This document shows positions 1-62,209 of a stretch of DNA of 62,209 nucleotides, piece after piece. Source of the stretch: a virus (Duplodnaviria > Caudoviricetes); IMG/VR virus record IMGVR_UViG_3300032245_001172, positions 1 through 62,209 of that record; one strand, given 5' to 3'. A program made the translations under genes and the position numbers. Positions within the stretch are counted from its first letter, which is position 1, and each line of letters opens with the position of its first letter. A model generated the notes under the pieces. It saw only the letters and a program-made list of their open reading frames with translations. It was not told the origin of the DNA and did not search any database.

Positions 1-117
1 CAGTATCTACAATAAGATACACTGGTACATATATATAATGTCAAAAAAATCAAAAAAAATGTTAAAAAAAACCAAAAAACAGAGAAAAAAGATATTATAA
101 AAATCATTGTCCGAAAA

Positions 118-310
118 TAGTATTGATAATCAATAAGTTATAGAGATTTGTGTCAAAATCTTTTTTGAAAAAATGCCAAAAAAACACCTTTTTTATAGTT
201 AAACGACAACAAACGTGTCACAAGCGTGTCACAAACTTGCCTAAATTAGTATTGATAATCAATTAGTTACAGAGATTTGTGTCACAAGCGTGTCACAAGC
301 GTGTCACAAA
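118..310. repeat. Iteron-like repeat region, putative replication origin
   Basis: Two ~38-bp copies of TAGTATTGATAATCAAT(A/T)AGTTA(T/C)AGAGATTTGTGTCA (118, 247) and five 11-bp (C/T)GTGTCACAA(G/A) units (214, 225, 278, 289, 300) in non-coding DNA. Confidence 0.55.
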
Positions 311-385
311 CTTGTCAAAAACTTTGTGATTTTAAAAGTCTTAATATTTATTTTAAAAAAAAGTATTGTGTAAATAAAATTTTAT

Positions 386-404
386 TATATTTGTACCAGT
401 AACC
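386..404 (+). promoter_or_regulatory. Bacteroidota-type promoter with extended phage motif TATATTTGTACCAGTAACC
   Basis: TAnnTTTG -7 element 16 bp before ORF 420; motif recurs at 3793 (+) and 60467 (-). Confidence 0.7.
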
Positions 405-419
405 TTATTATCAAGAAAA

Positions 420-671
420 ATGAACTACGAAAAATTAATGAAACATAATCCTACAAGTTTGGGGATTATTACAAATTCTATTGGTCAAGAAATAGAATTT
501 TTTGAACATCCCTTAAAAGGAGATGAATTTCCAGTTATTATTGTTTGTCACGAGTTAAAATTAGCCGATTATACGGATTTTATGGAAACAGATGATATGA
601 TTGCTTCACATAAAGAATATGAGCCATCATTTGTACAAAAAAAGCTATTTATTGGAGGTATTGAACATTAA
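420..671 (+). CDS. hypothetical protein
   Basis: ORF directly after promoter motif. Confidence 0.7.
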   Translation: MNYEKLMKHNPTSLGIITNSIGQEIEFFEHPLKGDEFPVIIVCHELKLADYTDFMETDDMIASHKEYEPSFVQKKLFIGGIEH

Positions 672-684
672 TTGATATTATCAA

Positions 685-891
685 ATGATATTAAAAGAAA
701 AAATACAAACAATAATAATAGATGATTATGGAAATTTCCAGAAAATTATATTATTAGAAAAAATAGCAGAAGATTTTGCTATTGAATTTGCAGAGTGGTG
801 TTTAAAAAACGGATTATTTACGCAATTTAAAATAACACAAAGAGCAAATCAAGAACTTTTAGAAATATTTAAAAAAGAAAAAGGATTATGA
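685..891 (+). CDS. hypothetical phage protein, paralogue of 888..1142
   Basis: Shares EKIAxDxAIEFxEWCL and ELLEIFKKEKGL with the next ORF. Confidence 0.7.
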   Translation: MILKEKIQTIIIDDYGNFQKIILLEKIAEDFAIEFAEWCLKNGLFTQFKITQRANQELLEIFKKEKGL

Positions 892-1142
892 TAACATTAA
901 TTGAAAAAATTAAAAAACAATTAGATACTGCAACACCAAAATTAAATAGACCAATTTATCAATCTAAAAAAATAGAAAAAATAGCAGATGATTACGCTAT
1001 TGAATTTTCTGAATGGTGTTTAGATTCAAAAAATAAATTAGGTTATCACGAAATAAAAAAAGAATGGTATAATTATAATTCAGATAAATGGATTACAACA
1101 AAAGAACTATTAGAAATATTTAAAAAAGAAAAGGGATTATGA
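888..1142 (+). CDS. hypothetical phage protein, paralogue of 685..891
   Basis: ATGA overlap; shared motifs. Confidence 0.7.
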   Translation: MITLIEKIKKQLDTATPKLNRPIYQSKKIEKIADDYAIEFSEWCLDSKNKLGYHEIKKEWYNYNSDKWITTKELLEIFKKEKGL

Positions 1143-1227
1143 AATATTTTTTATTATTTCTCGGATATGAATTTATTAGACCAAAATTAATTTGGTTATT
1201 TCACTATTTAATTAAAAAAGGAGAAAA

Positions 1228-1386
1228 ATGACAGAAAAAGAAAAATACATAGGAGCTTTTTTAGATGGTTATTTTTCAGATAAGAATTTTCCAGAATATA
1301 ATATAATTTACACATCAGCTTTAGAAAGTGCAACTAAATTAGCAAACAAAAAATGGAAACAATATAAAAAACAAAAACTAAAATGA
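1228..1386 (+). CDS. small hypothetical protein (52 aa)
   Basis: Read manually, MTEKEKYIGAFLDGYF...; ATGA coupling to next ORF. Confidence 0.55.
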   Translation: MTEKEKYIGAFLDGYFSDKNFPEYNIIYTSALESATKLANKKWKQYKKQKLK

Positions 1387-1562
1387 CACCAGAAGAAAAA
1401 ATAAAATATGTAGATGTTGGATTAAGATTATTAAATATTGAATTACATAAAGAATTATTAAAAAAAGTAATTAAAGTAATTGAAATAGTTGATAAGAAAA
1501 AAGGAAATTTAAATGTAAAAGATTTTTTAGATATTAAAAATGAAACAAATAAAAATAATTAA
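1383..1562 (+). CDS. small hypothetical protein (59 aa)
   Basis: Read manually, MTPEEKIKYVDVGLRLL... Confidence 0.55.
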   Translation: MTPEEKIKYVDVGLRLLNIELHKELLKKVIKVIEIVDKKKGNLNVKDFLDIKNETNKNN

Positions 1563-1794
1563 TCTAATTTTAGAAAGTAATTATATTAAATTATCCTCCA
1601 TTTATGATAATGCAATTATTGGTTTTGAAAATAAATCTAAAAAATGTATTTATTCTGTAAAGAAGTTAATTAATATTTTAATAATAAATAATAACATTTC
1701 TAAAAAAGATGCAATAGAATATTATTTTGATAATTTATATAAGGATAATAATAAAGCACCAATATTTTCAGAAGATTTTAATTACGATAAATAA
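1540..1794 (+). CDS. hypothetical phage protein
   Basis: ORF in operon; YDNAIIG...IYSVKKLI...DAIEYY pattern seen in phage proteins. Confidence 0.6.
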   Translation: MKQIKIINLILESNYIKLSSIYDNAIIGFENKSKKCIYSVKKLINILIINNNISKKDAIEYYFDNLYKDNNKAPIFSEDFNYDK

Positions 1795-1800
1795 TAAAAC

Positions 1801-2181
1801 ATGATACCAATAAATGAATTAAGAATTAATAATTATGTTTATTATAATAATGAACATAATGAAATAGGAATTATTACTAAATTAGTAACAGAATTAATTA
1901 CAGATATTAATTATGTTGGAATTAATAATAGAATTGATATTCATTATTTAAGTAAACATATTAATCCAATACCATTAACAGAGGATTGGTTATTAAAATT
2001 AGGTTTTAATAAATATTTTGATAAAGGTAAATTTAAAATTATTCCAAAAGCAAGATTAGGATATGAAAAAGGAAGAACATATTTTAATTCTTGGACAATT
2101 TTAGAAAAACAACCAGAGTATGTTCATGAATTACAAAATTTATATTTTGCATTAACTGGAGAAGAATTAATTATTAAATAA
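1801..2181 (+). CDS. hypothetical phage protein (ELRIxN...VHxLQNLYFAL family)
   Basis: Paralogous to 2521..2856. Confidence 0.75.
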   Translation: MIPINELRINNYVYYNNEHNEIGIITKLVTELITDINYVGINNRIDIHYLSKHINPIPLTEDWLLKLGFNKYFDKGKFKIIPKARLGYEKGRTYFNSWTILEKQPEYVHELQNLYFALTGEELIIK

Positions 2182-2187
2182 AATATA

Positions 2188-2508
2188 ATGAAAGAAATAA
2201 ATATAGATAGTAACGTTAAAGACAAAATAGAAATTGTAAAACAACAACAAGCCGAAATACAAAAAGTATTTGATTCAAAAATTATTCCTCACGAAAACCA
2301 TTCTTTATTTGAATTTGATTTAAATACAAATGAAATTAGATTAGCAATATTTGATGAACAACCAGCTATTAAGTGGGAAGATGCTTTAAAATGTCAAATT
2401 TCTGCTCAAAAGAAAATAACTAAAAAAGAAAATTGTATTTACATTTCAGCATTAAATAAAAAGAATGTAATAAAAATATTAAAAAGAGATTTCAATATTA
2501 ACTTTTAA
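2188..2508 (+). CDS. hypothetical protein
   Basis: ORF in operon. Confidence 0.7.
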   Translation: MKEINIDSNVKDKIEIVKQQQAEIQKVFDSKIIPHENHSLFEFDLNTNEIRLAIFDEQPAIKWEDALKCQISAQKKITKKENCIYISALNKKNVIKILKRDFNINF

Positions 2509-2520
2509 ATAATAAATAAA

Positions 2521-2856
2521 ATGGAAGCAAAGGAATTAAGAATTGGAAATTATGTAGATTGGAATGGAGAAAAAGCAATAATAAGTCAATTATTAGAAAA
2601 AGATGTTTGTTTTAAATGCGGTGAAGATTGTTTATATGAAGATATTAATCCAATAAAATTAACAGAGGAATGGTTATTGAAGTTTGGTTATTGGAAATTA
2701 GATAATAAAGATATTCATTTCGTTACAAAAGGACATATTATTTGGAAATGCAACAACTTGCTTATGTGTGATAAAAACGGATTAATTATAAAATCAGTCC
2801 ACCAGCTTCAAAACTTATACTTTGCATTAAATAGAGAAGAATTAATTATAAAATAA
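2521..2856 (+). CDS. hypothetical phage protein, paralogue of 1801..2181
   Basis: ELRIGN, LTEEWLLKFG, VHQLQNLYFAL. Confidence 0.75.
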   Translation: MEAKELRIGNYVDWNGEKAIISQLLEKDVCFKCGEDCLYEDINPIKLTEEWLLKFGYWKLDNKDIHFVTKGHIIWKCNNLLMCDKNGLIIKSVHQLQNLYFALNREELIIK

Positions 2857-2889
2857 ATAAATAAAAATAACTTAAAAAATAAAAAAAAA

Positions 2890-3132
2890 ATGGCAACAAA
2901 ATACATCAAAACTATTGACAATAAAATTATTGTTTTTTCTGCATTAATAAATCATTCTGAATTTAGAAGATTTAAACCAGTTTCTGCTGGATTCATTATT
3001 TTCAAGACAGATGAATTAGGAAATCCAACTCGCGAGTGTTATGGACAATCGATATCATTAGATTTTTTAAAATCCAATCCAGTTGAAGATAGTGAATTAG
3101 CAAATAGACAAATTTTAGGAAAATTTTTATAA
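2890..3132 (+). CDS. hypothetical protein
   Basis: ORF in operon; PVSAGF...CYGQSISL. Confidence 0.65.
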   Translation: MATKYIKTIDNKIIVFSALINHSEFRRFKPVSAGFIIFKTDELGNPTRECYGQSISLDFLKSNPVEDSELANRQILGKFL

Positions 3133-3134
3133 TT

Positions 3135-3356
3135 ATGGAAATCAAACAAAAAATAGAAGCAATAAATCTTAAATTAGAAAAATTGTACAATAAAGGTTCA
3201 AACAACGAAAAATTAGTTGATGAAAGAACTAAATTAATAAATTTATGTACACATGAAGAAACTAAAATTAAAGTAGTTTCTGCATTAGCTGGAATTGAAA
3301 AGAAAATTATAGTTTGCACAATCTGTAATAAAATAGTAAAAGATATTCACGAATAA
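3135..3356 (+). CDS. hypothetical protein, possible Zn-binding
   Basis: CTH...CTIC motif. Confidence 0.6.
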   Translation: MEIKQKIEAINLKLEKLYNKGSNNEKLVDERTKLINLCTHEETKIKVVSALAGIEKKIIVCTICNKIVKDIHE

Positions 3357-3366
3357 AATAAACAAA

Positions 3367-3747
3367 ATGAATTGGATAGAAACAACAAAAGAATTACCAA
3401 AATTTATTGATGGTAAAGATTATTCTGAAAACGTATTAGTTTGGAATAACAACAAGTTATGTGTTATGAGTTATTGTAAGGTCAAACATAATAATTGTGA
3501 AACACTTTATTACTGGGCAAACGCTTATGGAAATATTGATGGAGATGCAGAATATGATGATGATTATGCTCCAACACATTGGATGGCATTACCAGTTGCT
3601 CCAGAAAAAACAGAAAATAATCTAAAACAAAAGTATTTAATTGCTAAAACAACACTTGAAGCAGTATTGTTTTATATTGTACCAGATAGTTGTAGAACGA
3701 TGGTATATAAAGCATTAGATGAAATTAATGATAAAAAATTAAAATAA
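3367..3747 (+). CDS. DUF551-like phage protein
   Basis: MNWI...LP start and THWMALP motif. Confidence 0.7.
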   Translation: MNWIETTKELPKFIDGKDYSENVLVWNNNKLCVMSYCKVKHNNCETLYYWANAYGNIDGDAEYDDDYAPTHWMALPVAPEKTENNLKQKYLIAKTTLEAVLFYIVPDSCRTMVYKALDEINDKKLK

Positions 3748-3792
3748 TATGAAATATTTTATAAAATATTTTGTAGTTTAAAAATAATATAT

Positions 3793-3811
3793 TAGATTTG
3801 TACCAGTAACC
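3793..3811 (+). promoter_or_regulatory. promoter motif TAGATTTGTACCAGTAACC
   Basis: Copy of the 386 motif upstream of ORF 3826. Confidence 0.65.
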
Positions 3812-3825
3812 ATAAAAAAAATATT

Positions 3826-4107
3826 ATGACAAATGTCAAAGAATTATTAAAAAAAAACACACCATTTGCAGTTATGCAGTATTTTGAAAGATTTAAAGGT
3901 TCTAAATCTGAAACTATTAAAAAGTACGAGTTAATTTATATTAACAAAAGTAAAAAAGTTCAGTATAAATTACTTTCTAACGAAGAAATTAATATTATCA
4001 AAACAGAAAAAGATGTAAAAATAGTAATAGATAATATTGATGGTAAAATTTTTGAGTTTAATAACTTTAAAGAATACAAAGAAAGTTTATGTGTTGAACA
4101 TTATTAA
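3826..4107 (+). CDS. hypothetical protein
   Basis: ORF after promoter. Confidence 0.65.
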   Translation: MTNVKELLKKNTPFAVMQYFERFKGSKSETIKKYELIYINKSKKVQYKLLSNEEINIIKTEKDVKIVIDNIDGKIFEFNNFKEYKESLCVEHY

Positions 4108-4127
4108 AAATTAAAAATCAATAAATT

Positions 4128-4391
4128 ATGAAAAAAACATTTTTACTATTATCAGTTGTATTATTATCATGTAATCCAGATGAACCAGAAACTAATCAAC
4201 CACCACAAAATTGTGATTGCGATAAAGTCGTAGAAGTATCAACATTTAATGTTGTTGGAACACCACAAAATCCAGCAATGAATTATTATTCTGTTTACAC
4301 TACAATTAATGTATGTACACAAGTTCAAAGACAAAAAACATTTACCACTACAATATCAAGCCAATCTCCACAAATCGGTCAATGTAGATAA
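4128..4391 (+). CDS. putative lipoprotein
   Basis: MKK + hydrophobic stretch + LLSC lipobox; Cys-rich. Confidence 0.7.
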   Translation: MKKTFLLLSVVLLSCNPDEPETNQPPQNCDCDKVVEVSTFNVVGTPQNPAMNYYSVYTTINVCTQVQRQKTFTTTISSQSPQIGQCR

Positions 4392-4506
4392 TTAATTATT
4401 AAACTATGAAAAAAATACTTGTATTTATATTAGATTTTATTATCAATAGATTTACTGACTACAATCAATCATTTAAAAAAGGATTTAACTACTAAAAATT
4501 AAACTT

Positions 4507-4851
4507 ATGAAACTATTAGATTTTTTCAGAGATTTATTTTCTGATAAGCAACAAGAAATTAAAGAACGTGGCATAGAAATGTCAAAAGTTGTAACTCCAG
4601 CCAGAAGGCAAAAAATGGGAAGGTTGAATACTAAACACTTTCAAGTAAAAAACCATTTAATGAAAATAGGAACAATTGATAGCTGGACTGCAATTGAACT
4701 TTATGGTGCAACCAGATTGTCTGCAATTATTTTTAATTTAAGAAAAGAAGGAATGGATATTGAATCAATACCTTCAACATCTTACGATAGAAATTCAGAA
4801 ATATGTAATTATACAACTTATAAATTAGCACAAGAAAATGAAATCAATTAA
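4507..4851 (+). CDS. winged HTH (HTH_39-like) DNA-binding protein
   Basis: HL...G.IDSW.AI..YG.TRLSA.I..LR..G.DI pattern. Confidence 0.7.
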   Translation: MKLLDFFRDLFSDKQQEIKERGIEMSKVVTPARRQKMGRLNTKHFQVKNHLMKIGTIDSWTAIELYGATRLSAIIFNLRKEGMDIESIPSTSYDRNSEICNYTTYKLAQENEIN

Positions 4852-5044
4852 ATTTGTAACCCTTGATTCGATGAAAACATTATCGGAGGAATTATCAACT
4901 TCTGTAAAAAAAGCAACACCAGAAATTGATTTAAAAATATCAAACTATTTAGTAAAAAAAGGCAATTCAAATTTTATTGATTTGTATAATGATTTTGTTA
5001 AAAACAAAAACCACAAAGAAACATTAATTAAATTAGAAATTTAA
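4838..5044 (+). CDS. hypothetical protein
   Basis: Overlapping ORF in operon. Confidence 0.55.
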   Translation: MKSIKFVTLDSMKTLSEELSTSVKKATPEIDLKISNYLVKKGNSNFIDLYNDFVKNKNHKETLIKLEI

Positions 5045-5045
5045 A

Positions 5046-5276
5046 ATGGAAACAATACAAATACAAGTAACAAAATTATTTCAAATACTATCTCGTAGAG
5101 GAATGACACAAAAAGATTTACATAATCTTATTGCTCAAACTAATAATGGAGAAAACGTATCTATGTATATATTAAACGAAATCATAAATGGAAAAAGAAA
5201 AAACTTCAACATCAAAACATTAAAACTTATTAAAAACGCACTTCAAGTATCGTTTGATGATTTAATAGATGAATAA
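5046..5276 (+). CDS. XRE/Cro-like HTH regulator
   Basis: RGMTQKDL...LNEIINGKRKN...TLKLIKNALQVSFDDL. Confidence 0.8.
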   Translation: METIQIQVTKLFQILSRRGMTQKDLHNLIAQTNNGENVSMYILNEIINGKRKNFNIKTLKLIKNALQVSFDDLIDE

Positions 5277-5947
5277 TGGATTTTTTACTTTTTATAAAAG
5301 ATTTAAGGTTAAAAAATAAATTGTATTCAGAAATATGGTTAAACATATTTATGCAATATAATGATGAAGATGAAAAAACCATAAATATTTATACTCCAGT
5401 TGGAACAAACGCAAGAACATTTTACAGAATTATTGATTATGGTATAAAATCATTTAATGAAAAAATGAATAACTATAATTTAGAAAAGCAAAGAGGTAAA
5501 ATTATTGTAACAAAAATTGTAGAGAAAACCAAACCAAAAACAATTACTAAAAAAACTTCACCTAAAATTCACCCAAAAACATTTGAAGTTGATACAATAA
5601 AAACTTATGAAGAAAATATTTATTCTGAAATTGTAAATTATCTAAATGTAACTGCTGGAAAAAATTTCAAACCAAATTTAAGATTAGCACAAACAAAAAT
5701 TGATGAAAGATTGAAAGAAGGATATTTGCCAGAAGATTTTAAAAAAGTAATTGACATTAAATGCAAAAAATGGTTAGGAACTAAATGGGCAGATTATTTA
5801 ACACCAACAACATTGTTTGGAGATAAGTTTGGAATTTATTTAAACGAAAACATTAATAGTAATAAAACTAAAAAAGAAAAAACGTATGACACAATTATCA
5901 AATCCACAGAACTCGGATGGAATGATAGTAAAGGAGAATCTAAATAG
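5276..5947 (+). CDS. replication initiator-like protein with conserved phage C-terminal domain (Phg_2220_C-like)
   Basis: IVNYLN..AGKNF...FKKVIDIK...W...YLTPTTLFGDKF..YLNE. Confidence 0.75.
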   Translation: MDFLLFIKDLRLKNKLYSEIWLNIFMQYNDEDEKTINIYTPVGTNARTFYRIIDYGIKSFNEKMNNYNLEKQRGKIIVTKIVEKTKPKTITKKTSPKIHPKTFEVDTIKTYEENIYSEIVNYLNVTAGKNFKPNLRLAQTKIDERLKEGYLPEDFKKVIDIKCKKWLGTKWADYLTPTTLFGDKFGIYLNENINSNKTKKEKTYDTIIKSTELGWNDSKGESK

Positions 5948-6728
5948 TTTACCAAATGTTTCTTCAAAAGAATTATCTATTTACAACAACGATACTAATT
6001 TAATTAAATTCAAAGACTACAATACACAAAAAGAGTTAGCTTTAATGACTGCTTTATTGGTAAAATGGTGTAATTATTTAGGTATAGAAACTCCAGATTC
6101 ACAAGATTTAAATAATATATGTAATTTTATAAAAGAACATTTTGAAAATTTTAACCATCAAGATTTAGATAATGCAATTATGATGATTGTTACTTCATCT
6201 TTAGATACAGATGCAGAACATTATGGTAAATTATCAATTATATATGTACATAAATGTTTAAAAGCATATATGGTTTATAAAGGTTCAGTTTTAATTAAAA
6301 TTAGACAACAATTAGATAAAATAGAATCCAGTAAAAAAAGACCAATTACTCCAGAAGAAAGAGTTGAAAATATGAAAAAATTAATAGTGTACGCTATTAA
6401 TGATGTAATTAATGAAGAAAAAGTATTTTTAGATTATGGAGATGCTTTGTATAATTTTATTAAAGCAAATAAATTAATTAAACTATCAGAGCAATTAATT
6501 AAAGATGCTATGCTATATGGAGAAAATTCTTACAAAGATGAAAATAAAAAAATGGTAATGGAAGCAGTAATAAAGCACCATAATTTTAAGTCGGCTGGAG
6601 ATATGATTTATGAAAAAGAAGATAAGATAAAAAAATACGCAAGACAATATGTAGTGAATGAATGGTTGAAAAAAGTTGAAGTAGAAAGTTTATTACAAAA
6701 AATAACTCCAGAAATGTTTAAATATTAA
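5922..6728 (+). CDS. hypothetical protein, possible helicase-loader-type partner of the initiator
   Basis: Position right after the initiator; start moved to ATG 5922; function inferred from context only. Confidence 0.5.
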   Translation: MIVKENLNSLPNVSSKELSIYNNDTNLIKFKDYNTQKELALMTALLVKWCNYLGIETPDSQDLNNICNFIKEHFENFNHQDLDNAIMMIVTSSLDTDAEHYGKLSIIYVHKCLKAYMVYKGSVLIKIRQQLDKIESSKKRPITPEERVENMKKLIVYAINDVINEEKVFLDYGDALYNFIKANKLIKLSEQLIKDAMLYGENSYKDENKKMVMEAVIKHHNFKSAGDMIYEKEDKIKKYARQYVVNEWLKKVEVESLLQKITPEMFKY

Positions 6729-6763
6729 AAAAAATATTTATTTTTACATATAATATTTTTAAA

Positions 6764-7069
6764 ATGGTAGCAAAAGGTAAAATTATTGATATTATTCATA
6801 CTGAAAAAGTAACTAATTTAGTAATAATGAATAAGATAGGAGATACTAAAAAGTATGCACCTATGTGTTTTACTGCTTTTATAGAAATTAAAAGATTGAT
6901 AATGATTTTAGCAATTGAAAAAGGAGATACAATCAAAATCAACTATCATATATTTTCAAAAAAGTACGGAGAGAAATATTACACTACACTATTTATAGAA
7001 AACATAAAAGTAATCGAAAAAAACAACCATCAATTATCCGTTAATTTAGATGGAGAATACATAAACTAA
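6764..7069 (+). CDS. DUF3127-like OB-fold, putative SSB
   Basis: KGKIIDI...GDTIKINY.I.SKKY..KYYT.L pattern. Confidence 0.55.
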   Translation: MVAKGKIIDIIHTEKVTNLVIMNKIGDTKKYAPMCFTAFIEIKRLIMILAIEKGDTIKINYHIFSKKYGEKYYTTLFIENIKVIEKNNHQLSVNLDGEYIN

Positions 7070-7081
7070 AACCAAGAAAAA

Positions 7082-7714
7082 ATGCAAACTAAACTTATAA
7101 TTGGAATACCAACAATTAATAGAGCCGATTTATTAAATGAAGCGTTAATTAAATATTTTGAAGATTTTATCGAAACAGAAATAGTAATTGTAGATAATGG
7201 AAATCAAGATATTATAATTAGAGAAAAAAAGTTTTTCATTTACCGACCGCATCAAAATTTAGGTGTTTCTGGTTCATGGAATATTATAATGGATTATGCA
7301 GATAAAGTAAATGCAACTCACGTTTTAATGCTTAACGATGATGTTTATTTAGGTAAAACCGAACAAGAAGTACTTTACATGATTAATCATGCTCCAGATT
7401 GTCATTTTTTTAATTCTTTAATGAATTGGAGTGCATGGATATTATCAGTAAAAGCATATAAAACTATTGGTGCATTTGACGAAAACTTTTTCCCAGCATA
7501 TTTTGAAGATAACGATTATTGTTATCGTATGCGTTTATGTGGAATCGATAGAATTAACACATCTTATTTAAATCCACTTATATATAGAAATAGTCAAACT
7601 ATTTTAAAAGATTCAAGTCTGAATCAAAATTTTGAAAAAAACCGACAATATTACGCAAGTAAATGGGGAGGAATACCAAGTGAAGAAAGTTTTACAACAC
7701 CTTTTAATAAATAA
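7082..7714 (+). CDS. glycosyltransferase family 2
   Basis: IGIPTINR, IVIVDNG, NLGVSGSWN, MLNDD, FDENFFPAYFEDNDY. Confidence 0.9.
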   Translation: MQTKLIIGIPTINRADLLNEALIKYFEDFIETEIVIVDNGNQDIIIREKKFFIYRPHQNLGVSGSWNIIMDYADKVNATHVLMLNDDVYLGKTEQEVLYMINHAPDCHFFNSLMNWSAWILSVKAYKTIGAFDENFFPAYFEDNDYCYRMRLCGIDRINTSYLNPLIYRNSQTILKDSSLNQNFEKNRQYYASKWGGIPSEESFTTPFNK

Positions 7715-7716
7715 TT

Positions 7717-8424
7717 ATGGAAGATTTAACACCACATCAAAACAAAAATCAAAATTCAACTTATGATATTAATGTAACTTATCAAAAAGATACCAGATAC
7801 GACAGAAATTACATCCATCCTACTGCAATAATCGGACAAAATGTTAAGTTAGGTAAAGATAATATAATTGGTGCGTTTGTAGTAATACAAGGAAATACGG
7901 AAATTGGAAATAATAATACATTTGAACCATTTTGTTCAATTGGTAATTCTCCAGAACATAAAAAATTCTTTAAACATAAAAATTTAGATACAATTATTGG
8001 AGATAATAATGTTTTTAGAGAATATGTAACAATTAATTCTGGAACACAATTTCCAACTACACTTCAAGATGATATTATTATGTTACGTGGAAGCCACATA
8101 GGACACGATAGCTTTATTTCAAATAATTGCGTAATATCTTGTAATGTATTAATTGGAGGTCATTCTTTTTTAGGAGTAGGAGCTAATATGGGATTAGGAA
8201 GTATTTGCCATCAGTTTTCAAAAATAGGCAGTTACTCAATGATAGGTATGGGAACTATTATAACTAAAAAATCTGTAATTAATTGTTTTGGAACGTATGT
8301 TGGGAATCCAGCAAAATATATTAAAGAAAACGATTATAAAAAACAACAATTTAATTACCAACAAGTTTTAGATGTTTGTAGATTTTTTGAAGAATTAAGT
8401 TTCAGTTTTTTTAATGAACCATGA
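7717..8424 (+). CDS. LpxA-like hexapeptide-repeat acyltransferase
   Basis: IHPTAII, IGDNNVFREYVTINSGT, HIGHD, HQF, GNPA. Confidence 0.85.
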   Translation: MEDLTPHQNKNQNSTYDINVTYQKDTRYDRNYIHPTAIIGQNVKLGKDNIIGAFVVIQGNTEIGNNNTFEPFCSIGNSPEHKKFFKHKNLDTIIGDNNVFREYVTINSGTQFPTTLQDDIIMLRGSHIGHDSFISNNCVISCNVLIGGHSFLGVGANMGLGSICHQFSKIGSYSMIGMGTIITKKSVINCFGTYVGNPAKYIKENDYKKQQFNYQQVLDVCRFFEELSFSFFNEP

Positions 8425-9050
8425 AAAGAATAACTTTATCAATGCCTTGTTTTGTGAGAAAATTAGGCACAATAAGAGCAATAGATTGTATATTAAAGCA
8501 AGATATAAATAATTGGGAAGCATTAGTGATTGGAGATGGTTGTCCAGTAATTCAAGATTTTATAGATAGTAATTATTACAAAGATGTTCAGCTTGAATGT
8601 AAAAAAAACGGAAACGATTTAATTATTGAAAATAATCCAATTAATCGTGGTGGTCATGGTTATTTTATTACTAATGATAATATACAATGGGCAAATGGTA
8701 AATATTTCGTATTTTTTGCAAATGATGATATAATCCAGCCAAATCATTTTTCTAATTATTTATCAGAAATAGAAAACACCGATTTAGATTTTGTTTATTT
8801 TAATAGTTGGGTAACACCAAGAAATCAAATTAGAAATACACAATTAGAATATGGTATGATAGGTCATTCTGAATTAATAATTAGAACTGAATTTTTACAA
8901 CAAATGCCTTTACACAACGAACACTATGGACACGATTGGGAATTAATATCAAATATGGCAAATTCTGGAAAACATAAAAAAGCAACAAATCCAGAACCAA
9001 CTTATTATGTAATGAGTTTGTCGGACAATAGAGAACAAGGAATTGATTAA
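8421..9050 (+). CDS. glycosyltransferase family 2
   Basis: ILKQ...NWEALVIGDG, GKYFVFFANDD, GHDW. Confidence 0.85.
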   Translation: MKRITLSMPCFVRKLGTIRAIDCILKQDINNWEALVIGDGCPVIQDFIDSNYYKDVQLECKKNGNDLIIENNPINRGGHGYFITNDNIQWANGKYFVFFANDDIIQPNHFSNYLSEIENTDLDFVYFNSWVTPRNQIRNTQLEYGMIGHSELIIRTEFLQQMPLHNEHYGHDWELISNMANSGKHKKATNPEPTYYVMSLSDNREQGID

Positions 9051-9078
9051 AATAACCAAGAAACTTAAACTACAAATT

Positions 9079-9549
9079 ATGAAAACTATTGATGAGTATA
9101 AAAGACCAATTTATGCAGAAAAAGAATTATTAGCTTTAATTGAATGTAAAAGAAGAATGGATATGAAAATTTTTCAATCTTCTTATTTTTCATGGGTAAC
9201 TACAAAATGGAATTATATGCGAAAATTTTTGCTTGAAAAAGGATTTATTCAAAAACAACACACTTCTTATATTTGGATAGGTAAACAACCAGATATTAAA
9301 TTGGCTGATGAATTTATAAAATATTATAAATTAATTAATAAATACGAAAAAAAAATAGTTGTAAAAAAAGTACCAGAAAGCAATCCTAATAAATTATATG
9401 AAGATTATGTTTCTTTGAGTAAACAAGTCCAAGAACTTAAAATTCAAAATAGAGAAATGTATAAAGAGTTAAAATCAGTTTTTGAACAAAAAACAAAAAT
9501 TGAAAAAAACTATCAAGATTTACAAGAAAGATTAAAAAATCTTATCTAA
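9079..9549 (+). CDS. hypothetical protein with C-terminal coiled coil
   Basis: Start reassigned to ATG after the ACCAAGAAACTTAAAC leader. Confidence 0.6.
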   Translation: MKTIDEYKRPIYAEKELLALIECKRRMDMKIFQSSYFSWVTTKWNYMRKFLLEKGFIQKQHTSYIWIGKQPDIKLADEFIKYYKLINKYEKKIVVKKVPESNPNKLYEDYVSLSKQVQELKIQNREMYKELKSVFEQKTKIEKNYQDLQERLKNLI

Positions 9550-9622
9550 AAATAAATTTTGTCAAACCAAAAACTTTTATTATATTTGAAAATTAAACCA
9601 AGAAACTTAAACAAATAAAATT

Positions 9623-10504
9623 ATGCCAAAAACATTAACACCAGAGGATATTAAACTTCACGTTACAGATATTTTTAATTTTATATCAGAAGAATCAAAA
9701 ACCTATACTCAAATTCAAAGACACAATTGGAGATTTAGGTCGATTAAAAATATTTTAATTAAAAAAAATATTATTTTTTCACATTACAAAATTAATTCTA
9801 AAAAAACTTATTATAAAAGTGCTTTTTTAAAATTACAACCACATCATCTTTTGCATATTTTAGAAGAATTTAAAAATGATATTAAAAAACAGAATGAAAA
9901 ATTAGTTGATAATTTTATAAAAAAAGATAGAACAACTGAATTAGAACATAATAAAAAAGAAACACTTGAAGAATGTAAAAATTCTGAATATGAAAAAGAA
10001 ATTAAAGATTTAGAATTTAAATTAAATATTGAAACTACTGCAAATGGATGTTTTAAACAAAGAATTAGAGAATTAGAGAAAATTCCATCATCTGCAAGAG
10101 AATTAAAATCTATACATGAAAAAGAAATTAAAAAATTAACAAATCAAATTGAAGTAGCTAATAAAGATTTAGAAACATTCCAAGAAGAACAAATTAAAAT
10201 AAAAGAAGCAATAGATGATTTATCTAAAATAAATGATTTTTTAGAAAATCAAAACAAAAAATTGTTGTCTGAAAAACTTGAATTAGATTCTAAATTAAAA
10301 CAACAAATTCAAGAACACGCTAAAAGATTTGATGAACTTGTTAAAGAAAGAAACAACTACATTTCAGAATATTCAAATTATATAAATGAAAAACTTGTTG
10401 AGATTGCAGATTTAAAAAATAAATTATTAAAAGAAAATAAAATTGTTTGTTACAAAATTTTTGGAATAACAATTTTTAAAGTAACCACAAATAAAAGAAA
10501 CTAA
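9623..10504 (+). CDS. coiled-coil protein
   Basis: Long heptad-rich K/E/L region; TATATTTG at 9581. Confidence 0.7.
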   Translation: MPKTLTPEDIKLHVTDIFNFISEESKTYTQIQRHNWRFRSIKNILIKKNIIFSHYKINSKKTYYKSAFLKLQPHHLLHILEEFKNDIKKQNEKLVDNFIKKDRTTELEHNKKETLEECKNSEYEKEIKDLEFKLNIETTANGCFKQRIRELEKIPSSARELKSIHEKEIKKLTNQIEVANKDLETFQEEQIKIKEAIDDLSKINDFLENQNKKLLSEKLELDSKLKQQIQEHAKRFDELVKERNNYISEYSNYINEKLVEIADLKNKLLKENKIVCYKIFGITIFKVTTNKRN

Positions 10505-10505
10505 A

Positions 10506-11795
10506 ATGGCAAAAGTTATTACAATGGCAACTCCATCCAAAAAAACTAAAAAAGATAAAATTACAAATGTTTTATTTTTCGGAGATTTTAATTGCACAAC
10601 TGGATTTGGAAATGTATCAAAACAATTAGTTGATAATTGGTCAAAAGACAAAAAACTTAAATTAACTATTTTCGCAATTAATGATTTTTCTGAAAAAGCA
10701 TATCAGTATGCAGATAATGTAATGGTAATACCAGCACTTTCTATTTCAGAAACAAAAAAAGATGTGTATTGTAGAATTGAATTTCTAAATTTATTATATC
10801 AAAATGATTTTGATGTTGTTTTTTGCTTAAACGATATTGAAATATTTAATGAAATGGGAGAGCATTTACAAAATGTAAAATCCGAAAAAAGAAAACAAAA
10901 CAAACCTAATTTTAAATCAATTGTTTATTTTCCAATTGATTCAGAGCCAAGACTTAATGATTTAAAGATACTTTCATTTTTTGATGAAGTAGTTACATAC
11001 ACAGAATATGCAAAAAATGTAATGAAACCATTAATTTCAGAAACACAATTTAAAAAAATAAAAGTAATTCCACATGGTTGTGATACAACAAACTTTTTTC
11101 CATTAAATGATTTTGAAAAAGCCAAAATTAAAGAAGAAAAATTTGGAGCAGATAAATTTGTGTTTGGAAGTGTAAACAGAAATTCAGCAAGAAAAGATTT
11201 AGCAAGTTTAATAATCGGATTTGCTATGTTTAAACATAAAAATCAAGCAAATGATGCTATTTTATACTTGCATTGCAATCCATTAGACAAAGCTGGAATA
11301 AACGTTTATAGACTTTGTGAAAGAGTTGGTTTAGAAGTAGGTAAAGATGTAATTGTACCAACTGATTTTAACGAAAATAATGGTGTTTCCGAATCTGAAT
11401 TAAATAAGATTTATAATTCATTTGATTGTTTTATAACTACTACTACTGCCGAAGGTTGGGGATTAACTATTACAGAAGCTATGGCAACAAAAACGTTTGT
11501 AATTTGTCCAAAACATACTTCACTTGCAGAAATTTCAGATAATGGATTAAATACACTTAATTTTATGTTCGACCAGCAATCAGTTTTTGTAAATGATTTT
11601 GAAAAAATTAGATTTACAACAAATCCAAAAGAAGTGGTTACAGTATTAGAAGTTGTTTATGGTTTACATAAAGAACCAGAAGAACTAAAAGATATGGTTA
11701 GAGCAAAAATTGAAAATGCTTATAAAAAAGTTTCTGGAATGAAGTGGGAAACAATTGCTAAAAAATTCAAAGACTTAATTTACAAATTATCATAA
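10506..11795 (+). CDS. glycosyltransferase family 4 (GT-B)
   Basis: TGFGNV, IPHG.D, VNRNSARK, EGWGLTITEAMA. Confidence 0.9.
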   Translation: MAKVITMATPSKKTKKDKITNVLFFGDFNCTTGFGNVSKQLVDNWSKDKKLKLTIFAINDFSEKAYQYADNVMVIPALSISETKKDVYCRIEFLNLLYQNDFDVVFCLNDIEIFNEMGEHLQNVKSEKRKQNKPNFKSIVYFPIDSEPRLNDLKILSFFDEVVTYTEYAKNVMKPLISETQFKKIKVIPHGCDTTNFFPLNDFEKAKIKEEKFGADKFVFGSVNRNSARKDLASLIIGFAMFKHKNQANDAILYLHCNPLDKAGINVYRLCERVGLEVGKDVIVPTDFNENNGVSESELNKIYNSFDCFITTTTAEGWGLTITEAMATKTFVICPKHTSLAEISDNGLNTLNFMFDQQSVFVNDFEKIRFTTNPKEVVTVLEVVYGLHKEPEELKDMVRAKIENAYKKVSGMKWETIAKKFKDLIYKLS

Positions 11796-11801
11796 ACCAA
11801 G

Positions 11802-11840
11802 AAACCAATTGCAAGGATAAATGCTACAAATACTATGGAA
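11802..11840 (+). repeat. 39-bp gene-leader repeat, copy 1
   Basis: AAACCAATTGCAAGGATAAATGCTACAAATACTATGGAA, ending in the ATG GAA of ORF 11835. Confidence 0.95.
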
Positions 11841-12074
11841 ATTACAGATTTATGGGTAAAAGTAACATACGAAGTTAGATTAGGAGATTTAGAAATGCCA
11901 CAAGAAGTTTTTGACGAAATTAATGAAGCTATTGATAGGGGTCGTGATATAGATACTATGTCGGGTAATCAAGATGATGATTATATAAACGCTTCTGAAT
12001 GGCTTACAGATAATATAAAAGAAAAAGATTGTATGGAATGGAAAGTTGAAATTATAGAAATAATTGAAAAATAA
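11835..12074 (+). CDS. acidic hypothetical protein (cassette 1)
   Basis: ATG supplied by repeat; D/E-rich. Confidence 0.75.
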   Translation: MEITDLWVKVTYEVRLGDLEMPQEVFDEINEAIDRGRDIDTMSGNQDDDYINASEWLTDNIKEKDCMEWKVEIIEIIEK

Positions 12075-12078
12075 TACA

Positions 12079-12117
12079 AACCCAATTGCAAGGATAAGTG
12101 CTACAAATATTATGGAA
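12079..12117 (+). repeat. 39-bp gene-leader repeat, copy 2
   Basis: AACCCAATTGCAAGGATAAGTGCTACAAATATTATGGAA. Confidence 0.95.
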
Positions 12118-12378
12118 TTATTTGATTTTGGTCAAGCTATAAAATGCTTGAAAGAAGGTAAAAAATTATCAAGAAAAGGATGGAATGGAAGCGGAATGTA
12201 CGCTTATTATGTACCAGAAAATTCATATCCAGCACAAACAGAAATAGCTAAAAAAGAATTTGGAGAATTAGTGCCTTACAGACCTTATTTAGCTTTAAAA
12301 ACTGCTCAAAACGATATTGCTACATGGAATCCAAGTACTTCTGATTGTTTAGCAGAAGATTGGTTTGTTGTAGAATAG
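12112..12378 (+). CDS. DUF2829 / Tad2-like (Thoeris anti-defence) protein (cassette 2)
   Basis: FGQAIKCLKEGKKLSRKGWNG.GM...W.PS..D.LAEDW; true start is the ATG inside the repeat. Confidence 0.8.
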   Translation: MELFDFGQAIKCLKEGKKLSRKGWNGSGMYAYYVPENSYPAQTEIAKKEFGELVPYRPYLALKTAQNDIATWNPSTSDCLAEDWFVVE

Positions 12379-12396
12379 ATTATTAATAAAAAAAAG

Positions 12397-12435
12397 AAAC
12401 CGATTGCAAGGATAAGTGCTACAAATACTATGGAA
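12397..12435 (+). repeat. 39-bp gene-leader repeat, copy 3
   Basis: AAACCGATTGCAAGGATAAGTGCTACAAATACTATGGAA. Confidence 0.95.
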
Positions 12436-12663
12436 TTATCAGTAAACGAAAGAGGAACAATTGAATTAAAAGAAGTTTATAATCCAATAAAACTAATTTC
12501 AGATGAAAAAGAAGAACTAATTGTTTGTATGAGGGATAGTGGTTTTGAAATTATGTATCAAGGCAAAAATTATTCTTTAAAGGAAAATGAATTAAAAGAA
12601 AAGCACCTATCCCTTTAATGGAATAAAATTTGATATAAAACCCTAATAATAAAGGCAAAAGCA

Positions 12664-13623
12664 ATGAATTTAATAGAAGTAAATAAAAATTATAATACTC
12701 AAGCAAAATGCTTGGTTTTGTTGGAAAAATTACGTTGGGGTAAAAACGTAAAATGCACTTTTTGTTCATCTAACAAGGTTAGTATGATAAAAAGTGAGCA
12801 GGGGCGGTACTCTTGTAAGAATTGTAAAAAGTCATTTTCTGTGATTGTTGGGACAATTTTTGAAGAAACAAGATTGCCTTTACCTATATGGTTTCAGGGT
12901 ATTGCTTTAATGCTAAATGCAAAAAGCAGTATGTCTGCAAAGGAAATTCAACGAAATCTTGGAATCACATATAAAACATCCTATTATATGTGTATGAGGA
13001 TTCGTATTGGGATGTTAATGCCTGAAACAAAGTTAAACGGGATAATAGAGATGGACGAAAGTTACTTTGGAGGTAAAGCACGTTCAGGACATAAAATACC
13101 TGATAACGAAGTTAGTTTAGCAACTGCTACACAAAAAAGAGGGCGAGGCACAAATAAAGTTTCTGTTGTTGGAATGGTTCAGCGAAAAGGAAATGTAAAG
13201 ACTAAATTAATAGATAAATTAACAAAAAGAAATTTATTATTTATGCTTAAATCTAATGCTAAAAGCGATAATTCGATTTTAATGACAGATGGATTTAAAA
13301 GTTACAAAGAACTTGAAACATATATTGACCGCCTTGTAATTAATCATTCAAAAGAGTATAGTAAAGGAATAGTGCATATCAATACAATTGAGGGTTTTTG
13401 GAGTTATGTTAAAAACGGAATAAAAGGAAGTTTTAAATCCGTAAGCAAAAAATATCTTCCATTATATTTAGTTGAGTTTGAATGGAAATTTAATCATAGA
13501 TATTTCAAAGGAAATGAATTTGAAAAGTTTCTTAAAAACGCATTATTTCAAGAAAAAGAATTAGAACATTGGAAAGCCCAAAGTTCTCAACAAATTAAAA
13601 AAATAGCGTATGGAAACGAATAA
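12664..13623 (+). CDS. IS1595-family DDE transposase
   Basis: CxxC..CxxC Zn ribbon, EMDESYFGG, KRGRGT, MTDG, INHS, HINTIEGFWS, YLVEFEWKFN. Confidence 0.95.
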   Translation: MNLIEVNKNYNTQAKCLVLLEKLRWGKNVKCTFCSSNKVSMIKSEQGRYSCKNCKKSFSVIVGTIFEETRLPLPIWFQGIALMLNAKSSMSAKEIQRNLGITYKTSYYMCMRIRIGMLMPETKLNGIIEMDESYFGGKARSGHKIPDNEVSLATATQKRGRGTNKVSVVGMVQRKGNVKTKLIDKLTKRNLLFMLKSNAKSDNSILMTDGFKSYKELETYIDRLVINHSKEYSKGIVHINTIEGFWSYVKNGIKGSFKSVSKKYLPLYLVEFEWKFNHRYFKGNEFEKFLKNALFQEKELEHWKAQSSQQIKKIAYGNE

Positions 13624-13792
13624 TAAAAAAGAACAAGAACATTTAACAACTAACTTAAAAGTTGAATTTTCTATTTGTTGTAAAAAATGCGGACAAAAAA
13701 CATCTGGCAATTATACATTAATAAGGAAAATAGATATAAATGAAGATGATAGTTTAATCCCTATTATTGATATTTACAAAGAACCTAAATAA
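13610..13792 (+). CDS. small IS passenger ORF
   Basis: Overlaps transposase end; CKKC. Confidence 0.4.
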   Translation: METNNKKEQEHLTTNLKVEFSICCKKCGQKTSGNYTLIRKIDINEDDSLIPIIDIYKEPK

Positions 13793-13989
13793 GGTTTTTT
13801 GCTAATCAATTCTAATAACTTATTTTTCTCTAATTGGTTTTTTGTTTTTATAGAGTAAGTAAGGTATTCTAAATCGTTTTCATTTATTAATACATTATTA
13901 GAAATTTTGTTTAATTCGGAATTAAAATTAGATAAATCTTTCTTTGCTTCTTTATTTGTAGGTATTGGTATTCTGAATTTAATTTCCAT
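13774..13989 (-). CDS. IS passenger, hypothetical
   Basis: Minus-strand TACATTTG near 14035 upstream. Confidence 0.5.
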   Translation of the reverse strand: MEIKFRIPIPTNKEAKKDLSNFNSELNKISNNVLINENDLEYLTYSIKTKNQLEKNKLLELISKKPYLGSL

Positions 13990-14069
13990 AGTATATATAT
14001 TAAGTGGTTAAATTTAACTTCCATTAAGTATATACAAATGTATAAAAAAGTTCTTTGATAAAATAAAAA

Positions 14070-14094
14070 AAAGCGAGGTACAATGCCTCGCTTT
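14070..14094. terminator. intrinsic terminator
   Basis: AAGCGAGG-tacaatg-CCTCGCTT hairpin with A/T tails. Confidence 0.7.
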
Positions 14095-14119
14095 AATAAA
14101 GTGAATATTATAATTGTTT

Positions 14120-14680
14120 TTACCAAGTATATGAAACGTAAATATTGTATTTAGTATTTCCGTTAATTATTGGAATTACTGATGGGAAATTATTAAATGA
14201 ATTATAAATACTAAAAAACGAGGTACTCATACTCTGAAAGGTATTGTTGCTATCTATATCTCTTAATTCAATTTTAAATAAATTATTTACATTGGTTATT
14301 TGAAGTGGATTAGGATATGTGTATGTATATACCGTATTTGCTTGAGCGTTATTAAAAGCATTAGTACTTGTATTAGAAAATAATGTTGATGTAGTTGCGT
14401 CTGAAAATAATATTGCTATGTCAGGTGCGTTTTGACTTGAGTCTAAAGGAACATAATCCCAAAAACCAGTTACTGCGGAAGGGTCTGTTGCAGGAAAACT
14501 AACAATTTCAATTTTAGAAATAGAAATTTTAGTTGGTGTTACTTGAATTGAGCAATTGCTTCCTGTGTAACCTTGAGGACAATTTGGAACAGGACTTGAA
14601 TTTGTTTCAGAATCTTCAGAACAACTAAAAGCCGTTAAAATTAAAAATAAAACGAATGATTTTTTAAATAGTGTTTTCAT
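14120..14680 (-). CDS. IS passenger lipoprotein with EGF-like Cys motif
   Basis: MKTLFKKSFVLFLILTAFSC lipobox; CPQGYTGSNC. Confidence 0.75.
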   Translation of the reverse strand: MKTLFKKSFVLFLILTAFSCSEDSETNSSPVPNCPQGYTGSNCSIQVTPTKISISKIEIVSFPATDPSAVTGFWDYVPLDSSQNAPDIAILFSDATTSTLFSNTSTNAFNNAQANTVYTYTYPNPLQITNVNNLFKIELRDIDSNNTFQSMSTSFFSIYNSFNNFPSVIPIINGNTKYNIYVSYTW

Positions 14681-15146
14681 AAAATTTCTTGATAAACCTT
14701 GTTCCGTAGGTTTTTTAAAATTAGTTAAAAACCAAAAGCGTGGAACAAACTCCAATCTGTAACTCGGGTATCGCCAAACACCCACTCAACAAGATAAGAG
14801 AAGTCCACGCAGTTCGTGAACGTTCACTTATTAATTCTTTGTTGAGTTTTTTGAAATTGGCGATTTCGAGTAACAAGATTAATAGCTAACGCTTATGGTA
14901 TGGTAAGAACGTTTATTTGATATTCACTTTATTTTAATTTTATTTTGTCAAATGTATTAAAAAGAAAAACATAAACAAACAATAAAAAACAATATTCCAT
15001 TAAAGGGATAAGTACGAAAAGAAATGAGAAATTTTAAGAATGTAAAAAGCAATAAAGATACAATTGAAGAATTAAACACTATTTATGGAGATTGCTCAAT
15101 AGACCAAACTTCAAATTTTCAAGTTCCATCTAATTAATAAGCCAAA

Positions 15147-15185
15147 AAACCAATTGCAAGGATAAATGCTACAAATACTATGGAA
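15147..15185 (+). repeat. 39-bp gene-leader repeat, copy 4
   Basis: AAACCAATTGCAAGGATAAATGCTACAAATACTATGGAA, identical to copy 1. Confidence 0.95.
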
Positions 15186-15440
15186 AATCAAACACAAAGA
15201 GAATTAACATTCGGAGAAAAAGCAGTAGGATTAACTTTTAATCCATCTGGAGATGAAAAAGTAAATAAAGCAAAGCGATTAATGGCAGATGCTTTAGACT
15301 TGCTAAAAGATTCAGAATTAGAAAAAACAGAATACGGAAATAAAATGACAAGTTGGGAAGCAAATGTTTTTAGAACAAATGCTTTCAATAAAATTGTTGA
15401 TGCTCAAATGTCTTTAGTTAAATACATAACGTGGAAATAA
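15180..15440 (+). CDS. Acb2/Tad1-like helical-hairpin protein (cassette 4)
   Basis: TFGEKAVGLTFNPSG...AQM.LVK.ITW pattern; family link recalled, not searched. Confidence 0.55.
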   Translation: MENQTQRELTFGEKAVGLTFNPSGDEKVNKAKRLMADALDLLKDSELEKTEYGNKMTSWEANVFRTNAFNKIVDAQMSLVKYITWK

Positions 15441-15443
15441 GAT

Positions 15444-15656
15444 ATGGAAAATACATTTTTAGACAGATTAAAAACTGAAAAAAACGAACTACTTGATAAA
15501 ACAACTAAATTAGGAATGTTTTTAACATCCGATAAATCAAAAGAATTGTCAGATGCAAATATTTTATTATTAAAGCAACAATTTGAGATAATGAACGCTT
15601 ATTTAAATATTTTGATAATTAGAGTAGAATTATTAGAAGCGACAGAAAGTAAATAA
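15444..15656 (+). CDS. crAss001_48-like protein
   Basis: RL..EK.EL..K..KL..F...LL..Q...M..YL.IL..R. Confidence 0.65.
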   Translation: MENTFLDRLKTEKNELLDKTTKLGMFLTSDKSKELSDANILLLKQQFEIMNAYLNILIIRVELLEATESK

Positions 15657-15660
15657 CAAA

Positions 15661-15686
15661 AAAAACCACCAATTAGGTGGTTTTTC
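15661..15686. terminator. bidirectional intrinsic terminator
   Basis: AAAAACCACC-aatta-GGTGGTTTTT between convergent ORFs. Confidence 0.85.
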
Positions 15687-15702
15687 TTTTTGTCTTTTAA
15701 AA

Positions 15703-15822
15703 TTATTTTTTAAAAGCACCAACTTTGTAGGCAACTAATACCAATAAGGCAATAGTAATTGTGTTATGAACGTTTGTTCCACCTAACCAATTTGGAGATT
15801 TAATGTCGAATAATCCTTCCAT
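15703..15822 (-). CDS. 39-aa single-TM peptide
   Basis: MEGLFDIKSPNWLGGTNVHNTITIALLVLVAYKVGAFKK; own TACATTTG (15854-15861) and terminator. Confidence 0.7.
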   Translation of the reverse strand: MEGLFDIKSPNWLGGTNVHNTITIALLVLVAYKVGAFKK

Positions 15823-16004
15823 CTTTTTTAGTTTTTATATTAATTAATAACAACAAATGTAAACAAAGACAATTAATATTATAAATAATAAAAAAAGAAT
15901 AATCGAAACAAATAGTAAGCTAAATTATTTTATTTAAAAGAAATTAAAAAAAGTTATTATTTATAATAAAACCATTATATTTGTTTTTTGATATAAAAAT
16001 AATT

Positions 16005-19000
16005 ATGAAAAAAAATAAATTCACAGAATCTAAAGCTGAAAACAACCCTACTGGTGGTGTTTTAGTCGGTAAAAGACAAGGGCAAACAATAATTCATAAT
16101 AAAGGAACATTAAGTGGTTATTTAGTTGGTAAAACACACGCAGAAGGTGGTATAAAAGCAATAAATAAATCTACTGGACAACCATTAGAAATGCAAGGTG
16201 GAGAAGTTGTTATTACTGCACCAGCAGTTTCAGACCAAACAAAACATAATTTTGATGGAGAAATGCTTACGAATCGTGAAATACTTTCAAAAATTAACGA
16301 AAAAGGTGGTGGTGTATCATTTGCAAAAGGTGGAGATGTTCCAAAAAAATTAAAATCAACTGGTGCAAGTTATAATTATGGAGGTCAAACTATGACAGAC
16401 CATGAAATTGTTACTTTAATAAATGGTGGATATGTAAGTTATAAAGATAAATATAACAGAAAATATAAATACAAAAAAAATACTTCACATAGTTTAGAAG
16501 AAATTGCAAAAGATACTGGAATTTCACTAAAAGGAATTAAGCAAATTTACAATAAAGGAATCGGTGCTTATAAAACTAATCCATCCAGCGTTAGACCAAA
16601 TGTTAAGTCAAAAGAACAATGGGCAATGGCAAGAGTTTATAGTGCAGTTATGGGTGGTAAAGCATCTAAAATTGATTCTAATGAATTAAAAATGAATAAT
16701 GGTGGAAAAGTAAATTTAGTTTCTGAATCAAAAAAAGGCGACCATACTTCAAGAGATTTAAATAATTATAATGATTTATTAGATGTTGGAGCAGATGGAG
16801 AAGTTGGTATGGATAATGGATTAGCTTTTGCAAAAGGTGGAAGTCTGGATTTTTTAGATGATGTAGAACAAATTTTTGCCAGAGGTGGTGCTACTGATAT
16901 TATTGTAAACAACTGGAATGATATACCAGATGATTTTAAAAGCATTACATTACCTAAACAGATTGAATGGTCAGCAAACCCAACTAACAAAGGTTTATAT
17001 GAAATTGTAAAACCATTTTTAGAAGTAAAAGACACAAGACCAGCAATGCAAGGTATTAACTTTGATGATATTGGTATTACTGCTACTAATTCACACATTT
17101 TATTAAATATACCTTATGCAGATACTGGATTTGAAGGAGTTTATAAGCCAGTTAAATTACCAAAATCTGATTTAATTTCATCCACTAAAATTGATGTAAA
17201 ATATCCAAATTATAAACAAGTAATTCCTACTGAAAAAGATATAACTAAAGTTTTTGAATATATAAATATAGAAAAACTATTAACTTATTGTAAAATTGCA
17301 AAAAATTTTTCTGGAAAAAATGAAATTGTTTTTAAAATTAATAATGAACAAATGCAATTTTTTCCAGATTATATAATAGATGTTATAACTTCTTGGATTA
17401 AACTTACTGGTTTATCTTATGCTGATATTAGTTTTCAAACAAATAGGAAAGCATTAGTATTTAGTGGAAATCCAACTTTTACTTTAGGTATAAATAGAAT
17501 TGCTTTAATAATGCCTTCTATTTATGGTAGTCAAAGAAAATTAGGTGCAAGAAACGAAAAGAAAAAAGCAGAATTAAATGTTTACTTTGATTTTGATAAT
17601 AATGAAATTCATAATTCAGATGGAAGTGTAGTAACTGATTGGAGTGAGAAACCTAAAAAAACTCGTAAGCCACGAGCAAAAAAGGTAACAGAAACTACTT
17701 TAACAGAATTACCAGAACTTATAAAAATAGGTTTTGCTGATTCAATTGAAATATTACCAAAACCAATAAGAGATTTAATTGCTTATGAGCAATTACTGAT
17801 GGGAGCAACAATGGAAGAAGTTGTAAAATCTTCAAAAAGCGATACAATAAATAGTGTTTTTGGTTGGGATGATACAACTGATGGAGGAGATTTTTGGTCA
17901 AGAATTTCTAATGGTAATTTATTTTATTTTAAAGAAAAATACGGAAAAGCTGGAGAGAAGGCAACTGAATTATTAAATAAATTTTTAGATAAAAAAGGTT
18001 TAACTACATCTGAAACTAAACCATTTGATTTAACAAATACAAAAATCTGGATTGGAGATAATCCAGAATTATCAAGAGCAGTCCAAATGAAAGCATTTCA
18101 ATTAGGATGGAGATGGTCGTCTGGAAAAACACCTAAATATTTAGAAGGAAAAAGTTTGTTTTTTTACGATGATAAGTCAATAGCATATTCTACTAATAGT
18201 AAAACTAATTTTGATAACGACCCTAAAAGAGAAATTTTTGCATCTGATTTAACGTCAGAAGCACAAGCACAATTACCAAAGACAACTTCTGTCGAACCTA
18301 AACCTATTTTAGAAAAAGTTAATTTTGAATTAGAACATAAGTTTTTAACCAGCAGAATAAATGATTTATCTTTAGAACTAAATGTAAAGAAACTTATTTT
18401 AAGTAGAGAAGAAATTAGTTTCTACCAAAGAGAAATTAATAAGTTTATTCAGTTGTTAAGAAACGTAAATGAAAAAGAACAAGCGAGTAAAACTATTTCA
18501 GAAAGATTTGATGCTATTTATTCTGTGAAGTTTGGAGATTTCAAAAAAGAATATCCAACTGCTGATTTAAAATCTATAAATGGATTAACAACAGAATTAA
18601 CAGAGCAAGAATATTTAGATGTTAGAACACCAGAATTTAAAGCATTTTTTGGAGATTGGCAAAACGCTTATCTAACAAATAATTACGATTCTGTATCTAA
18701 AGTCGTTAATGAAAAAACAAAAGAACCAATGCCAGTTTATCATGGTACAAATGTTTTGTTTACAAATTGGAAAACATACGAAACTAACAATGCACATTAT
18801 TTTGCAGTAAGAAGGGATTTTTCAGATTTCTTTGCAACAACTTGGGAAGAAAGAACTGATAAGAGTGCATTAGATTCAAAAACAATAAAAAGTTTAAACC
18901 CAAACAAAGGTACGTTTATGTTTAGATGTTTTATTGATGTAAAGAATCCAATTGACTTTTCAAAATTTGGTGTAGAAAAATATCCAGTAAGTGATTTTTT

Positions 19001-19325
19001 AACATATTTAAAAATTAATTACAATATTGCAGATTATGATTTTTGGACAAATATTAGTTTTAAAGATAAAGTAGATAAAGATACAATGGTATATGCTTGG
19101 CAAATAATTAGATTATGGCAGTCGTTTACACAATATGTAAAATTATTTACTATGCACGATGGTTACATATTTTATGAATTTTTACCAGATTCTCCAAAAT
19201 TAAGTATGGATGATGCTTCATTATGTTATTGTGCTTTTGATAGTAACCAAATAAAGTTTAACGATGCTTATGAATTTAATGCTTTGTCTAATGATTCCAG
19301 ATTTGATTTTGGAGGTAAATTATAA
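16005..19325 (+). CDS. large modular (polyvalent-type) protein with DUF5824-like, beta-clamp-like and ART-PolyVal-like modules and xxGG motifs
   Basis: GAYKTNPSSVRP..EQWAMARVYS; DTRPAMQGINF..ATNSHIL..YPNYKQVIP; VRTPEFKAFFGDW..SKVV..EPMPVYHGT; promoter at 15976. Confidence 0.75.
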   Translation: MKKNKFTESKAENNPTGGVLVGKRQGQTIIHNKGTLSGYLVGKTHAEGGIKAINKSTGQPLEMQGGEVVITAPAVSDQTKHNFDGEMLTNREILSKINEKGGGVSFAKGGDVPKKLKSTGASYNYGGQTMTDHEIVTLINGGYVSYKDKYNRKYKYKKNTSHSLEEIAKDTGISLKGIKQIYNKGIGAYKTNPSSVRPNVKSKEQWAMARVYSAVMGGKASKIDSNELKMNNGGKVNLVSESKKGDHTSRDLNNYNDLLDVGADGEVGMDNGLAFAKGGSLDFLDDVEQIFARGGATDIIVNNWNDIPDDFKSITLPKQIEWSANPTNKGLYEIVKPFLEVKDTRPAMQGINFDDIGITATNSHILLNIPYADTGFEGVYKPVKLPKSDLISSTKIDVKYPNYKQVIPTEKDITKVFEYINIEKLLTYCKIAKNFSGKNEIVFKINNEQMQFFPDYIIDVITSWIKLTGLSYADISFQTNRKALVFSGNPTFTLGINRIALIMPSIYGSQRKLGARNEKKKAELNVYFDFDNNEIHNSDGSVVTDWSEKPKKTRKPRAKKVTETTLTELPELIKIGFADSIEILPKPIRDLIAYEQLLMGATMEEVVKSSKSDTINSVFGWDDTTDGGDFWSRISNGNLFYFKEKYGKAGEKATELLNKFLDKKGLTTSETKPFDLTNTKIWIGDNPELSRAVQMKAFQLGWRWSSGKTPKYLEGKSLFFYDDKSIAYSTNSKTNFDNDPKREIFASDLTSEAQAQLPKTTSVEPKPILEKVNFELEHKFLTSRINDLSLELNVKKLILSREEISFYQREINKFIQLLRNVNEKEQASKTISERFDAIYSVKFGDFKKEYPTADLKSINGLTTELTEQEYLDVRTPEFKAFFGDWQNAYLTNNYDSVSKVVNEKTKEPMPVYHGTNVLFTNWKTYETNNAHYFAVRRDFSDFFATTWEERTDKSALDSKTIKSLNPNKGTFMFRCFIDVKNPIDFSKFGVEKYPVSDFLTYLKINYNIADYDFWTNISFKDKVDKDTMVYAWQIIRLWQSFTQYVKLFTMHDGYIFYEFLPDSPKLSMDDASLCYCAFDSNQIKFNDAYEFNALSNDSRFDFGGKL

Positions 19326-19328
19326 ATT

Positions 19329-20690
19329 ATGAAAAACTTTGATGCACAAGTACAAGAATTAAAAGAATTAGCTTTAGAAAGAAATTTAGAAGTAAATTTA
19401 AAAATGTCAAAAATAGATTTATATGCAACAAGCAGTTATGATGTTGTAGATACTGAAACTGGAGATGTTTACGAATTTATTATATATAATAATAAATATT
19501 TATTTCAAGGAGATGATACAAAAAGAAGATATGCAGAAACATATATTCTAAAAAAGTTACAATTTGAAATGTTGTCTTATGAAGATAAATTAAAATCTTT
19601 ACAACTGGTTTCAACATTTTTTAATTTGGAAGATTTTAATAAAAGTGAAGAAAATCTTTTTGAAAATAATTTAAATAAAAGAAAACAATCTACTGAAACT
19701 TTTAATGAATTAGAATATTATATAAGATTTGACAGAAATCAAAAATTATATAAATTTGATATTCTTTTAAAAATAAAACAACAAACTGATAAAACATATA
19801 GAATAGATTGTAGTATTGATGTAATTGAAAAAATAATAGAAAATGTTAGAGAAGATGGCGTTGATGATAAGTACTATTATACAACAATAGAACAAGCCGA
19901 ATTTGATAATTTTCCAGATGTAATTGATTTTTTTAATACACTTTACGAAACTGCATCTTTAGAATTTAATAAACTTTTAAGTGAAGAAATAAAAAAAATC
20001 ACAAAAGAAGAACAAAAGAAACAACAAGAAGAAAAAGGCGAAGAAGGAGAAAAAGGCGAAGAAGGAGAAGGAGAAGGAGAAGGAGAAGGAGAAGGAGAAG
20101 GAGAAGGAGAAGGAGAAGGAGAAGGAGAAGGTCAAGATGGTGCTGAAAAGAAAGGTGGTCAAAAAGGTGGTCAAAAGGGTGGTAAACCAAGTTTAGAAGA
20201 TTTAATAGATGATATTTTAGATTCTGAAAAATCTGGTGCAGATGGTCAATCTACAAAAAAACCTAATGAAATTGATTTAGAAGATTTTATAAATGAAATA
20301 CAAAAAGGTAATGTTGAAAACAAAGATTTTACCGAGCAGTATAAAAATGAAGATTTATCTAAAAAAATTCAAGATGAAAAAAATAGTTCATCCGATGAAG
20401 GTATGTCAAGTGAAGAAGGTCAAGACGGAAAAATGGATTTACCAAAATCAGATGATACAGAACAGAAATATGATATACTAAATGGAATGGCACGTTTTTT
20501 AGATGCAGATGTAAGTGATTTAAAACGTAGATTTCCAACAGAAAAATCAATAAAATCTTTTTTCTTATCTTTACAAAGAAATGAAATAAATGAATTATCA
20601 GAATTTTCTAATTTATCAACAGAATTAACAATTCCAGAAGCGAAAAAAATATTACAAGACAACTTTATAAATGATTTAAAAAACATATAA
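19329..20690 (+). CDS. acidic protein with Gly-Glu repeat linker
   Basis: (GE)n tract; upstream of AAA+/VWA pair. Confidence 0.75.
   Translation: MKNFDAQVQELKELALERNLEVNLKMSKIDLYATSSYDVVDTETGDVYEFIIYNNKYLFQGDDTKRRYAETYILKKLQFEMLSYEDKLKSLQLVSTFFNLEDFNKSEENLFENNLNKRKQSTETFNELEYYIRFDRNQKLYKFDILLKIKQQTDKTYRIDCSIDVIEKIIENVREDGVDDKYYYTTIEQAEFDNFPDVIDFFNTLYETASLEFNKLLSEEIKKITKEEQKKQQEEKGEEGEKGEEGEGEGEGEGEGEGEGEGEGEGEGQDGAEKKGGQKGGQKGGKPSLEDLIDDILDSEKSGADGQSTKKPNEIDLEDFINEIQKGNVENKDFTEQYKNEDLSKKIQDEKNSSSDEGMSSEEGQDGKMDLPKSDDTEQKYDILNGMARFLDADVSDLKRRFPTEKSIKSFFLSLQRNEINELSEFSNLSTELTIPEAKKILQDNFINDLKNI
20061..20131 (+). repeat. (GAAGGA)n tandem repeat, ~12 copies
   Basis: Direct reading; encodes EGEGEG. 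Confidence 0.95.
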
Positions 20691-20691
20691 A

Positions 20692-22059
20692 ATGAAAAGA
20701 GAAGAATTAGAGCAAATAATTAACGACCCATCAATTAGTCAAATTGTAAAAGATGATGCAGTTGAGCAATTGAAAAAATTAGATACAATTGAACAATCTG
20801 AATCTTTAAAAGTGGATTCTGAAATTACTTTTGCTATTAAAGAATTTAATAATTCTATTGAAAAATTAGTTAATAAAGGTGTTGATAAACAACAAGTTGC
20901 AGATATTGTTGATGAAAAATTTAGAGATACTAAAATTGGTAAAGCAAATTTAGATGAAAGCGTATTAGAATTAATAGGTAAAACTCAAAGTGTTCAAATT
21001 ATCAACTGGCAAAATGTAAAAGTTAAAACATCAGATGGTAAGAAAAGACAAATTTTTGATTTAATGCTATCAGATTTTGAAGCTGGAAACAACGTATTCT
21101 TATATGGTGGTGCTGGTACTGGTAAAACATTTATTGCTGGTCAAATAGCATCAGCTATGAATTACAAATTAATTACATTAAACTGCAATCAGTTTACTTC
21201 TCCATTAGATATTGTAGGAGGACAAACAATTGAAGGTTATCAAGAAGGAAAATTAATTAGAGCATTTGGTTACAATCCAGAAATTGAAAAGGAAATGAAT
21301 CCAGAAACTGGTAAATTTTATTCTGGTGCAGTATTGCTTTTAGACGAATTACCAAAACTTGACCCAAATACTGCTGGAGTTTTAAATGATGGTTTATCAA
21401 AAATCAAAGACCCATCAAGAAGAAGTCAAGATGGTATGGAGATTAAACCAACTATTGAGAATGGTAGAGGACAAGTAATTTCAAAAGGAAACATATTTGT
21501 TATAGCAACTGGAAACTCTTTGTTAAATGAAGCTGATGTAAACTATGAAGCAAACTTCAAACAAGATTTATCTTTACAAGATAGATTTGCTGGTAGTACA
21601 TACGAATTGATTATTGACCCACAATACGAATTAGATAATCTAATGAAGAATATTAAAGTAATGGATGATATTGTAAATTTCACTTTTATTTTTAATTTCT
21701 TATTTAGATTAAGAAATTCTGTTGAAGAAAATAAATTTTCAAGTAGAGCATTTGTATCACAACGTTTGATGATTTCATTTAGAGATACTTACATTGCTTA
21801 TAGATTAAACGAAATGCAAGGAGATAAAAAAATACAAAATGCTAAAACATTGCAAATAGCAACTAAAACATTTTTAGATTTATTTACCGAGCAACAAAGA
21901 AGTGTTTTAGAAGCTGATGTTAATGTAGATGAATTTTTTGATTTAATAAATTTAAAAAACACTAAAAGTCTTAACGATTTAGAATCGCCAGAAGATAAAC
22001 AACAAGCTGAAATGTTAATTGAACAATTTGATATTAAAAACGCAAACAAAATCAAATAA
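20692..22059 (+). CDS. MoxR/CbbQ/CobS-like AAA+ ATPase
   Basis: GGAGTGKT Walker A, LLLDE Walker B, VIATGN, QDRF. Confidence 0.9.
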   Translation: MKREELEQIINDPSISQIVKDDAVEQLKKLDTIEQSESLKVDSEITFAIKEFNNSIEKLVNKGVDKQQVADIVDEKFRDTKIGKANLDESVLELIGKTQSVQIINWQNVKVKTSDGKKRQIFDLMLSDFEAGNNVFLYGGAGTGKTFIAGQIASAMNYKLITLNCNQFTSPLDIVGGQTIEGYQEGKLIRAFGYNPEIEKEMNPETGKFYSGAVLLLDELPKLDPNTAGVLNDGLSKIKDPSRRSQDGMEIKPTIENGRGQVISKGNIFVIATGNSLLNEADVNYEANFKQDLSLQDRFAGSTYELIIDPQYELDNLMKNIKVMDDIVNFTFIFNFLFRLRNSVEENKFSSRAFVSQRLMISFRDTYIAYRLNEMQGDKKIQNAKTLQIATKTFLDLFTEQQRSVLEADVNVDEFFDLINLKNTKSLNDLESPEDKQQAEMLIEQFDIKNANKIK

Positions 22060-23633
22060 TGATTGAAACAAAAAACAATTTTATTGAATTTGGATTTGAC
22101 CCTTTTAAGTTTATAGAAGATGGTCTTAAAATTGTTACGGACAACAATTTAAGGTCAGAAGCTACTGAAAGAAGTGTTGCTGGTGGATATAGTGTTTTTG
22201 GAAAAGATTATAATTGGTATGGATATAAAAGCAGTTCTACAAAATCTTTTGCCGAACAATTTGATATTAATTCTGGATTAGGTAGTTTTTTAGACCAAGA
22301 TTTATTAACTAAAGTTGAAGATATTTATTCAAACATTAATGCTAAACTTGATTTAGGTGGAGATGCAAAACAACAAAGAATAAAATTCACAGATAGACCA
22401 TTAGGTATATTTAGTTTTTCACAAGCCAGTAAAGGTTTAATCAGACCAGTTGAATATTATTCTAAAACCGAAAATAAGATTATTTCTCCAAATGATGTTT
22501 TTGAAGGACAGATAAAAGAAATGAAATACTTTTATTATCTTAAAGACGATAAAGAAATATTAGTTGAAAGAAGGCAAGAAGGAACAACACAAATTAAAGA
22601 GAATTGCGAATCAGTAATATTGAAGTTAGACGAACAATCAAATCTAATATTACCTTATGATGCAGATGGTAAAATTGTAAACGAATGTAAAGGAGCTAAA
22701 TTAAGATACGCTTCTTTAAATAAAAAGGTTTATGCTTACAGAGAAAAGAAAGGTGGTGGAATTGCTCCCTATGTTGATTTGTATGTTTCTACTGGAGGTA
22801 TAGGAAGTTTGAATCCAGAAGAAATGATTATACGTTCATTGCCAAATATTTTATTATCAAGAATTTTAGAAAAAGCTGGAGTTCGTGTTAGAATATTTGC
22901 TTACTGGTCAAATAGAGATTATGACAAAAAAAGGGATTTCAATACTATGTTCATGCTTAAAAACTATGGAGAAACAATTAACATAAATAAAATTGCAGTA
23001 TTTACTTCTGACACAAGATTTTATCGTTATTGGTTAGCAAATAGTACAATAGGATGGTATTATAAAATGTGTGGAGATGATAAAAGTGGTTTTTCAACTA
23101 CTGGTACATTAAACCCATCAACTTTTATGCGAGAAATTTTACCTAAAATTAGAAACTATGTAAGTTACAAAATTAAAACTGGAGAATTTCCATCCCAAGT
23201 AGTTGATAAAAGATTAATGTTATTTGCAAATATGGATGTTACGGATAGTGATAAAATTGAAAGTCCAGATATAGAAAAAGAAATTATTAAAAAGTTTTAT
23301 TCGATATTGGATTACATTCAGATAACATTAAGTAAAACACCAAGAAACGTAATAAAAGATATAGTTAAAAGAGAAACAGATGCTGGTAAAAGTTTGTATG
23401 ATATTAAAAGGTATTTAAAAAGTACCATAACAGATATTTTAACACCAACAAATGAATTGCAACAAGATAGTCCAGAAGAATTGAAAAGAAAATTACAAGA
23501 AGGACAATTGACAAAAAAAGAATTTGACAAAAAATTAGCAGTTTCAATACAATTAGATTCAGTAGAAGAAGCTGATAAAATTATTGATGCAAGAGATAGG
23601 TATAATGATATAATCAACAATTTAATAACCTAA
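22059..23633 (+). CDS. divergent VWA-like partner of the AAA+ ATPase
   Basis: VDLYVS.GG...ILEKAGVRVRI pattern; coupled to MoxR-like gene. Confidence 0.55.
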   Translation: MIETKNNFIEFGFDPFKFIEDGLKIVTDNNLRSEATERSVAGGYSVFGKDYNWYGYKSSSTKSFAEQFDINSGLGSFLDQDLLTKVEDIYSNINAKLDLGGDAKQQRIKFTDRPLGIFSFSQASKGLIRPVEYYSKTENKIISPNDVFEGQIKEMKYFYYLKDDKEILVERRQEGTTQIKENCESVILKLDEQSNLILPYDADGKIVNECKGAKLRYASLNKKVYAYREKKGGGIAPYVDLYVSTGGIGSLNPEEMIIRSLPNILLSRILEKAGVRVRIFAYWSNRDYDKKRDFNTMFMLKNYGETININKIAVFTSDTRFYRYWLANSTIGWYYKMCGDDKSGFSTTGTLNPSTFMREILPKIRNYVSYKIKTGEFPSQVVDKRLMLFANMDVTDSDKIESPDIEKEIIKKFYSILDYIQITLSKTPRNVIKDIVKRETDAGKSLYDIKRYLKSTITDILTPTNELQQDSPEELKRKLQEGQLTKKEFDKKLAVSIQLDSVEEADKIIDARDRYNDIINNLIT

Positions 23634-23635
23634 TA

Positions 23636-25663
23636 ATGAATTTAGATAGAATACATTTTAAAGTACAAAACGATAGTTTATTAATACTTAACCAAATTTC
23701 AGAATTAAAAAAACTGAATTTATTAGTTAGGTTTGATGCGTCATTGTATAGCGAACAAACTATAAATACTGGTGGTAAAATACGAGCATTAAATTTAAAA
23801 AGCGTAGAACAATTTAAAGGATTGAAACCATTTAATGTTTTAAGCGAAACACAACTTTTAGATTTATACCAAATTGGAGTTTTAGAAAATTTAGATAAAT
23901 ACAATTTCAAAATAAATGTAAGTGATTTAGTAAGCTATAACAATAGAAATTTTATTGTATTAGGAATAGTTGTTAATACTTATGCTCAATGGAATTTACC
24001 TACACCATTATTATTTAATCCAAACGCTATGTCAAATGATGTAAAATCTTTGTATGGAAGTAGATTAACAGAAGTACAAATTGTTGAGAGAATAAATGAT
24101 AATTTTCAAAAAGGTAAATACGATAATGATATTGTGATTCCACTTGTTGATATGGCAAAGCCAAAAGATGTAATAAGTGTAGTTAAACCTTTAATTTCTG
24201 AAAAAGATACGCTTGATGTTTTTTCAAAAATATTAAAATTAAAAAACGCAGATTTTGAGATTAAAAAAGATGTTTTCATTAATACCATTGCAGATTTAAA
24301 AGCAGAAGAAATAGTTTCATTAAAATCAAGAGATGAAGATTTATACAATAGCTTTAACTTATTTACAAAGTCATTAAACGATATTATAAATAAAAAAATT
24401 GAATCTATACCAGCAACAGAAAAAGAAAAACCAGCAAGAAAACCACGAGCAAAAAAAGAAGTTGCTCCAGTTGTAGAAAAAGAATTGCTTACAGATTTGA
24501 GTAATACTAAATTTTGGTTTGGAAATGATTATGAACTTGGTAAAAAAGTTTTAGATAAAGCAGTTGAACTTGGATGGGGAAAATTATCATCATCTTTAAT
24601 TGGAAAAGAAGCACTTTATTTTGTTGGAAAAGAAGCACTTTATTTTGATGGAAGTAAAAGAACATATTTTACAAGTGTAGGTCGTGAATATTTTGATAAA
24701 GAACCAGAAAGAGAAATTTTTTATGAAGATTTGTTTGGAAAAGATTTACCAAAGACAACCTCTGTCGAACCAGCAACTAAAAAAGATGAATTACCAGATA
24801 GTTTTGATGTAGTAGGAACATTAGTAAAAGATTTTCCAAAAGGATTATATGAATTAACAATGTTTGAATCTATAAAACAAGGCAGAATAACTGGAGAAAT
24901 TAAAAATCAAAAACTATATCAAGCAATAGATTGGGGAAGAACAACAGATGGTGGAGATTTTTGGGTAAAAATTAACGATGGAGATTTAACTGAATTTAAA
25001 GAAAAATATGGTAAAAATGGAGAATTAGCAATAAAGATGTTTCAAGATTACATGAAAAAAGTTGCATCAGCTAAAGAAGATACTGAAATTGAAAATTCAG
25101 AAGTAAAAGCAGTAGAATTAATTGTTTATCCACCAAAAGGAGAAGTTGTTAATATTAGAACAGAAAGTTTGTATTCATTACACGATATTGTTAGATTTGT
25201 ATTAGATAAATTTAAAATGAAAACTATGAGGTTTAATTTTAATGCTATTACTGATTTAGCATCATATACAACACAAATTAGTTTTAATGAAAATGATTCT
25301 CCAGATGATTTATTAAGAAATTTATCAAAACAATATGATACATTTGTAAAACCAGAATTAATTTGGAAAAATTTTGAAGAAAAACAAACCTACATTGATT
25401 TTGTTAAAATAGTTAATGATGCTTTTAAAGTTGAAGTTGAGAAAAAACCATTTTTTGCTCCACCAACTAAACCAGTTGAAGTTAAAAAAGCAAGAGCAAT
25501 TGTAATTGACAAGAAAAAAATAGAAGAAAAGAAAAAAGAAATTGAACAGATTTCAAAACAAATTAAAAAAGAACAACCAGTTAAAATAACAAAACCAAAA
25601 ATAACAAAACCAAAAGTGGAAGATGACCTTTCCTTTTTAGATGATTTAGACAACATTTTTTAA
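23636..25663 (+). CDS. large modular protein sharing modules with 16005..19325
   Basis: RKPRAKK, DLSNTKFW, LPKTTSVEP, TDGGDFW..FKEKYGK, FLDDL..IF are shared. Confidence 0.75.
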   Translation: MNLDRIHFKVQNDSLLILNQISELKKLNLLVRFDASLYSEQTINTGGKIRALNLKSVEQFKGLKPFNVLSETQLLDLYQIGVLENLDKYNFKINVSDLVSYNNRNFIVLGIVVNTYAQWNLPTPLLFNPNAMSNDVKSLYGSRLTEVQIVERINDNFQKGKYDNDIVIPLVDMAKPKDVISVVKPLISEKDTLDVFSKILKLKNADFEIKKDVFINTIADLKAEEIVSLKSRDEDLYNSFNLFTKSLNDIINKKIESIPATEKEKPARKPRAKKEVAPVVEKELLTDLSNTKFWFGNDYELGKKVLDKAVELGWGKLSSSLIGKEALYFVGKEALYFDGSKRTYFTSVGREYFDKEPEREIFYEDLFGKDLPKTTSVEPATKKDELPDSFDVVGTLVKDFPKGLYELTMFESIKQGRITGEIKNQKLYQAIDWGRTTDGGDFWVKINDGDLTEFKEKYGKNGELAIKMFQDYMKKVASAKEDTEIENSEVKAVELIVYPPKGEVVNIRTESLYSLHDIVRFVLDKFKMKTMRFNFNAITDLASYTTQISFNENDSPDDLLRNLSKQYDTFVKPELIWKNFEEKQTYIDFVKIVNDAFKVEVEKKPFFAPPTKPVEVKKARAIVIDKKKIEEKKKEIEQISKQIKKEQPVKITKPKITKPKVEDDLSFLDDLDNIF

Positions 25664-25673
25664 AAAACAAATT

Positions 25674-28600
25674 ATGACAATTAAAGAAAAATTTAGTTCA
25701 ATTGACCAAAGCAAATTGACTGCCGAACAAAAATCATTTTTAAGTAAAATTAAAAATGTAACAAAAGATTTTAGTATAAAAGACAAAGATGTTAATGATA
25801 AAGTAGAAGGTGCATTAGATAAAATGATTGCCACTTTAAAAGATAAGATGCCAGAAGCTATAAAAAGTACTACTGCACCTAAAACACCACGAAAAAGAAG
25901 TGTTATGTCAGTTGCTAAAGAAATAAAAAAACCAGAGGAATCTTTTGAAGAAGCAAAAAAAAGAGCAACCAAGAAAATTGCTGATGATAAGCAATCTGTA
26001 AAAGAAACAATAAAGTCTGAACTTGATAAATTAAATGAATTTATTAAGAAGAAAAAAACGCTTCAAAGTATTAAAGGTACTGATTTACTAATCGATTCAA
26101 AAAGAAAAGCAAAACCAGTTGGTAGAAGATTATCAAAAACTGGTAATGTGTATTATGAATATCGTGATAGTAAAACAGATAGATTGTCGCCAGACTATCC
26201 TAAAAACGCACCTTATTTAGCTGGTGGTGGAGATGTTAAATTTGTTGAAGATTTTTCAAATGGAGATGGAATACAAGTTTCAGAAAGTAAATCAGAAGAT
26301 GGAAAAACATTTTATACTGCTTTTGTAACTTCTTATCCATTTAGAAAACTAATTCCTATGAATGAAAATAAAGATGTTGTAGTAAAAAGAGCAAAAAAAA
26401 TATATTCTGATATGTTAGAATATAAAAAATCTGAAAAATCTGAAAAATTTGAATTAGGTGGTAGTCTTATGCAAAATAAAAAATTAAAGAAAAATGATGT
26501 TAATTACAATGTTACAATATTGCCAACTGGAGATTTTTCTGATACATATAATTTGATAATTCAAAGAAATTCTAATGAATTTGGAGGTTCATCTCATTCA
26601 GTTATTAAAATACTATCTGAAAAAGAAGCTAAAAGAATTTTTGATAAAGTTAATGATTCAAATGCAGAAGAAATGTATAGAATTTTTGCTAAAATGCCAA
26701 GTCATAAAAACAAAAAATTTGAATTAGGTGGTTCAGTAGTTACAGATTTAGCTGGTCATACTGGAGGTACATTAGGTACTGGAAATCAAGGTATGTTAGA
26801 TGGATTTAGCAATACTGCATATAGTGGATTAGTTGGAGAAACTGGTGCTATGTCAAGTGGAGAAATGTTTATGAATGGTGGTAAAATTGATAAAAATTTT
26901 GATTTATCTGGTTATAAAAAATGGATAACATTTAATAATTTAGAAGAAGCAAAAGAATATGTTGATATGGATAGAAAAAAATATCCAAGAGTAAAAGAAT
27001 CAGTTGTAATTAAAGAAGGAAATAAATTTCAAGTTTGGGTAATTCCAGCTACTGGAGTTGAAACTGGTAATAGAGTATATGCTAATGGTGGAGGAGTAGC
27101 AATGGCAAACCAACAAGTTATTGATGATGCTTCACAAGGATATGTAAACTATTATTTAGGAGAAGGAGCAAGTCAAGGTATTTATGCTAAAGGTGGTGCT
27201 ATTAAAAATCAATACGCTGGTAGAACACCAGAAGATGTTTGGGATAGTTTAACTGAAATTCAAAGAAAACATTTTTTATTAGACCATTATAAAAGTTATG
27301 ATACTGAATTTTTAGAATTTAATTCTGGAGAAGAATTTGAGCAAAGTAAAATTAAAGATTTACAAGATGAAGCTAAAGAAAATATTGTTTCTTACTCAAA
27401 AAAAACTTGGAAAAAGTTATCTGGAGATATTAGAAAAGCATTTACATCCCACGTTAAAGAAGGTCAGTATGCAAGAGGTGGTGGAGTACGAAAAGTAGGA
27501 AACAGAGAATATTCTTACGGAAGAAACTGGACAAACGACCATAGACACGTTAATAAAGGCGAAAACCATGAAGTTACATATAACAGAAAAGGTAAGTTTT
27601 TAGGTATATTTGCTGGTGGTGGTTCATTAACTAATGAATTTAAAGAAATTGAAGATTTTGGTAGTGAGCAATATTTTATTAGAGATTTTGGTCATGTAAT
27701 AATTGAAGATGATAAAAAAATTGAACTTGTTGTAGTAGCAAGATTAATTGACCTTGATGATTTTATGTCAGAAGATGAAATCCCAAGCGAAGGAAAATAT
27801 CAACTTGATTTTGACCTTGTTCCTAAAGAAAAATATTTAAGTAAAAGCAGAAAAAATTTAGTTAATGATGAAGATAATTCAATTTCAAGCATTACAGAAA
27901 TAAATGTAGTTAATTATATGGGTGGTTTAAGATTTGAACCATCAGATAAAAATTACTTTAAAACTTTTGAATCAGCTAAAAATTATTTGATGTCAAAAGA
28001 ATTAAATGATAAAATTTCTGGAATGGGAATAATGTCTGGATTTATAATGGATATGCCTTATAACAGAATGGGTAAAACTAATTGGGAACAATTATATTAC
28101 ATTTTAGGTTTAACAGATAGTTATGCTAAAGGTGGTTCAGTAACTAACGAAAGAAAGCACGTTAATAAAGATGAAGATTATGAAGTTAGATATGCAAAAC
28201 CAAGACCATCAAGAAAAGGTTATTTAGGTAAACGTGAATTTATGGCTGGAGGAAAAATTGAAACACCAAAAATATATGTTGCTGATTTAGAAGCATACAA
28301 TAACGGAAGATTAGTTGGAGAATGGTTAGATTTAACTGATTATAATGATGCAGATGAATTAATGGATGCAATACAAGATGTATTAAAAAAATCTGGAGGA
28401 GAAGAATATGCAATTCATGATTATGAAAATCTACCAAGAAGTATGTATTCGGAATATATGGGAGCAAGAGATTTTGCTGAATTATATGAAATGATGGATT
28501 TAGCAAAAGAAAATGATTTACCTTTGGATGTTGTAATGGATATTGTAAGTCAATTCGATAGAAGTGCATTAGATGAATTTACTGGAGTTTATGATAGTGA

Positions 28601-29057
28601 ACAAGATTTTGCAGAACAATTAGTTGAAGAATTAGGTTTAGAAAATTTCAATAGTCCAGAATATTACGTTTATATTTCTGAAACAGACAGAAGATTAATG
28701 GCTGGAGAAGAATCTGATTTCTATGTAGAGGATATTAAAGAAGAAGATGGTGGTCGTAGAATTATTGAAGAAGCCGATTTAGATTTAGATGAATACGATG
28801 AAGCTAATTCTGATAGACAAGAAGAAATGGTTGATGAAGCAACAGAAATTGTACGTGAGAAACTTTATGATTACTATTATGAAGGATTAGATGACCCTTA
28901 CTACTTTTTAGTAGATGAAAGAGGATTGTACTCTCCAGAAGATTTCTTTAAAGCAAATATTGTTCAAGTTGATTATGAAAAATTAGCAGATGCTTTAGAA
29001 GATGATTATACGTTTGTAAGACATGATGGTCAAATTTACGTTTTCAATATTAGATAA
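25674..29057 (+). CDS. GG-punctuated polyprotein-like protein with C-terminal ArdA antirestriction domain
   Basis: Ten [FY]xxGG motifs; KIYVADLEAYNNGRLVGEWLDL...EEYAIHDYENLP and acidic tail match ArdA. Confidence 0.8.
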   Translation: MTIKEKFSSIDQSKLTAEQKSFLSKIKNVTKDFSIKDKDVNDKVEGALDKMIATLKDKMPEAIKSTTAPKTPRKRSVMSVAKEIKKPEESFEEAKKRATKKIADDKQSVKETIKSELDKLNEFIKKKKTLQSIKGTDLLIDSKRKAKPVGRRLSKTGNVYYEYRDSKTDRLSPDYPKNAPYLAGGGDVKFVEDFSNGDGIQVSESKSEDGKTFYTAFVTSYPFRKLIPMNENKDVVVKRAKKIYSDMLEYKKSEKSEKFELGGSLMQNKKLKKNDVNYNVTILPTGDFSDTYNLIIQRNSNEFGGSSHSVIKILSEKEAKRIFDKVNDSNAEEMYRIFAKMPSHKNKKFELGGSVVTDLAGHTGGTLGTGNQGMLDGFSNTAYSGLVGETGAMSSGEMFMNGGKIDKNFDLSGYKKWITFNNLEEAKEYVDMDRKKYPRVKESVVIKEGNKFQVWVIPATGVETGNRVYANGGGVAMANQQVIDDASQGYVNYYLGEGASQGIYAKGGAIKNQYAGRTPEDVWDSLTEIQRKHFLLDHYKSYDTEFLEFNSGEEFEQSKIKDLQDEAKENIVSYSKKTWKKLSGDIRKAFTSHVKEGQYARGGGVRKVGNREYSYGRNWTNDHRHVNKGENHEVTYNRKGKFLGIFAGGGSLTNEFKEIEDFGSEQYFIRDFGHVIIEDDKKIELVVVARLIDLDDFMSEDEIPSEGKYQLDFDLVPKEKYLSKSRKNLVNDEDNSISSITEINVVNYMGGLRFEPSDKNYFKTFESAKNYLMSKELNDKISGMGIMSGFIMDMPYNRMGKTNWEQLYYILGLTDSYAKGGSVTNERKHVNKDEDYEVRYAKPRPSRKGYLGKREFMAGGKIETPKIYVADLEAYNNGRLVGEWLDLTDYNDADELMDAIQDVLKKSGGEEYAIHDYENLPRSMYSEYMGARDFAELYEMMDLAKENDLPLDVVMDIVSQFDRSALDEFTGVYDSEQDFAEQLVEELGLENFNSPEYYVYISETDRRLMAGEESDFYVEDIKEEDGGRRIIEEADLDLDEYDEANSDRQEEMVDEATEIVREKLYDYYYEGLDDPYYFLVDERGLYSPEDFFKANIVQVDYEKLADALEDDYTFVRHDGQIYVFNIR

Positions 29058-29065
29058 TTAAAAAT

Positions 29066-29093
29066 AGCTGGAGGAGTAAAATTCTCCAGCTTT
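29066..29093 (+). terminator. hairpin, possible terminator
   Basis: AGCTGGAG...CTCCAGCT followed by short T run. Confidence 0.55.
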
Positions 29094-29105
29094 AAAAAAA
29101 ATGTT

Positions 29106-30290
29106 ATGACAAAGAAATTAATAGGTAATCAATCAAGAATTGATATGAATAAAAATGGCAGAATTGATGCCGAAGATTTTAAAATTTTACGTTCATCAAT
29201 GAATGGTGCATTTAGAAACGAAAGAAAGCACGTTAATCATAGTGAAGATTATGAAGTACGTTATGCAAAGCCAAGACCAAATAGAACTGGATATAAAGGA
29301 AAACGTAGTTTTGATGATGGTGGTTCAATTGATGCTTTTACAATAAGAATGGTAAGAGGAACATCTGGTAAACCAACGGAAGTTGTTTCAGACCCAAGAG
29401 AAGTAAAATTTGCTACTGGTGGTGGTGTAGAATATGTACCAGTAAATCAAAAAATATCTAAAAAAGAAAAAGATGAATTTTTAGAATATATTGATGGATT
29501 TTATGGTAAAAAAGGAATTTATGCAGATGATTTAAAAGGTGGTTTTTCTAAAATAGAATTAAGAAAAGCAATGAATACATATTTAAAACAATTAGGTTCA
29601 GCACCTACATGGGGATATGGAGATTCTGTTGATAGAGAAAGAGTTAGACAAATACTTCAACCATCATACAAAATGTTTAATGAAGGTGGTTTTATGTCAA
29701 GATTATTAACTCGTAAAAAAGACCAACCAAAAGTTGAAACTATTAATGAAGATATTGATTTAAAAGATGATTCAAGAATTAGAGTAAAGTCATCAAGTTT
29801 TGTTAGAAAAGATAAAGAAGGAGATTGGATGATGAAAAAAAATTCATCTAAAGAAGCAAGAGCATACGCTGGTGGTGGAAAAATTACAATAAGAAATATT
29901 GATTGGGCAAACGCTGATAATAAAAAATTAGGTGTTTGGTTATTAACATCAGTAGATGGAAATAAAATATTGCAAAATTCAAAAAACGCAAAAGAACTTG
30001 AAGAAAATGTAATGGATTATTACAAAAAAAGAGGTTCAATAGCAAGAATGAAATGGGATGAAGATGAAGATGAAGGTTTATCTTGGGTAACTTTCGGTGA
30101 TTTATTTTTAGAAATAAAATCATTAGGTTCTGAAAAGAAACTTGAAGGTGGTGGTAAAACAGAAACTCCAGCAAAAAAAGGAAAAGGAAACCACAAAATG
30201 AAAGCTACTACTGATTTAGCAAGAAAAATCCGTAAGGATGGAGAAAAATGGACAGATGCTATAAAACGTGCAAGTCAGCAACTAAAATAA
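29106..30290 (+). CDS. GG-punctuated modular protein with N-terminal EF-hand-like loop
   Basis: DMNKNGRIDAEDF; five xxGG motifs; NERKHVN..EDYEVRYAKPRP shared with 25674. Confidence 0.75.
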   Translation: MTKKLIGNQSRIDMNKNGRIDAEDFKILRSSMNGAFRNERKHVNHSEDYEVRYAKPRPNRTGYKGKRSFDDGGSIDAFTIRMVRGTSGKPTEVVSDPREVKFATGGGVEYVPVNQKISKKEKDEFLEYIDGFYGKKGIYADDLKGGFSKIELRKAMNTYLKQLGSAPTWGYGDSVDRERVRQILQPSYKMFNEGGFMSRLLTRKKDQPKVETINEDIDLKDDSRIRVKSSSFVRKDKEGDWMMKKNSSKEARAYAGGGKITIRNIDWANADNKKLGVWLLTSVDGNKILQNSKNAKELEENVMDYYKKRGSIARMKWDEDEDEGLSWVTFGDLFLEIKSLGSEKKLEGGGKTETPAKKGKGNHKMKATTDLARKIRKDGEKWTDAIKRASQQLK

Positions 30291-30308
30291 ATTTTAAAAA
30301 TATATATT

Positions 30309-31091
30309 ATGATTAAATTCACAATAGTAAACGGAAGTTTACAAATATCAAGAGGAACAACAAATGTTCTTTATATGCCAAATTTATACATTGGATTAGA
30401 TTCATTAAGTTTATATGAAGCTGAACCAAGAGTTATTTTATTTAATATTACTCAATCGCCAAGTTTTGTGGTTTTTGAAGGTCTATTATCTGAATGTACA
30501 GATGATGTTGGCACACCATTTACTTTAAATTCATTTTTAACTTTTGCTTCAAATTATTTTGGTACTTCTTCTTCAACAATAATAGCTGGAGATGTAAATG
30601 CTTTTATTACTAATGATGTAAATAATCCAGTGCCTATAACTGGAACTGGTGTTGGTGGTGCTATTTCTGTAACTGGTGCTTTAACTGATGCTCAAATTAG
30701 AGCAACACCTTTGCCTATTAGCCCAAGAGCAAACACATTAGGAACTGGTGGAACAACACCATATAAATTAATTTCAACTGCTTCTACAAATGCAAATAGT
30801 GTAAAAGGAAGTGCTGGTAATTTATATTCTATTGTAGCAATTGGACAAACAAGTACAATTAGATACTTAAAGTTATATAACAAAGCAACTGCACCATCTG
30901 TTGGTACAGATGTTCCAGTAATGACTATTCCAGTTCCAGCTAATTTGCAAGGTGCTGGTGTTTCTATTCCTTTTTCTATGGGAGTAAATTTCTCTTTAGG
31001 AATAAGTCTTGCTATTACAAGTGGTTCAGCAGACAATGATACTGGTGTTGTAGGTGCTGGAGATGTGATTCTTAATTTAACTTACGCATAA
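30309..31091 (+). CDS. putative virion spike/decoration protein
   Basis: G/T/S/A-rich beta composition; RYLKLYNKATAPSVGTDVPV. Confidence 0.55.
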   Translation: MIKFTIVNGSLQISRGTTNVLYMPNLYIGLDSLSLYEAEPRVILFNITQSPSFVVFEGLLSECTDDVGTPFTLNSFLTFASNYFGTSSSTIIAGDVNAFITNDVNNPVPITGTGVGGAISVTGALTDAQIRATPLPISPRANTLGTGGTTPYKLISTASTNANSVKGSAGNLYSIVAIGQTSTIRYLKLYNKATAPSVGTDVPVMTIPVPANLQGAGVSIPFSMGVNFSLGISLAITSGSADNDTGVVGAGDVILNLTYA

Positions 31092-31092
31092 T

Positions 31093-31875
31093 ATGTTAAC
31101 GTTATTAGGAGTAGGACAAGGACAAGTATCCACTTCATTTGATGCAGATTATCAAGCTGTATTAGATAGAGGTACAGCTTTAGGTTATACTTTACCAACA
31201 GATGGACAAAAAATAAAACAAAATCAATTATTAATTAATTTAAAAGCTAATGGTATTTGGGCAAAATTAGATGTGTTTTATAACTTTGCTAATGATGGAA
31301 GTTCTGGATTTGCAACATTAAATTGGAAATCACCAACAACAAGACAATGTACATTAGTTGCTTCTCCTAACTTTATATCAAATCAAGGTTTTCAAGGTAC
31401 AGGAACAAGTTATATAAGTACAAACTTTAACCCTACTATTGGTACAAATCAATATACTTTAAGTAATGCGAGTAGGTATATTTATATGTATCAAGGAGTA
31501 AATTCTGCAAATGTTTCTTTAGATGGTACAAGTTCCACTACAATAAATGGAATTAGAAGGGAAAGCAGTACAAGTCAAAGAATAAACCAAAGTACAAATC
31601 CTTTAAGTCTGCCTTTTGATTTTACAATAACAAGAGGTATGAAATCAATACATAGAACAAGCTCAGTAAATGTTAGTTTATATAATGATACAATAGGTGC
31701 TAATTTAGGTTCTTTAGAGGTTTCTCTTGCAAACTCTATCCAATTTATTTTAAGAGGGTATAATGCAACTACTTACGGAACACATACTATATCTATGTAT
31801 GCGATGGGTTCCTCTTTAGTTTCTGAAAACACAAATTTTGTTAACACTTATGATACATATATAAATTCAATCTAA
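31093..31875 (+). CDS. putative receptor-binding/spike protein
   Basis: DADYQAVLD...GIWAKLDVFY N-terminus, then S/T/N-rich beta region. Confidence 0.55.
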   Translation: MLTLLGVGQGQVSTSFDADYQAVLDRGTALGYTLPTDGQKIKQNQLLINLKANGIWAKLDVFYNFANDGSSGFATLNWKSPTTRQCTLVASPNFISNQGFQGTGTSYISTNFNPTIGTNQYTLSNASRYIYMYQGVNSANVSLDGTSSTTINGIRRESSTSQRINQSTNPLSLPFDFTITRGMKSIHRTSSVNVSLYNDTIGANLGSLEVSLANSIQFILRGYNATTYGTHTISMYAMGSSLVSENTNFVNTYDTYINSI

Positions 31876-31876
31876 T

Positions 31877-32083
31877 ATGAAAGTATTACACGCAAACGAA
31901 GAACAATATAAAAACCTAAATGGTTATAAAAACGATTTTTCATTATTGGAATTTACCAAAGACGCATTTGATAGATGGATAGTCGGCATGGGTGTTTTAA
32001 AAGACCCTAATTTTATAGAAATTCACGACCAGTTAAATGAATTGGAAGAAATAGAATATGTGCCAGTTTTGGAAGAAGAATAA
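31877..32083 (+). CDS. small acidic protein, possible fibre chaperone
   Basis: Follows the putative spike gene. Confidence 0.5.
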   Translation: MKVLHANEEQYKNLNGYKNDFSLLEFTKDAFDRWIVGMGVLKDPNFIEIHDQLNELEEIEYVPVLEEE

Positions 32084-32177
32084 AACATTATAAAACAAAT
32101 AATTACGACTTTAAAAGTAAGTTGTTTATAAAAAAATATTATATTTGTAAATTATTAACTTAAATAAAAAGAAAACT

Positions 32178-32564
32178 ATGGACAAAATTGAATTGTTATT
32201 AAAGGAATTAGATAATCGTGTACCTAAAAGTGTAGGTTTGAAATTGGATGAATATTATGATTTATGCGATAGATTAGAAGTCGCAGAAGAAGAATTAAAA
32301 GAAAATCCATCTACTGAAAATCAAGAGAAATATGATGAAGCAAATCAATATGTAGCATCATTAAACTCAAAAATAGTTTCACAATTAACTGATTTAGTAA
32401 AAGCAAAAAAAGAAAATGTAGCTGGAACACCAGCACCAATTGTAACACCAGCTGAAACACCAAAAGAAGAAAAAAAAGGTGTAAGTATTTTTGGAATAGC
32501 ATTAGGTGTAGTTTTATTAGTTGGAACTGCTGGAGCATACAATTACTTTTCAAAAAACAAGTAA
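32178..32564 (+). CDS. membrane protein (C-terminal TM)
   Basis: GVSIFGIALGVVLLVGTAGAYNYFSKNK; promoter at 32140. Confidence 0.75.
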   Translation: MDKIELLLKELDNRVPKSVGLKLDEYYDLCDRLEVAEEELKENPSTENQEKYDEANQYVASLNSKIVSQLTDLVKAKKENVAGTPAPIVTPAETPKEEKKGVSIFGIALGVVLLVGTAGAYNYFSKNK

Positions 32565-32582
32565 TTAATTAAATTAAATATT

Positions 32583-32708
32583 ATGAACACAAAAACAAAA
32601 GCATTAGTAGTTACTGGATTAGCAATAGTAGGTGCATTATCAGTTTACATGTTTCTTATGAAACCAAAAAAGAATGATGATGGATTTTACAATATGTACG
32701 GATATTAA
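32583..32708 (+). CDS. 41-aa single-TM protein
   Basis: Read manually, MNTKTKALVVTGLAIVGALSVYMFLMKPKKNDDGFYNMYGY. Confidence 0.7.
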   Translation: MNTKTKALVVTGLAIVGALSVYMFLMKPKKNDDGFYNMYGY

Positions 32709-32713
32709 TATTC

Positions 32714-33007
32714 ATGGCATATAAAATCTTACCATATAGCTTTAGAAAGGCAAAAGAGTTAGGGGTGGTTATAAAACCATCCACTAACTTTTTGAAAAAA
32801 ATTGATGTCTTTAAAGATGGTAAAAAAATTGCTTCAATAGGTGCAAGAAGTATGAATGATTACCCAACGTATTTAGAAAAAGAAAAAAAAGGGTATTACC
32901 CAAAAGGGTACGCAACCAAAAGAAGAAAGTTATATAAAGATAGGCATGAAAAAGATAGGAACGTAAAAGGTACTAACGGATATTATGCTGATAAAATTTT
33001 GTGGTAA
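32714..33007 (+). CDS. DUF5754-like basic protein
   Basis: KKIDVFK.GK.IASIGA..M.DYPTY...KRRKLY..RH...GYYADKILW. Confidence 0.65.
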   Translation: MAYKILPYSFRKAKELGVVIKPSTNFLKKIDVFKDGKKIASIGARSMNDYPTYLEKEKKGYYPKGYATKRRKLYKDRHEKDRNVKGTNGYYADKILW

Positions 33008-33744
33008 TGGCAGATTATAGAAAAGCGTTATTTTCAATTAAATTACAAGTAGGCGGTTTAAAATACAATCTTTTGGGTGGAGAAATTCCATGCAATTTAG
33101 GTTTTGAAACCGACCCAGAAGAATTGAAAAAATGGCAGTTTCTAAAAGATGCACCAGTTAAAACAGAATTGAAATACAATCAAAACAAAGGTATAAACTG
33201 GAGTGTTTTTAAATCATATTCTGACGAGTATATTTATGAACCCACTTGTGAAAACTTTAAAGAAATGCCAGACCAAATATGGAATACAATATTCAAAAAA
33301 CAATATTGGGATAGTATTAATGGCGACAAAATAAAAAATCAAGGAGTTGCAAATATGATTTCTTACATTGCTTTAAAGAGTAATGGTATAATTTTATCAT
33401 CTGCATTACTTGAAAGTAAATTAAAAGATTTCGGATTTAAGCCAAAAGCAAAACCTAATCAAAATATACTTACATTAAATATAAGTAAATTAGATGATGA
33501 ATATATTGATTTCATTAATGATTTAGATGCTAAAGGTAAAAGTCCAGAATTATTTGATAAATTATTTTTTGGATATGAAAGTGATATTATACCATTAGAC
33601 CAAAGAAAAGAAAATGAAAATTTAATAAATTCATTTTATCTTTTAAACAAACCTTACGCAAGTTCGTTTAAAGATAAAACTTTATTTATAGGTGGTATTT
33701 TAGGTGTGATAGGTGGATTAGTAATTTTAAGTAGGTTAGAATGA
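33007..33744 (+). CDS. GH108-like muramidase paralogue, probably inactive, C-terminal TM
   Basis: Aligns with 34292 (NKGI.W..FK, W..I.GD.IKNQ..AN) but has QVGG in place of AEGG. Confidence 0.6.
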   Translation: MADYRKALFSIKLQVGGLKYNLLGGEIPCNLGFETDPEELKKWQFLKDAPVKTELKYNQNKGINWSVFKSYSDEYIYEPTCENFKEMPDQIWNTIFKKQYWDSINGDKIKNQGVANMISYIALKSNGIILSSALLESKLKDFGFKPKAKPNQNILTLNISKLDDEYIDFINDLDAKGKSPELFDKLFFGYESDIIPLDQRKENENLINSFYLLNKPYASSFKDKTLFIGGILGVIGGLVILSRLE

Positions 33745-34292
33745 TAAATTTAGGAGATTATAGTGGTGTAAATGTAGGAGCAATTTTTACAACTGATATT
33801 CCAGTTGCAGAATTGTATGATTATAACCATCCAGCAAGACCAATTTATTTAGAATTAAGTAAAAAATATCCACCAATAGTAGGTAATAATTCAGTAATAA
33901 AATTATTTAATACAGATAAATTAGATAGTAGCACTTGTGTTAGAGTAGATGAAGATATTAAAAAAATATCGGATGAAATTTTAGAATTACAAAAAGTAAC
34001 ACCAGCACTTACTGGATATGCTTTAGCAACATCAAGAGATGTAAATGTATTAAAGCTGGAAGTATTAAGACAAATTCTTTTACAATATAAAAAAAGTTTT
34101 AATAAAGGAGAATGTACAGATACTTTAGAGCAAATGAAAGCAGAAGCAAATGCTAAAATTTTGACTAAAGAAGCTATAAAATCTGAAAAGCAAGTTTTGG
34201 AAAAAAACTATAAAGAACAATATTTATATATTGGTGTAGGTTCAGTTATATTGTTGGTAGGATTATATATTGTAACACGAAGTAAAAAATAA
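33741..34292 (+). CDS. Cys-containing helical protein with C-terminal TM
   Basis: KNYKEQYLYIG.GSVILLVGLYIV shared with 50039. Confidence 0.7.
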   Translation: MINLGDYSGVNVGAIFTTDIPVAELYDYNHPARPIYLELSKKYPPIVGNNSVIKLFNTDKLDSSTCVRVDEDIKKISDEILELQKVTPALTGYALATSRDVNVLKLEVLRQILLQYKKSFNKGECTDTLEQMKAEANAKILTKEAIKSEKQVLEKNYKEQYLYIGVGSVILLVGLYIVTRSKK

Positions 34293-34996
34293 TGGCAGAT
34301 TATAAAAACATAGTATCATTCATTAGAAAAGCAGAAGGAGGTTTGTCGTCAGCACAAACCGATAGTGCAAAACAAAATCCTTCTCCTTGTGGTAATGGTA
34401 AAAATGGTAAACCATATCATACTAATAAAGGTATTCAATGGATTACGTTTAAAGGTCTGGCAAGTAAAGGTGGTTACACTCCTAATTGTTCAAACTTTAT
34501 AAATATGCCAGATTCAGTTTGGTTAAAAGTTTATAAAGTTGGATTTTGGGATGTAATTCAAGGAGATAGAATAAAAAATCAAGCAATCGCAAATTCATTT
34601 GTTGAGATGACTTGGGGAAGTGGTTTAGGATGCAGTAATTTTTCCAAATGTAAGTCTGGAACAATTCCATTCTTAAATCAGTTTTTTAAAAAATATTATA
34701 ACGTAAATCTTTCATCTGTAACTGAATATGTAGATTTTGTTAATGAATTAGATAAAAAAGGTAAAAGTTCAGAATTATTTGAAAACTTAAACGAGTTTAG
34801 AGCAAACAAATATGTTGCTTTAAATCAGCCAAAAAATTTAAAAGGATGGTTGAATAGGTTAAGTGGTTTTTATATTTTAAACAAACCTTATGCTTTATCA
34901 AGTACAGAAAAAAAAAACTTATCTAAAGGATTAGGTGGTGTGATAGTAATAGTATTAATAGCATATTTATATAAGCAATATGGAAAATCAAGATAG
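34292..34996 (+). CDS. GH108-like lysozyme with C-terminal TM
   Basis: FIRKAEGG, TNKGI, FWDVIQGDRIKNQAIAN, WGSG, KGWLNRL. Confidence 0.75.
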   Translation: MADYKNIVSFIRKAEGGLSSAQTDSAKQNPSPCGNGKNGKPYHTNKGIQWITFKGLASKGGYTPNCSNFINMPDSVWLKVYKVGFWDVIQGDRIKNQAIANSFVEMTWGSGLGCSNFSKCKSGTIPFLNQFFKKYYNVNLSSVTEYVDFVNELDKKGKSSELFENLNEFRANKYVALNQPKNLKGWLNRLSGFYILNKPYALSSTEKKNLSKGLGGVIVIVLIAYLYKQYGKSR

Positions 34997-35135
34997 TACA
35001 GAAATTAAAAAAGAAGTAAATTCACAAGTTCATAAACATTTATCAACTATATTTGTAGTAGTAGGTATTGTTTCTTTTACATTAGGAGCAATTGTGAATT
35101 ATTACACAATTAAACGATTAAACGGATATAAATAA
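34980..35135 (+). CDS. 51-aa single-TM protein
   Basis: Read manually, ...LSTIFVVVGIVSFTLGAIVNYY. Confidence 0.65.
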   Translation: MENQDSTEIKKEVNSQVHKHLSTIFVVVGIVSFTLGAIVNYYTIKRLNGYK

Positions 35136-35542
35136 TGAAAATAACTGGAAAAATATTAGACTTTAATGGTTTGCCTTTAGGGAAAACAACTATTAAAAAA
35201 ATTACTGGAACAAACGCTAATAATGTTGGTGTTTTTTCACAAGATAATGGTTTCTTTGAATTAGAAAGCGATACTATTGCACCAGACGATATTTTTCAAA
35301 TTTCTTATTTAGGATTTACACCACAAACATATAAAGCATCTGTTTTACAAAATAAAACAATATCTTTAGACCAATATATTGAAGGAATTGAGCCAGTTTT
35401 AGTAGTTGGTTCAGTCAATAAAAAAACCAAAGAAATTACAAACAACTTCAAACTACATTTAAACAAACACAAAATGTTATACGCTGGGATAGGTGGATTA
35501 TTAGGATTAGCGTTAATTTTTACATCAATTAAAAAAAGATAA
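35135..35542 (+). CDS. carboxypeptidase-regulatory-like domain protein with C-terminal TM
   Basis: ITGKILD.NG.PL...DNGFFEL...ISYLGF. Confidence 0.7.
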   Translation: MKITGKILDFNGLPLGKTTIKKITGTNANNVGVFSQDNGFFELESDTIAPDDIFQISYLGFTPQTYKASVLQNKTISLDQYIEGIEPVLVVGSVNKKTKEITNNFKLHLNKHKMLYAGIGGLLGLALIFTSIKKR

Positions 35543-35543
35543 T

Positions 35544-35876
35544 ATGGAAACACAAGTAGATGTGTCAGCACCAGCACAAGTAGTTGCACCAGCACCAGCA
35601 GTTGCACCAGCAGTTGCTCCAGCACCACAAACTCCTCAAATGGAAAGTGGTGGTTTTATGGAAAACGTAACTAAACCAAAAATGAAATTTGTAGATTTAT
35701 TTATAGTTGGATTAATAATCGCAACTCAAATTTACATGATTATTGATACGAGAAAACGTATTAAAAAAGAAAATGAAGCACCAACAAAAGAGGAATTTGA
35801 TAATTTTGTTGATGATTTTAAAGAAGTGCAATACAATGTTCAAAAAGCATTAGGTAAGAAATATATCAAAACATAA
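35544..35876 (+). CDS. membrane protein with Ala/Pro-rich N-terminus
   Basis: (APA)n leader, MESGG, then TM. Confidence 0.7.
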   Translation: METQVDVSAPAQVVAPAPAVAPAVAPAPQTPQMESGGFMENVTKPKMKFVDLFIVGLIIATQIYMIIDTRKRIKKENEAPTKEEFDNFVDDFKEVQYNVQKALGKKYIKT

Positions 35877-35887
35877 TAAATTAAGTT

Positions 35888-36463
35888 ATGGCAGTAAAAA
35901 GTTCATCCGAATTAAAAAATATGACTAACGACCAGTTAGTTACATATTTAAATGGATTAAGTAAAGCAGATTTCAATAGTTACGTTGATGCAGATACTAA
36001 AGTTCGTTATTTTATTTACCTATATGGAGATGGAATAGCAAGAGGAATAAAAGGTACTGGATTGTTTTTTTCAGCAATTACGGCTTTAAAAATTTTGGAA
36101 TCTGGTTATGGTAGAAATATACCATTAAATTCATTTAATTTTGGTGGTGTAAAATACAATCCAAACATACATGAAGATTTTGTTTTATCTGATACTTCTG
36201 AAATAGTAAAAGGAAAAAGAGTATTTATAAAGGCAAAATTTGCTAAATTTAAAGATGCAGAAGATGGAATAAAGAAAAATATTGCAGTTTTATTAGGAGA
36301 TAGATATAAAAATGCTCGTTTGAACGCAAGAAGTCCAGAAGAACAAATTAAACTTATTGCAAAAGCTGGTTACACAACAACACCATCAACAAGTTATTTA
36401 AAATTGATGCAAGGAAATATTGATAGAGTAAGAAAGAAAACTGGATTTGGTAGAATACAATAG
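35888..36463 (+). CDS. glucosaminidase (GH73-like)
   Basis: ILESGYG, NFGGVK, AGYTT..Y. Confidence 0.8.
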   Translation: MAVKSSSELKNMTNDQLVTYLNGLSKADFNSYVDADTKVRYFIYLYGDGIARGIKGTGLFFSAITALKILESGYGRNIPLNSFNFGGVKYNPNIHEDFVLSDTSEIVKGKRVFIKAKFAKFKDAEDGIKKNIAVLLGDRYKNARLNARSPEEQIKLIAKAGYTTTPSTSYLKLMQGNIDRVRKKTGFGRIQ

Positions 36464-36465
36464 TT

Positions 36466-36621
36466 ATGAGTAAAACATTAAAATATACATTAGTAGGATT
36501 AGGATTGGCTGGAGTGTCTTTCTTATCATTTTTAACATGGAAAAGATTTTTAGAAGCAAAATGGGATGGTACAAATGTAACATTACAAGAAGCAGAAAGT
36601 ATAATTAATAACGTAAAATAA
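36466..36621 (+). CDS. 51-aa single-TM protein
   Basis: Read manually, MSKTLKYTLVGLGLAGVSFLSFLTWKR... Confidence 0.65.
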   Translation: MSKTLKYTLVGLGLAGVSFLSFLTWKRFLEAKWDGTNVTLQEAESIINNVK

Positions 36622-36634
36622 ATTAAAAAAAAAT

Positions 36635-36895
36635 ATGAAAACAAAAGATGTATTATTAGTATTAGGTGGAGTAGCAGTAGGTTATTACGCTTGTAGAATG
36701 AATTGGATGAGAAAATCCAAAATGAAAGTAGAAGAAATAGCAACAGATGTTAAAGATGTTGTTGTTGATACTGCAAAAGCAACAAAATGTGAAGCAGAAT
36801 GGAACGATAAAATCGGTTCAGTTACAAGATTTGCTACAACAGAAGCTATGGAACAATCAAAGTCAGCATACGTTAAAGATTGCTTAACAAAATAA
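36635..36895 (+). CDS. N-terminal TM protein
   Basis: MKTKDVLLVLGGVAVGYY. Confidence 0.7.
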   Translation: MKTKDVLLVLGGVAVGYYACRMNWMRKSKMKVEEIATDVKDVVVDTAKATKCEAEWNDKIGSVTRFATTEAMEQSKSAYVKDCLTK

Positions 36896-36900
36896 AAACT

Positions 36901-37545
36901 ATGAATTTAGACCAAGTAACTTATGGGAATCCAACAATTGAGCAAAAGAAATATCTTGAAGAAATTTCTATTGTAGATGATTTGTTTCCAAAACTAAAAC
37001 AAGATTCATTTCCACTTACAAGTTCTGAATTAGTAAAAGACGAATTAAACGAAATTGTTGATTACATATCAGATATTTCAAGTGAAGGTAATGAATCTTA
37101 TTTAGCAAGGTACAAGTCTTATGATAGAAGTTTACTTCAAGTTATTATTGCTACTTTTAAAGAAAAAGAAATTGATGTTGAAGAATTGTGTAAAAACATT
37201 TTAGAAGATGTAAAACCACTTCTTTTAAAATTAAAATATCATTTTCAAAGACCAAGACCAAAACAAGTAGCACAATACTACAAACTAAAATTATTTCCAT
37301 ATTCAAGTTTTTCAGCAGACACACCATCATATCCATCTGGACATACTTTAGAAGCGTATGTTCTTTTGAATGTTATTGCAGATAAATACCCAAATGAATA
37401 TCAATTTTGCAAAGAAATGATAAATGATATTGCTTATAGTAGAATTTATTTAGGTTTACATTTTGCTACTGACAATGATTTTGCTAAATTTGTAGGGCAA
37501 GAAATATTAAAACATCCAAATTTTACAAAAAAGTATGAAATATAA
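36901..37545 (+). CDS. PAP2-family phosphatase
   Basis: K..FQRPRP, PSYPSGH, SRIYLGLHF..D. Confidence 0.85.
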   Translation: MNLDQVTYGNPTIEQKKYLEEISIVDDLFPKLKQDSFPLTSSELVKDELNEIVDYISDISSEGNESYLARYKSYDRSLLQVIIATFKEKEIDVEELCKNILEDVKPLLLKLKYHFQRPRPKQVAQYYKLKLFPYSSFSADTPSYPSGHTLEAYVLLNVIADKYPNEYQFCKEMINDIAYSRIYLGLHFATDNDFAKFVGQEILKHPNFTKKYEI

Positions 37546-37555
37546 ATAGGATAAA

Positions 37556-38005
37556 ATGAACCAAGAAACTAAAACCAACAACGTTACAAAGATATTTTTG
37601 GAGTTAAATAAGACTTTAGAAGTTATTGGAGTTGAAAAACTTATTGAAATTTTAAAAATTTCAAGAGAAAATGATACAGATTTACACGATGATATAATCG
37701 TAAAATCCAGAATGATAATTCAAATTGTATGTGATGAATTTAAAATTCAGTACGATGATTTCTTTTCTCGAATGAGAAAAAACAATCGTAGATATGCAAT
37801 TGGAATTACTGCTACTATTTTAAAAGACATTTTAAAACTTGATGTTGCAGATATTTCTTTTTTATTAAAAAAACCAAACAATTTAATTTCTATTTATTCA
37901 AATGAAGTTATGGAATTGAATCCACGACACAAATCTGATATAGTAATTATCGAAAAAATTGAAAACATAAACACCAAACTTAAACAATTAGATTATGGAA
38001 ATTAA
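37556..38005 (+). CDS. DnaA C-terminal-like HTH protein
   Basis: IIQIVCDEFKI...SR.R...YA..I..IL.......DIS..L. Confidence 0.5.
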   Translation: MNQETKTNNVTKIFLELNKTLEVIGVEKLIEILKISRENDTDLHDDIIVKSRMIIQIVCDEFKIQYDDFFSRMRKNNRRYAIGITATILKDILKLDVADISFLLKKPNNLISIYSNEVMELNPRHKSDIVIIEKIENINTKLKQLDYGN

Positions 38006-39032
38006 CCAAGAACAAGACCAAGAACAATTTATTGAAACTACAATTGTTGAAGATAATTTTTCTCCACTTGATGCTCCAGTAAAAAAGAGAAGTTATACAA
38101 ATCACGTTTTAGCAACTGATGATGCAGTTGTTGAAGATTTAGCTGAACCAACTTTTCAAAGACCAAACTTTTCAGACTTTGAGCCAGAAGAAGAAGCTGG
38201 TAAAAAAGAACCAGATAGACCATTTAACGAAAGTTATTCTGAATTAGATAACAAAGAAAAAACAATGGGTGCAGAAATGATGGCAGAAATGACATTAGAT
38301 TTGTATGCAAAAGGTTGTGGTTGGTTAGGAAAAGTTCCAGAAATTAATGAAAAGAAATTAGATGGATTAATAGCAGAAGGAGAAATTGATGGAAATATTC
38401 AAATTCCAACTGAATCTGGTAATGTTTCTGTTAGAGATTTTGCACAAGAATATAATTCAAGTATTAAAGATGCCTTTGAAGTAAGTGATGAATTTAAGGA
38501 AAATGTAAAAGCACCATTAATTCGTGTACTGAAAAAACGTGGAATCGGAATGACTGACGAACAATTGTTAGGATATTATTTCGTTACAGATTTTGGAACA
38601 AAAGTTGCACAAGTAGTAATGTTGAAAAAAACATCTAATAATATTTTAGATTCTTTAAAAGAAAATACACAAGCATTACGTGAAAGCCAAGTACAAAGAC
38701 CAGCACCAGCACCAGTACAACAAGTGGTAAAAGAAGAACCAATTAAGTATTATGCAGAGGAAGAAGAAGTTGTTATTAAAAAACCAAAAAGACAAAAAAC
38801 TAATTTAGAAGAACAAATTGAATTTTTTGAACCAGAAGAAGCTGGAAGTGTTTTTAATAATTTGAAAGACAATGGTGGATTCTCACAAGATTTTCAAGAA
38901 GCAGACAATATGCCTAAATTTGGAGATGCTGAAATTTTATCACAATTAGAAAAATTAAGTGGAGAACCAACTAAACCAGTTAGAAAAAGTACTACTGGAG
39001 CAAAAAGAGGTCGTAAACCAAAAGCAAAATAA
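37995..39032 (+). CDS. acidic hypothetical protein in packaging module
   Basis: E/D-rich with basic RGRKPKAK tail. Confidence 0.7.
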   Translation: MEINQEQDQEQFIETTIVEDNFSPLDAPVKKRSYTNHVLATDDAVVEDLAEPTFQRPNFSDFEPEEEAGKKEPDRPFNESYSELDNKEKTMGAEMMAEMTLDLYAKGCGWLGKVPEINEKKLDGLIAEGEIDGNIQIPTESGNVSVRDFAQEYNSSIKDAFEVSDEFKENVKAPLIRVLKKRGIGMTDEQLLGYYFVTDFGTKVAQVVMLKKTSNNILDSLKENTQALRESQVQRPAPAPVQQVVKEEPIKYYAEEEEVVIKKPKRQKTNLEEQIEFFEPEEAGSVFNNLKDNGGFSQDFQEADNMPKFGDAEILSQLEKLSGEPTKPVRKSTTGAKRGRKPKAK

Positions 39033-39035
39033 TAA

Positions 39036-39161
39036 ATGAAAAAGTATAAACAAAATAAAAATCAAGATAGAGATAAAGAAATTTTATTTTTATTTTTAAT
39101 AAGTTTGTTGGTTTATATAATTTTTGTTTTATTATTTATTTCTGATTTTTTTAAAAGATAA
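39036..39161 (+). CDS. 41-aa single-TM protein upstream of ATPase
   Basis: Read manually, ...EILFLFLISLLVYIIFVLLFISDFFKR. Confidence 0.5.
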   Translation: MKKYKQNKNQDRDKEILFLFLISLLVYIIFVLLFISDFFKR

Positions 39162-39163
39162 CT

Positions 39164-39982
39164 ATGGAAGAAAGAGAACCAAAATTAGGAGTTGCAGTAG
39201 GTAGAAAAGGATGTGGTAAAACATATCAAACTTACAAAATGATGCAACAATATGTTGTAGGAAATCCAGCAAAAGGAGTTGCACCAAGAAGGGTGTTAGT
39301 ATTAGATGTGAACGATGAATTTGAGGATATTAGAGCAATAAGCGTAAACGATGTTATGCGTTTTTCTGTTCATCCAAAAATAGAAATGCGAAGAATTAGA
39401 CCATTCCATGATAATGGAAAAAGAATGACAATAAATGAAATTCAAGATACGTTATTTAAAATTCTAAATGATTTTAGAGGAGGATTATTGCTTATAGAAG
39501 ATGTTAATAGATATATTTCAGATTATTTACCGAATGACCTTGTTGGTGCTATTTGTACTAACAGACATACCGATACCGATATTATCTTACACTTTCAGTC
39601 GGTTGGTAGGGTTTCGCCTAAAATTTGGCAGAACTTAAATTGGATTAGATTCCATAAAAACACCGATAGTGTGGATAAGCATAGAACAAAATTTGAGGAT
39701 AAATACGAAATGCTTAAATTGGTAGAAAACTATGTAAATAGCGAATATCACAATTACAATAATCAAAGATATTTTACTTATGTAGATATTGATGATGAAA
39801 AAATTAAAAATGTAGATAGGAAAAAGTTTGAAAACATTGTTGATTTATATATTTCAGAAAATTATAAGAAACTAATTTCGCCAATGCTTCAAACAAGAGA
39901 TATTGGAAAAGGTACAAAAGTACATACACCAGAATCAGCAGTTAAGGAGCAACGAAAAAGAATTTTAAATTATTATTTATAA
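39164..39982 (+). CDS. FtsK-HerA superfamily (A32/P9-type) genome-packaging ATPase
   Basis: Walker A GRKGCGKT near N-terminus, Walker B LLLIED, NRH..IILHFQ (Arg finger + Gln); 272 aa, no nuclease domain. Confidence 0.75.
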   Translation: MEEREPKLGVAVGRKGCGKTYQTYKMMQQYVVGNPAKGVAPRRVLVLDVNDEFEDIRAISVNDVMRFSVHPKIEMRRIRPFHDNGKRMTINEIQDTLFKILNDFRGGLLLIEDVNRYISDYLPNDLVGAICTNRHTDTDIILHFQSVGRVSPKIWQNLNWIRFHKNTDSVDKHRTKFEDKYEMLKLVENYVNSEYHNYNNQRYFTYVDIDDEKIKNVDRKKFENIVDLYISENYKKLISPMLQTRDIGKGTKVHTPESAVKEQRKRILNYYL

Positions 39983-40153
39983 ATGGAAGAAATTGAAGTG
40001 GTAAAATTTTGCAAAAAAACTCACAATCCATTAAGTAAAAAAAACATGAAATTATCAGATTGGATGAGTATAAGCAAAAACGTTTATGTTAATTTTTATT
40101 TTAAAGCATATAAATTAGGATATTCACAATTTCAAAATTTAAACGCAATATGA
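39983..40153 (+). CDS. small hypothetical protein (56 aa)
   Basis: Read manually; fills gap with ATGA overlap. Confidence 0.5.
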   Translation: MEEIEVVKFCKKTHNPLSKKNMKLSDWMSISKNVYVNFYFKAYKLGYSQFQNLNAI

Positions 40154-40398
40154 AAAAAGACAGAGGATTTATTGCAAAGTTATTTTGCGAAGGAAACGAA
40201 CCAAGTTCAAAAAGGTTTGTTGGTATTATTGGAGCAATAACATTATTTTCTACATTATTTATAGATGTAATCAGTAGTGATGTAAAGCCACTAAATGAAA
40301 CTTTGATTAATGCGATTGCTTTTATATCTTTTGGAGCATTAGGAATAACTGGTGCAGAAAAAATTTTCAGTAAAAAAATACAAGATAAAACAGAATAA
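40150..40398 (+). CDS. holin-like protein
   Basis: Two TMs, PSSKRF motif, precedes endolysin. Confidence 0.6.
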   Translation: MKKDRGFIAKLFCEGNEPSSKRFVGIIGAITLFSTLFIDVISSDVKPLNETLINAIAFISFGALGITGAEKIFSKKIQDKTE

Positions 40399-40400
40399 CT

Positions 40401-40868
40401 ATGCAAATTACACAACATTTAAATTTAGCAGAGCTTACAAGAAGTGAAACTGCAAAAAGAAAAGGTATAAGCAATATGCCTAACCCACACCATTTAGAAA
40501 ATTTAAAAAATTTAGCAATAAATATTTTTGAACCAATTAGAAGAAACTTTGGGCAACCAATACATATAAGTAGTGGTTATAGAAGTAAAGAATTGAATAC
40601 TGCTATTGGTGGAAGTTTAACATCTCAACATTGTTCTGGAGAAGCTATTGATATTGATATGGATAATAGTTCTAATGGAATTACAAATAAGCAAGTTTTT
40701 GAATACATTAAGCAACATTTAAATTTCGACCAATTGATTTGGGAATTTGGAACAAAAGACAATCCAGATTGGGTTCACGTTTCTTATAAAACAAATGGTA
40801 AACAACGTAAGCAAGTTTTAAGAGCAGTTAAGCAAGGCACTAAAACAACATACACTCCTTATGTATAA
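40401..40868 (+). CDS. peptidase M15A endolysin
   Basis: ISSGYRS..LN..IGG..TSQH..GEAIDI, FDQLIWE, WVHVSY. Confidence 0.9.
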   Translation: MQITQHLNLAELTRSETAKRKGISNMPNPHHLENLKNLAINIFEPIRRNFGQPIHISSGYRSKELNTAIGGSLTSQHCSGEAIDIDMDNSSNGITNKQVFEYIKQHLNFDQLIWEFGTKDNPDWVHVSYKTNGKQRKQVLRAVKQGTKTTYTPYV

Positions 40869-41217
40869 TTATTTAAAAGAGAAGTTTCCAACACTATTAA
40901 TGTTAAGTGTAGCATTAGTGTTGTTTTTTGTGGTATTAAACTTTTTATTTACGTTCATGGGTAATAGTAAAGTGAATTATATAAAAAATCAAATGGATGA
41001 TGTTAAGCAAGAAATTAATGAAATCAAAATTGACAATCAATCATTAGATGCAAAGTTTGAAAATTTAAATAATCAAATTCAGCGTGTAGATAAGAATATT
41101 CAGAAAAACAATACATCAATTAAAAAATTAAATCAAGATGAAAAAACTACAATTGATTCTTTTAGGGATTATACTCCTAACGAGTGGGAAAAGTATTTCG
41201 CAGACAGATACAAGTAA
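40861..41217 (+). CDS. spanin-like protein (TM + coiled coil)
   Basis: N-terminal TM and coiled coil after endolysin. Confidence 0.5.
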   Translation: MYNYLKEKFPTLLMLSVALVLFFVVLNFLFTFMGNSKVNYIKNQMDDVKQEINEIKIDNQSLDAKFENLNNQIQRVDKNIQKNNTSIKKLNQDEKTTIDSFRDYTPNEWEKYFADRYK

Positions 41218-41548
41218 AGTCGTAATTAGTACGAGGATTGCTAAAAGAATTGCTACTGATTTAGTTTCTGGAGATTTTTGCAAGAAAAAAGTTATTTATT
41301 TAGAATTAAACATTAACGAATTACAAAAAAAAGTAGTTATTAAAGATAGTATGATTTTGAATCGTGAAAGCAAAATTGAAAATTTAAATTCTTTGCTTTT
41401 AAAAAAAGACGAAATGTTTTCTATGCAAGAAGAAATATCAAAAACATATTTAAAAGATTTACGAAAATATAAAAGGACAACTTTACTATATAAGATATTA
41501 GCATTAATAGGAGCATCCACAACTGGATATTACATACTAACTAAATAG
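41138..41548 (+). CDS. spanin-like secreted coiled-coil protein
   Basis: Signal peptide, coiled coil, overlaps previous ORF. Confidence 0.45.
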   Translation: MKKLQLILLGIILLTSGKSISQTDTSKVVISTRIAKRIATDLVSGDFCKKKVIYLELNINELQKKVVIKDSMILNRESKIENLNSLLLKKDEMFSMQEEISKTYLKDLRKYKRTTLLYKILALIGASTTGYYILTK

Positions 41549-41567
41549 AAATACACAAAAAAAAACA

Positions 41568-41592
41568 AGCCACTTTTATAGTGGTTTTTTTT
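41568..41592 (+). terminator. intrinsic terminator
   Basis: AGCCAC...GTGGTT followed by T run. Confidence 0.7.
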
Positions 41593-41674
41593 ACGCTTAT
41601 AAATGAAACAAAAGTCTTATTTGATTGTTTCTAATATTTGACAAAAAATTTGTTTTTATAATATATTTTATTTA

Positions 41675-41682
41675 TACTTTTG
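41675..41682 (+). promoter_or_regulatory. -7 promoter element of the capsid-candidate operon
   Basis: TACTTTTG with TTTG about 25 bp upstream. Confidence 0.5.
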
Positions 41683-41758
41683 AAAAGTAAAATAATATTG
41701 TATCTGTATATAAATATTATTTACAACAAATTTTTAATAACAAATTAATCATTCTGAA

Positions 41759-41896
41759 ATGATGAAACAAGAATTAGTAACTATTTTAAAAACTTTCCTA
41801 ATTGTAACTGGAGCAGTTTTAGTAGCAAATGCAATCGAAAGAAAGTATTTAAAATCAAAAGTAGCAATCCCAATGGATGCTACACCAATAGAGTAA
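41759..41896 (+). CDS. 45-aa single-TM protein co-transcribed with capsid candidate
   Basis: Read manually, MMKQELVTILKTFLIVTGAVLVANAIERKY... Confidence 0.7.
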   Translation: MMKQELVTILKTFLIVTGAVLVANAIERKYLKSKVAIPMDATPIE

Positions 41897-41929
41897 AAAA
41901 TTAAATTATAAATATTAAAATTAAACAAA

Positions 41930-42628
41930 ATGTCAAACGTAAGAAAATATTTAGCTTCGGCTCAAAGAAACGCAATGGAATCTTTTGCTAATGCAGATGG
42001 ATTTATCGATGAAGATTTATCATTCACTGGAGATGACTTCTTTAACGCTGGTGGAAACATGGGCGGTGGAAGTGTTCAAACTTCACAACCTTATATTGTA
42101 AACATTACATCAACTTCTGGTTCAGCAGTTGCTAATTTTGAAGTATTAGGTTCATACCAATATATTAACAATACTGGCTTTACTGCTGGTGGAGATTTAG
42201 TAATTGGTTCAATCACAATTAGTTCTGGTATTTCAGATGTAACGTATCGTGAGATGTTATACCAATTCATGAATAATCCTTATTCAGTTGGTTTAACTTA
42301 CATCCAATCTGGTACTACAAACCAAGTTTTAGAAACTTTATCTGTAAACACAAGAGATGCTAATGGTAACCAAGCACAAAAAACTTTAGTTCCAACTATT
42401 GACCCATATCAGCAACAAACAAGCATTATTGCTATGAAGTATGCTTATAGAATCGATGGTTTCACTAAAATTATCATTCGTCAAGTATTGGCAAATGCAA
42501 CTGTGAAATTATACTTCTACCCAGCAGACAACATAAACCTTGCTCGTGCATTAGGTGGTAAAGCAGTAAGCCAACAATTTGGAACTCCACCAGTAACTAA
42601 TGGTCAAACCATTAAAATTAAAGCGTAA
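41930..42628 (+). CDS. candidate major capsid protein (beta-rich, possible jelly roll)
   Basis: Own promoter and terminator, visibly more C-ending codons, alternating beta pattern, paralogue at 55238, near packaging ATPase. Confidence 0.55.
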   Translation: MSNVRKYLASAQRNAMESFANADGFIDEDLSFTGDDFFNAGGNMGGGSVQTSQPYIVNITSTSGSAVANFEVLGSYQYINNTGFTAGGDLVIGSITISSGISDVTYREMLYQFMNNPYSVGLTYIQSGTTNQVLETLSVNTRDANGNQAQKTLVPTIDPYQQQTSIIAMKYAYRIDGFTKIIIRQVLANATVKLYFYPADNINLARALGGKAVSQQFGTPPVTNGQTIKIKA

Positions 42629-42670
42629 TTTATCCCTTTATTGAGATAAAATCGAATTAATGTATAATTG

Positions 42671-42709
42671 AAAAGGGCAAGGATGATTCATTTCAACTTG
42701 CCCTTTTTT
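42671..42709 (+). terminator. intrinsic terminator
   Basis: AAAAGGGCAAG...CTTGCCCTTTTTT. Confidence 0.85.
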
Positions 42710-42725
42710 AATAAAAATAAAAATT

Positions 42726-43109
42726 ATGTCAGTATATCAATATGTTGCAGAAAATAATCCTATGGTTGCAGAAAGAATTATAGATTCTTTTGGTTATACC
42801 ATTGCAAAAACACCAGATATGGGATTATCTCAATTAGTTGCAAATGTTGGAGAACCAGCTTTGAAAAAAGTTATGGAAAATCATCCAGACAAAGAAATCA
42901 TTTTAGAAATGTTTAGCAACGAATCAAATGACAAAAAAACTTGTGGTTGTAAGTCGTGTGCTAACAAACATGAAAATTATTTAAACGCTACTGGAGATAC
43001 AACAACTACACCAACAAAATCACAAGAACAAATTGCAAATCAAACTGGATTATTTTTGTTTTTTGGAGCAGTTATGTTTTCTTTAGCATTAATTTATAAA
43101 AATAAATAA
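42726..43109 (+). CDS. membrane protein (C-terminal TM)
   Basis: HPDKEII, CGCKSC, YLNATG, TM. Confidence 0.75.
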   Translation: MSVYQYVAENNPMVAERIIDSFGYTIAKTPDMGLSQLVANVGEPALKKVMENHPDKEIILEMFSNESNDKKTCGCKSCANKHENYLNATGDTTTTPTKSQEQIANQTGLFLFFGAVMFSLALIYKNK

Positions 43110-43110
43110 T

Positions 43111-43749
43111 ATGAGAAATGCAAATCCAATTATAGGTGCAACATCAGTAATGTATGTTGTAATGAAAAAAAGAGCAAAACTTCTTGCTTTATTAACTAAA
43201 AATGGAGTAAAATACCCAGTAAACGCTACCGATATGCAACTTGCATTGATTGTTACTAATTTACTAAAAACTTCAAAATCTTTTACCATAGAATTTGAAC
43301 AATTATTATCAGAGCCAGAAGTAATTAAAAGTGTATTTAGTGGAATGGATGGTTTTTATTCTAATTTCACATATGACTTCAATCCAAATAAATTTGACCC
43401 AAATATTTTTGGAACAACAACTGGAACATTACCTACAAAACCAACTTTACCAACAACTACTACAAACACAAAAAGCAATAAATTTTCTTTTGGAAATGCT
43501 TTAGAGTTGTTACAAACTGGTTTTCAAGGTTATTTAGCTTTAGATGAAAATAAAACTAAAAAAGCATTAGCAGATGCAAGTGTACAAATCAAACAAAGCG
43601 ATGTACAATTAGCAGAATTAGGAGTTTTACCATCTGGTAATGAAACTAAAAAAGATGGATTATCAACTGGAGCAATTGTAGGTTTAAGTATAGCTGGTAT
43701 TTTAGTAGTAGGTGGAGCAATTTATTTTGCAACAAAAAATAAATCATAA
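43111..43749 (+). CDS. membrane protein (C-terminal TM), paralogue of 43754
   Basis: LLTKNGV shared; TM + basic tail. Confidence 0.75.
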   Translation: MRNANPIIGATSVMYVVMKKRAKLLALLTKNGVKYPVNATDMQLALIVTNLLKTSKSFTIEFEQLLSEPEVIKSVFSGMDGFYSNFTYDFNPNKFDPNIFGTTTGTLPTKPTLPTTTTNTKSNKFSFGNALELLQTGFQGYLALDENKTKKALADASVQIKQSDVQLAELGVLPSGNETKKDGLSTGAIVGLSIAGILVVGGAIYFATKNKS

Positions 43750-43753
43750 TATT

Positions 43754-44314
43754 ATGAACGAGCAGAAAATAGGTACTTTAGTAGGTGGAATGGTTGGTTT
43801 ATTTCCAGCTGAAATCACAGAATTATTGACTAAAAATGGTGTAGTAGTAGATACAATCAATTTAAATATTGATAATTTAGTTACTGCAACTTTTTATGCT
43901 TTAGACAAATCAGTTTCATTTAGAAAAGATTTTATTGATTTATATAAAAATAATGAAGAATTAATCAATTCAAAAATTGAAACTACTGAATATTCTAATG
44001 GAGATGGTGCTAAAAGTGGATTTGATTATTCTGGAGTAGCATCAAGTTTAATTGGTGGTATTGGAAGTTTTTTTGGAAGTAAAAATAATTTAAAAGCATC
44101 ACAAGTACAAGCAGATGCAATGCTTCAATCTGGACAATTATCTTTAGAAGCACAAAAAATAGCATTAGAAGGTAAAAAAATTGATTCAGCAACTGCACTT
44201 GCTTTAGCACAAGCAAAACCACAAGGAAATACTACTTTATATGTAGCATTAGGAGTTGGTGGTGTATTAGTTTTAGGTCTTGTTATATGGGCAGTAACCA
44301 GAAAAAAAGCGTAA
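43754..44314 (+). CDS. membrane protein (C-terminal TM)
   Basis: LLTKNGV, YSNGDG, TM + RKK. Confidence 0.75.
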   Translation: MNEQKIGTLVGGMVGLFPAEITELLTKNGVVVDTINLNIDNLVTATFYALDKSVSFRKDFIDLYKNNEELINSKIETTEYSNGDGAKSGFDYSGVASSLIGGIGSFFGSKNNLKASQVQADAMLQSGQLSLEAQKIALEGKKIDSATALALAQAKPQGNTTLYVALGVGGVLVLGLVIWAVTRKKA

Positions 44315-44315
44315 C

Positions 44316-44540
44316 ATGGAAGAAGAAAAAGATTATTTAGAAGAAGTCAAAGATATTGTAAGTTTAGACAAAAGAGAAATTCTTATGCTAACTACAAAAG
44401 CATCTGTAAATGGTGCAGTAACTGGCTTAATTATTGGTATGATGTTTGGATTTTATAAACAAAAAAATGTTTATATTTCTGGATTAGTTGGAGCAGTAAT
44501 TGGTGGTGTAGGAACTGCAATAATCGTAAATAAAAAATAA
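44316..44540 (+). CDS. two-TM glycine-zipper protein
   Basis: GAVTGLIIGMMFG / GLVGAVIGGVG. Confidence 0.7.
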   Translation: MEEEKDYLEEVKDIVSLDKREILMLTTKASVNGAVTGLIIGMMFGFYKQKNVYISGLVGAVIGGVGTAIIVNKK

Positions 44541-44544
44541 TATT

Positions 44545-44958
44545 ATGGGATTTTTTAAAAAAATAACAAGACAGATTAGTATCAAAAATATTAGTCCAAT
44601 TGCAAGAGTAGTAAGTGTTGCAAAACCAACTATTAAAAAAGTAATTGATACTAAACAAATCGGTATTAAAGATTATATAGCACTTTCTCCAGTAGGAATA
44701 GCAATGGAAACAATAAAAACTGGAACTTCAAACATTAAAGATGTTGTAGTAGATAAACCAATAGAGCCAGTAGCAGATGTTAAAGCACCATTAGAAACGG
44801 ATTTAGTAAAACCAGCATCAACTACACCAACACCAGCACCAGCAGTTGCAACAGCAGTTGCACCAGCACCAAAAAAACCAAATGTTTTAATGTATGCTGG
44901 AATTGGAGTAGGAGTATTAGTTTTAGGATATTTCGGATATAGATTAATGAAAAAATAA
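44545..44958 (+). CDS. membrane protein with Pro/Ala linker and C-terminal TM
   Basis: PAPAVATAVAPAP, then TM. Confidence 0.7.
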   Translation: MGFFKKITRQISIKNISPIARVVSVAKPTIKKVIDTKQIGIKDYIALSPVGIAMETIKTGTSNIKDVVVDKPIEPVADVKAPLETDLVKPASTTPTPAPAVATAVAPAPKKPNVLMYAGIGVGVLVLGYFGYRLMKK

Positions 44959-44974
44959 TTTTAAATTTTAAAAT

Positions 44975-45082
44975 ATGAAAAAGCCAAATTTAGTAATGGG
45001 ATTAGTAGGAGTAGTAATTTCTTTAGGAATGGTTTATGCTTATGCTTACATAGTAGGTAAAGGATGGAAAAAATCACAATAA
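44975..45082 (+). CDS. 35-aa single-TM protein
   Basis: Read manually; ends VGKGWKKSQ, like 45663. Confidence 0.65.
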   Translation: MKKPNLVMGLVGVVISLGMVYAYAYIVGKGWKKSQ

Positions 45083-45122
45083 TAAAAAAATAATTGTTTA
45101 ACTTTACAAAAAATAAAAAAAA

Positions 45123-45647
45123 ATGGAAAAGAAAAAAGTATTTATAGGATTAGGTTTATTAGCAGTAGGAACAATAGGTTACTTTGCTTTGAAAAACAAA
45201 AAAAGAAGAGATGATGTTGCTAATGCAGAAAGTCTTGTAATAGATGATTCAGACATTTCTGAATCTGATATAAATTATTTAAGTTCTAATGGTACTAATC
45301 CTATTAGTATTAAAAAATATTTAAATTATATTAAAACAACTCCAAGTGCTATTCAACATAATCAAAAACTAATGAATAGAAAGGTTTATAGTTTATTTGA
45401 TAATTTAAACATTAGAAATGAACAAACTCTTGAAAACATAAGTAAAGTTGGCGTTGTGCCAAAGAAACATACATATTTAGGAAGAATAAGTGAATTACAA
45501 AACGATATGGAAGGAGATTTATGGTTTGTTATTTTAGCTCCAGATAGTAATTATAAAATTAAAAAATCATTTAATTGGGGTAAAGGAATTAATCCTTACA
45601 GAAGATATGTAAAAGCAAGTGCTGTTTTTGCCGATTTAAATAATTAA
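45123..45647 (+). CDS. N-terminal TM protein with possible SH3b-like domain
   Basis: TM + NLNIR...W...YV pattern. Confidence 0.6.
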   Translation: MEKKKVFIGLGLLAVGTIGYFALKNKKRRDDVANAESLVIDDSDISESDINYLSSNGTNPISIKKYLNYIKTTPSAIQHNQKLMNRKVYSLFDNLNIRNEQTLENISKVGVVPKKHTYLGRISELQNDMEGDLWFVILAPDSNYKIKKSFNWGKGINPYRRYVKASAVFADLNN

Positions 45648-45662
45648 AAAAAAAATAAAAAA

Positions 45663-45797
45663 ATGGATAATTTTTATAACACAGAAAAAAATCAAACAAC
45701 TACTCAATATATAGTAGGTGTTGGAACTGGATTAGTAGTTTTATTTGCAGTCGTATGGGTTGTAGGTAAAGCATGGAAGAAAAGCCAAAAAGTATAA
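45663..45797 (+). CDS. 44-aa single-TM protein
   Basis: Read manually; VGKAWKKSQ. Confidence 0.65.
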   Translation: MDNFYNTEKNQTTTQYIVGVGTGLVVLFAVVWVVGKAWKKSQKV

Positions 45798-45800
45798 ATT

Positions 45801-45953
45801 ATGAAAAAGAAAAAAATTATCGGAGCAATATTATTTTCAGTAGGTATTGGTGCATTAGTGTACCTTTACAAAGGTTTTTATGCTCCAAAAAAAGAAATTG
45901 AAAATACACCGATTGCCGATTTGAAAAAAGAAACTACAACTACAACAAAATAA
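45801..45953 (+). CDS. 50-aa single-TM protein
   Basis: Read manually, MKKKKIIGAILFSVGIGALVYLYK... Confidence 0.65.
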   Translation: MKKKKIIGAILFSVGIGALVYLYKGFYAPKKEIENTPIADLKKETTTTTK

Positions 45954-45955
45954 CT

Positions 45956-46291
45956 ATGGAAAAGAGTGCCAATAAACTTTGGAAAGAAAGTAATACATCT
46001 TTAAGTTTTAAAGATTGGTTAGAACGAGAAAAATCAAAAGGTATTTTTATACCAAACAAAAAGTTTATGGCTTTTGAAGGTGTTGATTTAGAAGGTTCAT
46101 TAAATAACAATACAATTAAAGATACGTTAAATATTTCTAAAGAAAGGTTTGAAAAAGAATTAGGAATTAATAAAAAAGAAAAAATTGTTCCTAAAAATAA
46201 AGTTTTTGGATTAAATAAAGGTTTATTAGTAGCATCTACATTAGTAATAGTAGTTGCATTAGCTTATAAGGTATATCAAAAAAGAAAATAA
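45956..46291 (+). CDS. membrane protein (C-terminal TM)
   Basis: SFKDWLEREK; TM + KRK. Confidence 0.7.
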   Translation: MEKSANKLWKESNTSLSFKDWLEREKSKGIFIPNKKFMAFEGVDLEGSLNNNTIKDTLNISKERFEKELGINKKEKIVPKNKVFGLNKGLLVASTLVIVVALAYKVYQKRK

Positions 46292-46293
46292 AT

Positions 46294-47079
46294 ATGAATT
46301 TTAGAATCCAAACAAGATATAACGAAATGTGTTTAAAAGTTGTAGTTAATGTTAAAACTCCAACTATTGTAACTATAAAAATATTTGACGAAGAAAAACA
46401 TAAAATTTGTTTTACCGACAGATACAAAACAATTCACAATACAGAAACATTTTACATTCGTTTACCTTTGACTTCAAATTCAGTAGTTTTATCAGTTTTT
46501 GATAAAGAAAAAGGAAATTTACCTAAAGAGCAAGAAAAAAATATAAGCGTTGTTAGTATTGATAAAACACCATTAGAAAAAAGAATGGATGTTGTAGATA
46601 TAAAAAACAAAAACGTTGCTTATTTTGTTGATTTTGCACAAAGATTTTGTTTTAATTCATCGTATTTACAAACAAATAAATCGTATAAATCAGACAATGG
46701 TCAGTTTATAATTGAATATTTACCAACTATTGTTAGCAGTAACGGAAAAGAACTTACAACTCCAGCCAGAATTTCAAAAGTTTCTGGAAGGATTCAAGTT
46801 TCTAAAAAACAATTTGACAAGTACACTATTCCAATGCGTTTTGCAATATTGTGCCACGAATTTAGCCACTTCTATGTGAATGAAGATATGGACAATGAAA
46901 GTGAAGCAGATATAAACGGATTGTTGATATATTTAGGTCTTGGTTATCCTCGAATTGAAGGGTATCAAGCATTTTTAGAAGTTTTTAAAGATGCACCGAA
47001 TGAAAGTAACAAGAAAAGATTTGATAGAATTGATAAATTCATCAGAAATTTTGAAAAAAATAAAATGGTAATTAGATAA
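46294..47079 (+). CDS. zincin-like metallopeptidase
   Basis: ILCHEFSH (HExxH) followed by ESEAD. Confidence 0.7.
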   Translation: MNFRIQTRYNEMCLKVVVNVKTPTIVTIKIFDEEKHKICFTDRYKTIHNTETFYIRLPLTSNSVVLSVFDKEKGNLPKEQEKNISVVSIDKTPLEKRMDVVDIKNKNVAYFVDFAQRFCFNSSYLQTNKSYKSDNGQFIIEYLPTIVSSNGKELTTPARISKVSGRIQVSKKQFDKYTIPMRFAILCHEFSHFYVNEDMDNESEADINGLLIYLGLGYPRIEGYQAFLEVFKDAPNESNKKRFDRIDKFIRNFEKNKMVIR

Positions 47080-47091
47080 AAAATAAATATT

Positions 47092-47580
47092 ATGGAAAAT
47101 TCATCAAATACATACATGAAAAATTCATCTGGAACTTTTTTAGAAAATATAACTAAAAACACGAGAAATATTCTTGGAGGAGTTTCTAATACACAAGAGA
47201 GTAATAATCTTCAACAACAAAATACACCAGTTGATTGGAGTAAATTTATCATAAATGATTTTCCAGTTTTTACTAATTTAAAACCATCTAAAAAAGTACT
47301 TTGTAATGATGGTACTATTCAATTTCAGAGTACAGAACCCAATGCAAAGGTTATGATGGCTTGTGCAAAAAATGGAGGTAGTTCTGCTAATCAACCAATT
47401 GATTTTACAAAATACGAAGAAGAAAAATTCAAATTAGCTTTAGAACAAAAAAAAATAGATGCAGAAAAAGCTATGTCTGATGCTGAAAAAAACAACAAAA
47501 AAGAACCAATATATTATATTTTAGTTACTGCTGGAGTTATGATTGCTGGTTATCTTGCATATAAAAAATTTAAAAAATAA
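47092..47580 (+). CDS. membrane protein (C-terminal TM)
   Basis: CNDGT...C..NGG; TM + KKFKK. Confidence 0.7.
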   Translation: MENSSNTYMKNSSGTFLENITKNTRNILGGVSNTQESNNLQQQNTPVDWSKFIINDFPVFTNLKPSKKVLCNDGTIQFQSTEPNAKVMMACAKNGGSSANQPIDFTKYEEEKFKLALEQKKIDAEKAMSDAEKNNKKEPIYYILVTAGVMIAGYLAYKKFKK

Positions 47581-47584
47581 CATC

Positions 47585-47917
47585 ATGAACGCAACAACAA
47601 AAAAATACTTAACAATTGGAGCAGTAATTGTTTTAGGAGCATATTTAGTAAAGTATGCAATAAAATTTTACAAAAAACCAAGTGCAGAACAAGAAGCAAT
47701 GTTTGATAAAACATTAACTTTAGAGAAAGGTTCAACTGGTAGTGAAGTAGCAGAATTACAAAGAATACTAAAATACGATTTTGGTAAAAACATCGGAACT
47801 ACTGGAATTGATAAAGATGGTGTTGATGGAGATTTTGGTGCTTTAACTGAAACTGCATTGATGGAAGTAAAAGGAGTGAAAAAAATAACATTAAACGAAA
47901 TGTCAGATGCAAAATAA
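47585..47917 (+). CDS. TM-anchored peptidoglycan-binding protein
   Basis: LEKGSTGSEVAELQRIL...VDGDFG..TE.AL. Confidence 0.75.
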   Translation: MNATTKKYLTIGAVIVLGAYLVKYAIKFYKKPSAEQEAMFDKTLTLEKGSTGSEVAELQRILKYDFGKNIGTTGIDKDGVDGDFGALTETALMEVKGVKKITLNEMSDAK

Positions 47918-48158
47918 AAATTTATATTACGTTTTAGGTGGAGTAGCAGTTTTAGGTCTTGTTTATTTTATAACAAAAAAGAAAAAACAAGATATAGTTG
48001 TTAATTTAAATCCACCAATGGAAGTAGAAGAAGAAGTTACAACAACAACTACAACTACAACACCATTAAATAGTGCAGTTTCAATTTTGGATAAGATTAA
48101 AGAAATCATCCAAGAAGTGAAAAATAAAAATGTAGGAACACCAACAACAAATCCATAA
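47907..48158 (+). CDS. N-terminal TM protein with poly-Thr
   Basis: TM + KKKK; T8 tract. Confidence 0.7.
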   Translation: MQNKNLYYVLGGVAVLGLVYFITKKKKQDIVVNLNPPMEVEEEVTTTTTTTTPLNSAVSILDKIKEIIQEVKNKNVGTPTTNP

Positions 48159-48161
48159 ATC

Positions 48162-48437
48162 ATGAAAAACAAAACAACATACATAGTAAGTGGTTTAATA
48201 ATTTTAGTAGGTGGATATTTCATTTACAATAAATTCTATAAAAAAACACCAAGAACAAAACAAGAAAATATTAATTTAATTGTTTCTACAAAAAATAGTA
48301 GCAATAAAGATAATATTTTATCTACATGGGAAGATGATTTCATTAAGGAATGGGCAAATGGAATAGAAAAAAATTTAGAAGTGTTTATATATAAAAATAA
48401 TTCCTATTACACCGAAGGTGGTAGTAGAGTAAAATAA
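48162..48437 (+). CDS. N-terminal TM protein
   Basis: TM, then Y.TEGG C-terminus. Confidence 0.7.
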   Translation: MKNKTTYIVSGLIILVGGYFIYNKFYKKTPRTKQENINLIVSTKNSSNKDNILSTWEDDFIKEWANGIEKNLEVFIYKNNSYYTEGGSRVK

Positions 48438-48442
48438 CAATT

Positions 48443-48982
48443 ATGGCAAATTTTAATTTTCAAGATAAATTAGCAAAAACTGGAACTTTCATCGCAAACA
48501 ATAAAAAACCATTATTGTATGTTGGTGGAGCAGTTGTTTTAGTAATTTTAAGTTATTCAATTATTTCAAGAACTAAAAGAGGAATTACTGGTTTATTTAC
48601 GGATAAAAGTAAAGGAGTAACACCATTTGAAGATGTAGAAATTGATGATACAAAAGTTACAATTTCTGATTCTATTGCAAATACTTATGCAAATCAATTA
48701 TATGGTGCAATGGCTAATGCTGGAACAGATGAAGATGTGATTTATGCAATTATGCAAAAACTTCAAAAGAAAGATGATTTTAGAAAAGTTTATAATAAAT
48801 TTGGAAAAAGGTCTTATGTTGGAAAAATAACTGGTGGTTCGCCTACTGCATTAGATAAATGGTTAGGTAATTATGATGATTTCGATTTAATACAATGGTT
48901 TAACGAAGAAGTTGGTTACTCAAACTACCCAACTTATAGTTTAATTAGAAAAGTGGTTAATAACGCTGGATTTAGTATGTAA
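48443..48982 (+). CDS. TM protein with annexin-like repeat
   Basis: ANQLYGAMANAGTDEDVIYAI. Confidence 0.6.
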   Translation: MANFNFQDKLAKTGTFIANNKKPLLYVGGAVVLVILSYSIISRTKRGITGLFTDKSKGVTPFEDVEIDDTKVTISDSIANTYANQLYGAMANAGTDEDVIYAIMQKLQKKDDFRKVYNKFGKRSYVGKITGGSPTALDKWLGNYDDFDLIQWFNEEVGYSNYPTYSLIRKVVNNAGFSM

Positions 48983-48984
48983 TT

Positions 48985-49179
48985 ATGGCTGGTAAAATAT
49001 ACGATGATACTGAATCTAAAAGAATTGAAGATTTTTTATCGAATCAAACATCCGAATTAGAAAAAATAGATAAGGAAAAAGAATTTTCAGATAAGAAAGT
49101 TTTAAGATATACAATAATTCTTGCTGGAAGTGTACTTCTTTTAGTATTGTTGAAATTTTTAGTTAGTAAAAAAAAATAA
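48985..49179 (+). CDS. C-terminal TM protein
   Basis: TM + KKK. Confidence 0.7.
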   Translation: MAGKIYDDTESKRIEDFLSNQTSELEKIDKEKEFSDKKVLRYTIILAGSVLLLVLLKFLVSKKK

Positions 49180-49186
49180 AAAAGTT

Positions 49187-49681
49187 ATGAATAAGAAATT
49201 AATAATTATAGGTCTTTTAGGTTTAGCTGGTGTAGGATATTATTTTTATAATAAAAAGAAAAAAGAAACACCATCTTTAGCAGAATATATGGAGGAGGAA
49301 GATGTTTCATCTCCAAATACAATATCATCTACACCAAAACAAAGTACAAAACCAGATTATGATAAAATTATTAAATTAGGTTCAAAAGGTATTGAAGTAA
49401 AAATACTTCAAAAAGCATTAAAACAAGTAGATGTTGATGGAGATTTTGGTGAAGGTACTGAAAAAAGATTAAAAAAAGTAACTGGATTCAATCAGATTAC
49501 ACTTAATCAATACAATCAAATAATTGATAATTTACAAAATATTAAAGCAAAGCAATTAAAAGAAGCAAAGATTAAAGCTGAACAAAAAAAAGCACAAATA
49601 AAAAAAGCACAAGTAAAAAAAGTTGTTGCTGAAAAAAAACCAACCACTTCATTTACTGCTGGTCTAATTACAACTTTATAA
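49187..49681 (+). CDS. TM-anchored peptidoglycan-binding protein
   Basis: IKLGSKGIEVKILQKAL..VDGDFG.GTE. Confidence 0.75.
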   Translation: MNKKLIIIGLLGLAGVGYYFYNKKKKETPSLAEYMEEEDVSSPNTISSTPKQSTKPDYDKIIKLGSKGIEVKILQKALKQVDVDGDFGEGTEKRLKKVTGFNQITLNQYNQIIDNLQNIKAKQLKEAKIKAEQKKAQIKKAQVKKVVAEKKPTTSFTAGLITTL

Positions 49682-49693
49682 AATTTAAATAAA

Positions 49694-50038
49694 ATGGCTA
49701 CATCAGAACAAATTTCTTTATGTAAAGATTTAAATGTTAAAATATTAAACAAAGTTGATGTTTTATCATCTAATGCTGGTTATAGTCCAAGTTATATAAA
49801 TAATGCACAAGTAGATTTAAATACATTTAAACAAAGTTTTACAAAAAATAATTGTGATAAAGTTTTGATTTCATCTAAACTTGAAAATGTAGATAATTTA
49901 ATTTCAAAATATTCAGATATTGATAAAATAAGAATTGAAAGTGAAAGCATCAAACAAAGAAATTATAGGTTAATTTTAGGTGCATTTGTTTTAATTTCTG
50001 GATTATTGATAGTTGTAACAATAAATAAAAAAGTTTAA
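49694..50038 (+). CDS. Cys-helical protein with C-terminal TM
   Basis: 3' end nearly identical to 50392. Confidence 0.75.
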   Translation: MATSEQISLCKDLNVKILNKVDVLSSNAGYSPSYINNAQVDLNTFKQSFTKNNCDKVLISSKLENVDNLISKYSDIDKIRIESESIKQRNYRLILGAFVLISGLLIVVTINKKV

Positions 50039-50395
50039 ATGACTGCACAAGAAAAATACCCTTATAAAAATCAAAATTGTTTTGAAGTCGATAAAAGTAT
50101 TAAAAAAATTTCAGACGAAATTTCTGATTTAAACATAAAAGGAGATTTAAATTCAGAATATTTAAATAGTTTAAGAAATCAAAAAATAGCATTAGATTTA
50201 TTTTTTAATGGTAAAAATTGTAGAGCAGTTATTGAAAAAAAACGTTTAGAAGAAAACGCAGAAATATTGTACAATGAATCAATTAAGCAAGAAAATAGCG
50301 TTATTAAAAAAAATTACAAAGAACAATATTTATACATTGGTTTAGGTTCAGTAATATTATTAGTAGGTTTATATATAGTAAAAAGACAAAAATGA
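50039..50395 (+). CDS. Cys-helical protein with C-terminal TM, paralogue of 33741
   Basis: C..VD..IKKISDEI; KNYKEQYLYIG. Confidence 0.75.
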   Translation: MTAQEKYPYKNQNCFEVDKSIKKISDEISDLNIKGDLNSEYLNSLRNQKIALDLFFNGKNCRAVIEKKRLEENAEILYNESIKQENSVIKKNYKEQYLYIGLGSVILLVGLYIVKRQK

Positions 50396-50940
50396 TTAAA
50401 ACATATAATTTTGATGACATAGGAAAGTTTACTTGTAAAGATAAGTTAGATTATATAAATTTACTTCAAAATAAATTAAATGATTCTGAATCAATAATTT
50501 GTAAATCACCTTTTTTTTCTAAAGGTTGTTTAAAAGAAAACGAAAAGAAAATTTTAGTTGATAGATTATTAAGTTATAGAAAAGATTATCAACAACAAAA
50601 TTGTGGTTCAGATATAAAATTAGATAATTGCAATGATTTAAATGCTGGTATTACTGCTTTAGAAAATTCTTTAATTACAACGAGTTATTCAATAACACCA
50701 GATAATGTAAAAAATTTATTAAGTCAATATAAATTAAAATATTTAAGTAATAATTGTGATAAAGTAATAAATGATTCAGCATTAAAAGAAGTAGATAAAA
50801 ACATAGATAAATTTCAAAAATTAGATAAAATAAGAATTGAAAGTGAAAGCATTAAACAAAGAAATTATAGGTTAATTTTAGGTGCATTTGTTTTAATTTC
50901 TGGATTATTGATAGTTGTAACAATAAATAAAAAAGTTTAA
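50392..50940 (+). CDS. Cys-helical protein with C-terminal TM, paralogue of 49694
   Basis: NNCDKV and identical TM tail. Confidence 0.75.
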   Translation: MIKTYNFDDIGKFTCKDKLDYINLLQNKLNDSESIICKSPFFSKGCLKENEKKILVDRLLSYRKDYQQQNCGSDIKLDNCNDLNAGITALENSLITTSYSITPDNVKNLLSQYKLKYLSNNCDKVINDSALKEVDKNIDKFQKLDKIRIESESIKQRNYRLILGAFVLISGLLIVVTINKKV

Positions 50941-51501
50941 ATGAAAAAAGTATTATTATTAGGAGGATTAGGATTAGCTGGTTTTGGTTTTTACCGATAT
51001 TTCAAATATCAAGTGAATCAAGCAGTTAATTATGGTTACGCTATAAAAAACTTTAAGGTTTTAGAAAGTAATACTGAATCAGTAAAAGTTGAATTAGAAA
51101 TTGAAATTCAAAATAATTCTTCTTTTGAAGTATTGATAAAAAGTTATGATTTAAAAATTAAATTCAAAGGCAAACAATTTGCAACTTCTATTAGTACACA
51201 AGAGTTTAAAGTGTTACCAAATAGTTCTTTTTCGTTAAAAACAATCGGTACAATTAACTTACAACAAAGTAAAGTAGCAGTACTTCCTTTTATAATGGAT
51301 GTAGTGAAAAGAAAACCGATAAATGTTGAAATTTCTGGATTTATAAAAGTTAAATTTTTGGGTATTAATAGCACATTAAACTTTGATAATCAAGAATTTA
51401 CTTATTCAGCAGATTTATTAAAAGAATACAATTTAGCTAAACCTTTGGAATCATTTTGGAAAAAATATCCAAAACTTAAACAATTAATTGGAATAAATTA
51501 G
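50941..51501 (+). CDS. LEA_2/WHy-like domain protein with N-terminal TM
   Basis: TM, then beta pattern IEIQNNSSFEV.IKSYDL.I. Confidence 0.6.
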   Translation: MKKVLLLGGLGLAGFGFYRYFKYQVNQAVNYGYAIKNFKVLESNTESVKVELEIEIQNNSSFEVLIKSYDLKIKFKGKQFATSISTQEFKVLPNSSFSLKTIGTINLQQSKVAVLPFIMDVVKRKPINVEISGFIKVKFLGINSTLNFDNQEFTYSADLLKEYNLAKPLESFWKKYPKLKQLIGIN

Positions 51502-51535
51502 TATTTTTGAACAAAGAAACTTAAATAATATAACT

Positions 51536-51934
51536 ATGATTGAGAATATTGTTAAAAAAATAATGGTTACTGGAATCAATAAATACGCAAAAAAGTATGA
51601 AGTTAGTAACCAAGAAATACAAATTTTAGTAAAGGATTTACCAGATGGTATTGTAACTTTTGAAATTTGTAAAGAATTTAAAGTGCAAGAAGAAGTTACT
51701 TTTTTGCAAATAATGGACAAAAAAATGGATATATTTCAATATGAAGCATTAGCCAGTCCATATTTAAAAAAGTCTTTGGAAATATATGCAGAAAATACAA
51801 ACGATTTATTATCAAACGTAAATTGTTTTATTATGATGCCAGTAGAAAACCAAATTGGTTTAGCATTTTATAATGGATATAAAAATGGTAAAAATGTTTC
51901 TCTTGCAAAATTTTTGCAAGAATTAGGTTTGTAA
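51536..51934 (+). CDS. hypothetical protein
   Basis: ORF in operon. Confidence 0.65.
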   Translation: MIENIVKKIMVTGINKYAKKYEVSNQEIQILVKDLPDGIVTFEICKEFKVQEEVTFLQIMDKKMDIFQYEALASPYLKKSLEIYAENTNDLLSNVNCFIMMPVENQIGLAFYNGYKNGKNVSLAKFLQELGL

Positions 51935-51937
51935 AAT

Positions 51938-52252
51938 ATGACTGAAATAAGAAGGAAAAGAATTAGTAAATCAGAAGATGTAAAAGTAAGTTCTAACGAT
52001 ATAGAATTTATAAAAGATATGTTATCTCAATTATCTGGAAAAGTTCAACAAATGGACACTACATTAATTAAACTAAATCAAACAATAGTTGGAGATAGTG
52101 CTTATGGTCAAAAAGGTCTGATTGAACAAGTTAGAGAACATTCTGATTATATAGAAACTGATAAAAATTATAAAGCAAAAGTTGTTGGAGCTGGTTCAGT
52201 TTTAGTAATTCTTTACGGATTACTTATCAAATTTTGGGAAAGAATATTTTAA
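51938..52252 (+). CDS. coiled-coil protein with C-terminal TM
   Basis: G....QKGLIEQV, then TM. Confidence 0.65.
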   Translation: MTEIRRKRISKSEDVKVSSNDIEFIKDMLSQLSGKVQQMDTTLIKLNQTIVGDSAYGQKGLIEQVREHSDYIETDKNYKAKVVGAGSVLVILYGLLIKFWERIF

Positions 52253-52263
52253 AATAAAATAAA

Positions 52264-52812
52264 ATGGGAAACGTTACTTTATCAAGTCAAAATGATATAT
52301 CAAGTCCAAATGGAAATAGTTTAGCACTTTTCGTTGATGGAACTACTGGAATAATGCATGTAAAAGATATAATGGGAAATATTCAACCATTATCTGATTT
52401 TATACAATCTCCATTAGCACAATCATTTAACCCATTATTTACTGATGCTTCTGGAACAACAAGTGGAGCAGTAGCTACTGCTTCATATACAATGATTTCG
52501 CCTAAAATATGTTTTTTTAGGGTATATGTAGATTTTGCAAATTGTACTAATTTTGGAACTGGTCAATATCAAATTACATTACCATTTCCATCTGTTGAAA
52601 CAATGCGACAAGCTGGTGGAACTTTACATCAAGTTACTGGAAATTCTTTGTATCATATTGCTGGGATTACAGATGTAGCAAATAGCACAACAATACATAA
52701 ATTATATTACTCTGGTGGCACAACTGATTTAAACTGGAAATTTAACACACCAGTAGGTGGAACAACAATAACAAGTCATTTCGATATAACTGGTGTTTAC
52801 CAAATAGTTTAA
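52264..52812 (+). CDS. beta-rich putative spike/vertex protein
   Basis: GTGQYQITLPF, G/T/S-rich, C-terminal ITGVYQI. Confidence 0.5.
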   Translation: MGNVTLSSQNDISSPNGNSLALFVDGTTGIMHVKDIMGNIQPLSDFIQSPLAQSFNPLFTDASGTTSGAVATASYTMISPKICFFRVYVDFANCTNFGTGQYQITLPFPSVETMRQAGGTLHQVTGNSLYHIAGITDVANSTTIHKLYYSGGTTDLNWKFNTPVGGTTITSHFDITGVYQIV

Positions 52813-52865
52813 AATAAAAATAACTAATTTATTAAATTTAAACCAATAAACTTAAACTAAATACT

Positions 52866-53336
52866 ATGATTTACAACTTTATCGGGCAATCCCATGCTGG
52901 TAAAACTACACTTGCTAAACACTTAAAAAAGGTTTTAGAAACTAATTATACTGCAAACAATTTAGATAAAAAATGTATCTTGGTTGATGGAGATAATTTA
53001 AAAGAAATTCTAAACAATAAAGACTTCACAGAAGATGGCAGAAGGCATAGTGTTAATCAATGCTATAATATTGCTAAATTTTTAGATACAGATACACCTT
53101 TTGATATAATTGTGTCAATTGTTTCTCCATTTTTAGATTTAAGAGAACGATTTAAAAAAGAATCAGATGTAATTGAAATTTATGTTCATACAACTGATAT
53201 TAGAGGTCGTGAAAAATATCATGTACCTTATTTTGAAGCACCTATGCGTGATTTTATTGATGTAGATACAACAAATGTTGATGTATTTACTACAATGAAT
53301 GAATTATTGAATAATATCGAAAATCATGGCAAATAA
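52866..53336 (+). CDS. adenylylsulfate kinase-like P-loop kinase
   Basis: GQSHAGKTTLA, VDGDNL, DFTEDGR, VSPF...R, FEAP. Confidence 0.8.
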   Translation: MIYNFIGQSHAGKTTLAKHLKKVLETNYTANNLDKKCILVDGDNLKEILNNKDFTEDGRRHSVNQCYNIAKFLDTDTPFDIIVSIVSPFLDLRERFKKESDVIEIYVHTTDIRGREKYHVPYFEAPMRDFIDVDTTNVDVFTTMNELLNNIENHGK

Positions 53337-53634
53337 GGAACTAAAAAATACTTCAAGTGTTATACAAAAATTTATATTAGAAGGAGAAAAATTATTTTTC
53401 AAAGAGAAACAACCTATATTTGTTAAGATACGTTTTAATCATAACGATGTAGATGGAACAAGGAAATGGAGAGTAATTTTTAATGAAAAAGAATTTCACG
53501 TTAGCGAAATTTTAATTGAAATTTCATGCAAAACAGAAAGCGAATTTCATGAAGATTTAGGAGGTTACAAGCACCACATAGTTTGCAATGCAAATAAAAT
53601 ATTATTTAATCAAAATATCTGCACTATAAAATAA
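53326..53634 (+). CDS. hypothetical protein
   Basis: IRFN...WRV...K.HI.C. Confidence 0.65.
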   Translation: MANKELKNTSSVIQKFILEGEKLFFKEKQPIFVKIRFNHNDVDGTRKWRVIFNEKEFHVSEILIEISCKTESEFHEDLGGYKHHIVCNANKILFNQNICTIK

Positions 53635-53715
53635 TATTTTCATCAAATTTTAATATTTTATGCTCTAAAATCATATTATTAATGATATTTTTTGTAATAT
53701 TGCTATATTTTTTAT

Positions 53716-54201
53716 ATGAAAATGGAAGTTAAAACATTAGATAACAAAGAAATAGTATCATTTGAAGCAGATGGTTCAAATTTTATGGAGCAAGTTGAGA
53801 ATCTTGAAAGAATTTTAATTAATAGTGGCTCTCCAGATATTTTTGTAGGTAATTCAGAAGAATTGCCTTTAAAACATTTGTTTACAGATGGAATTTATAC
53901 AAGAGAAATATTTTTAAAAAAAGAAATGTTTGCTATTGGTAAAATTCATAAACATGAACATACTTATTTTTTGCTTAAAGGTAAATTGAGAATATTCACA
54001 GAAAATGGTGTAAAAGAAATAGAAGCACCTTATTATGGTAATTCTCCTTCTGGAACTAAAAGAGTTGTTTATGCTTTAGAAGATAGCGTTTTTGTAAATG
54101 TTCATCCTAATCCAGATAATACATCGAATATAGAAGAATTAGAAGAAAAATTTGTAGTTTCTTCTTTTGAAGAATACAATAAATATAAACTATTAAAATA
54201 A
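53716..54201 (+). CDS. cupin-fold phage protein
   Basis: HLFTDGIYTREI...GKIHKHEH..FLLKG...GTKRVVYA.EDS. Confidence 0.7.
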   Translation: MKMEVKTLDNKEIVSFEADGSNFMEQVENLERILINSGSPDIFVGNSEELPLKHLFTDGIYTREIFLKKEMFAIGKIHKHEHTYFLLKGKLRIFTENGVKEIEAPYYGNSPSGTKRVVYALEDSVFVNVHPNPDNTSNIEELEEKFVVSSFEEYNKYKLLK

Positions 54202-54206
54202 TCGTT

Positions 54207-54542
54207 ATGAGTTATATAGCAGTAGCTGGTTTAGGAGTATCAGTAATAACAAGTTTTGCTGGTGCAAAAGCATCTAAAAAACAAGCAGAACAAACCAGAC
54301 AACAAGAAAGACAATTAAGATTATCTGAAATGGCATTAAATGAAAAAATGGCATCAGAAAAATTAAGAGTGGAGCAAGAAATTGCCAGAACAAATATTTT
54401 AGCTGGTTCATTATTGGCATATAGACAAACTTTACAAACTGAAAGTACTCAAAGATTAAAAGATACTTGGTTGTATCAAACTGGTACTGGAATTAGTTTA
54501 GGTGTATTTTACGGATTGTATTTAATGACTTCAAAAGAATAA
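54207..54542 (+). CDS. helical protein with hydrophobic termini
   Basis: ORF in structural operon. Confidence 0.65.
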   Translation: MSYIAVAGLGVSVITSFAGAKASKKQAEQTRQQERQLRLSEMALNEKMASEKLRVEQEIARTNILAGSLLAYRQTLQTESTQRLKDTWLYQTGTGISLGVFYGLYLMTSKE

Positions 54543-54544
54543 TT

Positions 54545-54892
54545 ATGGCTGGAGAATTAACATCTGCTGGTAGTGGAGTAGCAAGTGCAATAGCAACTAC
54601 TTTAATTACTTCTGCGTTTGCTAAAGCAGATGCAAAGAAACAAAGGGAATTGATTGATGAATTAGGTAGGTTAGATTTAGCACAACAAAAAGAATTAGAA
54701 ATCCGTTTGCAAGATGTAAAAGGAGAATTAGGTAAGCAAGAAATTATTTATAAGTATTTAGCAGTACAAAAAAATGATGAAGCATTAGCAAAAATAAAAT
54801 CAAAAAGATATACTTCTTACATAGTTTTAGGTGGAGCAGTTGTTGGATTGACAATAGTAATAATATTATTAGCAAAAAAGAAAAATGGATAG
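54545..54892 (+). CDS. C-terminal TM protein
   Basis: TM + KKK. Confidence 0.7.
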   Translation: MAGELTSAGSGVASAIATTLITSAFAKADAKKQRELIDELGRLDLAQQKELEIRLQDVKGELGKQEIIYKYLAVQKNDEALAKIKSKRYTSYIVLGGAVVGLTIVIILLAKKKNG

Positions 54893-55235
54893 AGATACAA
54901 AATTTTTATTAGGTTCAATAGGTGTTGCACTTGTGATTTTACTTGTTTTAAGAAACAAAAACACAAAAAGCAAAAAAGATTTATTAAATGTTAAATATGC
55001 AGAACCAAAACAAGTTGCTGATAGCGAAATAAAAGACAAAGAAAATGCAGTAATTGGTTTAAAAGCAATGCGTGAAGCAATGGATAGCAATGAATCAAAA
55101 GCTGAATTAGACAAATTAAGTGGTATAATTTACAAAGATTATGGTGTGAAAATTATGCCTAACAAAAAGTCTGGATTACTTCGTGCAATGTCAAAAAAAG
55201 GAAAAGTTTTAGCAGAAGAAACTAAAGAAGAATAA
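54885..55235 (+). CDS. N-terminal TM protein
   Basis: TM + basic stretch. Confidence 0.7.
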   Translation: MDRDTKFLLGSIGVALVILLVLRNKNTKSKKDLLNVKYAEPKQVADSEIKDKENAVIGLKAMREAMDSNESKAELDKLSGIIYKDYGVKIMPNKKSGLLRAMSKKGKVLAEETKEE

Positions 55236-55237
55236 AT

Positions 55238-55699
55238 ATGGGAGCAGTTTCAGCAACAATAACAAATTATCCAAATAGTGTGGTTTCTGTAATTTCAACA
55301 GATAGCACATCATATCCTACATTACTAAATAGTATGGGAAGTTTTGTTTATGGTATTAGAGAATTATATCTAAAAGCAAATGACAACTCTCAAATTTTAC
55401 AATCATATAAATTCAATCGATATGATGTAAATGGTACATTACAATCTTTTTATGAAGTACCACTTATAGACCCTTATCAGTATCAATCTTCACTATTTGC
55501 TAAAATGCAAAAAAATGATGTATATTTAGATGGTAGAACCAATCTTAACTTTAGTATTTTACCAAACGAAACTTTGTATATGATTATATATACAAATCAA
55601 ATAGCAAATAGGGATTTTGTTCCAGTAACTGATTTTTTTAATGACGAATTTTTCAATAGACAATATAATGTTTTAAATGGCTACCAAGAACTACTATAA
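55238..55699 (+). CDS. paralogue of capsid candidate 41930 (possible minor capsid protein)
   Basis: Y..LL...Y....Y......Q+L......D.NG.......P.IDPYQ.Q.S......DG.T shared. Confidence 0.65.
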   Translation: MGAVSATITNYPNSVVSVISTDSTSYPTLLNSMGSFVYGIRELYLKANDNSQILQSYKFNRYDVNGTLQSFYEVPLIDPYQYQSSLFAKMQKNDVYLDGRTNLNFSILPNETLYMIIYTNQIANRDFVPVTDFFNDEFFNRQYNVLNGYQELL

Positions 55700-56150
55700 C
55701 AATTCAGCAATACTAAAAATAAAATTAGAAAATAAACAACATACAATAACTAAATTAAAAACTGGAGATTTAATAAAAACAAAAGCAGAAGATTACCCTT
55801 TGATTTTTCATTATGGAATTATAGACAAACAAGGAGATTCTTTATTTATATTACACAATCATCCAGATAAAAAAAATTCTAAAGGTGGCTCAATTGTAAA
55901 AGAACCTTTTGATAAATGGATTAAAGGAAAAGATATTGTTTCAGTAGAACCAACTAATTTGAAAACTGACGATATTGATGAATTATATGAAAAATTAAAA
56001 GTTTACAAATACGATTTTTTAAATTTTAATTGTGAACATTTTGTAAATTTTGCTAAAAATAACGATTATGTTAGTCCACAAGTTTTACGCTGGACAACAT
56101 TAGTCGCAATTGGAATTACAACGTTTTACTTATTAAGAAAAAAAATATGA
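55677..56150 (+). CDS. LRAT/HRASLS-like (H-NC, permuted NlpC/P60) protein with C-terminal TM
   Basis: GDLI, HYGI, H, Y...NFNCEHFVN. Confidence 0.75.
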   Translation: MATKNYYNNSAILKIKLENKQHTITKLKTGDLIKTKAEDYPLIFHYGIIDKQGDSLFILHNHPDKKNSKGGSIVKEPFDKWIKGKDIVSVEPTNLKTDDIDELYEKLKVYKYDFLNFNCEHFVNFAKNNDYVSPQVLRWTTLVAIGITTFYLLRKKI

Positions 56151-56488
56151 AAGCATTAGAAAGTCAAATAAATTTAAAGATAGTAAACAATACTTCACTT
56201 GAACAACAAGTTGATATTTTAGGAATTATAAATTCTCCAAATGCTTCAAATAATTTGAATAATACATTTGAATGGGATTTTACTGGTCAAACATTAGGTA
56301 CTACTGCACAAATTAGCTATACAATACCTCCAAGTACAAGTGATATTCTTGCAACATTTTATCCAACACCAACAATACAAGGTTATGTAGATGCTTTAAA
56401 TACTTTAGGTTTGGGTATTTTTTATTTATCTGGAAATATTATTTATGTAAATTCAAACACTTATTCTTTTAATAGAATATTTTGGTAA
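56147..56488 (+). CDS. beta-rich protein with weak similarity to the N-part of the capsid candidate
   Basis: INLKIVNNTS...VDILG vs YIVNITSTSG...FEVLG. Confidence 0.55.
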   Translation: MKALESQINLKIVNNTSLEQQVDILGIINSPNASNNLNNTFEWDFTGQTLGTTAQISYTIPPSTSDILATFYPTPTIQGYVDALNTLGLGIFYLSGNIIYVNSNTYSFNRIFW

Positions 56489-56494
56489 AAAAGA

Positions 56495-56528
56495 AAAAGC
56501 AAATTGTTTTGAGAAACAATTTGCTTTT
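56495..56528. terminator. bidirectional terminator at the strand switch
   Basis: 15-bp stem AAAAGCAAATTGTTT / AAACAATTTGCTTTT. Confidence 0.85.
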
Positions 56529-56593
56529 ATAGTAACCTTCTTAAAAAAAAACCCTTATTCTTTATTGAAGTAGTACAAATATATTAAATAATT

Positions 56594-56818
56594 TTATAAC
56601 TTGTATATTCTGCGTAATAATTTTTCATATTCACGTTTTTTTTCTTCTAAAAAAGTAATATGTATGATTATTGTTTTAAATTCCTCCATAAATTTATTAA
56701 ACACTTTTGAATCTTTGTGTTTTTTCCTAACAATCCACTTTTGAAGTAACATTTGATAATTTGTGAAATAATCAATTTCTTCTTGAATTTCATCAATAAT
56801 ACTTTGAATAACTACCAT
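56594..56818 (-). CDS. hypothetical protein
   Basis: Minus-strand operon. Confidence 0.6.
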   Translation of the reverse strand: MVVIQSIIDEIQEEIDYFTNYQMLLQKWIVRKKHKDSKVFNKFMEEFKTIIIHITFLEEKKREYEKLLRRIYKL

Positions 56819-56997
56819 TATAAACCAGATACACGAGATAAAAAATCAGTTAATTCTTTTTTCCAACTTGGCATTAGTAATTTTATGTAGTATTGAGTTT
56901 CTGTTTTTCTAAAAGCACAAACACCTTTGAATGAAGTTGAAGCTAAAGCATATTGCTCAAATGTAACTTCTATTTCTTTGTCATATTCTATTTCCAT
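56818..56997 (-). CDS. hypothetical protein
   Basis: Start reassigned to MEIEYDK. Confidence 0.6.
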   Translation of the reverse strand: MEIEYDKEIEVTFEQYALASTSFKGVCAFRKTETQYYIKLLMPSWKKELTDFLSRVSGL

Positions 56998-56998
56998 C

Positions 56999-57292
56999 TT
57001 ATTGCTTTTTAAGTTCTTGAATTTTATCGTATTCACTTTGTAGTAACCAACCATCTTGTGTATGTTCTAAACCAACCCAAATATATTCATTACCTTTTCT
57101 TTTTCTTTTGGATATACCTATAATTGGTGTTTCTACTCTAATGTCAATTAAATCTTTTACACTAATTGGTACTTTGCTACGTTCTTTTAGTTCTTGCATC
57201 ATCTGGTCAGCTTGAAGTCTTGTTTCTGCTTCCATTATGATAGGTTTATCATTTCCTATGAAGTAGTATTTATAAAATCGAATAGTATTCAT
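56999..57292 (-). CDS. hypothetical protein
   Basis: Minus-strand TATATTTG upstream near 57355. Confidence 0.65.
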   Translation of the reverse strand: MNTIRFYKYYFIGNDKPIIMEAETRLQADQMMQELKERSKVPISVKDLIDIRVETPIIGISKRKRKGNEYIWVGLEHTQDGWLLQSEYDKIQELKKQ

Positions 57293-57427
57293 AAATGAAA
57301 TAGATAATTTTTATAATGATTTCTAATAATTAGTTTTAAACAATACTATTATACAAATATAAATTATACTTTTGGAATTAATAACATCATTATCCATAGT
57401 AGTGTTTGTTGTTTAAGTTTCTTGGTA

Positions 57428-57458
57428 AGAGTGGGAGTAGTTACCCACTCTTTTTTTT
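57428..57458. terminator. hairpin / terminator
   Basis: AAGAGTGGG...CCCACTCTT with T run. Confidence 0.6.
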
Positions 57459-57468
57459 ATACAATATA

Positions 57469-57765
57469 TTAGTTAGGTAACATATCAAATTCATCAATAT
57501 CACTTATCAAAATTGCATTTCCAGAAATATAATCACTTGGAGAAATGGAATTGTTATCGTGAGCAATTTTAGTTGCTAATTCGTTAAAAGGCAAATCTTT
57601 AAATTTCCCTTCTTCATCAATTATTAGACAAGAATTGTTTTCTAAATGAATTATCTCCATTGGGGATTTATAAAAGTCTGAACATATTTTTGTTTTCAAA
57701 TCTCTAATCGATTTGATTTCAATAGTTTTCTTTTCGTTATCGGTTGTTATTAATACTGCTTTCAT
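57469..57765 (-). CDS. DUF3846-like protein
   Basis: IIDEEGK..DLP.N..AT...DYI.GNAIL. Confidence 0.7.
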   Translation of the reverse strand: MKAVLITTDNEKKTIEIKSIRDLKTKICSDFYKSPMEIIHLENNSCLIIDEEGKFKDLPFNELATKIAHDNNSISPSDYISGNAILISDIDEFDMLPN

Positions 57766-58181
57766 TTTACTAATTGCATTACATTAGGGTATTGTTTTTC
57801 TAATCTACCATATTCATTCCACGCTTGTATCATCTGCATCAAAGAAAATTCTAATCTTGAATCCATATTGCCTTTCTGAATTTTCTCTAAAAATTCTTTG
57901 TTAAATCCAGATTCAATTAAATAAGAATCATCATTGGCACTCCAGATAAAAGTTCTTAAAGCACTTGCAATAGAATTAGCAAATTCATCTTCATGTTTTT
58001 CAATCAATCTTGGTACTGCTTTTAACAATAGCACTCCAGAAAATATTGAATTATCTACTGGATTATCCATAATTTTCATAGATTCTTCTGCAAATTCTTT
58101 GTTAGTAGTAGGTAATCTCGAAAGTTGAGAAAAAACATCTAAAACCATTTCATTCATTAAGTCTTTTGAAATCCGTTTCAT
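57762..58181 (-). CDS. hypothetical protein
   Basis: ATGA-coupled ORF. Confidence 0.65.
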   Translation of the reverse strand: MKRISKDLMNEMVLDVFSQLSRLPTTNKEFAEESMKIMDNPVDNSIFSGVLLLKAVPRLIEKHEDEFANSIASALRTFIWSANDDSYLIESGFNKEFLEKIQKGNMDSRLEFSLMQMIQAWNEYGRLEKQYPNVMQLVK

Positions 58182-58471
58182 TTTCTTTTTAATTTATAAA
58201 TAAATGGCACACCTTCTTTTTGTACTTGTTTAATTGCAGAATAAATTTCTCGCATTTTTTCTCTACTATCAGCTACTGCAACTGAATTAAAATACCAATA
58301 GTATTCATCATTCAGTTTTAAACCAAACTTATAAAAATTTCCAGATGGAATTTTATTAAAGTCTTTAGTTTCATTTAGCACAATCATATCTATGCCTAAC
58401 TCTACAAATTTTACAAATCCGTAAGTTTTTTTCTTTTCCAGTTCAGTAAACGGAATTAATTTTAAGTTCAT
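58178..58471 (-). CDS. hypothetical protein
   Basis: Start reassigned to MNLKLIPF; promoter at 58491. Confidence 0.65.
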   Translation of the reverse strand: MNLKLIPFTELEKKKTYGFVKFVELGIDMIVLNETKDFNKIPSGNFYKFGLKLNDEYYWYFNSVAVADSREKMREIYSAIKQVQKEGVPFIYKLKRK

Positions 58472-58566
58472 TTTCTTGGTTTTATAATAGCAAATATAAT
58501 TAAAAAATATTATAAACAATAAAAATATTATAAAAAATTTAAGTTATTTTTTATAATAAGAAATAA

Positions 58567-59283
58567 TTAAATTAATTGTTTGTAAAACATTTGCTTTTCA
58601 TCGAAGTAATTGTGTACTATTGCTCGGTTTTCTGGGGTATCACGATAATAAATACAATCCGTTTTATAAGAATCAAAATCATTTCCTAAAATTTCAGATA
58701 GTTCATACATCATATAATAACAACTATATCTTATATCTTTGTAAACATCCAGCAACACTTCATCTTTTTTCCTTTTTATTTCTTGTTTTATTAAAACACC
58801 ATTCTCGTAAATATCATAAACACGTTCAGTTCCTAATGTAGATAATGTTGCTAATCGCAATGCTTTTGCTTTTTCAATTAATCCTCTTTCGTATGTTTTT
58901 TCTGAAATATATCCTTTTATATAAGCAATTCTCCAAAACGCATGATTTAAGTCTGTACCAGTAATTTTACCTTTTTCATGTTCGTAATTGTAGTTGTATT
59001 TTCCAACATCAACTAAAGGTGGTAAAATAACTTCTGGATTATCTTTCAAATAACGTTTTACATCATCCCTAACAATTTTAAACATATAAATCATATCTGG
59101 TGGAAAATTCTTTCTACCACAAGAAAATATAGTTAGTTTTTTATCAAAAATAAGTTCATTTACTTCTGTTCCCTTGCGAACAACAAAAGAACCTTTCCCA
59201 CGAATCAATCTATCTAAAAAGTTTTCAATTTTTCCAGTTGAGTAAGCTCTTTTGTTAATTTCTAAATTTTTTACTTCTTCCAT
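58567..59283 (-). CDS. minimal family-B polymerase-like protein
   Basis: TDLNHAFW, K..RL..L..LG and SYKTDCIYY resemble palm motifs A, B and C. Confidence 0.45.
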   Translation of the reverse strand: MEEVKNLEINKRAYSTGKIENFLDRLIRGKGSFVVRKGTEVNELIFDKKLTIFSCGRKNFPPDMIYMFKIVRDDVKRYLKDNPEVILPPLVDVGKYNYNYEHEKGKITGTDLNHAFWRIAYIKGYISEKTYERGLIEKAKALRLATLSTLGTERVYDIYENGVLIKQEIKRKKDEVLLDVYKDIRYSCYYMMYELSEILGNDFDSYKTDCIYYRDTPENRAIVHNYFDEKQMFYKQLI

Positions 59284-59297
59284 AGTAGTATAAAATA

Positions 59298-60167
59298 TTA
59301 AATCTCTCCTCCTTTTTCAAGTTTTTGTTTTAATTCTCTAACTGCACTTTCAAAAAACTCTTTCGATATAACTTTTGAATTATACAATTTTTCTAAATTT
59401 TTCAAAGTTTCTAAAGACAACTTTTTATCTTCTTCTTCTTTGCCTTCAACTTGTTTTGGTCTTTCTTTTTTTTCTGCTCTTTCTCTTAAACTTCTTTCTT
59501 TTCTAATTTCTTGAAGTTCTCGAAATCTTACATCTCTTTTTCTTTTAGCTTCCGAAGATAAATCACTTTCTCCAACGATTTTTAATGCTTCATCTTCATC
59601 TCCCTTAATATCATACGAAGAATTTAAAGTAGTTATCAATAAATAGTATGAACATGGCTTTCCATCATCTTTTTTGTTTGGAGCAATCATTGTTTTCATA
59701 ATCAACATTTCATCTGAACCGAAATTCTTTAAACGTAAATCTTCAACAATATCTTTTGGATTAAGTAAATCAGATTTTTTTATAATTCCAGTATCAATAA
59801 TGTTATCAAAAGCAACTCTAATTTTTAAGTTTGGGTCTAATGTTTGTACAAAATCTGCAAACAACCACCAATTCTTATCAATTAAATCAGATGTAGGAAT
59901 ATCAAATGGACTTGCACAAATTTCTCTAATAGGAGCTGGTATTTTAGCAAAATCAATTGGTTTTTTATCTAAAATAGAATTAATTACACCATCAACTTCT
60001 GTTACTTTGATTTTTGAAATTGGTCTGCCTTTATATAATTGAAATAAGTTTGCAGAAACCCACTTTTGAGCATCATTCCAACTAAAACCTAAATTTCTTT
60101 TTTTAGAAATTTTATAAATTCTTCTGGTAAGTAAGACAAAAATTTGTCTTGAATAGTTCTTTTTCAT
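59298..60167 (-). CDS. hypothetical protein with SHOCT-like C-terminus
   Basis: LKNLEKLYNSKVISKEFF; ends LEKGGEI. Confidence 0.65.
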   Translation of the reverse strand: MKKNYSRQIFVLLTRRIYKISKKRNLGFSWNDAQKWVSANLFQLYKGRPISKIKVTEVDGVINSILDKKPIDFAKIPAPIREICASPFDIPTSDLIDKNWWLFADFVQTLDPNLKIRVAFDNIIDTGIIKKSDLLNPKDIVEDLRLKNFGSDEMLIMKTMIAPNKKDDGKPCSYYLLITTLNSSYDIKGDEDEALKIVGESDLSSEAKRKRDVRFRELQEIRKERSLRERAEKKERPKQVEGKEEEDKKLSLETLKNLEKLYNSKVISKEFFESAVRELKQKLEKGGEI

Positions 60168-60452
60168 TTACGAATCTTGATATTTTTTATACTTTTTAAT
60201 TGTAGATAATGATAATCCAAAATGTTTACTTGCATCTGCTAAAGTACTTTCTTTACAATAATCTGCAATTTGAGATTTTATTTCTGAATCTACTGGAGCA
60301 ATTTTCATTCCAATATCAGTAAGTTCATTTTCTCTACAATGATAATTAATTGTTCCTCTGGAGCATATTAATTCTTTTTGTATTTCACGATATGATTTAC
60401 CTTGATTTCTCAAAGTTAAAATTTGAGTTTTTAAATTTCTTTTTATAGCCAT
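60168..60452 (-). CDS. HTH DNA-binding protein
   Basis: ILTLRNQGKSYREIQKELICSRGTINYH; second HTH; start after promoter motif. Confidence 0.75.
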   Translation of the reverse strand: MAIKRNLKTQILTLRNQGKSYREIQKELICSRGTINYHCRENELTDIGMKIAPVDSEIKSQIADYCKESTLADASKHFGLSLSTIKKYKKYQDS

Positions 60453-60466
60453 CTTTATGTTGTTTT

Positions 60467-60485
60467 GGTTACTGGTACAAATATA
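60467..60485 (-). promoter_or_regulatory. promoter motif TATATTTGTACCAGTAACC
   Basis: Exact copy of 386..404 on the minus strand. Confidence 0.7.
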
Positions 60486-60582
60486 GTAAATAGTTACAAA
60501 AAAAGTGCATTTAGCACTCTTTTTTTTTAATCTTTCACATGGTTTCATTTGAATAAACAAAGAGGAGTTACCATGCACAAAA

Positions 60583-60858
60583 TTATTTTAATATTCCTAC
60601 ACCTAAAGGTTTAAATTGAAATTCAATATTTGAATTAAATTTTGGCAAACCACCAAAAACTTGTGAATAATCCTTTGTAGAAACTGGAGTTGTTTCATCA
60701 ACTATTGTTTCTTCTACATCATCTTCTCCTAATTGAACATTGGTTTTGTCAATATTAAGACTTTTGTTTGATAAAGCATAGTAAACCATTGCTCCAACTA
60801 ATCCTAAACCAACTGCTAATCCAAAGTAACCTAATATTTTTTTATTTTCTGTTTTCAT
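60583..60858 (-). CDS. N-terminal TM protein
   Basis: ILGYFGLAVGLGLVGAMVYYAL. Confidence 0.7.
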   Translation of the reverse strand: MKTENKKILGYFGLAVGLGLVGAMVYYALSNKSLNIDKTNVQLGEDDVEETIVDETTPVSTKDYSQVFGGLPKFNSNIEFQFKPLGVGILK

Positions 60859-60870
60859 AATTTATATTTT

Positions 60871-61467
60871 TTACATTACACCTCTGTATAATCTTGCATT
60901 AACAAATCTACCTCTTGAATTTCCAGAAAAATTTAAAGAAGTTGTTGGATTAAAAATTGTACCATTGTTTCTAATAATAGGTGGAGTTGAATATTCTTCA
61001 CTTGTATTAGGTATAACTGGTTCTGAAATATAAACTTGTTTTGTAGGTATTGGTCTTGGTGTTCCTACTGATGGTTCAATAGGTTCTAAAACTGGAGTTG
61101 GAGTTGGAGTAGTTTTTATCGGTCTAATTCCACTTCCTAAAGCATCTTCAATTGATAATAATGGTGCAGTTGGAGTAACTGGAGTTGGAGTTGTAGTAAC
61201 ACCACCTTGTTGTACTGCGACTTCTGTTGGCACACCAGTACCAGCAGTTAAAACTGGTAAATCCATTCCAGATGGTAAGTTTAATCCATAAACTTGTTCT
61301 GGCTGACTTGAAGCTCCTCCACTTGAAGTTGCTCCAGTAGATGCTCCACCAATTGTTCCATTTCCACCAGCAAGACCTTGTAAATCTTTTGCTTTTTGAC
61401 TTCTTCTCCATAATAAATAGATGATGGTTGCTCCAGCACCTACTAATAATATGTCTTTTGTTTTCAT
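60871..61467 (-). CDS. N-terminal TM protein with Pro/Thr-rich tail
   Basis: MKTKDILLVGAG (compare 36635); TP repeats. Confidence 0.7.
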   Translation of the reverse strand: MKTKDILLVGAGATIIYLLWRRSQKAKDLQGLAGGNGTIGGASTGATSSGGASSQPEQVYGLNLPSGMDLPVLTAGTGVPTEVAVQQGGVTTTPTPVTPTAPLLSIEDALGSGIRPIKTTPTPTPVLEPIEPSVGTPRPIPTKQVYISEPVIPNTSEEYSTPPIIRNNGTIFNPTTSLNFSGNSRGRFVNARLYRGVM

Positions 61468-61569
61468 AATTAAATTTTTAAAAATATCGTAAAAATACAC
61501 ATTATGAATAAATTATATTATATGGAATATAAAAATAATCTGAATAAATGTTTAATACAAAAAATCAAA

Positions 61570-61818
61570 TTACATTAATTGAATTAATAACTTACTTACA
61601 ATCAATCCAACTAATGAACCAACACCAGCACCAAATGAATAATACATCCTATCTCTAAAACTACCAAAAGCAACTCTTTTAACATTCCAAGACCATATCA
61701 AAGATATAATCCATCCACATAAAAATACACCAATGTAAAATTCTTGAAATATAAAGTAAGTATTTATTGCAACGAAAAATACTTGTAAAAAACCAGTTAT
61801 AAATAATTTAAAATTCAT
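61570..61818 (-). CDS. small multi-TM protein
   Basis: Three hydrophobic segments. Confidence 0.7.
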   Translation of the reverse strand: MNFKLFITGFLQVFFVAINTYFIFQEFYIGVFLCGWIISLIWSWNVKRVAFGSFRDRMYYSFGAGVGSLVGLIVSKLLIQLM

Positions 61819-61909
61819 GTTTTATTTTTTTATTGTTTGTAATATATCCTACCAGAATAAATTTTCCGTAGCACCATTTGTAATATGGTATCTTTTCTTC
61901 TTGCATAAT

Positions 61910-62095
61910 TTATTTATTTTTAAATTCAATATAATCAAGTACTTCTTTTATAGAAACTGCCACTTCATATTCTTCATCATCTATTGCTTGTTGCCTTAAT
62001 TCTAAAATTTCATCTTTTGATATTTTTCCAGTTTTATATCCCTCTAATAAAGTTTCGGTATTTTCTTTAATTGCTTCAAGTGTTTTTTGTTTCAT
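61910..62095 (-). CDS. hypothetical protein, UVR-like tail
   Basis: AIDDEEYEVA..IK. Confidence 0.55.
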   Translation of the reverse strand: MKQKTLEAIKENTETLLEGYKTGKISKDEILELRQQAIDDEEYEVAVSIKEVLDYIEFKNK

Positions 62096-62209
62096 ATCTT
62101 ATTTGTTTTTAAATTTTTGTAAAGTTTCTTTTAGTAAATCCATTTGTTCAATATTAGTGTTTCCAAACTTATATTGCATAATCATAGTTTGAGTGAAATT
62201 TAAAACTTC

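Follow-up and report, generated by a model that had tools for sequence, protein, structure and literature searches.

A start-codon leader shared by small accessory genes of Bacteroidota phages: a candidate portable 5' UTR and junction for cassette exchange

We describe a short DNA block, hereafter referred to as the leader, that runs into the start codon of unrelated small genes in phages infecting Flavobacterium and related Bacteroidota. The reading that we prefer, with a probability of about 0.6, is that the leader acts between cistrons as a portable 5' UTR and start adaptor, travelling with small accessory genes and doubling as recombination homology. The leader would be part of the transcript, serving as a pre-assembled 5' UTR with its own start site for translation, and would provide the ATG, in many cases together with the first two codons (Met-Glu-Asn), such that a new gene could be translated independently of its upstream neighbour in a host without a Shine-Dalgarno mechanism. 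Given the near-identity of the copies, homologous recombination among them, within one genome or between co-infecting phages, could add, delete and reorder cassettes. The leader marks where small genes, several of which encode known inhibitors of bacterial immune systems, are gained, lost and swapped, and we found no description in the literature of a shared start-codon leader marking anti-defence sponge genes.

The window, i.e. the whole stretch of viral DNA analysed (62,209 bp), was scanned with the 39-nt repeat pattern, allowing up to three mismatches. As the original prediction claimed, four near-identical copies were present (at 11802, 12079, 12397 and 15147, all on the + strand, 0–1 mismatches), with no match in 100 dinucleotide shuffles of the window and none expected by chance. 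A fifth copy was absent from the record, even with up to 8 mismatches in 33 positions (0 also in 20 shuffles). The copies begin 5–19 nt beyond the end of the previous + strand ORF (stop codons at 11795, 12074, 12378 and 15137) and all four run into the ATG GAA of a small ORF, in agreement with the earlier description. Genes 1, 2 and 4 encode 79, 88 and 86 aa, and gene 3 encodes 62 aa as it stands and 94 aa when uninterrupted. The array does close at a terminator, a hairpin with a T-run. The features are as follows:

9581..9588, +, host-type (Bacteroidota) -7 promoter box TATATTTG (TAHHTTTG scan), in the gap before the ORF 9623-10504
10506..11795, +, glycosyltransferase (group 1) gene (Pfam PF00534, PF13692; PHROG glycosyltransferase)
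11802..11840, +, leader copy 1; its last bases are the ATG GAA of gene 1
11835..12074, +, cassette gene 1, 79 aa, no known family, viral hypothetical homologues only
12079..12117, +, leader copy 2 (repeat match)
12112..12378, +, cassette gene 2, encoding a Tad2-like sponge homologue of 88 aa (Tad2: Thoeris anti-defence 2; Pfam PF11195, PDB)
12397..12435, +, leader copy 3 (repeat match)
12430..12601, +, cassette gene 3, 5' part, interrupted by an insertion sequence (IS); ORF as it stands 12430-12618, 62 aa
12602..15016, no strand assigned, IS1595-family insertion sequence, 2415 bp (Pfam, inverted repeats, direct repeat, empty site)
15025..15137, +, cassette gene 3, 3' part; the frame resumes past the IS (94 aa once the IS is removed)
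15147..15185, +, leader copy 4, identical to copy 1 over all 39 nt
15180..15440, +, cassette gene 4, 86 aa, probably Acb2/Tad1-like (profile-profile link)
15444..15656, +, gene 5, 70 aa, crAss001_48-related (Pfam PF21825, 3.9e-17)
15661..15685, +, terminator-like hairpin, 10 pairs and a T-run, readable on both strands; operon end

The -7 box at 9581..9588 is likely to be the promoter of the operon containing the array. Cassette gene 1 had no match in Pfam or PHROG, and its look-alikes in the Atlas belong to viral clusters without names; the relatives L006 and L013/L019 contain homologues. Cassette gene 2 matched PF11195 (E 6.8e-25, 87.8 bits, cut-off 25) and, over residues 1-88, the PDB entries 8v3e ('Tad2') and 9eib ('ModTad2') with E values of about 8e-37. 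Cassette gene 4, which had no direct Pfam match, is probably an Acb2/Tad1-like sponge: hhalign tied it (94.7%, E 6.2e-8) to a sister group with members matching PF24729 (Acb2_Tad1_hairpin) above the cut-off, and the two groups formed a single cluster by blastp. Its predicted model is a helical hairpin (pLDDT 85), the fold match of which to Acb2/Vs.4 is non-discriminating. Gene 5 is an array member without a leader here, starting 4 nt past the stop of gene 4; its homologue in L167 does carry one. Polyvalent proteins with ArdA and ART-PolyVal domains are encoded next to the array. The array resembles phage anti-defence clusters with the sponges Tad1, Tad2 and Acb2, as described in excerpts of PMC12393519 and PMC12043709, in having small sponge genes in an accessory region beside other counter-defence functions; a common start-codon leader such as the one seen here was not found among the published descriptions of these genes that we searched.

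The leader was found on at least 67 uncultured viral contigs (71 stretches, 4 to 308 kb), at 1–6 clustered copies per genome, and also inside prophage-like parts of Flavobacterium genomes. A degenerate 23-nt pattern gave 17 matches in bacterial genomes, six of which were true leaders, all in prophage-like contexts and all from Bacteroidota (3 Flavobacterium, 1 Flavobacteriaceae and 1 Sediminibacterium species); the exact 24-mer was absent from all 185,579 species genomes searched. The 24-mer scan pattern did not include the ATG, and YT-ATG directly followed the 24-mer in 35/35 rows. With a 19-mer, about 24 of 120 metagenome rows were leader-like, with the ATG at the same distance, one additional row (L142) had it one base further, and the rest resembled chance matches. 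Among 105 pooled distinct instances, positions that the search patterns had left free were conserved (C-30 and C-29 in 104, A-33 in 103, A-3 in 101). The block is roughly 45 nt long (about -33 to +9, counted from the A of the ATG), and its core consensus is CCGATTGCAAGG-WW-AA-N-TGCTA-N-AAATAYT-ATG-GAA.

The 104 unique proteins encoded behind leaders fell into 39 clusters (102 complete ORFs, median 86 aa), and the recognised families were Tad2, Acb2/Tad1 and HU. GAA was the second codon of 48/105 leader-led genes, versus 36/271 background ORFs, and the N-terminus MEN was present in 25/104 leader-led proteins, from 10 unrelated clusters, versus 18/860 background ORFs. The upstream ORF was co-directional, with its stop 14–51 nt before the ATG, in most of 43 instances examined, and was divergent in none. 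Five carrier genomes were compared, three of them related and two (308 kb and 167 kb) unrelated, and the strongest DNA matches of the two large phages to the window were the leaders themselves. The repeat thus proved to be portable, as originally proposed, being tied to the ATG and placed before 39 unrelated families in otherwise unrelated genomes.

The glycosyltransferase gene is the conserved left flank of a variable locus, with homologues upstream of arrays in L006, L008, L013, L014, L018 and L019. Between this gene and the polyvalent proteins, one leader was counted in G004, two in L013/L019, three in G005, four in the window, at least five in L008 and six in L006, and the genes and their order differed among these genomes. 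L013 and the window were colinear (88% and 94% identity), except for an extra 3,030 bp in the window (12118-15146), and the two alignments overlapped precisely on the leader. The leader of L013 is chimeric, with a 5' flank like that of copy 2 and variable sites like those of copy 4. Cassette-content differences between close relatives begin and end within the leader, and its role as a junction of cassettes is well supported, in line with the shuffling of small genes initially suggested. In orthologous comparisons (L008, L018), the leader was only moderately more conserved (85–91% identity) than the genes (82–85%), and gene conversion could contribute to its uniformity. The leader diverged at only 3–4 of 33 bases and the synonymous sites of flanking genes were far more diverged, which calls for selection unless conversion is very frequent.

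A full promoter, TTTG-N19-TAATTTTG, is present in L113 and L142 and stops 6 nt before ATTGCAAGG. According to excerpts of PMC6847099, Bacteroidota transcripts start 4–5 nt after the -7 box (consensus TAHHTTTG), and the predicted start in L113 and L142 is the CCCG that opens the conserved block. A canonical promoter ending at the 5' edge of the leader indicates that the leader is a 5' UTR in these two cases. As judged from sequence, the evidence for a role in translation is mixed and gives such a role no specific support. A-3 and A-6 were present in 96% and 99% of leader-led genes (63% and 55% of other genes), whereas A-12 and A-13 were present in 1% and 0% (65% and 55% of other genes); all four are positive translation determinants in F. 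johnsoniae in the same excerpts. Leader-led genes showed no less structure in their start regions (-35..+25) than ordinary genes (mean MFE -3.86 vs -3.60 kcal/mol), and complementarity of the leader to a Flavobacterium 16S rRNA was no better than in shuffles. Most genes of the carrier phages are leader-free, the 308-kb genome having only 2 copies, so the leader is not needed for translation as such. It shares with Bacteroidia start regions the lack of a Shine-Dalgarno sequence, an unstructured context, A at -3/-6 and a similar length (mean leader 33 nt in F. johnsoniae; Baez et al. 2019, PMC6847099, in part), but it lacks the favourable A at -12/-13 and has an invariant G/C-containing core absent from ordinary genes.

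The leader might instead be a promoter, of a phage-specific class or read by an alternative host sigma factor, with each cassette an independent unit producing a leaderless or near-leaderless mRNA. It would then be a true functional analogue of the early promoters of PeSL cassettes (see below), but we consider this unlikely. Early and strong expression is typical of anti-defence genes, the constant distance between leader and ATG is what leaderless mRNAs would need, and a promoter of their own would maintain expression of genes 4 and 5, which the IS separates from the upstream promoter. A sigma-70-like TTGCAA-N16-TATTAT can also be read in copy 2. However, its -10 hexamer overlaps the ATG and would give a transcript without a start codon, such matches were not above shuffles in the region (42 vs 48.4), and the Bacteroidota primary sigma factor does not use -35/-10 promoters (PMC6847099, in part). 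The TAHHTTTG -7 box is absent from the leader, and no host promoter box lies at a fixed distance in 43 leader instances. Furthermore, the canonical promoter directly upstream in L113 and L142 would be redundant, no terminators were found between the window cassettes, and no sigma factor or RNA polymerase was common to the five carriers at the blastp level.

We regard as distinctly improbable that the core is an RNA or DNA operator through which a trans-acting regulator jointly controls the leader-led genes, in the way that T4 RegA controls early mRNAs and Aca repressors control anti-CRISPR operons. The G/C-containing core (-30 to -9) is near-invariant in a 27% GC genome and is not accounted for by generic start-region features, copies have at most three mismatches or are missing, with no intermediates, and the known cargo is functionally coherent (Tad2 and Acb2/Tad1 sponges). 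Nevertheless, no regulator was common to the five carriers by blastp, which distant homologues could escape, and the sole shared protein family was a lysis-module protein adjoining an M15 endolysin. The absence of the exact 24-mer from species genomes and the prophage-like context of the six degenerate copies leave no obvious host targets, and dyad symmetry did not extend beyond a 3-bp inverted repeat. The GCA/TGC stem put forward earlier is this 3-bp element; it is present, but neither as RNA (z -0.1 to +1.0) nor as DNA did the leader region fold better than shuffles. In the adaptor reading, the lack of a candidate regulator common to the carrier phages means that the core would have to be read by a host component.

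A pure recombination linker without any expression function, kept uniform by frequent exchange and gene conversion and surviving because boundary crossovers are those that spare both genes, has still less to recommend it. The breakpoints within the leader, the chimeric leader of L013, the leader being the best DNA match between unrelated phages and the lack of a measurable gain in RNA accessibility are consistent with such a linker, as is a second, unrelated conserved junction that behaves alike in the same regions, TTTAAAAACAAATAA(GAT)ATG (17 copies in G002 vs 0.4 in shuffles), which precedes the leader in 31/105 instances. However, the fixed ATG register, the near-invariant A-3/A-6 and the reach into codons 2–3 point to translation start, the leader persists in L113 and L142 outside arrays, where it forms the 5' UTR of one gene driven by a promoter, and the low leader divergence relative to flanking synonymous sites would need selection if conversion is not very frequent. 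An integron-like array, in which the repeat would serve a site-specific recombinase encoded elsewhere for cassette capture and excision, accords with the small, same-direction, apparently promoterless genes with a conserved boundary each, but is extremely improbable, as the record (89% complete) has no tyrosine or serine recombinase, confirming the reported absence of an integrase, the four copies have no common single-strand structure on either strand, contrary to an attC-like folded site, the conserved site lies 5' of the gene and includes its start codon, and the L013 chimera and freely assorting variable sites fit homologous exchange rather than one fixed point.

The array is nonetheless like integron arrays in its small co-oriented genes without their own promoters, its upstream promoter, its conserved boundaries and its variable content; it differs in lacking an integrase and attC hairpin, in its 5' boundary with a start codon and in its variable crossover point. 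The original prediction also likened the array to PeSL (promoter-early stem-loop) cassettes, known from T4-type phages (Arbiol et al. 2010, PMC2839356; Comeau et al. 2014, PMC4122927), and the likeness holds for behaviour. As far as excerpts of these reports go, both motifs are short and conserved, extend from an upstream stop to the start codon of a small gene of mostly unknown function in hyperplastic regions, contain the indel and replacement breakpoints between close relatives and offer homology for modular shuffling. However, the leader lacks two hallmarks of PeSLs, namely a promoter of host type and a terminator hairpin: by definition, a PeSL contains a promoter with the host sigma-70 consensus, a terminator in the form of a stable stem-loop, and a Shine-Dalgarno site, and a genome has about 50 of them (same excerpts), whereas the leader has no host promoter box, stem-loop or Shine-Dalgarno use, occurs at 1–6 copies, is a single sequence across unrelated phage lineages (52–308 kb) and extends into the first codons. 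Lambdoid phages likewise have short conserved boundary or linker sequences at gene junctions, proposed to guide module recombination, and accessory genes (morons) added between core genes. Morons carry their own promoter and terminator; the cassettes described here have only the leader, and their junction sequence varies far less and is found across phage families.

The original prediction overlooked the 2.4-kb IS1595-type insertion that splits gene 3 and accounts for the 2.7 kb separating copy 3 from copy 4. The IS encodes a transposase (12664-13623, +), a 60-aa zinc-ribbon ORF (13610-13792, +) and ORFs of 71 aa and about 187 aa on the - strand, with Pfam matches to DDE_Tnp_IS1595 (1.4e-32) and Zn_ribbon_IS1595 (4.2e-9). 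Its terminal inverted repeats are imperfect (32 nt, 81%) and it is bordered by an 8-bp direct repeat, AAAAGAAA, at 12594-12601 and 15017-15024. An 840-nt contig of run X4 bridges the site and contains an IS-free gene 3 (joint 12593->15017, 8 shared letters). One short-read contig places gene 1 after gene 3 and before gene 4; this order may be an assembly chimera, because the path crosses leader copies identical over more than 31 nt, and only the IS-free junction of this contig is firm. The nearest transposase to that of the IS (91% identity) is from a Flavobacterium sp. genome.

The leader array was recovered largely as the original prediction had described it. Four 39-nt copies lie on the + strand with 0–1 mismatches (0 in 100 shuffles), each starting 5–19 nt past the preceding same-strand stop codon and holding the ATG GAA of the next ORF at its 3' end, and the array is closed by a hairpin followed by a T-run. 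Copies 3 and 4 are separated by 2.7 kb that do not belong to the array but represent an insertion sequence (IS). No further copy was detected in the 62,209-bp window, a record estimated to be 89% complete, even with up to 8 of 33 mismatches allowed.

Features of the array in the window
11802, 12079, 12397 and 15147, + strand, starts of leader copies 1 to 4
11835–12074, + strand, cassette gene 1
12112–12378, + strand, cassette gene 2
12430 onward, + strand, cassette gene 3, split by the IS
12602–15016, IS1595-family insertion sequence, 2415 bp, transposase with DDE_Tnp_IS1595 and zinc ribbon, terminal inverted repeats of 32 nt
within 12594–15024, IS-flanking 8-bp direct repeat AAAAGAAA
15180–15440, + strand, cassette gene 4
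15444–15656, gene 5, 4 nt after gene 4, no leader
15661–15685, closing hairpin and T-run

The IS was assigned to the IS1595 family on its DDE_Tnp_IS1595 transposase, the N-terminal zinc ribbon, the terminal inverted repeats and the 8-bp target duplication, which is the usual length in this family. Once the IS is left out, the reading frame of cassette gene 3 stays open over 94 aa, and the empty site is bridged by a contig of an independent DNA run, with 8 shared letters at the joint. The closest transposase (91% identity) is found in a Flavobacterium genome and, together with the TAnnTTTG boxes in the window, supports a Flavobacterium-type host. An end of this IS, with 94.6% identity over 130 nt, occurs at another site in the leader-bearing locus L006, 3' of a gene-4 homologue, so the element seems, from these sequences, to have been mobile among these related phages. 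Passenger ORFs are present on both of its strands, one of them a lipoprotein-like ORF of 187 aa. Inside the IS, a stretch at 14740–14900 is visibly richer in G+C than its surroundings and gave no Rfam match, and a terminator-like hairpin lies on the − strand at 14821–14803.

Three of the five whole leader-bearing genomes (the window, G004 and G005) are related, and a number of shorter contigs can be grouped with them. The number of leader-led genes at the array locus differs among these relatives.

Leader-led genes at the locus flanked by the conserved glycosyltransferase gene and the gene for the polyvalent protein
G004 (whole genome), 1
L013 and L019 (shorter contigs), 2: gene 1, then gene 4
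G005 (whole genome) and L018 (shorter contig), 3: two other families, then gene 4
Window, 4
L008 (shorter contig), at least 5
L006, 6

In G005 and L018, a relative of gene 3 is present 5' of the glycosyltransferase gene, without a leader. L013 aligns with the window at 88% up to 12117 and at 94% from 15147, the 39-nt leader being common to both alignments; relative to L013, the window thus contains 3,030 additional bp, made up of genes 2 and 3 and the IS, with a leader on either side. At this junction L013 has one leader only, which matches copy 2 in its upstream flank and copy 4 at the variable bases, a chimera that is the signature of a probable homologous exchange between leader copies. One short-read contig also joins gene 1 to gene 4 via a leader. 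The same contig has gene 3 before gene 1, an order that may be chimeric, since the path there runs through copies identical over more than 31 nt. Contigs of the four DNA runs often stop at the leader, as expected of a repeat exceeding the assembler's word, and joints that lead backwards in them are no evidence of circles. The differences in cassette number and order, the leader-bounded extra DNA and the L013 leader bear out the proposed shuffling. The leader is very probably a junction at which small genes are exchanged, a role resting on direct comparisons to which we give a probability of about 85%. In L018, a homing-endonuclease-like ORF (3159–3527), with an N-terminus that by eye is NUMOD4/HNH-type-like, lies about 600 nt 3' of the array, and breaks made by it near the leaders could stimulate exchange there.

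We pooled 105 distinct leader instances from all sources; the patterns used for searching preset many of the positions, and the near-invariant positions among the free ones are C-30 and C-29 (104/105), A-33 (103/105) and A-3 (101/105). Variable sites are few (-28 G/A, -18/-17, -14, -8, -5/-4 and -2). The description of the leader as supplying the start codon is apt, since the conserved block continues into the ORF: GAA is the second codon in 48 of 105 leader-led genes versus 36 of 271 ORFs of three related genomes, and 25 of 104 leader-led proteins, from 10 unrelated clusters, start with Met-Glu-Asn, versus 18 of 860 background ORFs. No case of leader loss between constant flanks was observed, as all six true copies of one cassette gene keep their leader (a seventh match was unrelated).

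The leader is intercistronic: a co-directional ORF stops 14–51 nt before the ATG in most of 43 instances, and a divergent gene 5' of the leader was never seen among them. We considered that it might be a promoter of an undefined class. According to PMC6847099, promoters of Flavobacterium johnsoniae consist of a TAHHTTTG box with the start site 4–5 nt downstream, the mean leader is 33 nt, and sigma-70-type promoters are not used in the Bacteroidota phylum. No TAHHTTTG box was found within the leader or at a fixed distance upstream, and the sigma-70-like hexamers of copy 2 overlap the ATG and are of the wrong type for the host, so a primary-sigma promoter was rejected; comparison by eye with the sigma-54 and IHF consensus also gave no fit. 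The window has a host-type -7 box at 9581, followed by ORF 9623, the glycosyltransferase gene and the array through to the terminator, and the next box is at 15976. On the opposite strand, the ATG is overlapped by a -7 box in antisense orientation (AATATTTG), matching by eye at 7/8 positions in the T variant and 6/8 in the C variants of the window. Two metagenome loci, L113 and L142, each have a complete TTTG-N19-TAATTTTG promoter whose end lies 6 nt 5' of ATTGCAAGG; this places the predicted transcription start on the CCCG opening the conserved block, and the leader is there predicted to be the whole 5' UTR (about 29 nt) of a single gene. In these loci (about 130 nt 5' of the leader), the promoter-leader unit comes after a small gene of HTH type and is conserved between the two, with differing downstream genes that encode secreted proteins or lipoproteins. 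A search of viral contigs for promoter-plus-leader units returned one match, with an imperfect box.

A second alternative is that the leader is an operator for a trans-acting regulator. Two leader-bearing phages, G001 (308 kb) and G002 (167 kb), have no relationship to the group of the window, and in DNA comparisons of the window with each of them the leaders themselves match best. The lone protein family common to the five genomes belongs to the lysis module, beside the M15 endolysin.

Lysis module of the window
40401–41548, M15 peptidase, coiled-coil membrane protein and 136-aa protein

The 136-aa protein is the family in question, and its presence in all five genomes fits a shared host envelope. 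There being no phage factor common to the carriers at blastp level, the leader must act in cis or via a host component.

A third possibility is a pure recombination linker. From the position of the leader, its register with the start codon, the units in which a promoter is fused to it and the continuation of the conserved block into codons 2 and 3, we infer a role in expression, to which we give about even odds. Among 20 sequencing runs listed for this DNA, none was an RNA run, a result with no bearing on whether these genes are expressed. A role in translation is only partly supported. The leader resembles the start region of Bacteroidia in having A at -3 and -6 (104/105 at -6, a position fixed by some search patterns, whereas -3 was free; background fractions 0.63 at -3 and 0.55 at -6), but A-12 and A-13 have fractions of 0.01 and 0.00 in leaders versus 0.65 and 0.55 in other genes, and structure is not lower (start-region mean MFE -3.86 kcal/mol for leader-led versus -3.60 for other genes). 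No specific complementarity to 16S rRNA was found in the leader, the best complementary run being 10 nt including G-U pairs, where 200 shuffles typically gave 9–10. Most genes in these phages have no leader. Generic features of start regions thus do not account for the G/C-containing core. A three-codon mini-ORF in the leader (TTG CAA GGA TAA) was discarded, being lost in the GGTAAAG variants.

The GCA/TGC stem put forward originally did not hold up: it has 3 bp only, RNA folds of the four copies gave z values of -0.10 to +1.03 versus shuffles, and a search for a shared single-strand DNA fold in the four copies, on both strands, found nothing past the 3-bp pairing. An Rfam search of 10000–17000 gave no match at the leader and four weak matches elsewhere, all under gathering scores. 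The weakest rival, and the likeness first drawn to integrons, is an integron-like site: integrons have a tyrosine-recombinase integrase and attC boundaries forming an imperfect single-strand hairpin, whereas the array lacks both (0 matches to PF00589 and PF00239 in the 89%-complete record, in agreement with the earlier remark that no integrase was visible) and its boundary lies at the 5' end of the gene.

The closest known system in behaviour is the promoter-early stem-loop (PeSL) cassette of T4-type phages, as described in PMC2839356 and PMC4122927. In both systems the motif immediately precedes small accessory ORFs of variable regions and contains the breakpoints at which relatives differ. 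PeSLs, in these accounts, contain a host primary-sigma promoter and a stable stem-loop terminator or attenuator, neither of which the leader has, and are present in tens of copies per genome, versus 4, 1, 3, 2 and 2 leaders (up to 8/33 mismatches) in five genomes of 62, 70, 52, 167 and 308 kb, respectively. These copies are clustered, and none of intermediate divergence was found. Excised mini-circles are a further trait of PeSLs. Furthermore, the leader, unlike the PeSL as described, crosses phage families. The suggested resemblance to PeSLs is therefore one of behaviour, and the leader is not a PeSL. The interpretation offered from the first reading keeps its portability and shuffling and loses its stem-loop and integron analogy, the expression function being the part that we infer. 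We propose that the leader would be a portable 5' UTR and start adaptor travelling with small accessory genes, and that its uniformity would make it a preferred crossover point.

A second conserved junction was found, in which TTTAAAAACAAATAA is followed by GAT ATG and the upstream gene ends in Phe-Lys-Asn-Lys-stop. The TTTAAAAACAAATAA(GAT)ATG junction occurs 17 times in G002 (0.4 in shuffles), 7 times in G001 and 3 times in the window, versus 0.2–0.6 in shuffles overall.

Positions of the second junction
Window, 62099–62113 and 61910–61924, − strand
G002, 74.6–79.3 kb and 84.6–85.9 kb

It lies directly 5' of the leader in 31 of 105 instances and is found in the same hyperplastic regions. As it stands at the ends of unrelated small proteins, a C-terminal tail is common to these as well, and the sequences suggest that such regions may generally have conserved junctions at both gene ends.

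Leader-led proteins, 104 of them unique, formed 39 clusters, and the 102 complete ones have a median length of 86 aa (range 33–294). Gene 2 is a predicted Tad2 homologue, matching PF11195 (87.8 bits, cut-off 25; 6.8e-25) and, over its full length (residues 1–88), the Tad2 structures PDB 8v3e and 9eib (E about 8e-37). PMC12393519 and PMC12043709 describe Tad1, Tad2 and Acb2 as phage proteins that act as sponges for the signalling molecules of immunity. In the largest cluster, of 16 members, gene 4 is grouped with proteins passing the Acb2/Tad1 hairpin model. Gene 4 itself had no direct Pfam match; it was linked by hhalign profile-profile comparison (94.7%, E 6.2e-8) to a sister group in which three of four scanned members pass PF24729. 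Its predicted structure is a confident helical hairpin (pLDDT 85.3), for which Foldseek gave Acb2 at TM 0.52–0.53 with E 4.4, and no significant match, and VIA gave Vs.4 (Z 6.2, rmsd 2.7 Å over 63 residues), tied with unrelated helical proteins; these fold matches do not discriminate. Gene 5 is crAss001_48-like, and one cassette of another locus encodes an HU protein. No known family was found for genes 1 and 3, gene 1 matching only unnamed viral clusters in Atlas. Polyvalent proteins of 1114 aa (15981–19325, DUF5824 and a weak ART-PolyVal match) and 1127 aa (25674–29057, with an ArdA antirestriction domain) are encoded in the window. Very large polyvalent proteins are typical of counter-defence proteins delivered early, and the array, lying beside these, sits in a counter-defence neighbourhood.

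A scan with a 24-mer drawn from the core, with the ATG left out, matched 26 stretches distributed over 24 viral contigs, which range in size from 4 to 308 kb, and YT then ATG directly follows the 24-mer in 35/35 rows (which take in the four window copies and one locus twice). A wider pattern gave 71 stretches on 67 viral contigs, and a 19-mer scan of metagenome contigs gave 120 rows, about 25 of them true leaders and the others chance matches in unrelated contexts. The exact 24-mer was absent from 185,579 species genomes; a degenerate pattern hit 17 places in these, including six true leaders that represent five different places (L212 and L225 hold an identical leader and gene). All six are in Bacteroidota, in three Flavobacterium, one Flavobacteriaceae and one Sediminibacterium species, with prophage-like surroundings. 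Neither the 5.5-kb region nor a 47-nt query for the leader was matched in the GenBank phage record collection, and no published description of this leader was found in the literature searched, which took in few subscription journals.

A broader proposal, which we consider rather unlikely, is that Flavobacterium-type phages of distinct lineages share a common 'plug' system of 5' leader (Met-Glu-Asn) and 3' TTTAAAAACAAATAA (Phe-Lys-Asn-Lys-stop) with any small gene swapped between them by homologous recombination, and that the leader is read by a specific host component for immediate, high expression and flags counter-defence genes, most of the ~35 uncharacterised families being new immunity inhibitors. 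The identifiable cargo consists of Tad2 and Acb2/Tad1-type sponges, and most of the 39 families have no known function. If the start-adaptor reading proposed above holds, the leader would be an easy marker by which to find counter-defence genes of uncultured phages. Shuffling via conserved regulatory junctions, documented for T4-type phages, would then extend to phages of an abundant group of freshwater and marine bacteria, with a junction built differently and crossing phage families. The leader would also be a natural compact start module, apparently context-independent, for a host group not using Shine-Dalgarno sequences, with a bearing on start-codon choice and on expression tools for Flavobacterium.

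Elsewhere in the window, a set of at least four phased repeats of 11 nt, resembling GTGTCACAAGC, is found close to the left end (209–331) and could be iterons or a binding array, and a replication-initiation-like gene is found at 5276–5947. A long GAAGGA/GAAGAA repeat (20008–20142) inside ORF 19329–20690 encodes a Glu/Gly/Lys-rich run.
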